From Blasia pusilla (taxonomy: Eukaryota), in assembly GCA_050084515.1 (NCBI GenBank), contig CM114271.1, positions 41,230,001-41,294,000 of the forward strand: 64,000 nucleotides of DNA, read 5' to 3'. The translations under genes and the position numbers were made by a program. The notes below the pieces were generated by a model that was given only the letters and a program-made list of their open reading frames with translations, was not told the DNA's origin and did not search any database. This document shows, piece after piece, positions 1 through 64,000 of the stretch. Numbering within the stretch: position 1 is the stretch's first letter; every line of letters begins with the position of its first letter.

Positions 1-1415
1 GAACTCCTCCTTGTCGGCTTAACAATGTTGTCAAAGTTCAGAGAAGATCCTCAGCTCCCTTAGTTCCCATTGATGAATTACTACCAAAAGTAGTCAACTT
101 GATAAGATTCCAACTTGCAAACACAATCTACCGCCTCAAAGATCTCTTAGTGGAAGCATCATTTATCGTGTTGAGAGCCTTTCTTCGAGTAAGGGGGGGC
201 CTTCTAGCTACGGCAGACGTGGTCGATGCAATGTGAACTCTCTAGGAAGTTATTTATTTTCAATACAAAATGATTATGTATACTCTCTATTTTCTCACGA
301 TACGTATCACAAATGGAAGTGCCGAGGCGACCACTTCTTCGTAACATCGGACCCCGAAGTTCCTAACTATAAAATCCCTAAAAAATATTTTACGTTTGTA
401 TACGAGGAAGATAGCACAACTAGTGTTAAAACTTACTTGAGCAGGCTTATTGACATCCATGGATCGCTATATAAGGACATACAAAGTACAATCCCATGTC
501 CTTCCATATGTGACAATAGAAAAAATCACCGGAGTTGGAGATCGCATGTTTTGTTTCATGAACGCCTCCCCAAAATGATAAACTAAATAGCAAGTGAACC
601 AATCCCTATCTACAAAGAGTACATTGACATGGTACGGATTGAGGAAAGGAAAATCAAGCACAACTCCTGCTCCAACCCTATCCATACTTGACATACATTC
701 TCTACTCTCCTCAAGAATAGGTTTTGCGGAATTATTCTCCCCCAAGAGGGATAATCCACTCTCATTGGGAAAATGACAAGCCAAGACATTCACTATTTTA
801 GTATGACTAAACTCCTCTAAGGTGACAAGCCTCTCATCTCCACACACCCCACACTCTAGGAACCTCTCAAAGAATAGACCATGGTCAAGTTACTCTCCCA
901 AGAGGGGTGACCCATTCTTTTTAGAAAAGTAAGCAATCCCAAAGCAATACACTCAAGAGTGACACGAGAGACTCAAGATATGAAATAGAAGGTGATGAAC
1001 CCTTGAAGGTCCCTCCTCTTGATATATTCACCAGGGATCCACAAGAGTACAAAATAGAACTAATCTTATCTTGTCTCACATGGTTTCCTATCAAGGCTTA
1101 GCCAATCATATTTTGACACAAGTAGATTACCTCTTATATCTTCCAAAATATCCTCTTTTACCCATTTGATATTTTCCAAATTACCTCAACTAGCCTAGCC
1201 ACCAACCAATACTACTTTTGTTTTTCATTAAAGCACCAACTTCACTACTTTACTTTTATAAAGTCATATTTTATTTATTATCTCTTTTCCTAAAGTTGGG
1301 CCCGCATAAAAGAGACATCATAAAGAGGTTTAAACATGGGAATTTCCTTTTTTGTAAACTAATTTACTTAATAATATAAAATTCTATCTAACACTTAATG
1401 AGGAAGGAGTTTACA
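1..1415. mobile_element. Unidentified repeat/LTR-like sequence that truncates or interrupts the methyltransferase domain of Gypsy copy A
   Basis: No credible ORF. It ends in an LTR-like ...GGAGTTTACA about 10 bp before homology to the copy C methyltransferase begins abruptly in mid-domain. The other end is outside the window. Confidence 0.35.
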
Positions 1416-1424
1416 CACTGATTG

Positions 1425-2300
1425 ATTTTACTATACGACAACGTGGCGAGATTGGTCTAGAGGTATCCTAAGTTCTTGTCGGTATCTGCAGTACGCAGAT
1501 ATCAGCATACACTACTGGCCGATATCTCTTTAGTAGGGCCGCATGATATGGATAGAGTTTGCACCATTCATTTGGTGATTACTCGATGGCCATATAAAGG
1601 TGGTTCATCAGCTGGCCGAGGGTTTGGATTGCAAGATCCGAGGTCAGGGATGTTTTGGGAGATGTTGTGAGTAGTACAACACTTGCAGAAGAGTCAGACA
1701 TGTTCTACGACGTACATTTTGGAGAACTTGCCATTGTTGGGAGACACTCGTGCATGTGTGATGACGAGTATGCATCAGCTCAAGTCTTGGTTAGGACCTG
1801 CTGTGTTGTTGGATGCAGCGAGAGTTGGATCACGCGCCCATCGTCCATCGCTGTGGTGGACAAACTTGATACCATAAGAGGTACTGAGTCGAGCATACAA
1901 TGGAGTTCAGAGAGCACTACATCTCATAGTGGATGCTATTCTTGGCTTAGGCCGTCGATCTCACGTAGTGATGCGGAATGATAGACTACCGTTGGCGATA
2001 GCCAATAGGGTAGGGGAGTTGAGGATAGCCTTACCTACGTTGGTGAGCTTCCCAACATCCCATGCCTTTCATAAGGGAGGGCTAGGCATGATTAGGGATG
2101 AGGTGACCCAAGCATTGGAGGAGCCTATGGCATATGAGCGCGAGCGCGCCATGGGGTTCGCTACGGGTACTACGGCAATGTCTGGTATGACTGAGGTATC
2201 ACGGAGACACGTATTGGGGTATGCAATGGACATCAACTGTCTCACATGGATAGTCAGCCTAGGTATGGCTGAGCAAAGACATATGCGAGTATCATCCATG
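1425..2300 (+). pseudogene. Retrotransposon-borne DNMT3-like cytosine-5 methyltransferase domain (copy A, motif I missing)
   Basis: One frame with stops gives HLVITRWPYKG (motif IV, PC changed to PY), YILENL (VI), DAARVGSRAHRPSLWWTNL (VIII), ERERAMGF (IX), RRHVLGYAMD (X). Colinear with copy C 59842-60799. Confidence 0.85.
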
Positions 2301-4892
2301 CCGTCACGTCCACCTATTGGAGCATTGCCTACACGGTCTATAAAGGCATTGGCTGGCGGCGAGACAAGGAGAGATAGGCATCCATGGACTTCATGAAATG
2401 TCGTTCGAGCGGAGAGTGCGAAGGTGGCCAGAATAGCACATGTTCATTTTTTGGATGTAGAGCATGGTGTAGGAGGTCAGAATGGAATGGTTGTCGCGGA
2501 GGTGGCTAGGGTTGCTACATAGCAACCAAAGCCAAAGGTTGCGTCCTCTCCGAGTGAGGTCAGAATGGAGACTTGGGAGCTTGTGATAAGTCTCAAGTTG
2601 ATAAGAGGAGAGCGAGGGCAAGTTCATAGATTTCTAAGAGGGCATGTCAATTGTTTTGCCTTCAATATGAGAGACTTGGATCCATTGAAGGGTCTCGGGA
2701 TACGGATTGAGTTGGCTAGTGATATGCCAATCTTTCGTTGACCTTACAGGTATTTTGATATGGAGCGAGCCTTGATTCAAAGCAGGAGTCAGGACTTGTT
2801 GGAGGCAAGACTTGAGAAGTTATCATATGGGGAGTATGCATCTGCCACAGTCATGCCAGCGAAGAAGAATATGTATGGCAATTGGACGGATAGGCAGATT
2901 TGCGGGGATTACCGACCTATCAACCGACAGCCAAAGTCGGATCAATATGCCATGCCTACTCTTGAGGAGATCTTTGATGCGGTAGGGCATGCAAAGATCT
3001 TCAGTACTTTAGATCTCCGTGTTGGCTATCATCAGCTTCCTGTCAGGTTGGAGGAGAGGGAGAAGACAACATTCTAGGGGATAGATCGATTCAGGAGAGA
3101 TTTCTTATATCAATGGCGGTTCCTACCATTTGGGTTGAAAAACGTGCCCCTGGAGTTTCAGACACTGATGGATAGGATTCTCGCTAGCTTGGATTTTGTA
3201 CGGTGTTACATAGATGATATTCTTATATTCAGTTCCACGGTTGAGGAGCATGAGCGACATCTGGAGGAGGTATTTCGGAGATTGTAGTTACATGGACTGA
3301 AGTTACATCCAGGCCAGTGCAAATTCTTTCAGGAGCAGATTGAGTACTTGGGACACAACATGTACCCGAGTGGGTTAGGTGTTCAGGAGACGAAGCTGAA
3401 GGCTATTACACAGATTCCACGCTCTACACATGTGAGTAGAGTGCGAGCATTTCTAGGACTGGAAAACTTCTATCGACGGTATGTCAAGGGTTTCAGTGCG
3501 ATCGCCAAGTCTTTGACCTTGTTGACGAGACTTGATCAAGTTTGGTTGTGGGGAGATGATCAGGAGCGAGCATTTCAAGAGCTCAAGGATAGGTTGACAT
3601 CCTCATCCATTTTACATTGATTGATTAGGGATCGCCCATTCCACTTATATACGGATTGGAGCATGTTGGGTCTATGAGTAGTGCTTACTTAGAGGGATGA
3701 CAAGGAGAGGGAGTTTGTTATGGCTTACGCGAGCCGATCGAACAACATTGCAAAGGCAAAGTACAGCTCCTACGAGGGAGAATGCTTGGTTACAGTGTGG
3801 GCCGTGGCACATTCCAGGTGTTATTTATTTGGAAACCCTTTCATACTTATCACTGATCATCAGTCGTTGAGGTGGTTGATGAAGTCCGACAAGCTTACGG
3901 AAAAGCTTTCCATGTGGGCTCTATTACTACACAAGTATGAGTTCGAGGTTGTTCACAGGCAAAGTTGGCTGAGCCAGGATGCAGATGGGTTGAATCGTAA
4001 CCTATGTCTGAGTCAGAAAGATGACACAAGAGCTCGATGGCACGGAGAGAGTGATGAGGAGATGGTGCCCAGTTGGCATGCATCTTTGTTGGTTGACTAT
4101 GGTAGGTGAGCCGTAAATGATGACTCCAGTGGTGGGATCAAATGATGAGTCTTTGGATCTGGAGGTCAGTGAGGAGGCAACATGTGGTCGAGATATCCAT
4201 GATGACGTGGAGGTTGTGGAGTTCTTGCGTATTGGCGTCATAGCGAGCATAGTGAGTGTTAGGGAACGGGAACGGGATTGGATCCTACAGAGAGCCAGGA
4301 GGTACAGGTGGGAGGGGACTCACATTTTGCGGGTATGGGGAGATGGTAGGATACGAGTGGTACCTCATCCTTCCAAGCGAGCACGTGTAGTGCGACATGC
4401 CCATAAGGAGTTGGAGGCATTTTGGAGTAAAGCGTACTTACAACTTACTCCAAGTTCAGTATTGGTGACGGGGCATGCATACTTGGGTATAGTAGTTTGT
4501 GGCCACATGTATGGTATGTAACCGAGTGCAAGAATCATTCAATGCTCACTCGAGTTATAGGTTTAGGTTATCGGTGGAGTTTAGACTTCGTAGGACCTTT
4601 GCCATTGACAAGGCGTCATCACAGGTACGTGTTAGTCATGGTGGAGCATTTCTCCAAGTGGATAGAGTTGGTGGCACTACCGGACAAGGCGAGTGAGGGA
4701 ACAGCTTATGCGTTTCTAGATCGTGTGCTCAGTCACTTTGGTGCACCGGCGGAGGTGTTGACTGACCAGGGTACCGAGTTCAGGTGAGAGTTTCAGGCCT
4801 TGTACGATCAAGCGTTGATATATCACCGCACCACGTTTAGAGATATCGTGAGGCAGATGGGTTGGCAAAGATAGTAGTACAGACAATGAAGA

Positions 4893-5204
4893 TATTGAAG
4901 ATTGAGTTACAGTCAAGCTCATGAGACACCTGAACTGCTACATTTGGTACTCACACGAAGTAGGGAAGCTTAATCTTGGCTAGCCATTTAAGCATGATTA
5001 TCTTAACTAGGGTTAGTTAATCACAATTAGTCTAACTCGAGACTAAGGTTAGGGTTAGGGTTGATTGCTTGTACATACCCTATATAATTGAGAAGGGGAT
5101 CAATCTCCACTCATTGTCTCGTTGCAAATTTTGTTCTCCATGGTGGTGTGTGTGTGTGTGAGAGTCGTTTTCCACCAATTATGTTTGTTTAGCAATTTTC
5201 CACA
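4893..5204 (+). repeat. Copia 5' LTR (TA...CA termini)
   Basis: TATTGAAGATTGAGTTACAG...TTTTCCACA, repeated at 10517 and followed directly by the PBS. Confidence 0.92.
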
Positions 5205-6292
5205 TGGTATTAGAGCGATAGGAGAACATTACTTGAAAATCTTTATGTTTGAAGAGATAAGAGAAGCAAGAGAGCGCATAATTTCAGTTTGGGAGAAGGA
5301 AACTTTTATTCAGAGCTTAGTGGATGTAGATTTCATGTAGAGCTTTGACGATGATAAAACTTTGGAGGCATTTTTAAGGCTTTCCCGGTCGATTTAGCTA
5401 TCTGGGTCCACGACAGTGAGAACGATGCCAAAGGCTGGTTCAAGCCGTCTTATAGAACTCATCGAGAGCTTTCCAACGCACCCACAATCGCTCGATTCTG
5501 ACATTCTGATGCTCCTCCAGTAGCAATTTCAGTATAGGAAAGTGCAATTAGTGAAGAAACGTTGTGCAGTTTGCTCTCTACAGGCCAATTTCGACTAGTT
5601 CTTTCATATAGTTTATCAATTTTGGCAAATTTCATGTCAAGTTTTGTGTAGGAGTGATGTATGCTTCAATTGGAGCAGTAGGAGAGCATGAAATTACGTT
5701 TTTGTGGGTGAAATTATTCGTCATGGAGTATTCCTCAACAGCAATCACAAGCGAGAAGCTAGATAAGCAAAATTACAATGTTTGGAATTTTTGAGTGAAA
5801 CAATTTTTCATGGATCAAGAACTATGGGAGCTTGTCACATGTGATGAGGCCAAGACAAAAGATGATTCAACAGACTTGCATGTTCGCACCTAAAACAATC
5901 GCACAAGGCAAGTAATCCACTACATTTCAATAACAATCAGTTCGCCAATGATAGGTCACATTCAAGATGTTGATATTCTGAAGGAGACCTGAGATGCATT
6001 GGAAAAGCTGATTAGGACATCTACAAAGGCTAGAAAGCTTCAATTGAAAGAGCAATTGAATGAAGTGAGAAAAGGATTGCAAAGCATCAATGATTATATT
6101 TTGAGTGCCAGAGATATTGTTGATCAGTTAAATAGCATTGGAGTGACAGTATAAGATGATGATCTGATTTTGTTCACTCTTCCAAAGAATTACAAATCTT
6201 TTGAGACCTCTCTTTCTGTAAGAGAGAAGTATCCAACCTTTCAAGAGTTAGTCCTTTTGTTAATCAGTGAAGAGATGCACCTAGTAGGTAGT

Positions 6293-6936
6293 TGTCGTGC
6301 GCATACACATCGCTATATAACATACATTGCTGTCATCGAATACACACACAAACACATACAATCCCATGCTAACTCATGGCATCCATACACAGAGACGAGG
6401 TGAGAAGTACCAAAATATCTCCAATAAAGTTAAATCCAATCTCTCTCTACATCATCTCACACCATAGCTCTCAAAGGTGTGCACTCTCTCTCATGTCAAA
6501 CCAAACCCATTCTCCTAATGAGAGGCTTGAGTTACACTCACAAGGCAAGGGACCATAGCTCCGCCTCCTTATGCCAAGAGGTTCAACAAAGAGAGAATAA
6601 GCTCTCAAACTCTCTCTCTTGGAGGTATATCCCCTTCCCTCTCCCAAGCCCTCTCAATGGTAACCTATGCTTGCAGGTCATCTCCTTGGCTCTTGACCTG
6701 CTATAGCGGATCAAGGACCACTTTCCAAAGTGTAAAGTCAACTATCCCCAACATGGAAACTTACCCGAAATAGTAAGTTTCTCTGTATGGCTCCAAATGA
6801 ACCGAAACAAAGGGAAAACCTGCTCTCTCAGGTTTCCCGGGGCCTCAACAGGTAATCCTCCACCTCCTGGGCATGTTCTCCACTACTCTGCAGACGCTCT
6901 GCTAGATCCCACTGATCTATCATAATAGTCGTGACA
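6293..6936 (-). mobile_element. Solo terminal unit (A+B) of the DNMT-Gypsy family inserted in the Copia gag
   Basis: Minus strand starts TGTCACGACT...GATAGATC, matching copy C 55406-~55900, and ends GATGTGTATGCGCACGACA, matching 11864, 12483 and 51580. Flanked by TAGT/TAGC. Confidence 0.88.
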
Positions 6937-9900
6937 TAGCGGTAGCTCGTATAGTCTGCAAGAGAGTGCGCTATTTGCAGGTTATGGATCAAACAAAGGC
7001 AGGGGTCGTGCCAGAAACTTCCCTGGTCGTGGTGGATATCAAACATATGGAGGAAGAGGCACTCAATATAACGTCACTCAATCAACTACAAACCAGTTCC
7101 ACACACAATCACAAGTTGGTGAAGGTGGAAACCGTTGGGGTCGAGGTCAACAATAGAGGGTCCCTGGATCTTCCAATTACTATCGGATAAAGGGTCACTA
7201 TGCAAAGTTTTGGTTCAAGAAGAAGGCAGATATGAGAACATGAGCCTTACAGCAACAAAACTATGTGGAGCAACAACACCAAGAGCAGTACCAAGAACAA
7301 CAACATTCACAAACGGAGTATCTCTTGGTCATGACTCATCATATGGGGGCAATGGTCAAGAAAGACTCTACATTAGATTGGTACATTGACTCTAGTGCAT
7401 CAAATCACATGACCTCACAAGCTAAATGATTCAATAGTTTGGAACGGGTGAAAGATCCTGCAATTATACTCACAGGAGATGACACTCAACATCATATCCC
7501 GCATACCGGTAAAGTTCTAATTGCATCAAATGGTCTTTGTGCTCTTGGAAATGTTCTCTATGTTTCTACCATTGCAAAAAACTTGATCTGTGTAGGACAT
7601 ATATTAGAACAGGGTTATCAAGTGAAGTTTGACGCAGATGGTTATTTCATTGAAATTATGGATGATCAGACTACGATAGCCAAAGGAACTAGATGTGGAA
7701 GAATGTTCAAATTAGATATTTCTATGCCAAAGATTCAAACAGCAATGTATGATCAAATCAGCCAACAAGTCACACATCTAAATGTGTGGCATAAAAGAAT
7801 TGGACATATGAATCTTCAAACATTATAAAGTCTTTCATCATCTAATATAGTAATAAGACTCCCTAAATTAGCGAGTCCTACTATGTTAGAGGTATGTCCT
7901 CCTTGCCAAATTGGAAAACAAGCTAGATTTCCTTTTCCAAAGCAAGGTAGAAGAGCATCTAGGATGTTGGAGTTGATCCACAATGATGTGTGGACATAAT
8001 CACCACATAGCCTTAGTGGTTGCCAGTATTTTGTTTCATTTATTGATGACTTCTCTAAGTATATATGAGTATACTTTCTGAAAGCCAAGTTAGAGCTATT
8101 CTCAATATTCCAAATATTTAGAGTTCTAGTAGAGAAGCAGATTGGAGAACATATTCTAAAATTGCGTTGTGATGGAGAAGGAGAGTATCTTTCAACAGAG
8201 TTTGATGACTATTTACGTCAAAATGGCATCCAACTTCAAGTGACTTGCTGTTACACTTCATAACAAAATGGAGTGGTTGAAAGGAAGAATCGACATATTG
8301 CTAAAGTGGCAAGAGCTATGTTGAATGAGATGAACATGCCTACGATGTATTGGGCAGAGGCTGTAGCATATACAATCTTCTTAATCAACACAACGTCAAC
8401 AGCAGGAGTTCATGATAAAACTCTATTTGAAGTCTTCATAGGAAGTAAACATGATTTTTCCTTCTTGAAAGTATTTAGCTGTATTTGTTATGCTTGTGTT
8501 CCTTTTGAGATACGTCATAAATTAGACCCCAAGTCTCAAAGATGTATCTTCATTGGCTATACATATGGCACTAAGGAATATAAGTGCTATATTCCATCCT
8601 CTAGACAACTTATTATTAGTCGGGATGTTGTCTTTGATTAGCTAAAGTCATGGTATGCTCCATGTGAGCCTATTCCACCTCTAAACTTGTCTGTTGAGGG
8701 GGAGAATATGAGTGTAAGCCACTAGACATTTTCTTTAACTTCCCCAAGTACTAGTGCAGGATTAGGAGAGGTTCTAGATTCATCAGTTAAATCTGTGAGT
8801 CCATGGACGGGAAGAGTATGTATTCAGTCTGTTGACACTAGTCAAAGCTCGAGTCAAGTGTCAAAGGCATCTTCCTCTGAACAACAACTTCGTAGATCAA
8901 GTAGAGTTACACATCCAGTTCACACATTCATAAATGAAGGTTTTCTTACGACACATCATGCATATATGATGACTACCCCTCAAGAATAGGAGCCAAGTTG
9001 TTTTGAAGGAGATGCAAGTAAAGTCGAATGGATTGAAGCTATGGAGGAAGAGCTTGTTGCATTAAGATATCAACAGATATGGAAGCTTGTTGATATGCCT
9101 TCCGGTGAGGAAGCTATTGGTTGCAAATGGGTTTACAAAATTAAGCGCAATCAAGATGGTACAATTAACAGATACGAAGCGAGATTGGTGGCTAATGGCT
9201 ATGCACAACAATATGGTATCGATTATGAGGAAATATTTAGCCTTATTGCAAAGATGGCGACTACGAGAAAAGTGGTTGCAATTGTAGTAAGTAAGAAGTG
9301 GAGATTACATCACACGGACGTCAAGAATGCCTTCTTGAATGGAGATCTATACGAGGTATATATGACTCAACCACCTAGATACGAGCATCCCAAGTTTCTA
9401 TTTTGCGTATGCAGGTTGAAAAAAGATCTATACATGCTCAAACAAGCTCCAAAAGCTTGGTATGGCAAGATTACATACGTCCTACAAGAGTTGAATTTTA
9501 GAGTATGTGATTCAGAATCCTCCTTATATGTCTGGAGACTCTCTCATTGTGTCGTATGTTGAAGATCTCTTGATTATTGGGAATACTGAAGAAATGGTAC
9601 AACAAGTCAAGCTTAAGTTACAAGCATAATTGGATATGAAGGACTTGGAAGAATTCAAGTACTTCCTTGATATTGAGTTTATCAAAGTTGGAGAGAGCAT
9701 GTGGTTACTACAATGACGATATGCTCTTCATATGCTTTCAAAATATGATATGATGGCTTGTAAGCCAATCTCTACACCGTTGGAGCAGAGTGTGAAGCTA
9801 AGAGTGGATGAAGGAGCGTTGCTTGCAGATTCTAAAATGTATATGCGCATGGTTGGAAGTTTGATCTATCTAACTATAACCATACCAGATTTGAGTTATG

Positions 9901-10516
9901 GTGTTGGCCTAGTGAGCCAGTTTATGCAAGCACCTTAAAAACCTCACCTTGATGCTGTGAGGAGGATTATGCGGTATGTGAAATTCTCTATTCAATTTGG
10001 GCTTCAATTTGAACCTTCTCCGAGTTTTCAATTACAGGGATTCACATATGCTGATTGGGTAGGAAGCGTGTCTGATCCACACTCCACATCTGGTTATTCA
10101 TTTATTTTAGGAAGCGCATCTATAAGTTGGGCTTCAAAGAAGCAACCTACAGTTGCTTGATCTTCAACAAAGGCTGCGTATAGAGGAGCAACCAATGCAG
10201 TATGTGAGGTGGTGTGGCTTCATCAATTACTTGTTGAGATTGATCCTAGTAACTTGGGACCTAGTGTAATATATGGAGATAATATTAGTACCATCAAACT
10301 TGTTTATAACCGTATGTTTCATGCTCGTACAAAACATGTTGAGATGCACTATCATTTTATCAGAGAGAAAGTGCTTGCAGGAGAAATTGATCTTGTGTAT
10401 ATAAGTACAGATCAGCAGATTACTTACATCTTTACAAAGGCATTGTCTAGAGATAAGTTTGAGATGTCTAGAAATGATTTAGGTGTTGGAGATATCGATA
10501 TGAGCTTGAGGGGGAG

Positions 10517-10916
<400 letters not shown>

Positions 10917-11506
10917 AAAGAGAGGATTGCGCAAGTATGGCTTGCAGCGGGGGAAATTGAGGGAGTGGAACCTCTAGTTGCCATGGTTGGCTATAGCTTA
11001 TCGCTTTAGTCGACACGCATCCTTGGCGTCATTTTCACCATACTTTTTGCTCTTTGGGAGAGAGCTAGATTTACCTACAACTATTCGACGTGACATAGCA
11101 GAGGTGTTAGATCTTGATGATCCAGATGTGTGGGTACAAGGGTGTTCTCAACGGATAGAGATTTTTTATAGAGTTATGTCCATGGCCTTTGAGAACTTAG
11201 CTATTGCTCAGCATAAGGATACATTGAGGTACGCGAAAATTCAAGGAGGATGATATCATCCAAGAATTATGAGGTTTCATCCTAGAGATTACATGTATTT
11301 ACAACAAGGGGCATCCACGAGGCTAGATGTCACTCTAGGGCGTACGATCGTACGTATGAGCGAGGTATTACCGATCGGAGTCCTCATGTTGGAGGGACGG
11401 GATGGTATGGTTTGGAAGGATCATGTGCGTAATTGTGCGCCATATCACCTTCTGAAGGTGGACGGGACAGAGGATACGAGCTCGGCAGTGCTACTTGCAT
11501 GCTTGA

Positions 11507-11650
11507 GGTGTATGTTGTGCACATATGCGAGGGTTGCAACCACCATGTTGGTATGTGATGGTTATTCTCGAGGGTGGCATATATCATGTTTGATCCCCCC
11601 CTCTTGATGTAGTTCCCACGGGACGATGGATATGTCCAAGATGTATATAG
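11507..11650 (+). pseudogene. PHD finger at the C-terminus of the Gypsy integrase (copy A)
   Basis: CMLC...MLVCDGYSRGWHISCLIPP[frameshift]LDVVPTGRWICPRC: C4HC3 spacing with the typical P.G.W.C..C tail; one Cys is mutated to Tyr. Confidence 0.85.
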
Positions 11651-11727
11651 GGTAGTAGGTCATGTCAGGGAGATGTGATATTTTCTATCTGCAGTTAGGG
11701 GGATCCAAGTGCCAGCTAGGGGGGCGC

Positions 11728-12483
11728 TTGTGTGATCTCCATGTATATGTTTGAGTTTATTTATGTTCATGTGTGGATCTACCCGTGTGTGGGGAAGATC
11801 AATGTTATGTTGTATGGATGTGACCAGCGATGTATGTTGTGTAGCGATGTGTATGCGCACGACAATTGCCACATCTAAGTAGCCGATAGGCCGAGATCTA
11901 TCGTTGATAGAGCCTTGGAGGCAGCGGGCTGTCTAGAGTGTAACTTTATCCCGAGGTGTCAGATCAGATTGAGGATAGGTCTGTTGTATCAGGAAGGTTA
12001 TTTTTTACAACATTCCTATTGAGGTCTTTCACAACCAAGTGACTTGTCGAGCAGGTCACCCGCCCTTGGTAACCTGTACGCACAGGTTACCAGAAGGATA
12101 GATATTTTTAGGAGAATAGCCTTTTGGCTCTTCCCAACCCTATATCAAGGAGGAAGATGGCTTTCCCAAGCCATCTTTCTCATTTTGGGCCGTTGGAGTA
12201 TCATTCTTGCTCGTGTGTGTGAGTTAGGACTAAGTGCTAGCATCTCGATTCCTTCATAGTAGGATGGACGCGGCTCGATATGTCGATGTAGATTGAAGAG
12301 TGGAGTTTTAGGCCAAGTGTGTCATTTTTACTACTCCTTATTTTTGTTGTGTAATCTCCATGTATATGTATGAGTTGATTTCTATACCTGTGTGGATCTA
12401 CCCGTGTATGGGGAAGATCGGTGTTGTGTGGTGTTGATGTGACCAACAATGTATGTTGTGTAGCGATGTGTATGCGGACGACA
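11728..12483 (+). repeat. 3' terminal block of copy A: B1 (11728-11864), AT spacer, A2 (11867-~12346), B2 (12347-12483)
   Basis: Two 137-bp direct repeats, TTGTGT(G/A)ATCTCC...GCG(C/G)ACGACA, flank a segment starting TGCCAC. Two G-tracts lie just before B1. Confidence 0.85.
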
Positions 12484-13311
12484 TTTGTCCTTACAAAACC
12501 CTCTAGTGATCAATTCCTTAGATTCACTCCATCTCTTGCTCGAATGGACAATGCATCAATAGAATCTCCATCCCTAATGCAAGATATTTAAAAAAAATCT
12601 CCTATCCTTCCCCTCCACTTGGAGAGAAATCCATGACCCTAATTTCCCTCTAGTGCAAATTGAGCCGGAATATAATCAAGCCTACTCCAACGCCTCTCTT
12701 GTCCATCCTCTGGGGTCTCACTTATGCGGAAGAGACATGTCACTTACAACAAAATATAGGGTTTTTTAATTGGATTTCGGGGAAGACTTATAAGGTCTTT
12801 TGGAAGAACTTAAGGGTATTTTTCTATTGATGGCAACACATAAAAAAAATAGGGCATTCTTAATTCGCCGAATGTACACGAAAGATGTTCAAGAGAGTAA
12901 GGGGGTTTTTTGGGGTTTTAATGGTGGGTATACCTATCAAATATGTATTGGTCCACGTGTCAATTCTATGAGAATTTTAGAGCTAGCCCAATAAATGAAA
13001 GGGATTTGTTGATTAGTTTTGAATTTTAAATGAATATCTAACCTAATGTGAGTACTTGGGCGGGAGACAATGAGGCCCACGTGTAAGAGGGGAAGGAATA
13101 CATCTTGATGGTGCACGGAATGTTGAACGAAGCTCGAGAGTACGATAATGCTAATCGTTTATAACACATTGGATGTATGTGCAATTCAACAAGCCCATGT
13201 TGTTGCCACATTCTAGTTGTTTTTGCTTAGAGGTCACGGCATGGTGTTGATTTCTTCAAATCTGTGCACGGGGTCTATGGTCGCAAGGCTACAACAAACC
13301 CTGCTGCAAGA

Positions 13312-13527
<216 letters not shown>

Positions 13528-14560
13528 GAGGCACTACTACTTGAGTAGATTCTCACACTCTTTCTCAAAGGCAGATACTTTCAATATATTAGAAACCTTA
13601 GAAATGTTTCAATTTTTATCATGAATCTAGGCTACTGAATGTGTAAAGACGTTCTGTAGTTACGAGCTTAGCATTTTCAGCTAGTTCTGTTTCTCTCTGT
13701 GTGTTGTGGATTAAATGCAGAAGATCAGGTAATGACTTGAGGTTTCATCCCCATATTCACACAAGGTGCAGTAGTTTAGTTGTGTTCCCATCTTGCTTTT
13801 CAGAGAGAGATGAGAGATGAGAAGAAGAGGATCACCTCCGGCAGTGCCGATCTCTATCTATAAGAGGCGGCCGTAGGCTTCTAGATCTAGTGGATTCACT
13901 TCTTACAGAGCTTGAGAGCGTAACCGCAATATAGAAGGAGCTAGCTAGCGGTGTCGAGATCATTCATAAGTTCATAAATCAAATCCAACCATGGTGGGTT
14001 GCAGTAGAAAGAGAGCCAACAAAGTGGGGCATGTCATGGTTGAGGGAGAGGTAATGCTTATGGTATGGAGAGAGACAAGAATTTAATGGAGACTTGGACA
14101 GACTAAGAAAGGAAATGCTAATAGTTTGGGACGTATGCTAACAAGAACAACATAGGAAGAAAAAAAATGAGGAGAGGTGCATAGGACTCGGAAATTGATT
14201 AGTTACGAGTTAGAAGAACTAAACTAAAGAAACTTTGATAGTGCAAAAGATAGAGGGCAACGTATATGTTAGAGACAAGCTTGAGGTCACAATCCTTTAG
14301 AACGTTGGTTCTACAATGTACTATAGTTTATACAATGGATATTGAAGCATCACATCCTTCTCATCTTTGATCAAAGCTCTACTTATGCATTCTTGGCGGT
14401 TGGAGCGTTCTTTCCACGCTTCAACTTTTTCTCTTTGGCATGTTCAAACTTGCGCTGATGGTTGCAAGAACGCTGAAACCTCCACAACTCTACTCTCACC
14501 TCTATAGCTTCCACTCATGTGCTCGTGGCTACTTGTGCACTCTCTCAACTCATTCATACG

Positions 14561-14741
<181 letters not shown>

Positions 14742-15399
14742 TCTTACACTAGTATTTGTCATACCTTGTAACCATAGACCCCACACAAACATTTGAAGAA
14801 ATAAACATCAAGCCTTGATCTCTAAGCGAAAATAGCTAGAATGTGGTTGTAGCATGGGCTTGCTGAATTGCATGCGCACTTCAAAGTGTCCTAAACGATT
14901 TGCATTCCGGAGCTTCGTTCAACATTCTCTGCATCACGGAGCTGCATTCCTTCCCCTCTCACATGCGGGCATCATTATCTCCCGCCAACGTACTACATTA
15001 GGTTAGATATTCATTTCAAATTCAAAATTAATCAAAAAATCCATGTCATTTATTGGGCAAGGTCTAAAATTATCATAAAGTTGATACGTGGATCAATACA
15101 CGGTTGACACAAGTACCCACCATTTTAAACCCAAAAAACTCCCTTACTTTCTTGGACATCTTCCGTGTACACCTAGAGAATTAAGAATACCCTATTTTTT
15201 AATAAGTGTTGCCGTAAATTAAAAAATACCCTTAAGTTCTTCACAAAAGTTTATACGTCTTTCTCAAAATCCAATTTTAAAACCCTATATTTTATTGTAC
15301 ATGGTGTGTCTTTTTCTCGGAAGTGAGACCCCCGAGAAAAGAAGGTACAATTTCAGTTCGGGGCAAGGAAATTTCAGTTAGAACTCAATGGAGGAAGAC

Positions 15400-17105
15400 T
15401 TCAAGTGGAGCTATGGCGGTGACAAAACTTAGATAGCGATTTTTAGGGCTTTCCTTATTGATTTAGCAATATAGGTTGGCACTACTTGGAATGACAATAA
15501 AGGCTAATTTTTTCATTCTTGTAGAGCTTATTGAGGTATTGCCAATCTATCCAAAATTGTTTGATTCCGACATTCTTAGATCCTACAATAGCAATTTAGT
15601 GTAGGAAAGTGCAATTAGCGAAGGAAACTTATGGAGTTTGCTCTCTATATGCAAATGTTGACTAGTTATTCCACACAGTTAGTCAAATTTTGGAAAATTT
15701 CAGGTCAAATTTTGTATAGAAGTGACCTATGCTTCAATTCGAGTAAAACTGGTCTTCATGGAATATTCTTCAACAGTAATCAAAAGCGAAAAGCTAAATT
15801 ACCATAATCACAATGTTTGAAAGTTTTGCATGAAATAATTTCTCATGGGTCAAGAACTATAGGAGCTTAATATAAATGAAGAGGCCAAACCAGAAGATAA
15901 CTCAACAGACTTAAAAATTCATGCCTATAACAAAAAAGCAAGGTAAGTAATCCAATACAGTTTAATAATGATAAGTGCACCAATGATTGGTCACATTCAA
16001 GACGTTGATAGGCCGAGGATCCATTGGAAAAATTATTCCACACATCTACAAAGGCCAAAAAGCTTCAATTGAACAAAGTGAGGAAAGGATCCCAAAACAT
16101 CAATAACTAAGTTTTGAATATGCGACATATTGTTAATCAATTGAATAGCATTGGATTGATTGTAGAATATGATGATCTGATTTTGTTTACTCTTCAAGGT
16201 CTTCCAAAAGAATAAAAGTCTTTTGAAACTTCTATCTCTAAGAGAGAAGTATCCAACCTTTCAAAAGTTAGTCTTACTACTATTAGTGAGGAGATACACA
16301 TAGTCGACAATAGTAGCTAGCCTAGAATTCAAGAGAGTACGTTATGCAAGTAATGGATGAAATAGAGGCAGAGATCATGGTAGAAGCTTCCGTGGTTATG
16401 GTGAATATCAAACATATGCAGGAAAAGGCATTCAGCATAACTTCACTAGTATCATACGTAATCATAAGGTGGTGATGGTGGAAACGGTTGGGATCGAGAT
16501 CCTCAATTTAGGATCCTTGGATTTTGCAATTACTATGGAATAAAGAGTCACTATACAAATTGTTGGTTCAAGAAGAAGGCATACATGAGAATTGAAAGCT
16601 CAAAACAACAAAATTATATGGAGCATTGATACCAAGTGCAATATCAAGAACAATAATATTCACAAATTGAGCGACTCTTGGTCATGATTCATCATATGGG
16701 AGCAACGGTCAAGAATGACTCAACATCAGCTTGGTACATCAAATTGGGTGCATCAAATCATATGTTCTAACAAGCTATTAAAAGGGTGAGTAATATGGAG
16801 CTTGTGAAAGATCCTACAGTAATAGGAGATGATACTCAACATCATATCATGCATACTGATAACATTCTAATAGCATGATATGATTTTTGTGCTCTTGGAA
16901 ATATTCCCTATGTTCCTATTACAAGAAATTTGATGTGTGTAGGACCAAAATTAGAAAATTATTATAAGGCAAAGTTTAATAAAAATGATTTTTTCATTTG
17001 AAGTGTTACTATGGATGACCATACTATGATAGCCAAATGAACAAGATCTAGCAAAATATTCAAATTAGATGTTTTTATGCCATTCAAACATCACTGTATG
17101 GTCAA
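15400..17105 (+). mobile_element. Second Copia copy, 5' half (leader, gag, protease), heavily decayed
   Basis: Colinear with ~5350-7760 (e.g. TAGGAAAGTGCAATTAG, AGAGAGAAGTATCCAACCTTTCAA, GGTTCAAGAAGAAGGCA) and lacks the solo insertion. Confidence 0.88.
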
Positions 17106-18850
17106 ACTACATCCTTGGAGGTGGCCTTTAGAAAACTATTGGAAAAATCTCATTATAGTTGAGACTACTACATATAGAATGTTGAAGAAATGTATTTTTT
17201 AACTTTGATGTCATACATTGCCACTATCAGACAAAAATATTAGCTTTGCTCGAAGCATTAGCATTCAAATGAAAGGAATATGATGTTTTGATATTTCTCC
17301 AAATAAAGCTTGAATGGATGCTAAATTTGGCTACCTATTTTTGAATGATATGGCCTCTCTAAGAGGCTCTTCTACAATGGTCTATCCTTCTTACGAGGTT
17401 ATTTAAAGAGATTGAAAAAATCCCTTCCTCACAACAAATTGAAACTCGATGAAAATTTGGGCCAAAAGGAAATAATTTAGGAGTGCATTTTGAAAATGCC
17501 CTATTACAATCCCCTAAACCCCCAAAAATTCACTGGCACTAAAAAACAAGCCCTTCATTATGAGCATTAATATTACTTCCTTGGTTGGGTTATCTAAAAT
17601 GTATTAGAAAGAGACCTTCTCAATTCAAATCCTAGACCTTACTAGCACATACTCTTGATTTTAATAATTTAGAGATAATTGTAATTTTTTACATGTGAAA
17701 ATTCATTGGGTTTAATTTTTGTTATGCAACTATACATGCATTTGAAGAAGGGTTACTATGTGAGGAAGGTATTTTCTGAATAAGGGAAACCTAAAAGTTT
17801 TTTTGGAAAGGGAGGATGGGATTATTGTACGAGGAAAGCATTTCAAAAACCATCTCATTTTTTTAAAAGTTGAAAGATGGGATGCCACTATTTTAAAATT
17901 CTATTATTTGCAAATATTCATATTGAGAAGAAATGAATGAATGACCCATATAAAGCTCGTAAACTCTTTTGACTTTATTTTTAATTTTACCCCATACTAA
18001 GCTAAAAGTATAATGGGAAAAAAAGTTAGTACTTAAATGAATTTTTTTTTACAAATGTAGATTTTCTAATTTTCCCACTCCTCATGAAATTTTTAAAGTC
18101 TTCCTTATGCTCATTATAGTTCTCCATTTTAAAATTTAAGTTTAAATAAATATTCAAGTATATTAAATATTTTTAGTATTTAATTTTCCAGTTCAATTTC
18201 AAGGGGAAATTCCATGATCTTTTGGAAAAACTTAAATAGAAGAATAAGATAATGGTGGGACAAAATTACTTAAATAATCGTGAGAGTAATTTTATTTCTT
18301 AAACTATTTGAAATGTCCAATCTCGGTTGGGATGGAAATTTTAACTATTTTGGAAAAAAATAGTCATTTCTAAAAGAAGTGAAGCCCTTTTGGGCCTTTT
18401 CAATAGGGAATGTATTTACTACTTGTGGGAAAAAAAAAAAGGCGAACCCTACTTTTATTCAAAAACCTCAAAAGAAGACAAAGAAAGGAAATAACATACA
18501 AAAAATTGGAAGGAGGCAAGAAACGAAGAAAGGGATGACAAAAGAAATGACAACAAGAAAACACAAAAACAAACTCAACAAGCTATAAAATTAAGAATTT
18601 GAAAGAAATTTGTCACAAGCATTAGTGGTTGGTTGGTGATTAATGGATGATGAGATTAGAGGCAAACAACCACTTTGGCTCAACATATCAATGTTAATGC
18701 TTGTGCACAATGTAACACCATCGAGATGCATTCTGAAAAAATAGAGGTGACAACATAAAGAGAAGGATTAGGAGAAGGGATGAGTTCATAATTCTTGAGG
18801 GAATGGTGATCACATATTTTCAAGAGAAAGTATAAAATAATAAATTTTAA

Positions 18851-21800
18851 TATAGAAAATTGCTAAAAAAAATAGAATATATGGATATGGTTCTCACACA
18901 CGCACCACCATGGAGAACAAAATTTTGCAATGAGAGAATGAGTGGAGGTTGGTCTCCTTCTCAGTTACATAGGATATGTAAAAACAATCATAACTCTAAT
19001 CCTAACCATTATCTTGAGTTATTGTAACTATGATTATTTAATCCTAGATAAGATAAATATGATTTACTAACTAATCAAGATTAAGCTTTCATACTTCAAA
19101 TGTAGCAATTCATGAGTTTGACTATAATTAAGTCTTCAATATTCCCCCTCAAGCTCATATCGATATCTTTAACATCTAGATCATTTCTAAAAATCTTATC
19201 TCAAGATAATGCCTTTGTAAAAATATGAGCAATTTTTTATCTGTACCTATATACACAAAATCAATTTCTCATGAAAACACTTTCTCTCTAATAAAGTGCA
19301 CCTCAACATGTTTTGTTCAAGCGTGAAATAAAGAGTTTTTAGCAAGTTTGATGCTACTAATGTTGTCTGTAAATACTACTTTAGCTCTTAAGTTACTAGC
19401 ACTGATCTCATAAAGTAATCGATGAAGCCACATCGCCTCACATCTTATGTTGGTTGCTCCTATGTACTCAGCCTCTGTTGAAGATAAAGCAAATGCAGGT
19501 TTCTTCTTTGAAGCATGACTTATAACTACGTTTCCCAAGGTGAAGGAATAACCATATAAATAATGTCTATCAGACACGATTGTTGCCCAAGCGGCATGTG
19601 TGAATCCATGTAATTGTAACTCGGAGAAGGTTCAAATTTAAGGTTGCAAATGTGCAAAGTTGGTGTGTGCGGACATGTTCATGTCCACGGATTTATCTTC
19701 ATCCTAGGGACGAACATGTTTGTGCGGGCCCAAATATCCACATTCTATCCTTGATCTCATTGAGTCTGTCGCGTAGACTCGGGCTGGCCAAGCCTGCATC
19801 CATTTTTTGGCCCGCGTGTAGCCTTCACCAACCCGCACCAAGGTCTGTAGGGTTGGCTAAGAATCCGAGCCCCCATTGGGCGGGCTCAAGTTCACGTAGG
19901 GCTGGCAGGGCGAGCTCAAGGCTCGCATACGATGAGCTTAGGGCCCACACTTAAGCTCGCCTCGCCGTCGGTCTATGCGACAGGCTTAAGGGATCAAGGG
20001 CGTGCCCAGATGTGGGTTGTGGGTACTTGGGCGACATATCCCTAGATATGTCCGGATATGTCAGTTTATGTGCAACCTTGTTCAAATTGAAGGCCAAACT
20101 GAACAAAGAATTTCATATACCACATAATCCTCCTCATAGCATCGAGGCGAGGTTTTTGAGGTACTTACATTAATCATCTCATTAGGCCAATTGCATAGTT
20201 CAAGTTCGGCCTAATTATAGTCATGTAAATTAAACTTCCACCCCTGCGCGTGTAGATATTAGAATCTACAAGCACCTCTCCTTTATCCACTCTTACAAGC
20301 TATCATAGCATATTTTGAAAGAATGTGAAGATCATATGGTTGTTGTAATAACCACATACTCTCTCCAACCCTAATAAACTCAACACCAAGGAAGTACTTG
20401 AATTCTCCTTAGTCTTCCAGATCAATTTTTCCTATAACTTTACCTTTACTTGTTATACCATATCCTTAGTACTTCCAATAATCAAGAGATCATCAGTATA
20501 CACCACAATGAAAACCATATGATCTTATTCTCTCAAGACATATAGCGAGGAATTATAATTCCAAAGCTTAAAGCCCAACTCTTATAAGACATATGTTATC
20601 TTGCCATGCTAAGCTCTTGGAGCTTGTTTGAGTCCTTATACAACTTTCTTTAATTTTCATACGCGGAATGAAAACTTTGGATGCTCATATCAAGGTGGTT
20701 GAGTCATGTATAGCTCCTTATATAGATCTCCATTCAAGAAGGCATTATTGACGTCCATGAGATATTTTGTCCACGTCTTTCTTATTGTAACTACAAACAC
20801 TGTTCTTGTAGTCACCATCTTTGCAATAGGGCTAAACGTCTCCTCATAATCGATGCCATATTATTATGCATAGCCCTTGGCTACCAATATGGCTTTGTAT
20901 CTATTCATTATATCATACTGAATATGTGCTTGACTATGTATACTTGTTTGCAACCAATATCTTCCTTACTCGAAGGTATATCAACCAACTCCCAAGTTTA
21001 TTGATATCTTAATGCAACAAGCTCTTCTTCCATACCTTCAATTCATTCAATCTTACTCGCAATTTCTTAAGAAAAACTCGATTCATGAATCTTGAAGGAT
21101 ATTCATCATATATGCATGATTTGTTGTAAAGAATCCTTCATTTATGAATAAGATGCGTGACTCTATTTGACCTCTGAAGTTGTTATTTAGAGGTAGATAC
21201 CTCTAACATATGACTTGAACTTTGACTTAAGTCAACAAACAAAATACGTACTATTTTCAACCATATGCATGGATTGAGAGATTTAACTAAAGTATACAAC
21301 ATCTTCTCTAATCCTCCACTAGTACTTGGAGAATTCGTAGACAATGATTGTTGGTTTATAATCATATTTTCCCCCTTCAACAGACAAGTTTAAAAGTGGA
21401 ATAGGCTTAGATGGAGCATACCATGGCTTGAACTTATTAAAAATAACATCGCGATTAATAATAAACTACGTAGAGGGCGGAATGTAGTACTTATACTATT
21501 TAGTTCCATCATCGTAGCCAATGGAGATACATCTCTCAGATTTAGGATCCAATTTCTAACATCTTTCAAAAGAAACATGAACATAATGAATGCAACCAAA
21601 GACTTTTAGCAATTATAAATTAGGTTTACTTCTTGTGAAGACTTCAAATGGAGTCTTATCATGAACTCATGATATTGGAGTTTGATTGATTAAGAAGACT
21701 ATGCACGCTACGACCTCTCCTCAATAAATTTGAAGCATGTTCTTCTCATTCAGCATAGCATATGCCGCCTCAGTAATATGTCGATTCTTTTACTAAACCG

Positions 21801-21865
21801 CCCATTCCATTTTTTGTTGAGTGTAATAGCAAATGACTTGTCAATGGATGTCATTTTGAGTACCT
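18851..21865 (-). mobile_element. Copia 3' half (INT-RT-RNase H, PPT, 3' LTR 18851-19141), heavily decayed
   Basis: Reverse complement is colinear with ~8210-10916. ORF 19317-19577 has SKKKPAFALSSTEAEY and DNISSIKLAKN. PPT TTGAGGGGGAA is followed by TATTGAAG. Confidence 0.9.
19639..20080. mobile_element. hAT-type MITE (442 bp) inserted in the second Copia
   Basis: Perfect 8-bp TSD TTCAAATT (19631-19638, 20081-20088); TIRs TAAGGTTGCA/TGCAACCTTG. The first Copia has a single copy of the target site at ~10006-10013. Confidence 0.9.
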
Positions 21866-21983
21866 TTCTTACCGGGTATTATTTGCATCTAAACACAAAA
21901 AATAAATATTTGAGACATTAACAAAAGACTAGAACCACGTAAAAGCATCATAACAAATTAAAGTGAAATTAAGATAAAATAAT

Positions 21984-22405
21984 AAGTTGCCCGTGCGATG
22001 CATAGGAAATAAAAAAGTATTTGAAGAGTTGGTGTATAGCCCGTGAAGGGAAGAGATTAATGATGTTGCACATAAATTTAAATTTTTTTCTTGTTGCCCG
22101 TAGCATGTGAAACATTTTCTTGCTGCCTAGTTGCCATGTGTCAAGCAGAGAGATGTTTGCAAATCAAGAAGGCACTCTCCCATAATAATATAGAAAAGTT
22201 GCCCGAGCGATGCATCAGAAATAAAAAAGTGTTTGAAGAGCTAGTGTATATCCCGTGAAGGGAGAAGATTAATGATGTTGCACATAAATTTAAACTTTTT
22301 TCTTGTTTCCCATAGCATGTGAAACATTTTCTTGCTGCCCAATTTCCACGTGTCAAGCAGAGAGGTGTTTGCAAATAAATAAGACACTCTCCCATAATAA
22401 TATCG
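21984..22405 (-). repeat. Two tandem ~212-bp units, possibly non-autonomous Helitrons
   Basis: Clear direct repeat. On the minus strand the units begin TC(T/G)ATATTATTATGGGAGAG and end in a TGCATCGC(A/T)CGGGC motif resembling Helitron 3' hairpins; a terminal CTAG is not intact. Confidence 0.5.
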
Positions 22406-23787
22406 ATTTGCGAGAGAGAAAAATCTTGATATTAATCTATCTATAATATAGGAAAAATATCTAAGAATTATGGGGGAAAAACCTCATAATAATGCCCATA
22501 GAGTGCCATAGAAAATTATTGAAAAAAATTTGTAAGTATATCTTTACTTTTATAAAATTTTAAGAGGAAATGGGCCAAATGGCCATTGGAGAAGTCATAG
22601 CCTTGGCTACTAATTTCAAGTCACTTGTAAACATGATGATAGGTGTGGTGGGAAAGATAGTTTATTAGTTCTAGCACATACTACTAAATTTGAGGAAATT
22701 TTGCAAGTGCCAGCAATTGCAAACCAATCACAACATAGTGGCTACATAACTACAAGACAATCACAAATTTGAAACTATGACAATCATACGATTAAAATTT
22801 CAAGACGTAATTTATCCCTACGTCATAACTCTGAAGTGTAATTTTACTACACTCGTTAGACACTCTCAAAGACTTGTGAAACAATCACAGCACAGTTGCC
22901 TAGTACTCACATTTGGCTAACAAAGATCGTCTGACTTGTGAATCTACGTAGTCGAAAAGAAGTTGCAAAAATTAACTCACAACATAATCGGAAAATAGTG
23001 GTTTTTGGCACTCACAAACTAGTGGTTTCTTCCTCTTATATATTGCTACGTTTAGAATCATTTTTTGGTGAATGAAGCACTTCTATAAGGAGGATTTTCC
23101 TCCTTCCCATTGCTTTATAGGGATAGAATTTTTTCCTCCTTCATTTCAAGAATTTCGGAAATAAAATATAGAAGGAAATGAACTTCACTTATCTACATAT
23201 CCCTCAACATAAAAGAAAACTATCACCCAAAAACAAATTTAGAGTTAACTATACTCATGAATGAAAATAATCACAAAGTGAGGAGAAGTGTCTTGGAAAT
23301 TTAGGAGAAAAAGGAAAAGTGGAAATGATTGGAGGTAACACGGCAATTTATGGCCAAGAATTTGGGGCTAGAACTTGCAAAGTAATGGTGAAGTACCCAT
23401 TGCGACACTCACAAAGTAGTTTTAAGTTATGAGCTCAGTTGGCATTTTGTGAGTTTGCACAATTGCATTTTGCAACTCTATTGCAATAAGTAGTTGCAAT
23501 TTTATATGTGGTTTCTCCGTAACTTCTCAAAATTACAAATAGTTTGTGAGGTGAGGGTCATAACTTACAAAACAACCGAGACTTGAAAATTGTGTATGAG
23601 CCCCCGAAAATTAGTCATATGAACTACACTTACAGATTTCAATTGCAACAAAATTCCAAAGAGGCCGCAAAATTGATACTTGGATTAGAAAATTAGTTGC
23701 AATCAAAAGAAAATCCCTTGCATTGATATCTTAGGATATCCCATGATGAAACCACCATTAATCTCTCTCAACCAACCCAATCCTTGT

Positions 23788-24330
23788 TGTCACACGGAAT
23801 GCATCTACAATGCACATGTTGAGCACATTTACATTGCTTCAGTGAATCACCATATTCGTTATTTTTTTCATCTATCTAGCTTGTCCACTTGGAAACCACA
23901 CTCTTAAATGGAAACTATAAATCTTCACAATCATGTACCAAAAGTCTCCAGTAACTCATAAATCAAATCTCACATATTCCATATCTCTCAATCTCATGTC
24001 AAACCAAACCTACTCTCATGGTGAGAGGTTTGGATGAATCATAAGCCAAGGAAGACTATCGCCCAACTGTCTCATGGAAGAAGGCTAAACAAAGATAGAA
24101 TATGCTCTCCAAGCTTTATCTCATTGAGGTACACGCTCTTCCTCTTGCCTTGCCAATCTATAAATACACGTCATCTCTCCAACACTAACTATCACTAGTT
24201 AGTCAATCGTGCCCAAAATTGGGAGCATACTTTTATGATCAATTCTTTTAAATAGCCTCAAATGGACCCTAAATTATAGGTAATCTACACACACATGTTT
24301 CCAACCTCACGAGTTGGTCATCTTGAGCTT
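23788..24330 (-). repeat. Old, degenerate terminal-repeat fragment of the DNMT-Gypsy family
   Basis: CTCATGTCAAACCAAACC and the following ~150 bp match 6490-6650. Boundaries are approximate. Confidence 0.5.
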
Positions 24331-26315
24331 AAGGATGTTAATGCCTATACTCTTTGTCTCTATAAAAAAAAATTAGATACTCTACTCTAGTATAATTATA
24401 TTAGATGATAATTATTACACACATACAATTCGTTGCAAAGCCTACATATTTTCATTATCCAATCAAAAAAATATTTTAACATAGAAACGAGACACACTTA
24501 TGTATGCTCATATATTTGAAAGGTCTTTAATCACGCTCTTACTAATGATTAGCACCCTCTAACTCCAAATACTCATCTATTCATACACACCATGACAAAT
24601 GTTTCTATGAAATACACTCAGAGAAAAAAGATCAAGTGTTGATTTGGCCTTGACATTATATTTCTTCTTGTCATCCATGTCACTTCAAATATAGATCCAT
24701 ATCTACCTATCATATGTACATTTAAGACATATCCATGATCTCTAGGGAAGCCTATAAGAGGGGAAGTCAAACATAAAATTTTCAATTCAACCTCCCAAAT
24801 ACCCATCATAAATTAGAGAGCATGTTGGCCATATTGTCCCAATCTCAAGCTAATTCACGGAACCACTACTAGGATTGGTTCCATTATTCCATCAATATTT
24901 GCAACGTGATATGGCGTGCAATAATGCACATGATCCTTCCAAAATAGACCATCACATCCCTCTTACAAGAGAACACTTGATAGCAATATCTTATGTACCC
25001 TATGAAAAATGTGTCATACTATAACATATAATATTATTAGATTTTTGTTCTTATAAGTATGCATAGTCCTCTCAATGAAACATCCACATTTGTTGTTGAT
25101 ATCCTCCTCCAATATTTGCATATCTCCATATATTTTGATATTGTACAATAGCCAAGTTCTGAAACATCATGGACACCATTAACCAGAAACCTCTCTACCC
25201 ATAGAATACATGCTCTCATCTATAAATCTAGATTGATAAGATTCAACACCTCTCCAATCTCATGATTTATGATAAATGCATGTAGATCTGGCTCTTGCCA
25301 AAGGAGAAAAAAGCATGGTGAAAAGGATGTTAAGGAGGCTTTTCAACTAAAATTATAGCCAAACACTAACCATAGTAGATATAAATTCAAATTTCCTATG
25401 TGAGTATTTAAAAAGCATACTTGCACAAACCCCTTAGTACCAAATGTATAACTCTCTTGGCATAATCATCTTCCTCTAAATTATCTCACGTTATCCGATT
25501 TTTTTTAATCAAGAATATTAAACAAGGCTTGAATTCCTCTCAAAAATTTTGATGCCCTAGTTGGTCAACATCTCTACTAGTGCGTCATATAACTCAACAC
25601 TGAATATAAGAATATATTTACTACTCCCTCACTTGCTTTGTCAAGCCATGCAACCAACTCTATCCACTTTATAAAATACTCAACCATCATTAACACATAC
25701 CGGTTGTGAAATTTCATCAAAGATAAGGGTTTGGGAAACTCCATCAATAATCTAAATCAATGAAGAAATAATAAATAATAAATGCAACTATGGAGCCATA
25801 GCGTTAAAGGATGCTTGTACTATTTCACATATCATACAGTTCGTAACAAATTGGAGTACATTTGTCTACATAACATGCCATCAATGTTGTGCCTTAGGCA
25901 AGCTATACATCTACTTATTAACTCCAAAATATCCCAAACATGGTCCGGGGAGTTTTTCTCCGGGAACCAGTGAGTTACCGGTCTTTGCCGTCCGGAGTCG
26001 GATTTTTGGAAATTCTGATCGGTAATAATTGGCTGTTTTGGAAGTAGGCGGTAAATTTCTGATGATTTAATCCTACTACGGAAAATTTCTGAATATTTCA
26101 ATATTTAAACGGCAAGTTTCCTATTCATTTGAAAGGCCCCGGTAAATATCCAGCAAACTCTTAATATAGCCGGAAAAAATTTTCTCTAGGAACTTTATTG
26201 TGCAATAATCCTCTCCAAAGTCCACAGTCCTCTCCTGAGCCCAAACTTCTCAAAGTCTGCAGAATTCCACCCTAAGCACCCTCATCTAAAAAATCTCGCC
26301 TCTCTTCTTGAAACT

Positions 26316-26475
26316 TCCTTGGCAGGATTTGAACCTGGAAGGCCTCCCACCACTTGGGAGCCAAGGATCATCCAAGTTTCTCAAGTCCTCACTCCTTCTA
26401 TCCTACATTCATAATTTCACATCCTTGGCAGGAATTGAACCTGGGCAGGCTTCCCACCATTTGGGAACCAAGGAT
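26316..26475 (-). ncRNA. Two tandem tRNA-like mini-structures (26316-26367, 26421-26475) downstream of the hAT transposase
   Basis: Each has a closing stem TCCTTGG/CCAAGGA, a 6-bp hairpin with an A(G/A)TGG loop, and a CAGG-TTCAA(A/T)T-CCTG T-arm containing a perfect B-box. There is no anticodon arm. Expression is unknown. Confidence 0.5.
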
Positions 26476-26572
26476 CCAACCCCTTCATAGTACATGAAAG
26501 GTTTTATCACAAAACCTTTCATGTACTACAAAAGGGACCCTACCGTCTCACCTCTCCCTCCCTCCCTACCTA

Positions 26573-28833
26573 CTAAACATCTGAAACTGGTGCACTTGGA
26601 GAATCTTCTACAATTGCAGCCTCTAATATGGTGTCAACATCATTCACATATATCTCCGGGTTAGCATACACATACCTAAACTATGCAGAGTTTTTCCAAA
26701 GCACAACCGATTCAACCAATAGATCCTCATAGTCAACAATTTTCCCCTCCAAGGCTTTCCTAAGAACAACATCTAAATGCTTACTCAATAATCTATTACG
26801 ACACTTTGTCTTTATCATATTCTGCACAGAGAATGCTCTCTCACAAATCGCAGTACTCACGCATTGCACCGTAGCAATGTTGGTTAATACCAGAAAATTT
26901 GAGAACTTACATTGCAAGGATGGGCTCCAACTTACCATTTTCCAGAGATCTCGAAAGTTCCTGTCTTTCCATTCTGTTGAGGCCATGAGCTTAAATGACT
27001 GAAACTCTAGTTTCACAGCTCCTGAGTTCACAACAGCAGGTTGCAGGTTACCCGTGAGAGGAGCATCCCTTCCAAAATGTGCACAGAGATCATCTACATC
27101 CTTACAACCCCAACTGTTCAACCCTACTAGCCTAGAGGGCATATGCAGAGGATTCATAATCCTCATTGCACCAATTAGATTATTGTCCCTGAATCGATCA
27201 TGTAAGGCCGCACATAAATTCTCAGCATAACTCTTCTGGAAAGTTAGAACAGCCTGCAAATCCTTTCCAGTATGATCCCTCAACATTTCAATGCTGTGGT
27301 ACTTTCTACCCCTAATCTCAAATTGCAATCGTTTAAAATATCCTCCAGGGGATCCATAATCAGGTAAGAGATGATAACCTGTTGCCTCAGAGAATGTAGA
27401 AGCATTCAAGTCATGAATCTCCATCACAAAGTTCATTGTAATAGAGGCTACCTCAGAATTCAAAATACTACCAATGGTACTAACATCTACAAACTTATAT
27501 TGGAATACCTTACTCAAGTTAGCAAGTATAAACAAGATATCTGCCAAGAAGTACAATTGATAGATCATTTCAAATGATCTTAACTTGTTGTACATATTAG
27601 CAGCATTACCATCATTTTCGGAGCGGGGAATATCCCTGAAATATGTGAGGACAGACTCTAACGAGTCACACAAAGTAATCACGGCTTGCCATCGTGACAA
27701 CCAGCGAATTTTGTGATATCTTTTCATCACTCTCTGAGAATCATTCAACTTCTCCTGCAAAGCAACAAGCCCACACTTCCTCTTTGAAGATCTCATAAAA
27801 TATCTAGCTATAGCATTAAAGAGAGAGTCTATTTCTATAGATACATCTTTACACCCTGGTCCTTTGGCTGCTGTCAAAGCAGCAAGGTTGGTCCTATGTG
27901 CAACGCAATGTACAGAGAGCAAACAAAGGTTTACCTTATGCTTCAATTGACTTGCTACTCCATTCTGACTACCTACCATAGTGGAGGCTCCGTCAGATCC
28001 AAAAGGTACCATTTTAGAACTGTCTAGTCCAAAATCCTTGATCAACTCTATAAGATTGTTGGTAATTGCATTAGAACACTTCTCTGGACATTGCAACAAT
28101 CCTAGAAAAGAATTCTCCACTTGCCCCTCTTGTAAGTAAGTTGCAAATACCACCAGATGACCCGTTACTGAAATATTAGTATACTCATCTATCATTATCC
28201 CAAAGAAATGAGATTGTTGTACTTTTAAAAGAGTCCTTCTATGCAGAACCTGACTATTGTAGTAACACATCTTTGCACAACTCTTCTCATCCTGGTACAA
28301 AACTCAAGTAATGGGTGCATTTATCGACAGCAGCAACTTACACAGGTTCGGAAATTTGGCAAAAGCCATTGATTCCTTCGCAATAAAATAAGCACATTTA
28401 AACAATGTCAATAAGGCAGTGTCACAAGTACGATTAGAAGTGGCAATGGCCTTGGCCATGGACTTGTTTCCGACATTAGCAGCCCAAGAAAGCTTCATGT
28501 GCTCATTAGATTTACCATGATCAGTGCTATAAACTGTAAGGAAACCTTACAGTTTATAGCACCGTCCCTTACGAAAGAATTCTTGCCCTTCCCATGTCTA
28601 CAAACTTTACAAAATATTCTACCGGATTCTACATGGAACTCTATCCAATCAAATAAGGAGTACCAGACATCCTTCCAAGCCAATTGATTCTTCTCAATCT
28701 GGGCTTCAGAAGGAGAGCATGATCTGTTAACTTCATGTCCATCTGATGACTCTGAGCGGCTTCTATCCTCTGGAAGGTCATGGCCTACCTCTTTGTTTAA
28801 CATCTCGCTCATAGTTTGCTGTCTCTTAGCCAT
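26573..28833 (-). pseudogene. hAT transposase (ZNF862-like), disrupted
   Basis: N-terminal zinc finger (FDWIEF...IFCKVC), GIMIDE, FGSDGASTMVG, VHCVAH, IRW, STAICERAFS dimerisation region. Frameshift near 28497, stop at ~28304, probable premature stop at 26681. Confidence 0.88.
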
Positions 28834-31800
28834 CTATGAGACACAATCGATGTCCAAGCAAACAAGGGACAACCTAATCTACTGTAGTACAGGTAAGACT
28901 TAAGACCTTTAAGCCGAAGTTCCCACCCCTAAACAAAAATCGATACCCTATTTTCCAAAAGGAAAGTGATACAATGCGCAAGTGCAAAGCGAAGGGAGCT
29001 GCGGAAGGACAACAAATACAGGTCTAAAACCGGTGAATGAAGCAATGAAAAACAGAAAAAGTGTTAAGAAACCTGTCAGGTTAGAAAACTATCTAAACAA
29101 TGATCCGATCCTGTGTAAACCAAGTATATGGAGGGCATACCAATCTGCACAATCGTTGTACATGCGGAGTTGGGTCCCGGGACTGCGGGTTGAGAGATTG
29201 GGCCAAAAGATGGGAAAGAACGTTCGAGGGAGTTAACTAAGCTCACGACTACTACAACGAGTTCAGGAAATAGCGAGATGCAACAAAAGTCGTTTCACAG
29301 AGGCCCGAAACAACGCTAGACAAGAATCAAGAAATAGCCAAAAAAGTCGAGAGGCCAAATTCACGAGCTCACATCCCAGCAAGAGCAAGTGTCCACACCA
29401 ACTGTCAACCGCAAACCGAGCGTTGAGAGTGAAGACACCTGCTACTACCGCGCACATCTAGAATCGAGGCAAGTTGATAGACGAGCCGAGCTTGATGCAA
29501 AGACAATGGTTCTCCCCTCGAATTCAGAAGTTCAGAATGGCCAGTCTCGAGTAAACAAGTCGACTCCTAAACGAAAATTCCTCCACCTCTCACTTCGAGA
29601 ACCTCCTAAAGCTGTTGAGACTCAAATGAAGGAGTTGAGATTTGATAATCTCACAGCACAGAAATCACAATTACACAGCAAGAGAATCAAGAATAGACTC
29701 TCGAGAGGGGAAAAAAACGAGCAACGAAGAGTGAAACACGAAGAGTCCACACTCGAGAGGGGAAACGATGAGACTATCGATCGCACAACAACAACAGAAA
29801 GTGAGCACCCCGACCTCCACCCACTACCCCCCGAGAGTCGGACAAACTTGGACTTCGGAGTCTTCGAACTCCTCGGACGTGGAGCATTAGAGCCGTTGAA
29901 GGCGGCTTGCCCTAAATCGGAGCCTTAATCGGACGGCTTACATCTCCTCCTCGGACTGATCCAACGGATATAGTAGTGTCGGTTTACCGGCAGTCGGATA
30001 CTAACCCGGCAGGACTCCGGCCCCCTGAAAATGCTTACCAGCCATATTCTGGCTCCCTATATATGGAAACGACAATTTGCCGACGACATCCTCCTAGAAA
30101 ACAGCCAAATTCTGACATATAATTTCACGACCACCCAGTTGCCGGAAAGGGGAAGATGTGACCCGGAAATTTGACCGAAGGTTTCCCGAGGAGGCGGCAA
30201 TTTCATTTTTTTTCCCGGCTAGCTTTATACGTAGCCCCGGTTCTCCCCGGACGTTGATCCCAAATCCTTGCAAGCACATTGTACCAGCCATACCCATTGC
30301 AAAGAACGAGACATTGCTTGCACTCTATCATCCTTCACTAAAATAAATATTGCATTTGTGAAATAATAATATGATGACTATGACTAATTGTATTATTAGT
30401 TACCATGAATGTGAGTATAAGATTTATACAAAATAATTTGAATAATAACAAATCTTACTAGTATCATGAGATTAACAAAATATACAAGGAGAAAAGGAGA
30501 ATGCTAACTTGTATGTACCCTTGAGATTTTATTACCTGTGCCTCTTTCATTTATTATTACTAACATTCCCATTCATTTGCAAGTATGAATCAATGATGAT
30601 ATTCACGATTGTAGAAATTTTGTAAATTACTCTCATAGTCAGTAAACTTGTTGGATTAAACATTTAAATGATTTGATGATAACAAGATCATGTGAAATGA
30701 GTTATACCATCACATTCATAACATTTACAATTAGTTATACTAGTAGCTTATTGTCAAAATATCGTAGATTTTTAATCTATGAAAATATTATACAAGACTA
30801 AGACCTCTAATTCCTCTAAACACATTTATGTCACTTTATAATAGCTCTAAGAAATTAAATACAAAAACCAAGAAAGGAGTGTGTTTATGGAATTTGAAAT
30901 TCATGAGTGGTATCATATTTATGTATTTTTACATAATATACAAATTAAAATGAATGGTGTAGAGAAAAAAATGAATTTGAGTTGACATAGAATCATTGTG
31001 CCTATATTCACATAAAAAAAGGAAAAAAATGTTAGCAACTAGAAAAAATTGCAAGTAAAAATTGAAGGACTAGAATTTTTTGGATGTTTCATCACAAACA
31101 TCTCATATCAATGAAAGGAATGTTGACTAATGAATGAGCTTTTTCAAGTTTAACTCCCGTCAAATGATTGAAAACCCAACTACATCTCATTTTTTTTGTT
31201 GGGGGGATTATCATGTTCATTAGCGTCTCGTAATGGATACTCATGTTTGATGGTTTCCCCAACATACATCTAATCATTCCAAGGGCTATGCTTTCCCCGT
31301 GAATCTAGTCTCTCCCACTCAAACTTGAGATGACTCTAATCCCTAAAATAGTCCAATTAACCTTTGGTTAAGTGGCTTAAAGATGAACCTCGTTTCCTAA
31401 TACAATTGTAAGCATGGAAATTACCAATACTAAAGGCCGAGTACAGTAGCGTCATGACACTTTACAAATTCATGATCTCTCTCAAATTACCTTAGGGAAG
31501 CCTCCCTCCCTCCCACACCACCATTTTGACAAGTTTTTCATGAATTTCAAAAGTTCCACTTGATGGGCTAAAAACTATACAAGAATCGGTATATGAACAA
31601 GTGTAAAATTGTACCCTTGTACTTCTAAGAATTTAATAAAAGTTTAAAATCTATGTAATAAGCATATCACGCATTTATGTACAAGTTTATGAATTGTACA
31701 TTTTTCTTCTTGTTGGTTCGATCAGTGCCTCCCAAATCATCATGAGTCTTTCCACCAACACTCCCAAAAAGCTCAATAGTTGCCTTGGATGTTTTCTTGA

Positions 31801-32343
31801 GCATTGGTGAGAACTTAAGGCTCATTATTGTGTGGCTTCCACACCAAATCATTCTAAAAAAATCACAATGCTACAAAATAACATAAGTATAAACATTCCA
31901 TGGATGTAAATCCAAGGAAATTTACAAATTTTTATTATACGCATTTTCTTTATACTGAAATTAGGAAGCTAAAACCAAGTTCTTCTTCCTCTTCCCGCTT
32001 ACAATAGAAGGATTTGCATACAATTTTGAACTCCTTAATTCTGAATAATCATGAAACGAAGGAAAGCTCATAGAAATGGAGAAAAGTTTCAGAATACCAT
32101 GAGAATAAAACAAAAGCACCCAAAGAACTCTATAATTTTGAGTGATGTGTATCTTTAGAAGTTATATTAGACAACGACTTATGCTCATCCATCCCAAACG
32201 TATTTGTATGGAGATTTTCCCCCTTATATGTAAAATACCAAGAGTTTATCAAATTTAAAGACCTAACGAAAAAATATTATATATTTATGTACTTAAAAGC
32301 AAAGAAAGAATAACCTTCATAATGGAACATGCTACATAATACC

Positions 32344-32400
32344 CAAGGTTGCAAATGGACAAAGTGTGTATCTGCGGACATGTCCATGGACTTACATCAA
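32344..32400 (+). repeat. Left-end fragment of the same hAT MITE family as 19639-20080
   Basis: CAAGGTTGCAAATG...TGCGGACATGTCCA matches 19639-19695. The right end was not found. Confidence 0.6.
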
Positions 32401-34867
32401 TCTTATACAAATTCATGTGGGCCTCATCTCCCACTTCTTTCTCATTCCCTCACTTACCTTTGTGATCTGGACTTTCTCGTCTCCCATCTCCACTCCCTCC
32501 CCCCTTATTGCCCCTTCCGCCCTTGTCATGCCTTCCACCATAAACTATAAGTGTGGGCCGAACCAACATCTATAAATAAAACATCCACACCTTTGAAAAC
32601 CAGTACCATTGCCATGCTTGATGGGAGTTTATTTTTCTTGACAATTGTAGAGCATATAATAAGGGTCTTCTCATAGCTTGCAAGAAGATGGTATGATTCC
32701 ACCACCCTTTGTATGAGAACCAAAAAGCAATCACTCCCACAAAATACATTTCAATTAGCACTTGCATTATAAACTTGACTTACCCTCATGGATAATTGTC
32801 TCATCCTCCGTATTTGTAAAGCTACCGCCTCTTACTCTTCTTTTCTTTGGAACTTTACACGCTCTTGACTTGATAGAGCCTTATCCATTACTAATGGTTC
32901 TTCTCCATGACACCCTAGTTGGTGTGAGAATTCTTTATGGTTTGAGTTGCCACTCCCATCTATCTAAACATGCTTGAACTATCGTTGTGATTGTGGTGTA
33001 GACATCTACATTGAATTCCCGTCCCTTCTCAAAATTTGAAAGTTTATTCCCAATGAACAATTTCTAAAATTGAACCTTGAAGCTCTGAATTATCCCTACA
33101 TCAAAGGGTTAAAACATGGCATTCACAAGAAGAAAAAACAATTTAGTAATCTTCAAAGTGTGTTGTAGAGGGTCCAAGATGTGCTCAAGAGCATTGTCAA
33201 CTACCAAACCTACCTTGTGGTGGCCTAATGTTGCAATATGGTTCACAAATCCAGACACCTACTCTTGGAAGACGTCACCCTTCATCCAAGCCTTTTTGTC
33301 GTAGTACCACTAGATCCCCAAATTATCTCATCTCTTGATCCTACGGATGATGAATGCATGAGGATTCTGTTTTTTTTTTATAATAATCGATGGGAGCTTA
33401 AATGACCCGTCCATGTTTGCACATCCATGGTATGTGAGTCTTATCCTTCTTCTATCCCTTATAAACTCGATCCCCTTAGACTCTTATGTAGGTTATTTAT
33501 ATAATCAAAAGAGGACAGGGTTTCAGGAAACCCTCCTCAGATTTTTACACGTAATCTCTAAGGGTTCATATCACTTTGAAAGACTCTTAATTGAATTAAG
33601 GAAATAATTAAGAAAATTAAATATCAACCGTACTGTACGTTTTTTTCCTTATTATCATACTATTAAGCGCGTTAGCTCATTCCGAAGACAAATGAATGAA
33701 GGACACGTGTAATGTTTGTCCATAGAGCCCGTTCACGACTTTTTTCTTTTAATTTTACCCTATAACAAGTAGAAAACAAAAATGGGTAAGATTTAAATAA
33801 TTTGGTTATTATTTATTTTAAAAATAAGAAATAAGAAAATAATTAAAATTCAAATATCTTTCCCATGAAATCTTAGTCATCTCTTTAATTTTATTATATT
33901 TTTTCATTTGGAAGTTTAAAAATTATTTTTCAAGATTCATTCCAAGTTAATTTTAAGTTGAATTTTGAGGCAAAAAATTTTTTTTTGGGAAATAATTAAA
34001 AGGATAATAAGACACTAATGGGACAAGAATTATTATCAAACTAATGGAAGACATATTTTTTAATTTTTTTTTAAATTTTCAAGTTAGATTTAGAGAAAAT
34101 TTTAATTCCTCTTTTAAGAAAAAAATTCATCAAAATAGAAGATTTTCTTTTGCTCATTGAAGGATGGAGATTGGAAATCTCCATCCTTTAATAAGTGATA
34201 AATTATTTTTTTCCACAATTAACAAAATGAAAAGAAATAATTGTTTTATTTATTTATCTTTCTTTTCGTTCCCGATCATCTCACAAAAACTTACTAGTAT
34301 ACTTACTAGTATCGGTTACGCTTCTGTGTGAATAACTCCGAAGGAATATAAGAAATTGTGTAGTTTCTTAAACCATGTCAACCATCATGTATTGAATTTG
34401 CACTCCTTCGAAGGCATCCCTTCTCAACCACAACTCATGGAGTGCTTTCACTTCCTCGATAATGCAATCATCAGAAAAATGCGCGAACAATGGACTTGTT
34501 ACTTACGTTAAGGCGGGATCGAGTTTTCCAGGCTTGCGCCACCTTCAGCTCGTGTCTTTAGCTCTCATGCGTGCGTTTAGCAGCGTCCGGATTTCGAGCA
34601 ATCAAACATTCGGATGTAATTTGCCTTCAGTTCACTCTTGAGTTTACAGTCTCGCCCACCACAATGGCTGCCTCCTGAAATGGAAGCACAGGATCCTATC
34701 ACCCCATCGTTTGATGCGAGGCACAATTGCGGATGGTTGGAAGCTCATTGTCGTGGTTTTCCTCCATTGGACGGAGCAGATTCGGACAGCCGAGGATTGC
34801 TGACGCAAGGGATGGCTCGTTGGGGATGCGAAGGTGGGCGTGGAAGAGATAATTGAGGAGAGTTGAA

Positions 34868-37800
34868 ATGGCCACACTTGGGCCCTCGCCTGATCCTGTG
34901 GCTGTACTGCGCGCCCACAAGTCTGCTGTCAATGCTCTAGCTTTCCATCCATCGAGTGGCCGCCTCCTCTCTGGGTAGTTTTTTTGTGATCCTTGAGCAG
35001 GAAATGTTCTATAATTGAATTGATTCTACACAGCAGCACAATGTCTTTCGGTCGATTGACTTCTTCGTGATTGTGACCCAATTAGTAACTGTTCGCTTGT
35101 CCAACTATTACTCCACATACGTACAACATCTTTCAGTCTGTCGACATTGTTGTGAAGTACGACGTAGCTCCATCGATCGACTTCGTTGTGACACTGTACC
35201 AGATAATATTCTCCAGTTCAAATAATTTTGTTTAGAAGTACAATGTCGTTCAGTAATGGAATTCATATGAGTCAGTGTTTATGTTTCTAGCCCTAACACT
35301 ATTCTCAAGTGAATGCCCTAGTGTGCTGAATGATCCGACATTGTTTTGTTCAGCTTATTCTAATATGGAATCTTGGAACTGATGATGGCAGGGATGCTGA
35401 TGGTGAAATAAAAATCTGGGATATGGTTCGTCGTAGGCCGCTGTCCTCATCCAGGTATGAAGGCTCTGGTTATTGGTGAACACAGGATGATTGTAAGTTG
35501 GCTACCAGATGAGGCAAGGAGGGTGGTTGCAATTTCATTGATGTTGAAGTTACCATCTTGCAGAGTTCATCCGCCGTCTTCTGGGGTGATAGGTATTGGC
35601 ACGGGCCGTCATTTGGAAAACAAGATTCTAAGGTGCAGTCACACACGGAGTAGACCAGCAACCCCTTCAGTGGTTCATCATTTGTTGGTCAGTAAGGTTA
35701 ACTGCTAGTTTCAGAATCAGACTTACGTTGTGCAAGAACATGCACACTGCAAGAAATTTGATGAAGAAATTGCTCATATTTGACTCCTCGTGACAGTGGC
35801 TCGATTAGAACTATCTAAGCCTCAAAATGCAGCTAGTTCAAAACTTGTTTCACCACAGAGCGTCCCGAGCGTGAAGAAGGGTTTAGATCCATTAGGATTT
35901 TACGTAAATTAACTACTTTTGTATCTCGCAGTCAAAGCCGTGATGGAACAGTGAAGTGCTGGCAGCTAGGAGAAGGAGGGTTATCAAGGTGCTTGCTTCT
36001 TTATCTTCAATTTGTAAAGATCTCACATGAGAACAATGGTTTCTATTATTCCAGAGTAGTTACCTGCATTTGTGTGCAGATTCTTCTAGTTGATTCTTAC
36101 GCTGAACCCTTTCAGGGCATAAAGCTTAAATGCTTACAAAAGACTTTAGTTTGCAACATTCTGATGGGGGTGTGGTTTGCTGCCAGGCAACCGCTAATTT
36201 CTATCAAGACAGAGTCATATCACTTCTGCAGGTTTTCAGTTCCATACATTAGAGCTCAGCAACCGGACACTGGTGATAGAATATCTGGCACGGAAGGTAG
36301 GCAGTTAGAAAGGCCTTGGACCAATTTTTATTACTGATTTGGGATGTAAAGGTATGGCTGCTTCTGGCATCATTAACAGGCCATATGTGTACAAGTGCTC
36401 AAAGTCAAGCACGTTCTCTGACTCAGGTTGTGATGATGAGAATATGATTGTGACCTCTTTTAACCGCCCTTTATGTAGGGAGCGAGGTATCCAGTAGTCT
36501 TGATGGAGGAGGAAGGGCTCTGATAGCTATTGCTGGAGAGGAACCATCAGTGGTACCTGCTCGCTTGACTTGCCCCAACTTATATTTGCCAAATGACTGT
36601 TACTACCCAGCTATGTATGCTGCCACACTATTTTGTGTCTTATAGCATAACTTCTCTTCTGTGAGAATAGGCTTGTGTATGAAGACACAATGAAAAGTTA
36701 TTTTTTCTCCTGTTCCTGACAGATTTTACACTGAAATATTGTGATTCAAGCAAATGACCTTGGAGACCATTACAGAATACCTCTAGCTGACCCTCGCTTC
36801 CTCACATTCTGAGGCAGGTTGAAATTTGGGATGTTGATGGAGGGAAGAGAGTGGAGCAGCTCAAGCAACCAAAAAGGGATAGTGAACTTGACTGGGAAAG
36901 TTCTAGTCCAGCATCCGCAGGTTTTGTCCATTCCTTCTCAGCTCCATTATTGTGTATTGGGAGCATTTCTTTGGAAGCCATTAACTTTTTTGGTGACAAT
37001 GGCAGGCATGTGCATGGCTGTTAAGGCTTTCCAGACTGAAGAGGGTGGTTTTCTGAATGTTGTCTCTGGGTACGTTGCAAATACACCGTGGGTGTGTTCG
37101 GTAAGATGTTATCTCCTTGTGGCCCTCAATAATACCTGGGCACACAGTGATAGCTAGAGCTGAGTTGACAGGCTTGATCGGCTGAGCTTACTTGCTACCA
37201 GGAAAACTCATATTTAGATAGCTGCCTTTTGTGCCTTAAATCTTCAGTTGGCAGATTTTTGGATCTTGATGGATTCTCCCCTTACCCCATTGTTGCTGGT
37301 TGCTACCTATTTTTATTCTGCTTTCTAACTTTGCCGTTTGTATTGTCCTTGATGGATTTTTTTCTTGCAAATGTTTTTTCTTTCTTTGTACAGATATGAA
37401 GATGGAAGCATGGCTGTTTGGGATCTACGAAATCCACAAATGCCACTGATAAGGACTAGGCTTCATTCTGAACCAGGTTAGAATTTGTATGGTCCTGGTG
37501 AGGTTGGCCGATTAATGTGAAAGTAATGATGTATATTACCAACATGTTCATGAAAAGATGCAATTTATTGCCTTGACTCCTTCCAGAGAGTGATTCTATT
37601 CCAGTGAGATTGAGGTTCTTTATTTCTGTCTATTAGAGTCAAGTGCCCCCATCAGGGAGCCATTAGACACCTGTATTTGGGAGGGGGGTGAGTAAATGAA
37701 AGGATCTCACATGTTGAGAGATTATCATCTAGATCAGAGCAATCCATTTGGCTCATTATTTGTGTGGGTTGTCCCCTTTGTTGTATATTTCATTGTCCCC

Positions 37801-39027
37801 TTGTGTCTGCATTGTCTCCCACAGGGGCAGCTGTTCCTATCTGTAGAAAACTACAAGAAAACTTTGAGTAAAAAGGAGTTAGCAGTTCAAATCTGTAGAA
37901 GTCAACAGAGGATAGCATCGATGCAGCTATGAACAGACTACTTACTATCCTTCTCAGATTTCCAATCATATTGTTTTGAGGGGCATATTGTTTTGGATTG
38001 ATCATGCCACCTTGCAGTTCTGTCTCTCAACATGGACACAAGATTTGCATCTGGTGTATCAGGGGCAGCAGACGATAAGCTTATTTTCTTTGATCTGAAC
38101 TTAGATAAGGTATGAGCCCATGCATCTTCAATCTATTTCTTGAGACTTGAGGGTTAACCTCTAGGGGAAATATGGACCTTTTCAGCCACAAGTGAATGAA
38201 AAAAATCTGAGTGAAAGTGTCCACTGACAATTGTCAAGCCCTGCAGGGTTCATATCAAGTGAGAGAAGAGGTAGTCCTTGGAAAACCTGGCATAGCAGAC
38301 ATCGTCATACGACAAGATGACAGGATTCTGGCAACTGCTGGTTGGGATAACCGGTGGGTACTTTGTTCACCCTCATTCCAAACAACCAGCCCGCTATCAA
38401 CATGAGCTTTATAGAAAATTTTGAGGATTGTTTTCTGTTATCTGCATGTTTCGTGACACATACAAGATCTCTCTCCTATCCCAGTTGTGATGAAACACAT
38501 GTCAAGCAAAACAGTTTCTTCGATGAAAACCGTTTCCTCCCTTCATGGAAGAAACTAGACAAGGAAATCATGTCCCACTTGGCCTAGTCCTTGTCCTGAG
38601 TGGAATCTATCTCTTCTCATTTGAGTACTGAACTGGAAGACAGAGCTTTTTTCATAGTCCTTGTGCAGTTATCATTTGATATCTAAAAGGTTTTGTCCAC
38701 TCAGGGTTCGAATCTACAACTATGGACGAAGAAAGCCTCTTGCAGTGCTCAAGTATCATGCAGCTGGGGTATGGTTATTATCAATTTTTTCACCATTTGG
38801 TCAATTAAATTGGTTGATTTTGTAATCTGGAGCTCACATTGGTGTGTGGTGGATAATACAGCCTTTTAAGGTTGGTGTACTGAATTGGCATATTTTGGTG
38901 TTCCATGGCTGATTTTGTTTTTCCATTGAAACAGGTGACTGGAGTGATATTTTCAGAGGATCAAAAGCTCCTTGTTTCATCGTCTAACGATTCTACAATT
39001 GCTCTTTGGTCCATCTATCCACCATAG
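34868..39027 (+). CDS. DSE1: WD40 protein DECREASED SIZE EXCLUSION LIMIT 1 / TANMEI family (ASA1/GNB1L-like), 13 exons
   Basis: GT-AG exons start at about 34868, 35392, 35564, 35932, 36187, 36479, 36818, 37006, 37394, 38018, 38247, 38705 and 38935. They join in frame: MATLGPSPDPVAVLRAH...DGEIKIWD...SRDGTVKCW...YHFCRFS...GMCMAV...GYEDGSMAVWD...ILATAGWDNRVRIYNY...LAVLKYH...IALWSIYPP*. Family recognised from memory of these motifs. Confidence 0.9.
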
Positions 39028-42000
39028 CACAGTTTTCCAAGGAATTCTGGCTCATGCTTGCAACTGCTGCACAACCTCTCGCAATTGTGTGCTTTACTTG
39101 TATGGATGAAGTATCCTATGTCATTGGAATTCTGCGGTCATTCATCCCTTTTGGCTTGTCGTGGAATGAGAGGGGAGTGGAGAGGGGTGGCGAGAGAGGG
39201 CATAAGAGTTGAAAGGGAGAGAGGGGAGTGGCGAGGCCACGAGAATGATGGCGGAAGAGCTGAAAGGGAGAGGCAGAAATGAGGTGGGGTCTAATAGGGA
39301 TTTTCCTCCATTAATCCAAGGTTTCACAATTTCGTGTAGACAAATGTAAGCTATACTATGGAGAAGAAAAATGTCTCAACCAACGAGGAAAGGGAGCTGA
39401 AACCTTCCATCATTGAATAGTATCCAAGTTTTCCCCTTTTTTGTACATGCTACAAGGTCACTCCTTGAGATTTACATAGAATGCAATGTTATAAGAACCC
39501 ATATCATGGGTTTGCAAGTATGAGTACGAGGTAGACAGTCAATTAGTAAAGTAAACTCCATCATGAATTCATTGGATCCATGTCTACAGTGGAAATAGGG
39601 GTTGGTCTTAGTCCTAATGAAGTAAAGCCTTCTATATAATGTAGGAATGATCCATGCTTGTAAGAAATAAAAGTTAATGTCTTAATAATAGCAAAAGTTT
39701 CTTGGCGATGATCATGGATAGTATAAAATAATGGTTTTATTTCACGATAATGCTAGTGTGAGATATCAGTTATGATAGAAAAGTACAATGTTTTACTCCC
39801 CGTATCACGCAAAACCTTTCTTGTCACCCGATTGTTATGGGTCAATCAAAGCGTCGTTTGATTGATACAAATCAGAAAGCTTTTCACCTGATGAAGATAT
39901 TAGTTCATTGGGTAAAATAAAATACCGTATTTGATCTGTTTGTCGTTTGGAAGTAATTCAAGTGTACTTTTGAAGTGATGTAAATAAAATCCGAGGTGTT
40001 CTTTAAGCTAGTGGCCACGAGCTCTGACGTTTATAAAAGAAACAAACAGTTTCGAATGTGTCTCACATTTGAAACTCTGAAAACAACTCGAGTTCGCTTG
40101 AAACCATTTCCGTTTTAAGGAGTTTCAAGGCGGATGCAGAATAAGTTCCAGAAACGCTTACCTATGGGCCGTGCGAAACTATCGGATCTCCTAGTGTAGA
40201 AGTATGTGGTTACCACGTATGTTCGATTGCGTATCGTACCAGATACTCGCATCGCAACACGATTCTAAGAACCGTTCGCAAACAGGTAGCAAGGTGTTGT
40301 GACTGCACAAACTAGTAGTTAGTAGACCAACTACTAACTTGACCGGATTATGCACGATGAATTTACTAATTTTCGTCACTATGAGACTTGGGTATGGTGT
40401 TCCGTTTCATAACTTCAAAGCATAGTTTATTAGGTTAATTTTTCAAAACAGATAGTTTTATCAACCCACTTGTAAGTTACACCCACTTTGATTCACATCC
40501 ATAAAAATTCGATCATTTCATTTTTTCAATTTCAACAATAATCTTCTGTAACCTAGTCGACGATGTGATACACGATTTCATAGTTATCTAGGCCGGCGTG
40601 TGCCTATTGTTGGTAATGGTCAGCGTCCTTGAGCAAACAAATAACATCAAAGATATAACCAGCAGATGCACAAGTCGTAACCGGTGTAGGGCTGACTTTC
40701 CTTCAGCCTTGCCGTGCTTACGCTCTACCGTCCACTTTACCTCGTTTCTCACATCTCCCAATCGCTCCTTTTCCTGACATCCAACTCATATTTTTTTCTA
40801 GTCTTTTGGTTGACGCGCATATGTTTATAAGATATTTGCTGTGGACGAAGATATACAGGATAAACGGTCCCTTCTCAGTAACTTGTCTACAACACACAGC
40901 TAAGATTTCAAAACGACATATAACTATCATCTGACTTTCCCACTCACACATGCATGCGGCTTTGCCCAAGGCATCTAACACTGGCATGTTATCTGGTTGC
41001 CTTTCCGAAGCGTAAGTAGAGGCCCACCTTTGGATCTTCTTCCACCGAAATATTTATCCCTATGCCTAAGATCCACACTAGGTGAGGTGAGTCTGAGAAT
41101 GCTCTAAACCTGTTTCGCCAGCTTTCTGGTCCAGAAATTTTGCTTCTTACTTGCTCACTGAGTCTCATAAAAAACACAAAACATATTCACATCCTACATT
41201 TCAGAATTGGGCTCAACCTGAAGATATAATGCACAATGAGATCCCAGAACACATTCACAACAATCCGCAAAGTTACCATGCCTTATTACCTCCGACAATC
41301 TCAAAAGCAGTCCAACCTCCTCATAACGTGGTAGAGAGAAGCTTTTCATCAAACCGAGTTCATTTGGAAACGAGAAAATGAGAAACCACGGAATATCGAG
41401 GACAGTATTTCTGAGAAAACCACTGTCGGAGAAGTGCATGGAAGATTCTTTCCTCAGACAGGCTTTACGGGACCACACATTCTAACTTTCTAACATTATC
41501 ACTAGAAGAACTCGATGAGTAGAAGTTGCAAGCAAACGGCCAGGGAGACAGAGACTGCAGAAATCTTACAATTCAGAGAGACTGCATCTATACTTCTCAT
41601 GATAATTACCAAATGACGGAAGATGTTCTTCAAAGATGATCTTACATAAAGGACACCGGTGCACCCAAGGAAACCAATGGGGCCTTGTGCTCGTGGTGCA
41701 TATTTACAATAAAGGAGCAAATTGCATTCTACTTTTACATGGGATCGGTCGATCTATACAAATTGGAGAACTATAGAACCATGTGAGTGGAACCCCGGCC
41801 TTCCCTCAAATTGGCCACTGCCGACTCCCCGATGTAGGATTATCGGATTGAAGAGGTGACTGCCTAAAACCTAGGGAGAATCCAGGTTCCCATGATCAAG
41901 CTGATGTAACCATCCCTGACAATACGAACAGACATCTTCACATTCATGCAACGCCGGACCACACTGTAGGACTGACCTACAATATATACAAAGCCAGTCA

Positions 42001-42136
42001 CCTATGAGGAGAAGGCCACCTCTTTAAGCTTGATCGCAGGTTCGTCTGAACTCACCATCCCGTGACCCTGCAGTCGCTGGGGCCCAGCTAGAGCTGACAT
42101 CTTCCAGACGGTCACTCTTCAAACAATTATCAACAA

Positions 42137-43369
42137 TCACCACTCCATGGTGCCCACTCGGGGGCGTGTGGGCTCTTCCTCAGGTTCCATCTCTGGAAGA
42201 GGCTCTGGGGCTCTGAACTCCGGAGAGTCAAGATCTGCCAAGTTCTTCAAATCCACCATGGAAAGATCATCGAGTCTTCGGACGACAAGATCCGCAGCAC
42301 TAAGCTCGTACACAGGATGCTTCCCAGCAACAGCAACACATTTCATCAAGGCATCATGAGCCGCCTCAACGCTGGAGTTTGAGTTACCGAAAACAATGCA
42401 ACGCTCGGGTATGAAATTGAGGCGATCCGCAGCGTATTGAAACATTTCAGGATCGGGCTTTCCCCGATACGCATCTTCCGCGGAAATGACTTCATTGAAG
42501 AAGCCTTCCATCCCAACCGCCTCTATGGCCCTCTCAAGATACTTCCTGGGCCTAGTAGACGCGATAGCAATGGGAATATCGTATTTCTTCATGTTCGCCA
42601 CAAACTCCCTTGAACCCGGAACAAGCCTGTAAGTTCCCCCCTGCATCTCTTCGTAAAGCTCTTCTTTCCTCAAAGCCAGCCTCTTCATCTGACGGAAATC
42701 CCGGGTCCAGCAAAGCACTTCACTTAAGGCTTGTTCATTCTTCATCCCCTCCGCGCGTTTTAGGATGAAGGCTGGTGGTGGCCGCCTTCCTTCTTCTTCG
42801 GCCAGAGCCGTCCATGACTTCCTCTCCAAATCTGCATCGTCTTCGACAATTACCCCCTCCCACTCCAAAATGACCCCCAACCATCCGCATCCCATGCGAT
42901 GCTGACGAAGAAGTGGATTCTGTAAAGAAATATCATCGGCCCTATTTTCGGGGAATAAGGACTTGGGATTCAGTCCAGTTGCAAAGTAAGATACTTCCAG
43001 TGAGTCCTTCGTTTTGTCTTTGGGCGTCTGAGCCTCTTCTGTAACATCCATAGAGAAAGCACGCACGGAGCCCTCTATCTTCATCGTCCTTCTGTTCACG
43101 TAAATTACGATAGGAGGATAAGCTCTCGAACTTCGACTTCTCAGATCAAACTGTGATTGCAGCCCTACCTTTGAAGGGAAAGATCCAAGCGATAAACCCG
43201 AGACGGAACAGTGGCTCGAAGACATCCTAACACCTACGGCAATTGGAGATAAGGAGCACGCCTCAGAAATTCTAACGTTCGCCGAGCAGGACTCGACATT
43301 TGAAGCCTGACTTGAGGACAAGTGAGCCATGACTCCTTGCCCCAGGGTCGCCAGCCGCACAGCCATCAT
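42137..43369 (-). CDS. PYRP2: Plastid HAD-like phosphatase, 5-amino-6-(5-phospho-D-ribitylamino)uracil phosphatase family (riboflavin pathway)
   Basis: Intact 410-aa ORF from the ATG at 43369 (the track's 43393 start is non-ATG). Ser-rich transit-peptide-like N-terminus; RMGCGWLGVILEWEGVIVED, EEGRRPPPAFIL, GKPDPEMF, PERCIVFGNSN. Confidence 0.88.
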   Translation of the reverse strand: MMAVRLATLGQGVMAHLSSSQASNVESCSANVRISEACSLSPIAVGVRMSSSHCSVSGLSLGSFPSKVGLQSQFDLRSRSSRAYPPIVIYVNRRTMKIEGSVRAFSMDVTEEAQTPKDKTKDSLEVSYFATGLNPKSLFPENRADDISLQNPLLRQHRMGCGWLGVILEWEGVIVEDDADLERKSWTALAEEEGRRPPPAFILKRAEGMKNEQALSEVLCWTRDFRQMKRLALRKEELYEEMQGGTYRLVPGSREFVANMKKYDIPIAIASTRPRKYLERAIEAVGMEGFFNEVISAEDAYRGKPDPEMFQYAADRLNFIPERCIVFGNSNSSVEAAHDALMKCVAVAGKHPVYELSAADLVVRRLDDLSMVDLKNLADLDSPEFRAPEPLPEMEPEEEPTRPRVGTMEW

Positions 43370-44803
43370 GTTGTTAACAGAGATGATCCACAATTTGTGA
43401 AGTCGAAGCTACGACAGAGACCACCGGGCAGAAGGGGGACCAACAGTTCGATGAAGGATTGCTGTTGCAACACACGAGGAACTGATCCGAGTAAAAATCA
43501 CTTGAATGATCAATCTGACAGACACATAAAGGGTTCCAAGCAATCTTGTATATGACTAGGGCCTCAAACCACTGCACACGTTTGCACTACTTCTTGATAC
43601 CAGAAAATCTGAAACAAATCTGCTCAGCCTCTTCTCACTGCAAGCCGGCTGGGATAGATATGACCTCCGAAGTCGAAACGAAAAAGCTGTACCCCGAGTC
43701 TCCCCAAGCACCCCACAAACATGTGTCTACACAAGACAGGCGAAACAGGCAAGGACTTCTTATCCACTACCTGCACAAGCACGACACCCTCGCCGCGCGC
43801 ACAATGCTTGCTGTTGAAAAATGAACACAGGTGACCGCAACGCTTGAATCTCCGCGAAAATAACGCACTTGGTCAGATCGCTACGCGTAGAGAGACAAAA
43901 CATTCCCCGGCACCCGTCCCCGTCCTTCCTGCAAGCATGTGCACACACCACCAGAATGTCACCGTGAAGATCAAGGCACCCGACCTTCCCAGATGCGAAC
44001 ACAGGAGATGAAGACCTAGGACTAAAGACCAGTGAAACTTCGTGTGCGGGCGCTTGCCCACCAATTGATGACGGATGCGCGAGACAGACGGACCATGGAA
44101 CTCGCGAATAAGTCAAAATGCCGCCTCCCAAAAAGTAAAGTGATAGGCGTTTGGACCCCCAGGAGGAAAAACAAATATCACATCTCCAACTATTGAATTG
44201 AAACCTTAGAGCTAAAAGTGAAAATTTTCTTTTTTCACTTCCTAGGACGTGTCCAAGAGACGCTTTGATGAGAAATGAATCTGGACCTACAGAAGACGGC
44301 TGTGAAAGAAACCAAATTTGGAATTAGACGGTACTCTCGTGAAATTCAATAAATAGAATCCATAAAAGGGGAGAAATGTGACTTCAAGAACGAATTGACT
44401 TAAACTCGTAATTAACATTGAGGTCTTGCAAACCGGTCTACTATGATATGAAGGAGAAGGTTTGGCTACGTATTCTGACTTTCTGTTTTGGCATGGTTGA
44501 GTCCACGTACTAGGGCAAGTAATGGCCAACAACACATTGGAACTTATGATGGCCCTAAAATCTATATTATAATTTGAGGAGGGGGGTATTACTTTATTTA
44601 ATAGTTCCCATCCCGAATAAGTGAAGCCCTCCTTTAAAAGGAAGTCTCTTTTAAAAACTTGAAAATAGTTGATGAAATTGATATCCAAAACTTTGGTAAA
44701 TAAATCCAATGATGATGCTCGCCAATCTTTTTTTCATCTCAAATTTGGTAAATAACCTTTCCCATAGTATATTTGCCATTTCAATATTATTCCAAAGTTC
44801 ATT

Positions 44804-44829
44804 CGTGCATCGCACGTGCACCAGCTAGT
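44804..44829 (+). mobile_element. Helitron-type 3' terminus
   Basis: Hairpin CGTGC-ATC-GCACG followed 8 nt later by CTAG|T. The 5' end was not located. Confidence 0.55.
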
Positions 44830-46394
44830 ATATATAAAACCTTTAGGTGGCATACACTTGTGCAAAGTCCTTCACCGTGTTAGAATAGTCACCGTCACAA
44901 TCTCACCATTTTCGGGTTAAGGGACGCAAAAAAATAGTTTAACATTAATTTTTCTTTTTTACCTTTCTCAAATAGTTTTCCATCTTTTTTTTTCATTTAA
45001 TTTTTTTCATGTTTTTAGTGTAGTACTAGGATCATTCAAACATATTTTTAAAATCAACTTCTTAATTTTTTATTCAAGGACTAATAGTAGGTTTCTAAGA
45101 ATTAAAATTTTCTAATAAAGATTATATCTCGCAATTAAGGTTAAAAAAAATCAAGCTATATCATGAAAATCTTCGAGTTTATGCAAAAGATGAAGATACC
45201 TCTATGGAGACTAAAAGTAAGTAGAAACCTAAGATGAAAATAATTACAACTACTTGGTGGGCACAATCATGCTAAAGTTCCCTTATGATCCTAATATGGA
45301 AATTCAAAATAGTGTCGTATGGAGTTCTCATGATATTGTTGATAACATGTTTCCATTTCATTGCACCATTAGTCAAAAATGGTCGTGCGATGCATTGGCG
45401 TCAAAACTTGACAATTAAAAAGATGGATTTATTACAACTTAATTCTATGGGATGGAATATTTAGATTGTGAAAGGAGTGGTTGGCTTGGACTTGTGCTAC
45501 TTCCAGTTTCTCTTGCTGATTGTTCAAGTTGTTTTTGTAGTGCTACTCTTTGCTCAAATTGTTATAGGCAGCATACATCCAACTGGAAGTGAATAGTGCA
45601 CGTAGGAGCTCTAACGATGAGCCTAGGATTCTCCATTTACAATCGACAATTCTAGGCTCCAATTTTGACATCAGGAAAATATGTGCTGAGATTTTCCTAT
45701 TGTGGAAAACCTCAAATTGGTGATAGATGCATTGTACTTGCACATTAGTGTCTTGTGATTCTCATAGTTTCCATCAAGGGAGTAACTTTCGCACTTGTGA
45801 AGGGCTCGTACCATTGTTTTGACTCCATTTTTTATATAGTGGAGCTCTATCTGTCTACAATTGTGTCGGTGTTCTTTGTGGTGGCATCTTGCAGTGGGTT
45901 CAAGTTTAGTTGACATCATGGAGGAGCAATAGACAGGAGCGCCACTACTACATATGGAAAGAGAAAGTGCACATCGGGAGAGTGGGTTCAGCACAACAAG
46001 ATGGCTTGGAAATATCACATTCTCGTGGCTTAATCCCCTCTTGACGGCTGGAAACAAGAAGCCTCTCTGGGACAAGAAAATGTGGGAGCCCTCATGCCCA
46101 AGAAGAGAAGCTCTCAACGCGCTCTAAACATAAAATAGAGATCTGCCAGCGAAATGGAGCAGAGGCTCACATATTCTATACCTCAAGCCTTTCAAGGAAG
46201 GAAAAACTATCGGGAAGAGTATTCAAAAGTGCAAGTGAAATCTTACCCTCTACTTTGGTGCCACTGTTCAGAGCGTTGGTTTTGCCTGCCTACAACCAAC
46301 TTCAATTCCTTCCACTTTGACTCCTCCAACTTTCGCCACCACAAAGCTACCAAGTTACTTTACTGGTTATTTCCTTATACAAAAATTATTGCAC

Positions 46395-46625
46395 TATTCA
46401 CCACTCGTTTAGTAAACCATCCAAACTCGCATAGTTGTGTGGATGGAGTCAATTTTTTTCAACATAAAAAAATACTACACCATTCACCACTTGTTTAGTA
46501 AACCATCCAAACACGCATAGTTGTAAGGATGGAGTCAATTTTTTTAAAACATAAAAAATACTACACCATTCACCACTCGTTTAGTTAACCAAATATCCAA
46601 ACATGCACACTTGTGTGGATGGACT
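46395..46625. repeat. Tandem repeat, ~85-bp unit, about 2.6 copies
   Basis: ATTCACCACT(C/T)GTTTAGT...CCAAAC...GGATGGA recurs at ~46396, ~46482 and ~46568. Confidence 0.85.
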
Positions 46626-49600
46626 CGAGTTCCACAAACAAAGTGTATGGTTGAAGGACTCTATAGTCTTACATTTACCCACGTAAGGACTAATTTTTTT
46701 CAAGTTTTTCACTTCTTATAGAATGTGAAGACTCTGAAAGATTGCAAACCCAAACCCCCCGTCCTTCCTTAATAGGAGAGATCCCCAAGCTATTTTGCAT
46801 TTAAGGCACTCTCAACTCACATGAGGTACGAATGCCAAGGATGGATATTTTAGTTGACCCTTTCTTTTAGTTCACTGATCCTATTCTTTTTCTTTTTCTT
46901 TCGTTGAACTTAATGAGCTTAAGGACTTCCCCCTTTCACTTTTCACACTGGCCGTTTGTAACATCATATCTTGTTCAATCCTTGGGTAACATTTATTTAT
47001 CTGGTTTAATGGGTTCTCCTATCTTCATTTCATCCATTGTGTCATTCTCTTCCAACTTCCATTGTGTCTCCCACGCACTCAATCTTGTTATAAGAATTTT
47101 TTAATCACATTACAAATGGCTACTCCACCTCCATATATTGTAATTGCATGTTTCAAGTGGATTTTCATAGTTCAAATTGAAAACGAATTTTTGAACCATC
47201 ACAGTTGGTAAAAGCATAGGAAAGAAACTTAAGATCATACATCATAAAATTCAAAATTGGGAAAATTTTATATTTAACATAAGTAGGCCAAAGTAGTAAC
47301 TAGCAAGAGGAAGAACTCTCCAAATTCTTTGAAAATTTATTTTAAATATTTTCAGTGTGCTGGAGCATATAAACATACACTACTTTAATAGGAAATGCAC
47401 ATCAAAATAGTGAAATCAATTATATAAGTAGTATAAATTTAAAGAACTGCCACAACAAGGAGGTATACAAAATAAGATCAAGAAGGAAATTTTAGGGCAA
47501 CCTTATCAAAACAAATACAATTGTTGATAAGGATTGAGGAGAACTTAATCTTTGTTTAAGTACATGGCGCATGTTCTATGATGGAAGGATTAGATCTTCC
47601 CAAGACGAGTGATTGATGGATGCCAATGCATCACTTGAAACTTCATAATATAAACATAATGACTCTACATATAGAAAATTTGATCTTTTTCTTATCATGT
47701 CTTCAAATTGTGCAACACAAAAATTTATCCTTTGTCCACTTTTGATTAATTTTTTTAGAAAAAACTCTTTTGTTCTACCATTTAATTCACAAAAAATGAT
47801 GAACAATTATCTTTTTTTTGTGAATCTTTGTGGATAAATTTGTACATAATGCTTCACAAAAATGACAATGAGGAATTTTCAAAGCAAGAACATGACCTTC
47901 AAAAGTTGGAAACATGTGTGTGTTCCCTTTCCTATTGCAATGGCACTACAAGCTATCCTACTTTGAGATTGATAGTTCTTGATTGGATTCCATGTTAGAG
48001 AGAGTCGCATGAGTGATTGCAAAGAAGGAAGATAAGAAACCAATTTGCAAAGGTGACAAAGGATACCCTAATTTGGTAAAGCACATCATTTCATGTAATC
48101 TAGAGCCAATAACAACACTCACAACAAAAAAGGGCATGTGAAGATTTGATACCTTGCAAAGATGATGGAACATTGTGGTGCCTCTAAATTCTTGGGATGC
48201 TATATTTGAGGCCGTAAATGTGTTTCCGTAAAAAAAAATTGAACACTAGTATCAACATGAATCCCAAGTGAATCGAGAGCTCTCTCCTTACTCTATATAT
48301 GATTCCAAATCTAAGTTTACCATGTTAAATCCCTTACTTCAGCCAATCTTTAGGTTATTCCATTTCACTCTCCTACTACCTAGCTTTACCTTGTTTTATT
48401 TCAAGGGCACTTGTATGGGTTCCACTATTATTTAGATTTATATTAGTGTACAACTCTATATTATACAGACATACATTAAATGGATTTTAAATCACTTCCT
48501 AAAATGATAACTAATTTTTAAGATTTTCAAATACATTTTTTAATTAATTTTAAATGATCTTATTGATTCATATCTTATGGAATTAGAATGTCAAATGTAA
48601 GATAAAAAAAAAGTTTAAAAAATTAATTCATTCTCAATTTAAATTATTATTGAAAAATATTTTCTTGATTTGCAAATACCTTTCTATTTGATATATAAAA
48701 AATCGACAGAAAAAAATGAAACGTATAACAAAAATAAAATTTAAACTTTTATCATTATTTCTTCCTTCACGAACTATATATTAAGAAAGACTCTTGGAAC
48801 ACTTTTTGAATACCATTGCATCATAAGGACATCTTATTAATGTAAATTTATTGATAATAAAACATTCAAAATCTTAATGAGATGAATTTTTGTAAATAAA
48901 ATTACAAATAATACTCGGGAGAACTACACGTGGGCCGGACGCCTTGATTTCCGTTAAGGCTAATCGCGCTGCCTCTCGTTAGATCCGGCGGACGTACTAT
49001 GTTCTCCGTCCCGTTTCTCAATCAATCACTCAAGGGCAAAACCTGCAAGTACGTGACGGTGAAGAGTGCCAGCCCAAGAGATGAATCTGGACCGTTGGCT
49101 GCTGAATCTGAGGACCAGCCATGAATCTACCATTGCATCCTTGTTGTCCTTATCGATCTTTTCTTTCAATCTTTACACACACTCCTCGGAGACCTACGCG
49201 CATACGTGTCCGAATAGGAGGGAACTCCCGCAGGCAAGCGCCAACTAGGCATCATGTCGCTGACGTGGTTAGACACCACGTCAGACTTGTGCGCGTGGCT
49301 GATAGCTCAGAGGACCCCAGTTACCGAGCAGGAGCAGGTCATCCGCCGATCGGGTAAGAGAATGGTCTGGATTCAATTAGGCAAAATATCTCGAGGACGT
49401 TCCCGGCAGACGGAATGTAAACGTGGCAGCACGGGTGTCCAGAGACTGATTCGGTAATGTAAATCGTACGCCGTGCAAATCCTGCTGACGTGCTCACTTG
49501 GCGTCCAGCGCCGAGCGTCTCCTGAGTTCCTTTCATCGTAAAGTTCTGGTATAAGGGGGACGAACCGTCTTGAAATCTTCCGTCCGGACAATTTCATATG

Positions 49601-51284
49601 TGGATCCGATCTATATGTGAATCTTCCGTCCATATATTTTCATCGGCGGCGGGTTTCATATTCGTTTGGATGTTTTTTTTAAATAGTTTTTGAAATATTT
49701 TTAATTTAATATTTTAGAAAGTATAGCAGAACCTTAGAGAAATTCAAGAAATCATTAGACTAGGTCTTTTTAATTTATGTTAGTTTATGTTATAAAGTGA
49801 GTATAATTTTTGGATTTGCTGATACCCCGGTAATTGAGATTTTGTCAGAGAGTTCAACCTCTATCACTCCTTGGTAGCCCGCGAAGAAATTCCAACATTC
49901 GGTCTTGCAAGTGGAAGTCTTGAGTTGGGTCCCAACCAATCTCACCTTCCATAAGCAAGTTGATGAAGTCGCCAAACGCTAAATGGTTCCATTTCTCCTT
50001 AGGTGCATATCGTCTCCCTAGGAAGCCTCTTCCCAAATCCTCTACCAATAACCCCCAATTGCTCACCTAAACCAAAGTGTGGTTGTTAATTCTTCAAGGA
50101 GTGAACCAAATTGTTTTTTAGCTCAAACTTGAAACATGGTCCAAACACAAAACATGTTTAATCCCTTGTTCCAAGACTCAAGCGAATAGGACATAAAGGG
50201 CTCCTTCGTTCAAGTACTTCTAGGGTTCTCCGAGAAAACCCCACCTTTCCTAACCTCCATCTTAGGCCCTTGGTTGTAATCCATAATCTAATCGTGGTTT
50301 GCTTCTTGCAGACCCGTATTTGACTAGTTAACCTCCAAGATGACTTGGAGAAGTTTCTTGGCAGATTTTGCCTATCTTAATTTCCCCAAACTCATCTTGG
50401 AGCCTCAACCCGTATTTAGTGAGTCTCATGGCTACCGCCCATCTTAACTCCCACCATTGGGTGTCTCATGGTTTTCTTGCCTCCCTTTATTTTTCATGAC
50501 TAGCCTCATGGCGTCTCACCCATCATCACTACACCCTTCTTTCTTCCTATCTGTCCTTGACTCAAGTCTTAGCTCAAGGCGCTTCCGCCTATCTTGCCTC
50601 ATCCTCATCCTCATCCTCACGAGTAGCTATGCCCCATTTGTCTTAAGGTGAGTTTCAAGTTGCATGCCCATCTTGACTAAAGCTAGTGCTAAACCCTTGA
50701 CGATTCTCGCCGCCCATTCAAGTCTTTTGGATATAAATATAATATGTTTTAATTTTGATGGGTCACACAAAGTTATCTCTTCCTTTGATCCATGATCATG
50801 ACTTGCTTTCCGATCCCCTCTAGGTTGAGCACCTTAGACTTAGTTAATCGCAATGCATATAGGAATGGTGTAGCAAGATCTTTTTTTTGGTGAGGATAAC
50901 AAGATCATTTTTTTGGAAAAATTTTGGCATATTTTTTTTGGTATAGCACAAACTACAATCTTGCCTAACAAGTATACAACCCTCTTAAATTTTAATAACA
51001 TAAAACACAAAAAACATTGAATATTTTTTGTGTTATTTGGTTCTTATGTATATCTAATAAGTCTTACAGTCTAATATTATGGAAGTCTTCAAGTGGCACA
51101 TAGATCAAGTGGATAAAGTAAATATTGACTATTGCATAAAGGATTAGTCAATTATGGAAGAGGCTGGATAAGAGATTGGTTGTTTGATAAAGAGTAGTAG
51201 CATGAAGAGTGTGTAGGTTGAAGAAAATATTATGAGCACTTTGTAAAAAACTGCTAAAAAACATAACTCATGGGATACGATTTT

Positions 51285-51580
51285 TGGCGTTAGGAGCATC
51301 TCTCTTGCATGTGTGTGTGTGTAGGAATTACGGTGCAGGTGTTCGGATTCCTTCATAGCATAGGGCGGATGTGGCTTGATATGCGGATGTAGATTTAGGA
51401 GTTGAGTTTTAGGCCGGGTGAGTCATTTTTACTCTGATTTTGTTGTGCATTCTTGATGTATTTGTATGAGTTTATTTCTTATTTGTGTGTGAATCTACCC
51501 GTATGTTGGGAAGATCGATGTTGTGTGGTGTGGATGTGACCAACAATCTGTATTGTGGAGTGATGTGTATGCGCACGACA
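51285..51580 (+). repeat. Terminal fragment (end of A plus B) of the DNMT-Gypsy family
   Basis: Colinear with ~12185-12483 (GATTCCTTCATAG, GAGTTTTAGGCC, ATCTACCCGT, GGGAAGATCG); ends GTGTATGCGCACGACA. Confidence 0.85.
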
Positions 51581-53103
51581 TGACATAATTTGACCAGTGA
51601 AGCAAAATTGCTACTCTAATTTGTGACGCTACAAAGCAACAAGTGAAAATGAGGGTCCATAGCATCTAATGATGAGGTTTGCCAAAAATTGGAGTGCTTA
51701 ACATGAAGCACAAACTCAGATCCTCAAATGCTGTAAGATGAAAATGTGCAATGGAAGAGTAGCTCCCAAAAACTACCATTGGAGCATCGACTCTATTACT
51801 GATACTTGCAAGCTAAGTTTGGGATCATTATCTATATAAGATCTAATATCTTTGCAGAAATCTTTGGACTAAGCTTTGGCCTCTACTAACTTATGTTTTA
51901 CCTCAACTATAGTTGCCACACTTGACCAAGCATCCTCTTAAGCTACTCCTAAGATATTTTCAAAAACAAAAACCTTTGTAAAGACGCAAATACAATGTTG
52001 CTCTACTTCATCTAGGGCAGAAGAAATGGAATCATAAACATGAGCAACAATAGATCCATGTTTATGGTTGTTGCGCAAAGGAGTGTCTTCATAGTCATTG
52101 GATGTTGTAGGTGATGAATCTTGCCATGCACCAAAATTGAACCGTTATGGAGGTAGACCAAGTCGCATGCGTGCAACCTATATCAAAATAAGTAGCAGAA
52201 TTTAGTCATGCCTTAATATTGGTAATGAATAACAAAGTAAAGAGATAAGGCATGTTGGTGTAGAAGAGAAGTTAAAGAAGAAAAATATGAAGTAGGGATA
52301 AGCACAAAGAAGATTGTAATTGAAAAGACTCGCATTATAAGTTACTAGAATTACTAATAGTTATGAGAGGCGAGTGCATTTGATGCCTCAAAAGTAAAAG
52401 ATGGTCTAGCCTGATTCGACCAAATACACGACTAAAAAACTTTGTTTTGTTCCTCTTGGTCAAAGTGTTCTCTTTGAAGTCAACTTTCTTGAACTTTACG
52501 AACTTTTCTCTATACTTGGATGAAGGAATCTGAAATTAGAATTAGAGTGGAGTGAAGAAAAAATCACACAATTTAGAAATGGACGGGGTTATGGCAAATC
52601 AAGCATATCTGAAGGATGTGCATCCTTATTAATCCTTCAAAACTTGGAATCCCAAAGTTGGCTTTGACCAATCAAACTACGGATTTACCTTCCTATCACC
52701 CCGTGCTCCCAAAAAGTAGGTACCATGCCCAAGTCGTCCATATGTTTAATTTCGTTCTCTACTGAAAAGATGAACTTAGGCTTGAACTCTTCAAGTTGGG
52801 CATGAATGTCACTCAAAATCATGCTTGCGAAGTCTAAGTAACTAGTGACCACACCCTCATAATAGTTAGGGAATACAAGTATAGAGATTCTTAACCTCTA
52901 CGACAACTTGATCTTGGTGTTGTGGTGCTTTGATGGAATGGGCATGTGGCACAATGGTAGGATTAGGCTCTTGCTCATACCATGGAAAATCCTCAGGTTG
53001 ATGGTTGTTATGTGTTGCTCTTGGGCAACGACCTCTACTAGAGCTGTTGCATGAAGCCATGTCTTGATAGTAACTCCATGTTATGTCAGTCCCAAGAGTA
53101 AAC

Positions 53104-53550
53104 CTAGTATGTTGCCTGACCAAAAACGGTAAAATCTGATGGCACAAGTGCATCAAGTATCCTTAGTTGATCACTACTTCTAATACGTGATAACATAACA
53201 TATGTTAAACCAATTGCAAAGACCGACTTTAAAACTAACAAACATGGATCAATAATTGTACACCCTTGGCTTTTTTGGGCTATCATTGCATATCCTAATA
53301 TAAGTGGGAAGGACTTTTTGATGTACTTTTGGTTTGAACCATACCTCAAAGTAGAGAATTTGGTTCTACTTATTTTGATGGTTCAATCATTACAGTCAAG
53401 TGTAACAAAAATATGAAGGAGTTCATCATTATCATGAATAAGATCGAAAATGACCCCAAAAGATCCATTGGCAGCTTGGTACTTTAGATTAACATTAGAT
53501 GTTATCATCACTCTACAATTTCGTAAAATTGTAGATTCTAAAATTTCATT
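53104..53550 (-). pseudogene. PIF1-type helicase C-terminal fragment, probably a Helitron remnant
   Basis: RVMITSNVNLKYQAANGSFGVI, FPLILGYAMIAQKSQGCTI and VFAIGLTYVMLSR match the PIF1 2B region and C-terminal helicase motifs. Confidence 0.8.
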
Positions 53551-53554
53551 CTCC

Positions 53555-55405
53555 ATGGAAATAGCCAAAAGGCTCTTCCCCCAAAAATAGCCTCCAAATA
53601 GTAACATGCGAGCACAAGTTACCAGGTGATCACTGGCTGAGTCAATATGTCACCTAGCCAAAAATAACAAAGAAGGAGTATCGAGCCATAAATGACATTG
53701 TCGACGCAACGGACTAGTCTTCAATCTTATCCTACATCTTAGGACAAAGTTACACTCAAACCTCCTGCTGACCCTCTATGCTATTGACGCCGTTGAACTC
53801 TACCTGTCGGCTAACTAAGTTTTGACAGCTCTCGTGCGCATACACATCGCTGATCATATCCATACCACACAACACCAATCTTCCCAACATATGGGTAGAT
53901 CCACATACATGCCAAAAATGAACTTATGCATATGCACCGAGACCACACAACCGCCCCCCTAGTTGGTAGGTGGGTCCCCCTAACTCCATATAGCACACAT
54001 GTATCTACATGACATGATCTGTTTCCCTATACACATCTAAGACATAGCCATCATCCCATGGGAGACATGACATGTGACATCCTCGAGAACAACCATCACA
54101 CCAACATGGTGGTTGCACCCCTTGCAAACTCACAAAATATACACCTCAAGCCTGGAGATACCACTACCAAACTTGGATCCACTGCCCCGTCCACATTTGG
54201 AAGATGACATGACGCATAGTTGCGCACATAATCCTTCCAAACCATACCATCCCATCCCTCCAATATGAGGACTCCGTTCAGTAATACCTCGCACTCTCGC
54301 AAAATCGTGCGCCCTGCAATGACATCTAACGTCATGGATACCGGCTACTATAAATACTCATAAAATCCATGATTGAACCTCCTAATACCTAGATGATAAT
54401 CTCCTCCATGAATGATCAAGTACCTCAATATGTCCCTATGCTAAGCAATAGCTAAGTTCTTAAATGCCATAGGCTCGAGCATAGGCTTAACTCTACAAAA
54501 AACTCCGCCCTTTGAGAACAAGCTTGTATGCACACATCTAGGTCATCAAGATCTAACACCACTGCCATGTATCAAGTAGTTGCAGGTAAATCCGGCTCTC
54601 TCCCATAGAGCAAAAAATATGGTGAAAATGATGTTAAGGATATGTGCCGATTGAATCGATACCCCATAGCCAACCATGACAATTGTAGGTTCCACTCTCT
54701 GAAATATCCTCATTACAAGCCATACTTGCGTAACCCTTTCTTCACCGTGTATTCTACTCTCTCCTCCAACCCATCCACCTCATGATGATCTCAGGATGTG
54801 GAGTGGTGATCTATCAACGCCTGATCACACAAGGCTTAAAGCTCTCCCCTCAACTTGGTACCCTGGTCAATCAACACCTCCACCGGTGCAACAAAATGAC
54901 TAAGCACATAATCAAGAAATGCATTAGTTGCTCCCTCACTCTCCTTTTTTGGTAGTGCCACCAACTCTATCCACTTGGAGAAATAATCCATAACCAACAC
55001 GTACCTGTGACGTTGCCCCATCAATGGCAAAGGTCCCGCAAAATCTACACTCCACCAATAACCTAAACCCATAATCGGAAAAAGACGTAAATGCAGAGTG
55101 GGAGCATTGAAGGATGCCCGCACTTAGTCACATACCATACAGCTGGCTACAAACTGATGAACTTTAGTATGCATGCCGCGCCACCAATACTGAACTTGGA
55201 GTAAGCTATAAGTACGCTTTACTCCAAAGTGTCCAAACTACTCGTAGGCATGTCACCTCGCATGTCACACTACACATGCTCGCTGGGAAGGATGAGGCAT
55301 CACTCTTATCCTACCATCTCCCCATACCCGTATAATATGTGTCTCCTCCCACCGAAACCTCATGGCTCTTTGTAGGATCCAATTTCGCTCCCTAACACTC
55401 ACTGT
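53555..55405 (-). mobile_element. DNMT-Gypsy family copy B, 3' portion (integrase, PHD, B1, start of A2)
   Basis: WSVDFAGP, DYFSKW, GRTILRE...WKDYVRN, LRCIFC; then G-tracts, B1 (53830-53950) and A2 starting at 53827. Cut at 55405 by copy C. Confidence 0.9.
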
Positions 55406-57667
55406 TGTCACGTCTTTTAGGATAGATCGGTGAGATCTAGTAGAGCGCCTTCATGAGTAGTGGAGGACAAGCTTAGTAGGTTGAGGATGACCTGTTGAGG
55501 CCCCAAGATTCCCCTTCGTTTCGGCTCATTTGGAGCCATATTGAGGAACTTACTATTTTAGATAAATACCATTTTGAGTATATGATCAAATTTCTATTTT
55601 TGGTAAGTGACCCTTGACCACCTACATGAGGTCAAGAGCCAAGGAGGTGACTTGGGAGAATAGTTTACCATGGAGAGATCTTAGGAGAGGGGAGGGGTAT
55701 ACCTCAAGGAGAGAGAGCTTGAGAGCTCATTCTCTCTTTGTTGAACCTCTTGGCATGGGGCGGTGGAACTATGGTCCCTTACCTTGTGAGTGTAACCCAC
55801 GCCTCTCATTAGGAGAGTGGGTTTGGTTTGACATGAGAGAGAGTGCATACCTTTGAGAGCTATGGTGTGAGATGGTGTAGAGAGAGATTGGATCTTACTT
55901 TACAAAGAGAGAATGAGAGAATGAGAGAGTGAGAGAGCTTCATGGGGGAGCTCGCTGGTCACCCACTATTTTTGCAGGTTGGGGACCGTGTTCCCCTTTT
56001 CAGCGGCTCATGGGAATGCTCACCGGAGCAAGGGATGCTTTGATTGTTCTTTGCATTTGCCGATTTTTTGTGTGAAAGAGTGGCGCACGGAAGCGCTGCC
56101 CAATTTCTGATAGGGATTGATTATGGGGGTGGGTTGCCCCATAATCAATCCGGTGCTCTCGGGAGCACCATATAACTTGCTGATTTGTATTATTACAGGT
56201 TTACATTTTGGTTGGGAGAAATCAGCGCGGAAGCGCTGCCGAATTTTATGTAGGAGAAAGAGACATTGGGCTCTACCATAGTCCCGGTCAATTTTTACTG
56301 GAATGTCTAATTCTAAATATTTTTTGATACCGTCGTAGATCGTGAAGCTGTGCACGTTATGCAACAAATAATGCACAATTTGGAGTTGTGAGTAAAAATT
56401 TATGTTAAATTGTATGTTAATGCACAATTTGGAGTTACGAGTAAAAATTTATGTTTGGGTTAAATTGTTCAAACCCTAAACCATAGTCGTAGTCACCGTC
56501 ACCGGTCAACGGTCAACCGTTACCATTGACGGTCCGTTATCACCATCAACGGTCCATCGTCCATCGTCCACCGGCCATCGTCGGCTGTTGCTGTTGCCCA
56601 GCGTTGCTCAGAGCCGCATTCGGCCGTTGTCCACCCTTTGGTTGCCATTTCCGCCATTACGGAGTGGAGGGTCTTCCACGACATTCGTTGATTCTTTGAC
56701 TTGCGTCGCCACCACGTACTTTGTTTTGGCCGCCACCGTCATCAAAGTTTCGTCGTCGACCAGTGATGGCAGATGACCTCCATTATGGTGTTTGAGTTTT
56801 GATTTCATGCTGCTATGTTGTGATTGGTAGCCGCTTGATGACGATCGAGTACCGTGCCGTGACGCCGGTAGCCGCAACGCGCCGCCGATTGCCGCGCCGT
56901 GCTGCTCGTGGCTGCACTGCACCGTCTCGATCGCGGAGTCCCACCGTTATTGTGGAGCAGAGTGTGGGTTTATTGTTGATTGAGGAGGATATGCCGCCGA
57001 GTGCTGCATCCCACTATCGAGGGCCATGCCGTTTGTAGCCATTCCGTGCCGCCTGCAACGCCGTACCGTTCTGCTGGAACCGCACTGTCTATTGAGGAGT
57101 TTTGAGCAACGTCAATACGGGAGGAGTATGACTTACTCATTGGAGGAGTTGTCTCCATGACCGAGTTGGGGTTAAGATTTGGAGTTGCTTAGGAGCGACA
57201 TCGACATGTGTTCAGGTTACCCATTCTGATCCTTTACCCTGCACGCGTGAGGGATTCTGGGATTTGGGTAGTTTATTTGGGGATATTGGGTTGTGTGGAT
57301 GTTGAGAGCATCATTTATGTATGTGGTTTAGGGGACATAGACCTGTGTGGGATGTCCGGAGTTGAGGGTAGGTTATTGATGAGATGATAGCCTGGTCGAT
57401 TTTCCGTACCACGCCGCTTGTTGCTGCACGTTACACGTCTCGGGGAGGGAGAGTGTAGATTGAGTGCTGCATGTTTGGGATGAGTGATTGAGGGATTACT
57501 TGCGAGGTTGAGAGTGATTGTGTGAGAGGGGCACGAGGGCCAACACAACGTCCTTTCAGGATTTTGAGAGGCGAGGTAGTGGACCTGAGAGTAGCTCTGG
57601 AGGGTTTACCCGGAGTGGTGCAAGGTTTCAAGGGTCTCCAGGTGAGAGACCACCTTGATCTCCTTTT

Positions 57668-58900
57668 GTGTCATCTTCAGACAAGGGGGAGCGTGTAGAG
57701 GAGTTTGTGAGCACATCACCACACATTGTGAGTGGTCCTACCAGTTGGGCGTACGAGATGGACGATCGGGGTAGAGGACCACGTAGGTTTTCAGGTGCAG
57801 TAGGCACGATTAAGTTGCACGATTTCATAGCAGAGTTTAGGAGTTGGTGCGACTCCCATCAGGCCAGGAACTCTAGAGAGTTCAACCCGTTTACAGCATG
57901 GAACGGTATGTTCCAGCATTTAGAGGGGGCATCCATGGACGATTACCATGAGTTCTCCCACAGATATGCGAAGGAGATTGAGGCATGGCGATTGTATTAT
58001 GACCCACATTATGTGTCATGGACAAAGCCGTTCCCAGATCAGGAGGAGGAGTCAAGAGAGGCTACTTCCTCTTCCACTAGTGATGTTTTAGGAGGGGTCA
58101 CTCGCAATAGAGCAGTTGCACTGTCTAGTCGGGTTCGTCCCAGGTTCAACCCCGTGGTTGAGTTCTTTGCTGAGTTGAGGGCGAGCTACCAGGGGGTACG
58201 GACGGAGAAGTTTTGGAGCATCCACGACGTCCAAAGGCGCCTAGGTGAGAGTTTGTGTTAGGCTTATACTCGCTTGTGCCGGTTGATCAACGTCACTCAG
58301 GGGGTGACAGAGGCTCAGGCTATGCAATCATGGTAGGTGATGCTGGACCGGATCTTGCGGACACGGATGCAGGAGGGGGTGCTTGTTATGAACACCTCCC
58401 CTACGTTGAGAGATGTTTTTAGGACCGTCAATAATATTGAGTGCAACATGGCGGAGGAGAGCGTAGCCACCATGGGTTTTGGGCGAGAGTTGTCACGATT
58501 TCCTACACTACCTATGCAGCAACGTGGACTCCGAGATAGGTCGACTGTGGCACCACGAGCTCAGGGAGGATACCGAGGGGCCATGCCACAGAGACCTGCG
58601 CCTTCATATGTGGCTCAGTAGCAGCCGTCTACTATTACTTGTTGGTCATGTGGTGAAGCCCATCATCAGCGTGATTGCATTCGTCAGGGTCATGGACATG
58701 TGCCTCAGCATGGAGAAGGAGAAGGTGCTGTACCAGGAAGTTATCAGTGTGACTATTGTTAGAGGTCTGGTCATACACGCGCCAGGTGTTTCAGTTTACA
58801 TCTTGAGTTACGTTCAGAACAAGGGCCAGAGAGGGCACCAGAGCAAGTCATCGGTCCGGGTGGGCCTAGAGATCGTGCACGAGGTGGTCCCGTTGGGGGA
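57668..58900 (+). pseudogene. Gag-like region of copy C with two zinc knuckles
   Basis: One frame with a few stops; CWSCGEAHHQRDC (~58640) and CDYC*RSGHTRARC (~58748). Confidence 0.75.
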
Positions 58901-59841
58901 CGAGGAGCTGTAATTTCCCGACAGGGTGGTGGAGCTGCCTGTGGAGGAGGTAGAGTCCCACCACCTAGAGGCGTCGAGGGAGATGCCGAGCGTGAGGCTA
59001 GGATGGAGATACATCAGCTACAGGAGCAGATTGCCGCTATGGCATTGAGATTACCCGATGTCGGATCCATGGCATCGACATCATATGGAGCAGCCAAAGA
59101 TATGGAGGATCCTGGTTGGATGTGCGGGGTTGCCCAGATGGAGGCAGCCGCAGTTGTGACGTGAGGAGGATTCAGAGGATTGGGCTTGACTAGAGCTAAT
59201 GTGGAGCGTTGTCCATTCCGGATACAGACATCCTTGGGTGAGTGAGTACCACATAGTATATCACCCGACAGGAGGTCATGGTGAAGATTCGCTCCGAACA
59301 TCCTATAGATGAGTCCATGGTGCGAGCTAAGGCGATAGTGACTGATGCAGAGTCCTACGACGTCTTGGTTGGTGGAGGAGTGTTATACCCGATCGGGTTT
59401 TCCCTGGATTTCTAGGAGGAGTTAGCGTCCTACAGATCAGGATGGCATTCAAGTGGTGGGTGCCTTAGCTCATTACCTATTTGATTCACAAGTGCAGTGA
59501 TCGAGCGACGGCCAGGAGAGGTGGCGACCTTAGCAGCATTTAGCAGTGCCATCACTTGGCCTAGTGATTTGATTGAGGGACATGTCCATGCAAAGGATAC
59601 TCCCGTTCTTGACATTTCTATGGAGAGGAGTGTTATGGTAGCCGCATCATTGCGTGGAGGAGAGGTGCCGTTGTGGGGCTCAATTGAGGAGCTTCGACGA
59701 TTGGTAGATGAGCACGTGCAGACCGCGTGGAGCAAGGCGTTTGCATCGGAGCGTGACGGGTCTGAGGACCCCGAGGTAGTAGGGAGTGCTAAGATGACAC
59801 CCTTGGATACCACACATATTGTGTGGTGTATCCCGGAGGAG

Positions 59842-60799
59842 GGTATTTGAGTGTTAGATCTCTTTGGAGGGATTAGCACCAGGTTAGCTGATGTTTTGCA
59901 AGCAAGAGTGCGAATGCAGCAGTACATGTATGTGGAGAGTGATGATGTTGCGAGGCGAGTCTTACTACGACATGTGGTGCAGTTACACCTACGTTTTCCC
60001 GACTTATTGTCTGCGTCCGCGGTACAGGGATACTAGAGTTCCCTACCGAGGGATATTTTGTTGCTGGGGGCGCAGGACTTAGATTGGTTAGGCACTTTTG
60101 ATTTGGTTATTGCCGGTTGGCCATGTCAAGGCCAATCAAGTGTTGGACAAGGCAGCGGGTTGGCTGACACTAGGTCCAGGTTGTTTTGGGAGATGTTGAG
60201 GGTCTTACGGGAGTTGCAGGAGCATCAGTCTCGTTCTCCAGCCTACATTATGGAGAATGTGGCAATCTTAGAAGACTCCAGGTCACGGATGGTGGCGAGT
60301 GCTCATCAGGTGGGTGCTTGGATTGGCCCAACAGTGTTCTTGGATGCGGCGAGTGTAGGTTCTAGAGCCCACGTCTATGGTGGACCAACTTGGTGCCCCA
60401 TGCGGTGTTACGGAGGGCGTATGCGAGAGTGGAGCGCCTCTCCCATTTGTTAGTGGATTCCATTCTGGATCCAGGTCGTTGCTCACAGGCAGTGAGGCAC
60501 GATGATGACCACCGTTGATTGTGGTCAACAGGGTAGGCAATCCGCGGGCAGCCTTTCCCACGCTTGTGAGTTTTTTCGCATCCTATGCATACAAGGAGGC
60601 CGGTGCTGGCTTTGTTTGGGATGACCACGTTCAGAGGTTGGTGGAGCCCAACGCCGACGAGAGAGAGCGGGCGATGGGATTTCCCACAGGAATGACGGCA
60701 GTACCGACAGTATCAGAGGCATCACAACGCCATGTCTTGGGTCAGGCGATGGACATGAACTGCTTGACATGGATCTTCAGCTTGGGAGTGGCTGAGTAG
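59842..60799 (+). pseudogene. Retrotransposon-borne DNMT3-like cytosine-5 methyltransferase domain (copy C, all motifs present)
   Basis: VLDLFGGIST (I), YVESD (II), FDLVIAGWPCQG (IV, catalytic PC), SRLFWEMLRVL (V), YIMENV (VI), DAASVGSRAH..WWTN (VIII, frameshifted), ERERAMGFP (IX), QRHVLGQAM (X). Two stops and one frameshift. Confidence 0.92.
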
Positions 60800-63700
60800 C
60801 GTCGGATGAGATCGTGATAGATCACAACGGTTGCGTTGGTGAGCCCCATGCCTATCGAGACGATGGAGGCAGTGGCTGGGGGCGAGACCCGAGGAGATCG
60901 ACACACCAGGGGAGATTGGGAGAGACACCCTTGGAATTCTTGGGATGTTTTGTAGGTACGCCAGGAGATGATAGCCATAACATCGAGCGTGGTTCCGGGT
61001 ATTGCATGTGGAGGAGATTGGAGTTTGTACTTGGCTGCAAGAGAGCGGTCGAGTGTCGTTATTTGAGACGGGGTTGCACCATAGCAAGCACGGATATCCG
61101 CGCCGGAGAGTCCTACCGTAGGCAAGATGGAGACTTGGGATCCAGATATGGGCCCTAAGTTGGCAGGAGGAGAGCGGCGCCGAATACATCAGTTCCTTAG
61201 GAGTTATAGGAGCTGCTTTGCGTTTAGCATGGAGAATTTGGGTACGCTGAATGGACCGGGGATCGATCCCCATTGAGTTGTTGAGTGATACGCCGATCTT
61301 CTGACAACCCTACAGGTACAGTGATATGGAGAGGGCTCTGATTCAGAGTAGGAGCCAGGACTTGGTTGGAGAAGGACTAGTGGAGATGTCGCATGGGGAG
61401 TATACATCTGCCACTGTCATGCCCGCCAAGAAGGATGTGCATGGCAACTAGACGGATAGGCGGATGTGTGGGGATTACCGACCTATCAATCGGCACACGA
61501 AGTGCGATAGGTATGCCATGCCCACCCCTGAGGAGATCTTTGATGCGATTGGTCACGCAAAGGTCTTCAATTCATTGGATTTGCGAGCCGGATACCATCA
61601 GCTGCCTATCAGATTGGAGGACAGGCCGAAGACGGCATTTTGGGGCATCAATCCTCACGGGAAGGATTGTTTGTATCAGTGACGATTCTTACCATTTAGG
61701 TTAAAGAACGCCCCAACTAAGTTTCACACGATCATGGATAGAATCTTGGCTGGTCTGTATTTTGCTACGTGTTATATTGATGACATTGTAGTCTTTAGCG
61801 CCACGGTTGAGGAGCATGAGCGACATCTAGAGGAGGTATTTCGATGATTGCAATTACATGAGCTAAAGCTACATCCAGGCAAGTGCAAGTTCTTCTACGA
61901 CGAGATTTAGTACTTGGGTCATACGATATACCTAGGGGGCCTTGGTGTTCAGAAACCGGAGGTAGAGGCTATCTCATGCATTCCACACCCTACAGATGTG
62001 AGTCGTGTTCGTGCATTCATGGGATTGGCGAACTTCTATTGGCGGTACGTCAAGGGATTCAGTTTGATTGCAAAGCCGCTGACCTTGCTGACCAAGGTGG
62101 ATCACGAGTGGCAGTGGGGGGATGAGCAAGAGCAAGCATTTCAATTGCTCAAGGGCAGGTTGACGTCTGCGCCCATCTTGAGGAGACCGAGATCAGGGGG
62201 CGTCCTTTCCAGTTGCACACAGATTGGAGCATGTTGGGGCTTGGAGCGGTGCTCATCTAGCATGATGATGAGGGTAGAGAGTTTGTGATGGTTTACACTA
62301 GCCGCTCGAACAACGATGCAGAGGCGAAGTACAACTCGTATGAGTGTGAGTGCTTGGCTGCAATGTGGGTTGTCGCGCATTTCAGGTGTTACTTATTCGA
62401 CAACCCCTTTACCATCATCATTGATCATCAACCACTGAAGTGGTTGATGGAGTCTGACAAGCTTACAGGGAAGCTTGCGAGATGGGCTTTGTTGTTGCAG
62501 GAATATGATTTTCAAGTGGTACATAGACCTGGGCCGCTCAACCAGGATGCAAATGGGTTGAGTCGTAACCCATGCACGAGTCAGCAAGATGCGACTAGAG
62601 CTCGATGGCATGGAGAGAGTGATGAGGAGTCAGTGCCAGGATGGCACGCGTCAGCCTATTTAGGCATGTTGGCTATGGAGAGCCAGAGTGTGGAGACTTT
62701 GACGGCGAGGTCTAGTGGAGAGTCCTTGGATCCCGAGGCCAGTGAGGAGACCACAGGCGGTCGAGATATTCATGATGATGGAGTAGTCTTGGAGTACCTT
62801 CGAACTGATAGCGTTGCGAGCACCGTGGGTGCTAGAGAGCGGGATCGAATCCTACATCGGGCCAAACGGTTCTGTTGGGAGGGGACACATGTTTTGAGGG
62901 TTTGGGAGGATGGTAGAGTACACAAAGTGCCGCATCAATTGTAGAGAGCATGACTAGTGCAACATGCCCACGAGGAGTTGGGTCACTTTGGGGTGAAGCG
63001 GATGTACAACTTGCTCCAGATTCAGTATTGGTGGCAAGGCATGCAGACCGATGTTTAGCAGTTTATTGCCAAGTGCATGGTGTGTGATCGGGTCTGAGGA
63101 TCGTTCAATGCTCCGACTTCACAGTTGCATCCATTACCGATCATAGGCTTAGGGTATATATGGAGTTTGGATTTTGCAAGACCTTTGCCTTTGACGGAGC
63201 GTCACAATCATTATGTGTTGGTAATGGTCGAGCACTTCTTGAAGTGGATTGAGTTGGTTGCATTGCCTGACAAAGCGAGTGAGGGAGTAGCTTATGCCTT
63301 CCTTGACAGAGTGTTGAGTCATTATGGCGCACCGGCTGAGGTGTTGACAGACTAGGGTACGGAGTTTCGCGGTGAGTTCCTGGCCTTGTGTGATTAGGCA
63401 CTGATCAACCACCGCACGACTTCGCGAGATCATCTCGAGGTGGATGGATTAGCGGAGAGAGTTGTGTAGACGGTGAAGAGGGGTTTACGCAAGTACGGCT
63501 TGCAGAGAGGTCACCTAGGAGATTGTGACCTCCAATTTCCATGGTTGGCGATGGGATACAGATTTAGAAGGCATGCATCCTAGGCGTCTTTTTCACCATT
63601 CTTGCTACTTTATGGCCAAGAGCCAGATTTACTTGCGGCCATTCATCGAGATGCTGGTGATGTGCTGGACCTTGATGACCCAGATGTATGGATGCGAGCA

Positions 63701-64000
63701 TGTTCTCAGAGGGTTGAGTTGTTTCGGAGAGTGATGCTCATGGCGTTCGAGAACTTGGCGATTGCGCAACATTGGGATACGTTGAGGTATGCGACTATTG
63801 AGGGTGGTGGTTATCGACCAATTATCCGGAGGTTTCATCAAGGAGATTATGTCTACTTGCAGCAGACGGCACCAACGACGTTGGATATGACTGCAAGGCG
63901 CACTATCTTGAGAGCGCGTGACGTTTTTCCATCAGGTGTTCTTTTGCTAGAGGGACGTGATCGTATGGTATGGAAGGAACATGTGCGTAATTGTACGCCA

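Follow-up and report, generated by a model that had tools for sequence, protein, structure and literature searches.

Split direct repeats are usually read as a sign that a retroelement uses a tyrosine recombinase and passes through a circular intermediate. In the liverwort Blasia pusilla we found this DIRS-like architecture on elements of a Gypsy lineage that has a DDE integrase and duplicates 4 bp of its target, within the 64,000-nucleotide window analysed here (contig CM114271.1, positions 41,230,001 to 41,294,000). How does such an element come by its ends? Our reading of the block at 11690-12483 of the window is that a retrotransposon of Ty3/gypsy type, now decayed, probably has its regular 3' end here, an element of the kind we call 'Gypsy-DNMT3'.

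This terminus belongs to copy A and lies on the forward strand. It opens with a polypurine tract (PPT) region at 11690-11727 that contains two G-runs, with AGGGGGGCGC at 11718-11727 directly adjoining B1, the internal copy of repeat B (11728-11864). B1 starts with TTGTGTG and ends in GCGCACGACA, and a 2-nt spacer, AT (11865-11866), sits between its CA end and the TG start of A2. A2 is the 3' copy of repeat A in this subfamily (11867-12346, starting TGCCAC), and palindromes lie within it at about 12063-12103 and 12143-12172. B2, the terminal copy of repeat B (12347-12483), closes the element with ...GACGACA, and the sequence beyond is single-copy. Alignment of B1 with B2 gives 87.6% identity across 137 nt (E about 6e-39). 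The PPT thus adjoins B1, not A2, and lies 139 nt before the latter. Raw reads from two public WGS runs span the B1|A2 joint, and at 12483 their coverage drops from about 1300 to about 0; neither the joint nor the element end is therefore an assembly artefact.

Other copies in the window show further parts of the same plan. The 3' end of copy B, on the reverse strand (53556-53990), consists of a PPT, B1 (53950 to 53830), the spacer GC (53829-53828) and an A2 that runs from 53827 and is truncated at about 53556. Copy C, on the forward strand, supplies a 5' end: its terminal repeat A1 (55406-55902) begins TGTCACG directly on the integrase region of copy B, is preceded by CTGT and has no B after it. 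This A1 is 81% identical to the solo unit over 512 nt, up to 55902, where the two diverge. The solo unit itself, A'+B' on the reverse strand (6293-6936), runs TGTCACG...GCACGACA and is inserted in a nested Copia element; its B tail is 78-82% identical to B1 and B2. In a paralogous Copia copy the sequences on its two sides run on into each other at 16304/16313, and the flanking 4-mers GCTA and ACTA agree at 3 of 4 positions, the paralog alignment being too diverged to settle an exact duplication. There is also a 5'-truncated fragment on the forward strand (51280-51581), comprising the last 165 nt or so of A plus B, with the end GCGCACGACA and 79% identity to 12182-12484, and a copy D on the reverse strand (about 25743 to 23987), too strongly decayed for its 3' end to be read.

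Much of this had been recognised in the initial annotation, and it stood up well. Each of the features it gave lies at the position named or within 1-3 nt of it, including the order B1 (11728-11864), A2, B2 in copy A, and the PPT does precede B1 rather than A2, in copy B as well as copy A. Copy B, said to show B1 then A2 independently, reads PPT-B1-GC-A2; copy C does begin with A alone and parts from the solo unit before B; and the solo unit is indeed A+B, between flanks contiguous in the paralog. The accompanying caveat, that the 5' and 3' ends stem from different subfamilies, was also justified. By eye A2 of copy A resembles its counterparts in copy C and the solo unit only over its first 40 nt or so, the rest being undetectable by BLAST, while the B tails of the two subfamilies match by BLAST over about 60 nt. 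As the 5' end of copy A and the 3' end of copy C fall outside the window, the full architecture was pieced together across subfamilies and with the help of moss-type relatives.

Sequencing reads allowed a further look at the solo/C-type subfamily. Among the matches listed, at least 3090 reads (2000+1090) of run X9 had loose ends on the B tail, whose consensus (agreement about 0.4) was 2-3 nt followed by the A start of the solo/C type. Likewise among the matches listed, at least 23 X2 contigs shared a loose end at 11876, with a 30-nt consensus (agreement 0.74) equal to copy C 55417-55446. Read-depth ratios of B1:A2:B2 were discarded as a means of choosing between models, the B tail being conserved across subfamilies (depth 4640 versus about 1000) and A not.

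The relatives comprise 80 metagenome loci in 63 clusters. To count B tails and A starts we used BLAST mapping in place of a motif-only count, which had given 281 and 277, many by chance, with 4 joints. Two loci, L042 and L056, each carry the whole series A1, internal region, B1, 2 nt, A2, B2. The identity between A1 and A2 is 92.1% in L042 and 88.4% in L056, and that between B1 and B2 is 93.8% and 88.2%; as the two values are similar within each copy, both repeat pairs date from insertion. At all 19 unique 5' ends A passes directly into the leader with no B after it. Of the 16 unique PPT-B1 3' ends, 5 continue as 2 nt-A(-B) and 11 run into the flank as B alone, on short-read metagenome contigs whose assembly may have skipped a B-A-B loop. 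One B-only locus, L052, has both flanks and a TGTG duplication in common with L064/L065, which carry B-A-B. These are therefore one insertion in two forms, and B-only copies can arise by B1xB2 deletion.

The joints are equally regular. B1 is directly preceded by the AGCTAGGGGGG motif in copy B, as it is in 19 of 19 listed moss-type loci (16 unique). The B1|A2 joint is CA + 2 nt + TG in all seven copies, liverwort and moss, with the spacers GC in L003, L042 and copy B, AC in L027 and L056, and AT in L065 and copy A. At the A2|B2 joint the last nucleotide of A is followed by 1 nt and then by the first nucleotide after the PPT (4 of 4 moss copies). Target duplications of 4 bp flank the A-start and the B-end; among 10 complete copies they are perfect in 6, probable in 1, matched at 3 of 4 positions in 2 and at 2 of 4 in 1. 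The termini, TGTCA(T/C)G...CGACA, have the TG...CA ends of Ty3/gypsy elements, and the duplication length agrees with the 4-5 bp of that group. The two identical LTRs of that group, one per end, were not found, the 5' repeat being A only in 19 of 19.

The normal integrated form is thus very probably A1, a putative self-priming PBS, the coding region, PPT, B1, 2 nt, A2 and B2. The A1...B1-A2-B2 reading first made on copy A is borne out by the full-length L042 and L056 and by the 19 A-only 5' ends. The arrangement named beforehand as its refutation, a normal PBS together with an A+B LTR at each end, was found in no copy. That arrangement underlies one alternative, a canonical LTR element in which B1 is a local duplication and copy C has lost B and its PBS. 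A solo unit made of A+B with TG...CA ends would suit it, and so would the fact that the window's two element ends come from different subfamilies. We consider it very improbable, since B follows A at none of the 19 unique 5' ends of the relatives, B1 with its 2-nt spacer recurs in seven independent copies from liverwort and moss, and B1/B2 identity equals A1/A2 identity within copies. The A/leader junction of copy C, moreover, is intact and functional-looking, with 16 nt of complementarity at the distance seen in moss copies.

The position of the PPT next to B1, and a B that begins T-TG, could instead suggest that the LTR is B-A-B at both ends, with the solo unit and copy C drawn from a family without the first B. 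B was found upstream of A at 0 of 19 unique 5' ends, the 4-bp target duplications lie at the A-start and not the B-start, and the reads and contigs show the joint of B-tail to A-start in the solo/C-type subfamily too. This makes B-A-B LTRs extremely unlikely, and we retain the split arrangement with A alone at the 5' end.

The coding region identifies the lineage. The first part of the copy A internal region (1473-4892, forward strand), delimited by self-BLAST to copy C, contains a decayed DNMT-homologous stretch, RT, RNase H and the start of integrase (Pfam RT_RNaseH 6e-20; rve 9.8e-13, 48.7 bits). A Copia element (4893-10917; RVT_2 8e-44) splits it from the last part (10918-11689, forward strand), which holds the C-terminal region of integrase and a weak PHD-like match. 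In copy C a DNMT3-like C5 cytosine methyltransferase domain lies in pol at 59851-60796 (forward strand), in three frame pieces. PF00145 matches it at 60037-60450 (3.6e-12) with motif pieces on both sides, and motifs I (FGG), IV (PCQ), VI (ENV) and IX/X can be made out by eye. RT, RNase H and the start of integrase follow at 61305-64000 on the same strand and run past the window end (RT_RNaseH 5.1e-24; rve 28.5 bits, under the 32.6 cut-off).

The relatives fill in this picture. Pieces of L042 match DNMT (20.4 bits, below the Pfam cut-off of 22), RVT_1, RNase H, rve (46.1 bits) and PHD. P0126, a relative with the full DNMT domain, has DNMT3A/3B chains as its best matches (6e-12), and the intact relative P0147 carries RT, RH, DNMT, H2C2, rve and PHD within one protein, in the order RT-RH-DNMT-IN. 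The coding order of the element is gag, PR, DNMT3-like domain, RT, RNase H, DDE integrase and PHD finger, and its PR-RT-RNase H-integrase succession with an rve core is that of Ty3/gypsy. Relatives are present in the Marchantia, Calypogeia and Sphagnum protein sets as well as in the moss-type contigs.

Could the repeats nevertheless betray a tyrosine-recombinase element of the DIRS, PAT or Ngaro type, or a chimera of one with Gypsy, whose circle integrates by site-specific recombination? The order A1-int-B1-A2-B2 is, after all, described as the hallmark of PAT, Ngaro and VIPER (PMC4157794) and of SymbioDIRS-Dnmt3 (PMC5890265). The integrase speaks firmly against it. The DDE type proposed for copy A from its letters is confirmed by rve cores above the Pfam cut-off in copy A (48.7 bits) and L042 (46.1 bits), and P0147 has H2C2 together with rve. 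No scanned piece or protein, in a scan that covered all but some small gag ORFs, matched Phage_integrase, the tyrosine recombinase. Tyrosine-recombinase elements are not known to duplicate their target sites on insertion, and the 4-bp duplications, perfect in 6 of the 10 complete copies, indicate a staggered, DDE-type strand transfer. A tyrosine-recombinase origin is accordingly most improbable, and the element is better regarded as a Gypsy element with split repeats.

Such an architecture is not unprecedented. It was reported by de Mendoza et al. in 2018 for KnitGypsy-Dnmt3 of Klebsormidium nitens, described in the legend to Fig. 4c of PMC5890265 as having Gypsy domains with repeats as in a DIRS retrotransposon. 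The initial annotation was right that split termini typify tyrosine-recombinase elements, but its addition that they are not a Gypsy feature makes them newer than that legend allows. Compared by description, our element and KnitGypsy-Dnmt3 share LTR-Gypsy domains, a Dnmt3-type DNMT inside pol and A-coding-B-A-B repeats. They differ in host, a green alga in one case and a liverwort, with relatives in other bryophytes, in the other; the DNMT upstream of RT and the PHD finger after integrase are further differences. The main text of PMC5890265 gives no details of the PBS, PPT or target duplications of KnitGypsy-Dnmt3. Within the library covered by our literature search, which took in that paper without its supplements, there was no earlier account of this kind of element in bryophytes.

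The resemblance to PAT, TOC, Ngaro, VIPER and SymbioDIRS-Dnmt3 lies in the repeat order A1-internal-B1-A2-B2. These carry a tyrosine recombinase, whereas our element has an integrase of the rve (DDE) type and duplicates 4 bp of its target. SymbioDIRS-Dnmt3 likewise carries a DNMT3 domain; classic DIRS and PAT elements are described as having a Dam-like methyltransferase, not a C5 one (PMC5890265).

If the element is a Gypsy element, where is its primer? No tRNA-type (TGG-type) PBS adjoins A in the copies examined, and a tRNA scan of the 64-kb window returned no tRNA genes. A lack of any clear tRNA PBS, and with it non-canonical priming, had been suspected, and what we found adjoining the A end is self-complementarity. 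In copy C a putative self-primer and R start within A1 (55726-55741, forward strand) is a 16-nt perfect complement of a putative self-priming PBS at 55902-55917, on the same strand and adjoining the end of A1, in the same geometry as in moss-type copies. L042 has 17 nt of complementarity against 16 nt in copy C, and in both the primer lies 174-176 nt upstream of the A end. The primer and PBS sequences themselves differ between the two, so that the pairing covaries.

Chance and folding were both considered. No complement to the initial 12 nt of 55726-55741 arose in any of 5000 shuffles of A. The minimum-free-energy fold of copy C pairs this segment with 55902-55917, and folds pair both segments with z = -3.4 and -3.2. 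Across the relatives the best complement falls at the expected site in 14 of 19 loci (174-175 nt upstream in 13, 185 nt in L051), where 10-14 of 14 positions match against a control mean of about 8.3. The other five show no good complementarity at that site, which may reflect the decay of all copies.

The seemingly missing PBS is thus, judged from sequence, a putative Tf1-like self-primer, and this is new here. Elements of the Tf1/sushi group and plant Tcn1 chromoviruses self-prime, and self-priming elements occur in mosses and club-mosses, according to Neumann et al. 2019 (PMC6317226). As outlined there, they share with our element the absence of a tRNA-type PBS and a 5' repeat segment complementary to the sequence adjoining the repeat. 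Tf1 and Tcn1 themselves are known for ordinary identical LTRs and for a chromodomain where our element has a PHD finger, and we know of no DNMT in either.

The positions of the putative self-primer and the PPT would fix the ends made by reverse transcriptase, and the integrated ends are different ones. With a putative PBS at the A end and the PPT where B begins, reverse transcription would define B-xx-A as the LTR. We suggest that transcription begins within A, at the sequence that can pair with the 16-17 nt adjoining the end of A1, and that the transcript would self-prime minus-strand synthesis as in Tf1, with the plus strand primed at the PPT next to B1. The repeat made in this way would be B-xx-A and not A-B, and the integrated copy would be a circular permutation of the product. 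As integrated copies would be permuted relative to B-xx-A, the two cDNA ends would be joined to each other, forming what is seen as the A2|B2 joint. Integrase would then act within the repeat, at the near-palindromic ...CA-xx-TG... site, akin to an LTR-LTR circle junction. After insertion, B1xB2 deletion would give A-int-B copies and A1xA2 deletion solo A-B units.

Integrases of retroviruses (foamy virus, HIV-1) cut palindromic LTR-LTR circle junctions, as a side pathway. The cleavage we propose would resemble theirs in that a DDE integrase would act on an internal ...CA-nn-TG... palindrome. It would differ in being obligatory in our element. We put the permutation and junction cleavage forward tentatively, at just under even confidence. 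Junction cleavage also predicts an alternative permutation, A-B-xx-A-int-B, and this was seen at none of the 19 5' ends. Fast AxA deletion could be the reason: symmetric opening of the circle should yield a second product with 340-bp repeats 115 bp apart, which should quickly collapse to A-int-B.

The same architecture might be reached with no circle. Reverse transcriptase could directly make a linear A...B-xx-A-B cDNA, by an end-to-end template switch from the A end to the B start or from a second priming site, and integrase would use its terminal TG...CA. Such a route would account for an extension at the right end only and for the lack of the alternative permutation (0 of 19), and the TG...CA termini, with inverted-repeat similarity (TGTCATG versus TGTCGTG), look like ordinary integrase substrates. 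With a putative PBS at the A end and a PPT at the start of B, though, the standard two-jump scheme yields B-xx-A repeats whose outer ends are B-start and A-end, and a primer site is absent both downstream of B2 and directly upstream of A2. We therefore think the linear route unlikely, if a good deal less so than the alternatives above, and continue with the permutation and junction cleavage. We presume an unusual strand-transfer or integration step.

Beside the putative self-primer, what appears to be new is thus B-xx-A as the LTR defined by reverse transcriptase and, by implication, the joining of the cDNA ends followed by cutting at CA-xx-TG. It is conceivable, though we hold this with still less assurance than the cleavage mechanism itself, that these elements are an LTR retrotransposon lineage that obligatorily integrates via a circle-junction-type substrate and has apparently been kept in liverworts and mosses.

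The lineage abounds in the genome of a liverwort and occurs in other bryophytes, and the finding bears on how such genomes are annotated. Programs that look for two identical LTRs plus a tRNA PBS will probably overlook these elements, or misplace their bounds, along with their A-int-B and A-B derivatives. Their DNMT3 domains may be annotated as host genes, and several Marchantia gene models matched by the DNMT piece look like such miscalls. Mp_4g09160 is one Marchantia polymorpha gene model that points to a copy. A remark in a figure legend of 2018 now becomes a testable question, how a DDE integrase obtains TG...CA ends from a permuted cDNA. If our proposal is true, these Gypsy elements would have converged with DIRS and Ngaro, yet with an integrase and target duplications.

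Copy A, a decayed Gypsy-type element, ends on the forward strand in B1 (11728-11864, 3' end GCGCACGACA), a two-nucleotide spacer (AT), A2 (11867-12346, beginning TGCCAC) and B2 (12347-12483, ending GACGACA). B1 matches B2 at 87.6% over 137 nt, and a polypurine tract (PPT), a G-run at 11718-11727, adjoins B1. Copy B, on the reverse strand, repeats this pattern, with B1 from 53950 to 53830 and A2 from 53827 until cut off near 53556, a PPT as in copy A and the spacer GC. Copy C opens directly with A at 55406 (TGTCACG), abutting the integrase region of copy B. It matches the solo unit at 81% as far as 55902 and diverges beyond; this lone A+B runs from 6936 to 6293 on the reverse strand, and the sequences on either side of it adjoin each other in a paralogous Copia copy (16304/16313). 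These three arrangements are as the initial annotation had described them. Its caveat, that the 5' and 3' ends come from different subfamilies, also holds: A2 of copy A can be aligned with A of copy C and the solo unit only over the first ~40 nt (by eye) and the B tail, and by this comparison they are different subfamilies. The window holds copy A without its 5' end and copy C without its 3' end.

Raw reads from the same organism (two WGS runs) span the B1/A2 joint of copy A and fall to a depth of about zero past 12483, showing that the structure is real rather than a product of chance or assembly. A2 of copy A also contains a palindrome (12063-12103, TAACCTGT..ACAGGTTA), and hundreds of 'opposite strands' joints occur at 12063/12103 in the raw reads. 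Just 3' of copy A lies an inverted repeat (12708-13490 and 14563-15336, 83.6% over 786 nt) whose inner ends are perfect microsatellites, (CT)105 at 13315-13524 and (AG)88 at 14563-14738.

Metagenome contigs scanned with the DNA methyltransferase (DNMT) alignment yielded 80 loci, which fall into 63 clusters. The moss-type relative L042 has, in order, A1 (1679-2017), the leader, the coding region, PPT, B1, GC, A2 and B2, ending at 10805, with 92.1% identity between A1 and A2 and 93.8% between B1 and B2. L056 has the same order, with 88.4% and 88.2%. As the A and B pairs have decayed equally in both elements, each pair was evidently identical at insertion, as LTRs are. Ordinary A+B LTRs are ruled out, as the leader directly follows A in all 19 unique 5' ends; none has A+B, and no copy seen carries such LTRs at both ends. 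Nor can B-A-B be the LTR, since B lies upstream of A in none of the 19. The 4-bp target duplications at A-start and B-end in 10 complete copies were perfect in six, probable in one, matched at 3/4 in two and at 2/4 in one.

Sixteen unique 3' ends have PPT-B1. In 11 B1 runs into flank, and in five it is followed by 2 nt and A (four are A-B, and one stops at the contig end). L052 (B only) and L064/L065 (B-A-B) have both flanks and a TGTG duplication in common and are thus two forms of one insertion shared by two related genomes or haplotypes. Their sequences bear the apparent signature of B1xB2 deletion after insertion or, possibly, of assembly skipping in L052. The element body is ~91-92% identical and the downstream flank 95-99%; the element seems to have mutated faster than its flank. 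In the public WGS run X9, at least 3090 reads ending in the B tail (2000+1090) have loose ends, and their consensus (agreement ~0.4) enters the solo/C-type A start after 2-3 nt. Another loose end, at 11876 and common to 23 contigs of run X2, continues for 30 nt (agreement 0.74) as the A start of copy C. B/A joints thus occur in the copy C subfamily too.

Copy A encodes reverse transcriptase (RT), RNase H and an rve integrase core (48.7 bits), which is split by a nested Copia (4893-10917; RVT_2, 8e-44). The Copia LTRs (~4893-5204 and 10517-10916) are 90-95% alike, the 3' one holding a (GT)104 microsatellite at 10668-10876. Copy C has gag with a zinc knuckle and a protease remnant (both by eye), RT, RNase H and the start of integrase. 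Between its protease and RT lies a DNMT3-like C5 cytosine methyltransferase domain (59851-60796, forward strand; Pfam 3.6e-12), whole but frame-broken; a decayed homolog of this domain lies at 1473-2273. The best matches of a full-domain relative are DNMT3A/3B chains, and the DNMT piece as query found gag-DNMT-RT proteins of Marchantia, Calypogeia and Sphagnum. In Marchantia polymorpha, Calypogeia fissa and Sphagnum, annotation treats such relatives as ordinary gene models. Pieces of L042 match DNMT (weakly), RVT_1, RNase H, rve (46.1 bits) and PHD. The PHD finger is weak in the window (11254-11604, forward strand, E 0.01), clear in L042 (9722-10069, 4.4e-10) and clear too in the protein relative P0147; it lies 3' of the integrase, where chromoviruses have a chromodomain. 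In P0147 (1999 aa), intact and more distant, RT is followed by RNase H, DNMT, integrase and PHD. Its DNMT thus lies between RNase H and integrase, whereas that of the bryophyte elements precedes RT, which suggests rearrangement or a second acquisition. Every copy examined is decayed.

The split repeats would be familiar on a tyrosine-recombinase element, but that reading is rejected: the rve core was found, and no such recombinase was seen in any piece or relative scanned. The full order in L042 and L056, the rve core and the 4-bp duplications support the reading first proposed, a split-repeat Gypsy with a DDE integrase.

Elsewhere in the window, an unbroken 423-aa ORF (42140-43408, reverse strand) encodes a HAD-type phosphatase, with 5-amino-6-(5-phospho-D-ribitylamino)uracil phosphatase among its best named matches. 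Over 97-99% of its own length it shares ~70% identity with liverwort proteins, so the gene is apparently intronless here. Judged by this flanking gene, the host is a liverwort-like bryophyte. A 540-aa open frame (26684-28303, reverse strand) matches DUF4371 below threshold (26.2 bits, cut-off 32.1) and may be a transposase-related remnant.

In L042 a 17-nt stretch starting at the final base of A1 is perfectly complementary to a site in A1 ~175 nt upstream. Copy C has an equally spaced pair of different sequence, with 55902-55917 perfectly complementary to 55726-55741; a complement to the initial 12 nt of this stretch appeared in none of 5000 shuffles of A. For the 14 bases that open the leader, the best complement falls on the expected A site in 14 of 19 moss-type loci (174-175 nt upstream of the A end in 13, 185 nt in L051), with 10-14 of 14 matches against a mean of ~8.3 and a maximum of 12 for control 14-mers; the other five show no good complementarity there. 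Both segments are paired in minimum-energy folds (z ~ -3.3). In sequence, this complementarity between the A1 interior and the A end matches the self-priming arrangement of Tf1, and a putative self-priming site would explain why copy C has no clear tRNA primer-binding site, as had been remarked. Self-priming has likewise been predicted for Tcn1 chromoviruses of mosses and club-mosses (PMC6317226). A palindrome also lies at the putative primer site of the moss and copy C elements, at positions different from 12063-12103. A conserved TGGGGG-containing motif 35-45 nt into the leader (window ~55943-55960, L042 ~2052-2070) is too far from the A end to be the primer-binding site. In both window copies, and in each of the 19 moss-type loci listed (16 of them unique), the PPT adjoins the first base of B1, not A2, as had been noted.

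If the minus strand began at the A end and the plus strand at the B start, the standard two-jump scheme would give DNA with a B-xx-A repeat (xx being 2 nt) and with B-start and A-end as its ends. The termini of integrated copies are, instead, A-start (TGTCA..) and B-end (..CGACA), a pair that is inverted-repeat-like. The B1/A2 joint is CA + 2 nt + TG in 7/7 copies, and in L042 a perfect 16-nt palindrome. In 4/4 moss copies the A2/B2 joint has exactly one base between the final base of A and the one that directly follows the PPT, as if the two predicted cDNA ends had been joined together. From this joint anatomy and the primer positions we infer that the integrated A-int-B-xx-A-B (int, internal region) is the predicted cDNA in circularly permuted form. 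The cDNA ends would be joined, in a circle or after cleavage, and integrase would act on CA-xx-TG. None of the 19 5' ends shows A-B-xx-A-int-B, the alternative product; this is compatible with permutation, as its 340-bp repeats, 115 bp apart, would be expected to delete quickly. That reverse transcriptase directly makes a linear A...B-A-B cDNA is a live alternative.

KnitGypsy-Dnmt3 of Klebsormidium was described, as combining Gypsy domains with repeats of the DIRS type, by de Mendoza et al. 2018 (PMC5890265), the main text of which makes no mention of bryophyte elements, and a 2026 preprint uses the label 'streptophytes (Gypsy-DNMT3)'. The literature searched yielded no paper on bryophyte elements of this kind. 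By their structure, the elements of liverworts and other bryophytes belong to the kind already noted in Klebsormidium. To this we add the site of the PPT, a putative self-primer, target duplications of 4 bp, the anatomy of the joints and derivatives formed by deletion, which together pose the integration mechanism as a sharp question.

Follow-up and report, generated by a model that had tools for sequence, protein, structure and literature searches.

The right-hand end of the window (the whole stretch of 64,000 nucleotides from Blasia pusilla that was analysed) is very probably a decayed copy of a Gypsy retrotransposon lineage carrying a DNMT3-like cytosine methyltransferase (DNMT) inside pol, which shares its layout with a second copy in the window and belongs to a lineage that also occurs in Closterium, in the liverworts Marchantia and Calypogeia, and in Sphagnum. 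The copy at 57773-64000 is referred to as copy C and the second one as copy A; all parts of the family located in the window are listed in Table 1.

Table 1. Positions of the retrotransposon parts located in the window, with the evidence for each.
Feature	Position	Strand	Evidence
Copy A DNMT domain, 5′ truncated before motif I, 4 stops	1440..2468	+	tblastn, blastn, motifs
Copy A reverse transcriptase and RNase H, 6 stops	2574..4061	+	PF00078 2.7e-28, PF17919 1.3e-25, PF17917 2.5e-25
Copy A integrase, N-terminal pieces	4156..4892	+	tblastn with P0182 1736-1885; blastn to copy C extends to 4892
Probable rest of copy A integrase, past nested insertion	10918..11472	+	blastn and tblastn with P0182 1904-2083
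Integrase fragment of a third, inverted family copy, 8 stops	54220..55405	-	blastn, inverted repeats I1/I2, tblastn with P0182 1699-1957
Copy C gag, two CCHC zinc-knuckle remnants, 5 in-frame stops	57773..59182	+	tblastn with Marchantia P0004 9-451
Copy C aspartic protease remnant, frame change near 59240	59180..59415	+	tblastn with P0004 654-673 and from 682 onward
Copy C protease-to-DNMT linker, about 120 residues (121), TGA at its end	59485..59850	+	within the P0004 682-1056 HSP
Copy C DNMT3-like C5 methyltransferase domain, motifs I-X	59851..60799	+	PF00145, PDB match, motif table, tblastn
Copy C reverse transcriptase, frame change near 61265, 5 stops	61136..62198	+	PF00078 E 3.6e-17; tblastn
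Copy C RNase H	62165..62899	+	PF17917 E 5.1e-24, PF17919 6e-10; tblastn with P0191 985-1190
Copy C integrase, continues past the window end	62900..64000	+	PF00665 on 63098-63352; tblastn

Judged by its sequence, the DNMT stretch of copy C encodes a real C5 cytosine methyltransferase domain. The Pfam profile PF00145 matches the piece 60037-60450 with an E-value of 3.6e-12 (46.8 bits) and a read-through of 59851-60369 with 5.4e-12 (46.2-46.8 bits over both matches), above the curated cut-off of 22 bits in a match spanning profile positions 61-120 of 324 only. The end pieces, 59851-60033 (N-terminal) and 60509-60796 (C-terminal), each gave no Pfam family at E ≤ 1 when searched alone. A full and ordered set of C5 methyltransferase motifs had been claimed in the original prediction, and all of them were recovered (VLDLFGGIST, IAGWPCQGQS, YIMENVA, GSRA/RLWWTN, AFPTLVSFF, ADERERAMGF and VLGQAMDMNC) in the canonical order I, IV, VI, VIII, IX, X. 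Motifs are numbered I to X as is customary for this enzyme family. The domain is intronless and lies, as predicted, between the protease remnant and the reverse transcriptase. Its frame is broken by a TGA just upstream (59848-59850), a TAG inside (60034-60036) and frame changes near 60371, where motif VIII is split, and near 60508. The best PDB match of this broken copy is DNMT3C (1.1e-5).

The remainder of copy C was identified by tblastn with related proteins and by Pfam matches. Its gag is 41% identical to residues 9-451 of the Marchantia protein P0004 (tblastn, E-value 4e-83), with no Pfam gag or zf-CCHC match. Neither the protease remnant, at whose place the intact relative P0177 has Asp_protease_2, nor the protease-to-DNMT linker is matched by any Pfam family of its own. 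The reverse transcriptase (RT) is 59-63% identical to residues 696-996 of P0191 (tblastn), and residues 1506-2059 of P0182 map onto 62213-63952 (tblastn); the integrase core matches PF00665 with an E-value of 1.8e-6 and 28.5 bits, which is under the cut-off of 32.6 for this profile. The element as a whole contains more than 20 stops in frame, and its reading frame changes at least five times. Copies C and A both fit Ty3/Gypsy in their pol order of protease, RT, RNase H and integrase (PR-RT-RH-INT) and in having RT and RNase H of the Gypsy type. A search for terminal repeats gave no pair, either for copy C, which runs off the window, or for copy A, which is truncated at its 5′ end. Copy C very probably represents a decayed, non-autonomous copy of a Ty3/Gypsy-type retrotransposon.

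Copy A appears to be a second, older, 5′-truncated copy with the same layout, covering 1440-4892 and probably resuming at 10918 (the piece 10918-11442 is 71% identical to 63476-64000 of copy C in blastn), with a Copia RVT_2 between its two parts. According to the original prediction, the methyltransferase domain sits at the same pol position in this copy. The position holds: the domain shares a frame with the RT and RNase H of copy A, residues 840-1624 of P0182 map to 1536-4001 in one frame (tblastn), and its DNMT is 56% identical to residues 923-1261 of Marchantia P0004 over 343 residues, again in one frame (tblastn, E-value 4e-106), and 64.6% identical to that of copy C (blastn). The domain itself is incomplete, however, since motif I is missing, WPYKG stands in place of PCQ (i.e., a tyrosine for the catalytic cysteine), and PF00145 found no match at E ≤ 0.1. 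Given the stops and frame breaks in copy C and the loss of both motif I and the catalytic cysteine in copy A, both copies are dead, and nothing functional of the family remains in the window. The inverted integrase fragment of the third copy is 70% identical to 62822-63990 (blastn).

Intact relatives are found in databases. The single natural open reading frames P0182 (2138 aa) and P0177 (2327 aa) contain zf-CCHC, DNA_methylase, RVT_1, RNase H and integrase, and P0177 also contains the aspartic protease. The intact relatives thus have one gag-pol frame in the order gag (CCHC), protease, DNMT3-like methyltransferase, RT, RNase H, integrase. The same order is seen in KFL_009030040 of Klebsormidium nitens (P0210), with the protease at residues 79-183, the DNMT at 313-566 and the RT at 779-928, followed by RNase H and integrase. 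Close relatives, in part with long open frames, come from Marchantia, Calypogeia, Sphagnum and Closterium, and the insertion point of the domain between protease and RT is identical in Klebsormidium, Closterium and the bryophytes. Since both window copies that retain this part of pol carry the domain and 42 database proteins share the order, the proposal that the domain is a heritable family module is well supported. Elements with this PR-DNMT-RT order are referred to as class 1. In a second, larger class, which exists in green algae (class 2, order RT-RH-DNMT-INT; e.g., the “pol” of Scenedesmus sp. PABB004 and many unnamed environmental proteins), the DNMT lies between RNase H and integrase instead, and a C-terminal PHD finger is often present. 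Both classes have their RT, RNase H and integrase families in common, and the class 2 DNMT is 32-45% identical to the window piece. The literature, which was searched for the bryophyte copies, yielded no text on class 2. A “DNMT-to-RT linker” was also tried as a marker of the junction and rejected, because this probe in fact covers a conserved N-terminal stretch of RT, which is common to both classes and hence uninformative on the junction.

The original prediction described the methyltransferase as DNMT3-like, with canonical and not permuted motif order, and this was borne out by alignments, profile ranking and a fold search with a predicted model. A profile of the family searched against PDB ranked DNMT3A first (1e-18), followed by DNMT3B (2e-16), DNMT3C (7e-16), NtDRM (8e-12) and DRM2 (5e-8); M.HhaI (2e-7) and DNMT2 (4e-5) were weaker, and no DNMT1 or chromomethylase chain was reported at E ≤ 0.01. 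The intact Calypogeia relative P0006 aligns with DNMT3A (8e-11) co-linearly over motifs I-VIII and again at IX-X; DRM aligns with the element DNMT in a permuted register only. An AlphaFold model was made for the relative P0003, not for the broken window copy (pLDDT 87). With this predicted structure, the best 50 ranks listed by Foldseek against PDB were all DNMT3A, DNMT3B or DNMT3C (E-value 7.5e-19), with TM-scores by target of 0.76-0.83 for chains of catalytic-domain length and of 0.40-0.54 for longer chains. Among solved enzymes, the animal DNMT3A, DNMT3B and DNMT3C are thus the closest in sequence and in predicted fold, with a co-linear motif order and a compact fold in common. There are differences as well: the structural alignment with DNMT3A has an identity of about 20-23%, motif IV has PCQ where the DNMT3A alignment has PCN, and the PWWP and ADD domains known from animal DNMT3A/B are absent from the element DNMT, which is embedded in a retrotransposon polyprotein instead. 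Neither PWWP nor ADD was found in the 121-residue linker of copy C, and Marchantia P0004 shows PF00145 only. Members of the DNMT3 family in which companion domains are not identifiable have been described (Sarre 2025), so PWWP and ADD are not universal to it. An atlas search with the DNMT part of the Marchantia protein returned generic PF00145 clusters, phage ones included, and nothing beyond Pfam. As our trees hold no host DNMT3, DRM, CMT or MET1 sequences, the placement in the DNMT3 clade follows from the PDB ranking and from de Mendoza et al. (2018), who report that the K. nitens copies fall in a divergent Dnmt3-related clade.

In the comparison of copies A and C, the DNMT (263 codons) has a dN of 0.34-0.36 and a dS of 1.44-1.81, i.e., an omega of about 0.19-0.24, and its identity by codon position is 0.61, 0.81 and 0.45; omega is 0.11-0.20 for RT and 0.14-0.23 for RNase H. 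These values come from a single pair of copies, and the saturation of dS, together with the use of proteins to guide the codon alignment, makes them rough. The ratio of DNMT is well below 1 and comparable to that of RT, which argues for purifying selection on the DNMT, similar to that on RT and RNase H, while the lineages of A and C diverged. Copy number of the family is high in the source organism: in one DNA run, 61,346 contig pieces matched at ≥ 95% identity, 18,827 of them at ≥ 99%. Sister copies are weakly transcribed from the sense strand, with 74, 92 and 96 matching reads in three RNA runs, the first mate lying mostly on the minus strand. All but one of these reads are 95-99% alike, and a single read matches copy C at ≥ 99%.

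For active copies, we tentatively suggest, as a possibility with clearly less than even chances, that methylation of their own cDNA or of a fresh insertion is the main role of the DNMT. The domain would be translated as part of Gag-Pol and would enter the virus-like particle together with RT, where it could methylate newly made cDNA, or else act on the fresh insertion; new copies would thereby arrive pre-marked like host heterochromatin. Copies C and A are incapable of such a mechanism. Alternatively, the domain may no longer be a DNA methyltransferase, acting instead in RNA methylation, as a non-catalytic DNA-binding module or as a decoy for host silencing. This would fit the replacement of the proline of Pro-Cys by glutamate in 16 of the 44 class 1 rows and 21 of the 44 class 2 rows, and also the report that the K. 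nitens domain produced no de novo methylation in yeast, an outcome which its authors call inconclusive; RNA methylation was raised by the same authors for another element class (de Mendoza et al., 2018). On the other hand, human DNMT3B was equally negative in that yeast assay (de Mendoza et al., 2018). Further, the catalytic cysteine, the glutamate of motif VI, the two arginines of motif VIII and the glycine of motif I are each kept in about 40 or more of the 44 rows of either class (in class 1, the cysteine in 40 and the glutamate in all 44), the bryophyte clade including copy C retains PCQ, and the predicted structure of P0003 superposes on DNA-bound DNMT3A/B structures. We thus consider a loss of DNA methylation unlikely.

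How the domain came into the lineage was addressed with trees of DNMT and of RT-RH, which are unrooted. For the DNMT tree (IQ-TREE, careful mode), 55 rows were hand-picked from 118; Sphagnum rows, with a DNMT span below 240 residues, were left out of the trees, and a near-length profile search for host DNMT3/DRM references gave element fragments only. The window copies fall in a clade of 12 rows with Marchantia and Calypogeia (support 100/99). A branch with support 100/98 has all 17 class 2 proteins on one side, and the DNMTs of all 42 class 1 rows lie together on one side of the branch that divides off class 2. In the RT-RH tree, five class 1 rows and the two window rows form one side of a branch with an SH-aLRT of 100. 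The branching there (Klebsormidium, then P0149/P0182, then Marchantia with the window) has the same order as in the DNMT tree. In both trees, a strongly supported branch sets class 2 apart. These trees point to co-divergence of DNMT with RT across the family, whose sequence relationships place it in the streptophyte Gypsy-DNMT3 lineage, originally reported from Klebsormidium nitens.

A single capture of the DNMT is no more than likely, because no homology could be detected between the protease-to-DNMT linkers of bryophyte and algal copies: with jackhmmer, this linker was recovered from the bryophyte and P0026 clades only, and from neither the Klebsormidium nor the Closterium copies. This restriction would also suit a separate capture, in which a land-plant Gypsy element took a host bryophyte DNMT3 and the likeness to Klebsormidium is convergent. 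A DNMT tree that tracks host phylogeny could arise from repeated captures as well, since no host DNMT3 is contained in the trees, and recurrent DNMT capture is documented in general by de Mendoza et al. (2018). However, the shared insertion point, the RT-RH grouping with an internal order matching that of the DNMT tree, and the position of all 42 class 1 DNMTs relative to class 2 argue against convergence, and we regard a separate capture as quite improbable. Returning to the single capture, its fullest version holds that a Gypsy element captured one DNMT3-like domain before the split between Klebsormidiophyceae and land plants, that the element was inherited vertically under selection and is high-copy and transcribed in liverworts and mosses, that the enzyme is active and pre-methylates its own cDNA or insertions, and that the chlorophyte class 2 elements go back to this capture too, their domain having moved within pol. 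Taken as a whole, this account is rather unlikely.

The elements described here are not of a new kind but have the same architecture as the published Gypsy-Dnmt3 element of Klebsormidium and fall in one DNMT and RT clade with a Klebsormidium protein; their bryophyte gene models (Marchantia, Calypogeia and Sphagnum) are likewise already public. In KnitGypsy-Dnmt3 as published (de Mendoza et al., 2018, Nat Commun 9:1341), a Gypsy-type element has an intronless Dnmt3-related domain within its Pol ORF, as in the window. KFL_009030040, which groups with the window copies in both trees, is presumably one of these published copies, an assignment made by us because the main text of that paper contains no gene identifiers. 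The Ka/Ks given there for KnitGypsy-Dnmt3 is below 0.2, compared to about 0.2 for copies A and C. A figure legend of the paper mentions DIRS-like repeats for the K. nitens element. Differences from the algal clade are a DNMT identity of only about 40%, the linker, which cannot be aligned, and the grouping of the window copies with those of liverworts. Further retroelements with a cytosine methyltransferase in, or appended to, pol are SymbioDIRS-Dnmt3 of Symbiodinium, whose Dnmt3 domains show de novo activity on CG when assayed in yeast (de Mendoza et al., 2018), and “EpiLTR” of Cymbomonas and Euglena (bioRxiv 10.64898/2026.05.21.726589). According to these reports, the former is a DIRS element and the latter is chromovirus-like with its DNMT at the 3′ end of pol, sister to DNMT4, in contrast to the Gypsy family of the window. 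No text describing the bryophyte copies was found in the literature searched (supplements and subscription journals were outside its scope), in line with the original prediction, to which no land-plant case was known.

Retrotransposons equipped with an enzyme of the class used in host silencing have been reported for dinoflagellates and a single charophyte alga (de Mendoza et al., 2018). A lineage with the domain at the same position in Marchantia, Calypogeia, Sphagnum and the organism of the window moves the question of what the enzyme does for the element into land plants, among them Marchantia, a model liverwort with mutants, methylomes and transformation. Whereas the capture was ascribed to the K. 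nitens lineage in 2018, the distribution found here is wider and suggests that it is older. If a single ancient capture is true, the domain would be among the oldest element-borne epigenetic enzymes; if, in addition, the enzyme is active, Marchantia would be a genetically tractable host for testing such enzymes. In genome annotation, copies of the element account for the many gene models of bryophytes that bear the name “DNA (cytosine-5-)-methyltransferase” or “CCHC-type domain-containing protein”, and these should not be counted as host DNMTs.

Finally, the window is a mosaic of nested elements, with Copia inside copy A and the inverted integrase fragment beside copy C, which might suggest that a pseudogene of a host DNMT3, or some other element, had become nested in Gypsy by chance, or that the contig is algal contamination. 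This reading is close to refuted and its probability very small, as two diverged copies have the same layout with DNMT and RT of copy A in one frame, and natural single open reading frames include the DNMT in a continuous stretch from gag to integrase. Moreover, liverwort proteins are the nearest relatives for both DNMT and RT, and the stretch is present in runs of several studies of the source organism (a quarter of the sampled words), one of which shows very high depth. Among the listed sequencing runs containing the stretch, none is recorded as RNA. Small shares of the words also occur in air-metagenome runs and in runs of other organisms, which do not enter into this argument. An open reading frame for a HAD hydrolase in the window resembles streptophyte clusters, which likewise makes an algal origin of the contig unlikely.

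Translation of positions 59851-60799 on the plus strand gave all motifs of a C5 cytosine methyltransferase (DNMT) in order, namely motif I (VLDLFGGIST), IV (IAGWPCQGQS), VI (YIMENVA), VIII (GSRA / RLWWTN), IX (AFPTLVSFF) and X (VLGQAMDMNC), with ADERERAMGF listed between motifs IX and X. The domain belongs to copy C, a decayed Ty3/Gypsy-type element, and the ordered motif set read there in the original prediction is borne out by these six numbered motifs and ADERERAMGF. The Pfam search proposed at that stage placed PF00145 well above its curated cut-off of 22 bits on the central piece of the domain (46.8 bits, E 3.6e-12; 5.4e-12 for the read-through of 59851-60369), the match spanning profile positions 61-120 only. 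The N- and C-terminal pieces, each searched alone, matched no Pfam family. The DNMT frame is interrupted: a TGA lies immediately upstream (59848-59850), an in-frame TAG at 60034-60036, and frame shifts occur near 60371, within motif VIII, and near 60508. The element as a whole has five or more frame changes and over 20 stops in frame, and a repeat search within the window assigned no terminal repeats to copy C or to the older, diverged copy A. Recognisable conservation of the linker between protease (PR) and DNMT is confined to the bryophyte clade and an unnamed clade next to it; the linker, matched by a stretch in Marchantia and Calypogeia proteins, may extend the DNMT at its N terminus in a lineage-specific way.

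Features of copies A and C and of other elements in the window
Feature	Position	Strand	Evidence
Copy A, DNMT	1440-2468		56% identity to Marchantia protein P0004 over 343 residues
Copy A, RT-RNase H	2574-4061		same frame as copy A DNMT
Copia-type RT in gap splitting copy A	8990-9559	+	PF07727, E 8e-44
Integrase-only fragment, same family	24912-25743	-	blastn
Open frame, 539 residues	26681-28300	-	weak DUF4371 match, E 8e-6, below cut-off
HAD-family hydrolase ORF, intronless, 422 residues	42137-43405	-	PF13419, E 6e-20
Integrase-only fragment, same family	54220-55405	-	blastn
Copy C, gag, two CCHC remnants	57773-59182	+	41% identity to Marchantia protein
Copy C, protease remnant	59180-59415	+	tblastn
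Copy C, PR-DNMT linker, ~120 residues, no known family	59485-59850	+	0 Pfam families
Copy C, DNMT	59851-60799	+	PF00145
Copy C, reverse transcriptase (RT)	61136-62198	+	PF00078, E 3.6e-17
Copy C, RNase H (RH)	62165-62899	+	PF17917, E 5e-24
Copy C, integrase (INT)	62900 to window end	+	PF00665, E 1.8e-6, below cut-off

At the nucleotide level, copies A and C are 64.6% identical over the DNMT and 72% from RT to integrase. The copy A DNMT aligns to its Marchantia relative in a single frame, which is also that of RT-RNase H; therefore, the DNMT belongs to the pol frame. The prediction that copy A shares the domain at the same position stands as to this pol-frame domain, but not as to its integrity: it is truncated before motif I, contains four stops, has Tyr in place of the catalytic Cys and Ser in place of one motif VIII Arg, and did not match PF00145 in Pfam. 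Both window copies are dead. Copy A seems to be interrupted by a nested insertion, resuming at 10918, and the Copia-type RT is probably this insertion because it falls within the gap.

A search for longer proteins retrieved 18 among 2238 candidates (47-65% identity), the named ones coming from Marchantia polymorpha, Calypogeia fissa and Sphagnum troendelagicum, and in an exhaustive search of representatives 1567 proteins reached E<=1e-3, 324 of them E<=1e-10. Profile searches extended the list to Sphagnum tenellum and Marchantia paleacea. No protein of a vascular plant, a hornwort or Physcomitrium came up in them, which is weak evidence since annotations often omit element ORFs. Local domain mapping with probes taken from stored proteins revealed two polyprotein architectures. 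Class 1 (gag-PR-DNMT-RT-RH-INT) was identified in many gene models of Marchantia, in Calypogeia, Sphagnum fallax and several Closterium strains, and in the Klebsormidium nitens protein KFL_009030040 and unnamed contigs, two of which carry it as single ORFs (P0182, 2138 aa; P0177, 2327 aa). Class 2 (RT-RH-DNMT-INT), the larger of the two, has its DNMT between RNase H and integrase, whereas that of the window family lies between PR and RT; a PHD finger often follows the integrase, and a G-patch was seen once. It comprises the public proteins P0037, P0044, P0055, P0094, P0095, P0184 and about 40 more, among which only 'pol' proteins from Scenedesmus sp. PABB004 are named. Among 116 database rows with a DNMT span of at least 240 residues, a threshold that omits shorter rows including Sphagnum, 42 were assigned to class 1 and 44 to class 2, and 30 were unclassed.

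Searched against PDB, the copy C DNMT piece ranked DNMT3C (1.1e-5) and DNMT3A (4e-5) before M.HhaI (6e-4). The intact Calypogeia relative P0006 aligned co-linearly with DNMT3A (8e-11), but with tobacco DRM (4e-7) only in the permuted register of DRM. A 14-sequence family profile matched DNMT3A (1e-18), DNMT3B (2e-16) and DNMT3C (7e-16), more weakly NtDRM (8e-12), DRM2 (5e-8), M.HhaI (2e-7) and DNMT2 (4e-5), and no DNMT1 or chromomethylase chain in PDB at E<=0.01. An AlphaFold model of another intact relative, P0003, rather than of a window copy (pLDDT 87), found exclusively DNMT3A/B/C among the best 50 Foldseek ranks listed against PDB (best E 7.5e-19), with TM-scores by target of 0.76-0.83 for chains of catalytic-domain length and 0.40-0.54 for longer chains. 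The element DNMT is thus DNMT3-like by PDB ranking and fold rather than by phylogeny, because the trees contain no host DNMT3, DRM, CMT or MET1. With its DNMT in the pol frame and relatives of matching domain order, the family was rightly predicted to be a retrotransposon family with its own DNMT3-like enzyme inside pol.

The careful DNMT tree (55 rows hand-chosen from 118; LG+C20+F+G4; ultrafast bootstrap/SH-aLRT) placed 17/17 class 2 rows on one side of a branch (100/98) and grouped the window copies with Marchantia and Calypogeia in a clade of 12 rows (100/99); Klebsormidium and Closterium each formed a clade (both 100/100). Quick and FastTree DNMT trees agreed with it. The RT-RNase H tree comprised 33 rows, i.e., 31 de-duplicated database rows with RT, RH and DNMT present plus the two window rows. 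Five class 1 rows and both window copies made up one side of a branch with SH-aLRT 100, branching in the order Klebsormidium, P0149/P0182, and Marchantia with the window copies. Both trees are unrooted and lack DNMT-free Gypsy elements and host DNMTs. Since class 1 rows and window copies group together in both, DNMT and RT diverged together.

A Marchantia reference served to pair the codons of copies A and C. For this single pair, with saturated dS, omega was about 0.19-0.24 in the DNMT (263 codons; dN 0.34-0.36, dS 1.44-1.81), 0.11-0.20 in RT (213 codons; dN 0.14-0.16, dS 0.68-1.26) and 0.14-0.23 in RNase H (176 codons; dN 0.24-0.26, dS 1.04-1.78), so that the originally suggested comparison of DNMT with RT came out in favor of the prediction. 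Identity per codon position in the DNMT was 0.61, 0.81 and 0.45. From this pattern and the DNMT omega, we conclude for this one pair that most of the divergence built up with the DNMT under constraint. In an alignment of 88 element DNMT domains, class 1 retains the catalytic Cys in 40/44 rows and the motif VI Glu in 44/44. The Pro preceding the Cys is replaced by Glu (ECQ), with the Cys retained, in 16/44 class 1 and 21/44 class 2 rows.

Five runs (two studies, one organism label) each contained about a quarter of the sampled words, and one DNA and three RNA runs were mapped onto 56000-64000. The DNA run yielded 61,346 contig pieces at >=95% identity, 18,827 of them at >=99%. Copy number of the family is high, and many copies are close sisters. 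The RNA runs gave 74, 92 and 96 reads from 10-12 million records each, all except one 95-99% identical. The weak transcription comes from sister copies and not from copy C. First mates were mostly on the minus strand, indicating sense RNA given usual stranded libraries. The run tables show 12 single-base length differences between copy C and sister contigs, some near the frame breaks of copy C, and these breaks therefore need not be family-wide.

The window element represents, in a land plant, a lineage previously reported from a charophyte alga, where KnitGypsy-Dnmt3 was described as a Dnmt3-related domain without introns, inside the Pol ORF of a K. nitens Gypsy element, with Ka/Ks <0.2 and DIRS-like repeats (de Mendoza et al., 2018). 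Its expression in yeast gave no methylation, a result the authors call inconclusive, and they placed the capture in the K. nitens lineage; 'Marchantia' and 'Physcomitrella' are absent from their main text. With reference to the 2018 paper, the elements are mentioned as occurring in 'streptophytes (Gypsy-DNMT3)' by Sarre et al. (2025) and in a 2026 preprint (bioRxiv 10.64898/2026.05.21.726589). No description of bryophyte copies was found in the literature covered, to which supplements and subscription journals do not belong, and the supplementary DNMT trees of those papers may already include bryophyte sequences. The same literature, consulted for the bryophyte elements, gave no account of class 2 either. 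Three points seem to be unreported: that the lineage extends to liverworts and mosses, where it has long open frames and is transcribed; that its DNMT and RT histories agree from Klebsormidium via Closterium to the bryophytes; and that a large sister class places the DNMT between RNase H and integrase. The enzyme could methylate the element's own cDNA or its insertion site.

In Marchantia polymorpha, 15 or more annotated 'genes' are element copies (e.g., Mp_4g09160, Mp_8g17980, Mp_6g11220, Mp_2g26090). UniRef labels some of them DNA (cytosine-5-)-methyltransferase or CCHC-type domain-containing protein, and such gene models could inflate host DNMT counts. Elsewhere in the window, one of the two integrase-only fragments lies head to head with copy C, directly at its 5′ side, and the 539-residue open frame may be a hAT-like transposase remnant. 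The HAD hydrolase ORF, which resembles streptophyte clusters of chloroplast 5-amino-6-(5-phospho-D-ribitylamino)uracil phosphatase and, taken with the trees, suggests a land plant of bryophyte grade as the source, is the sole apparent host gene noticed.
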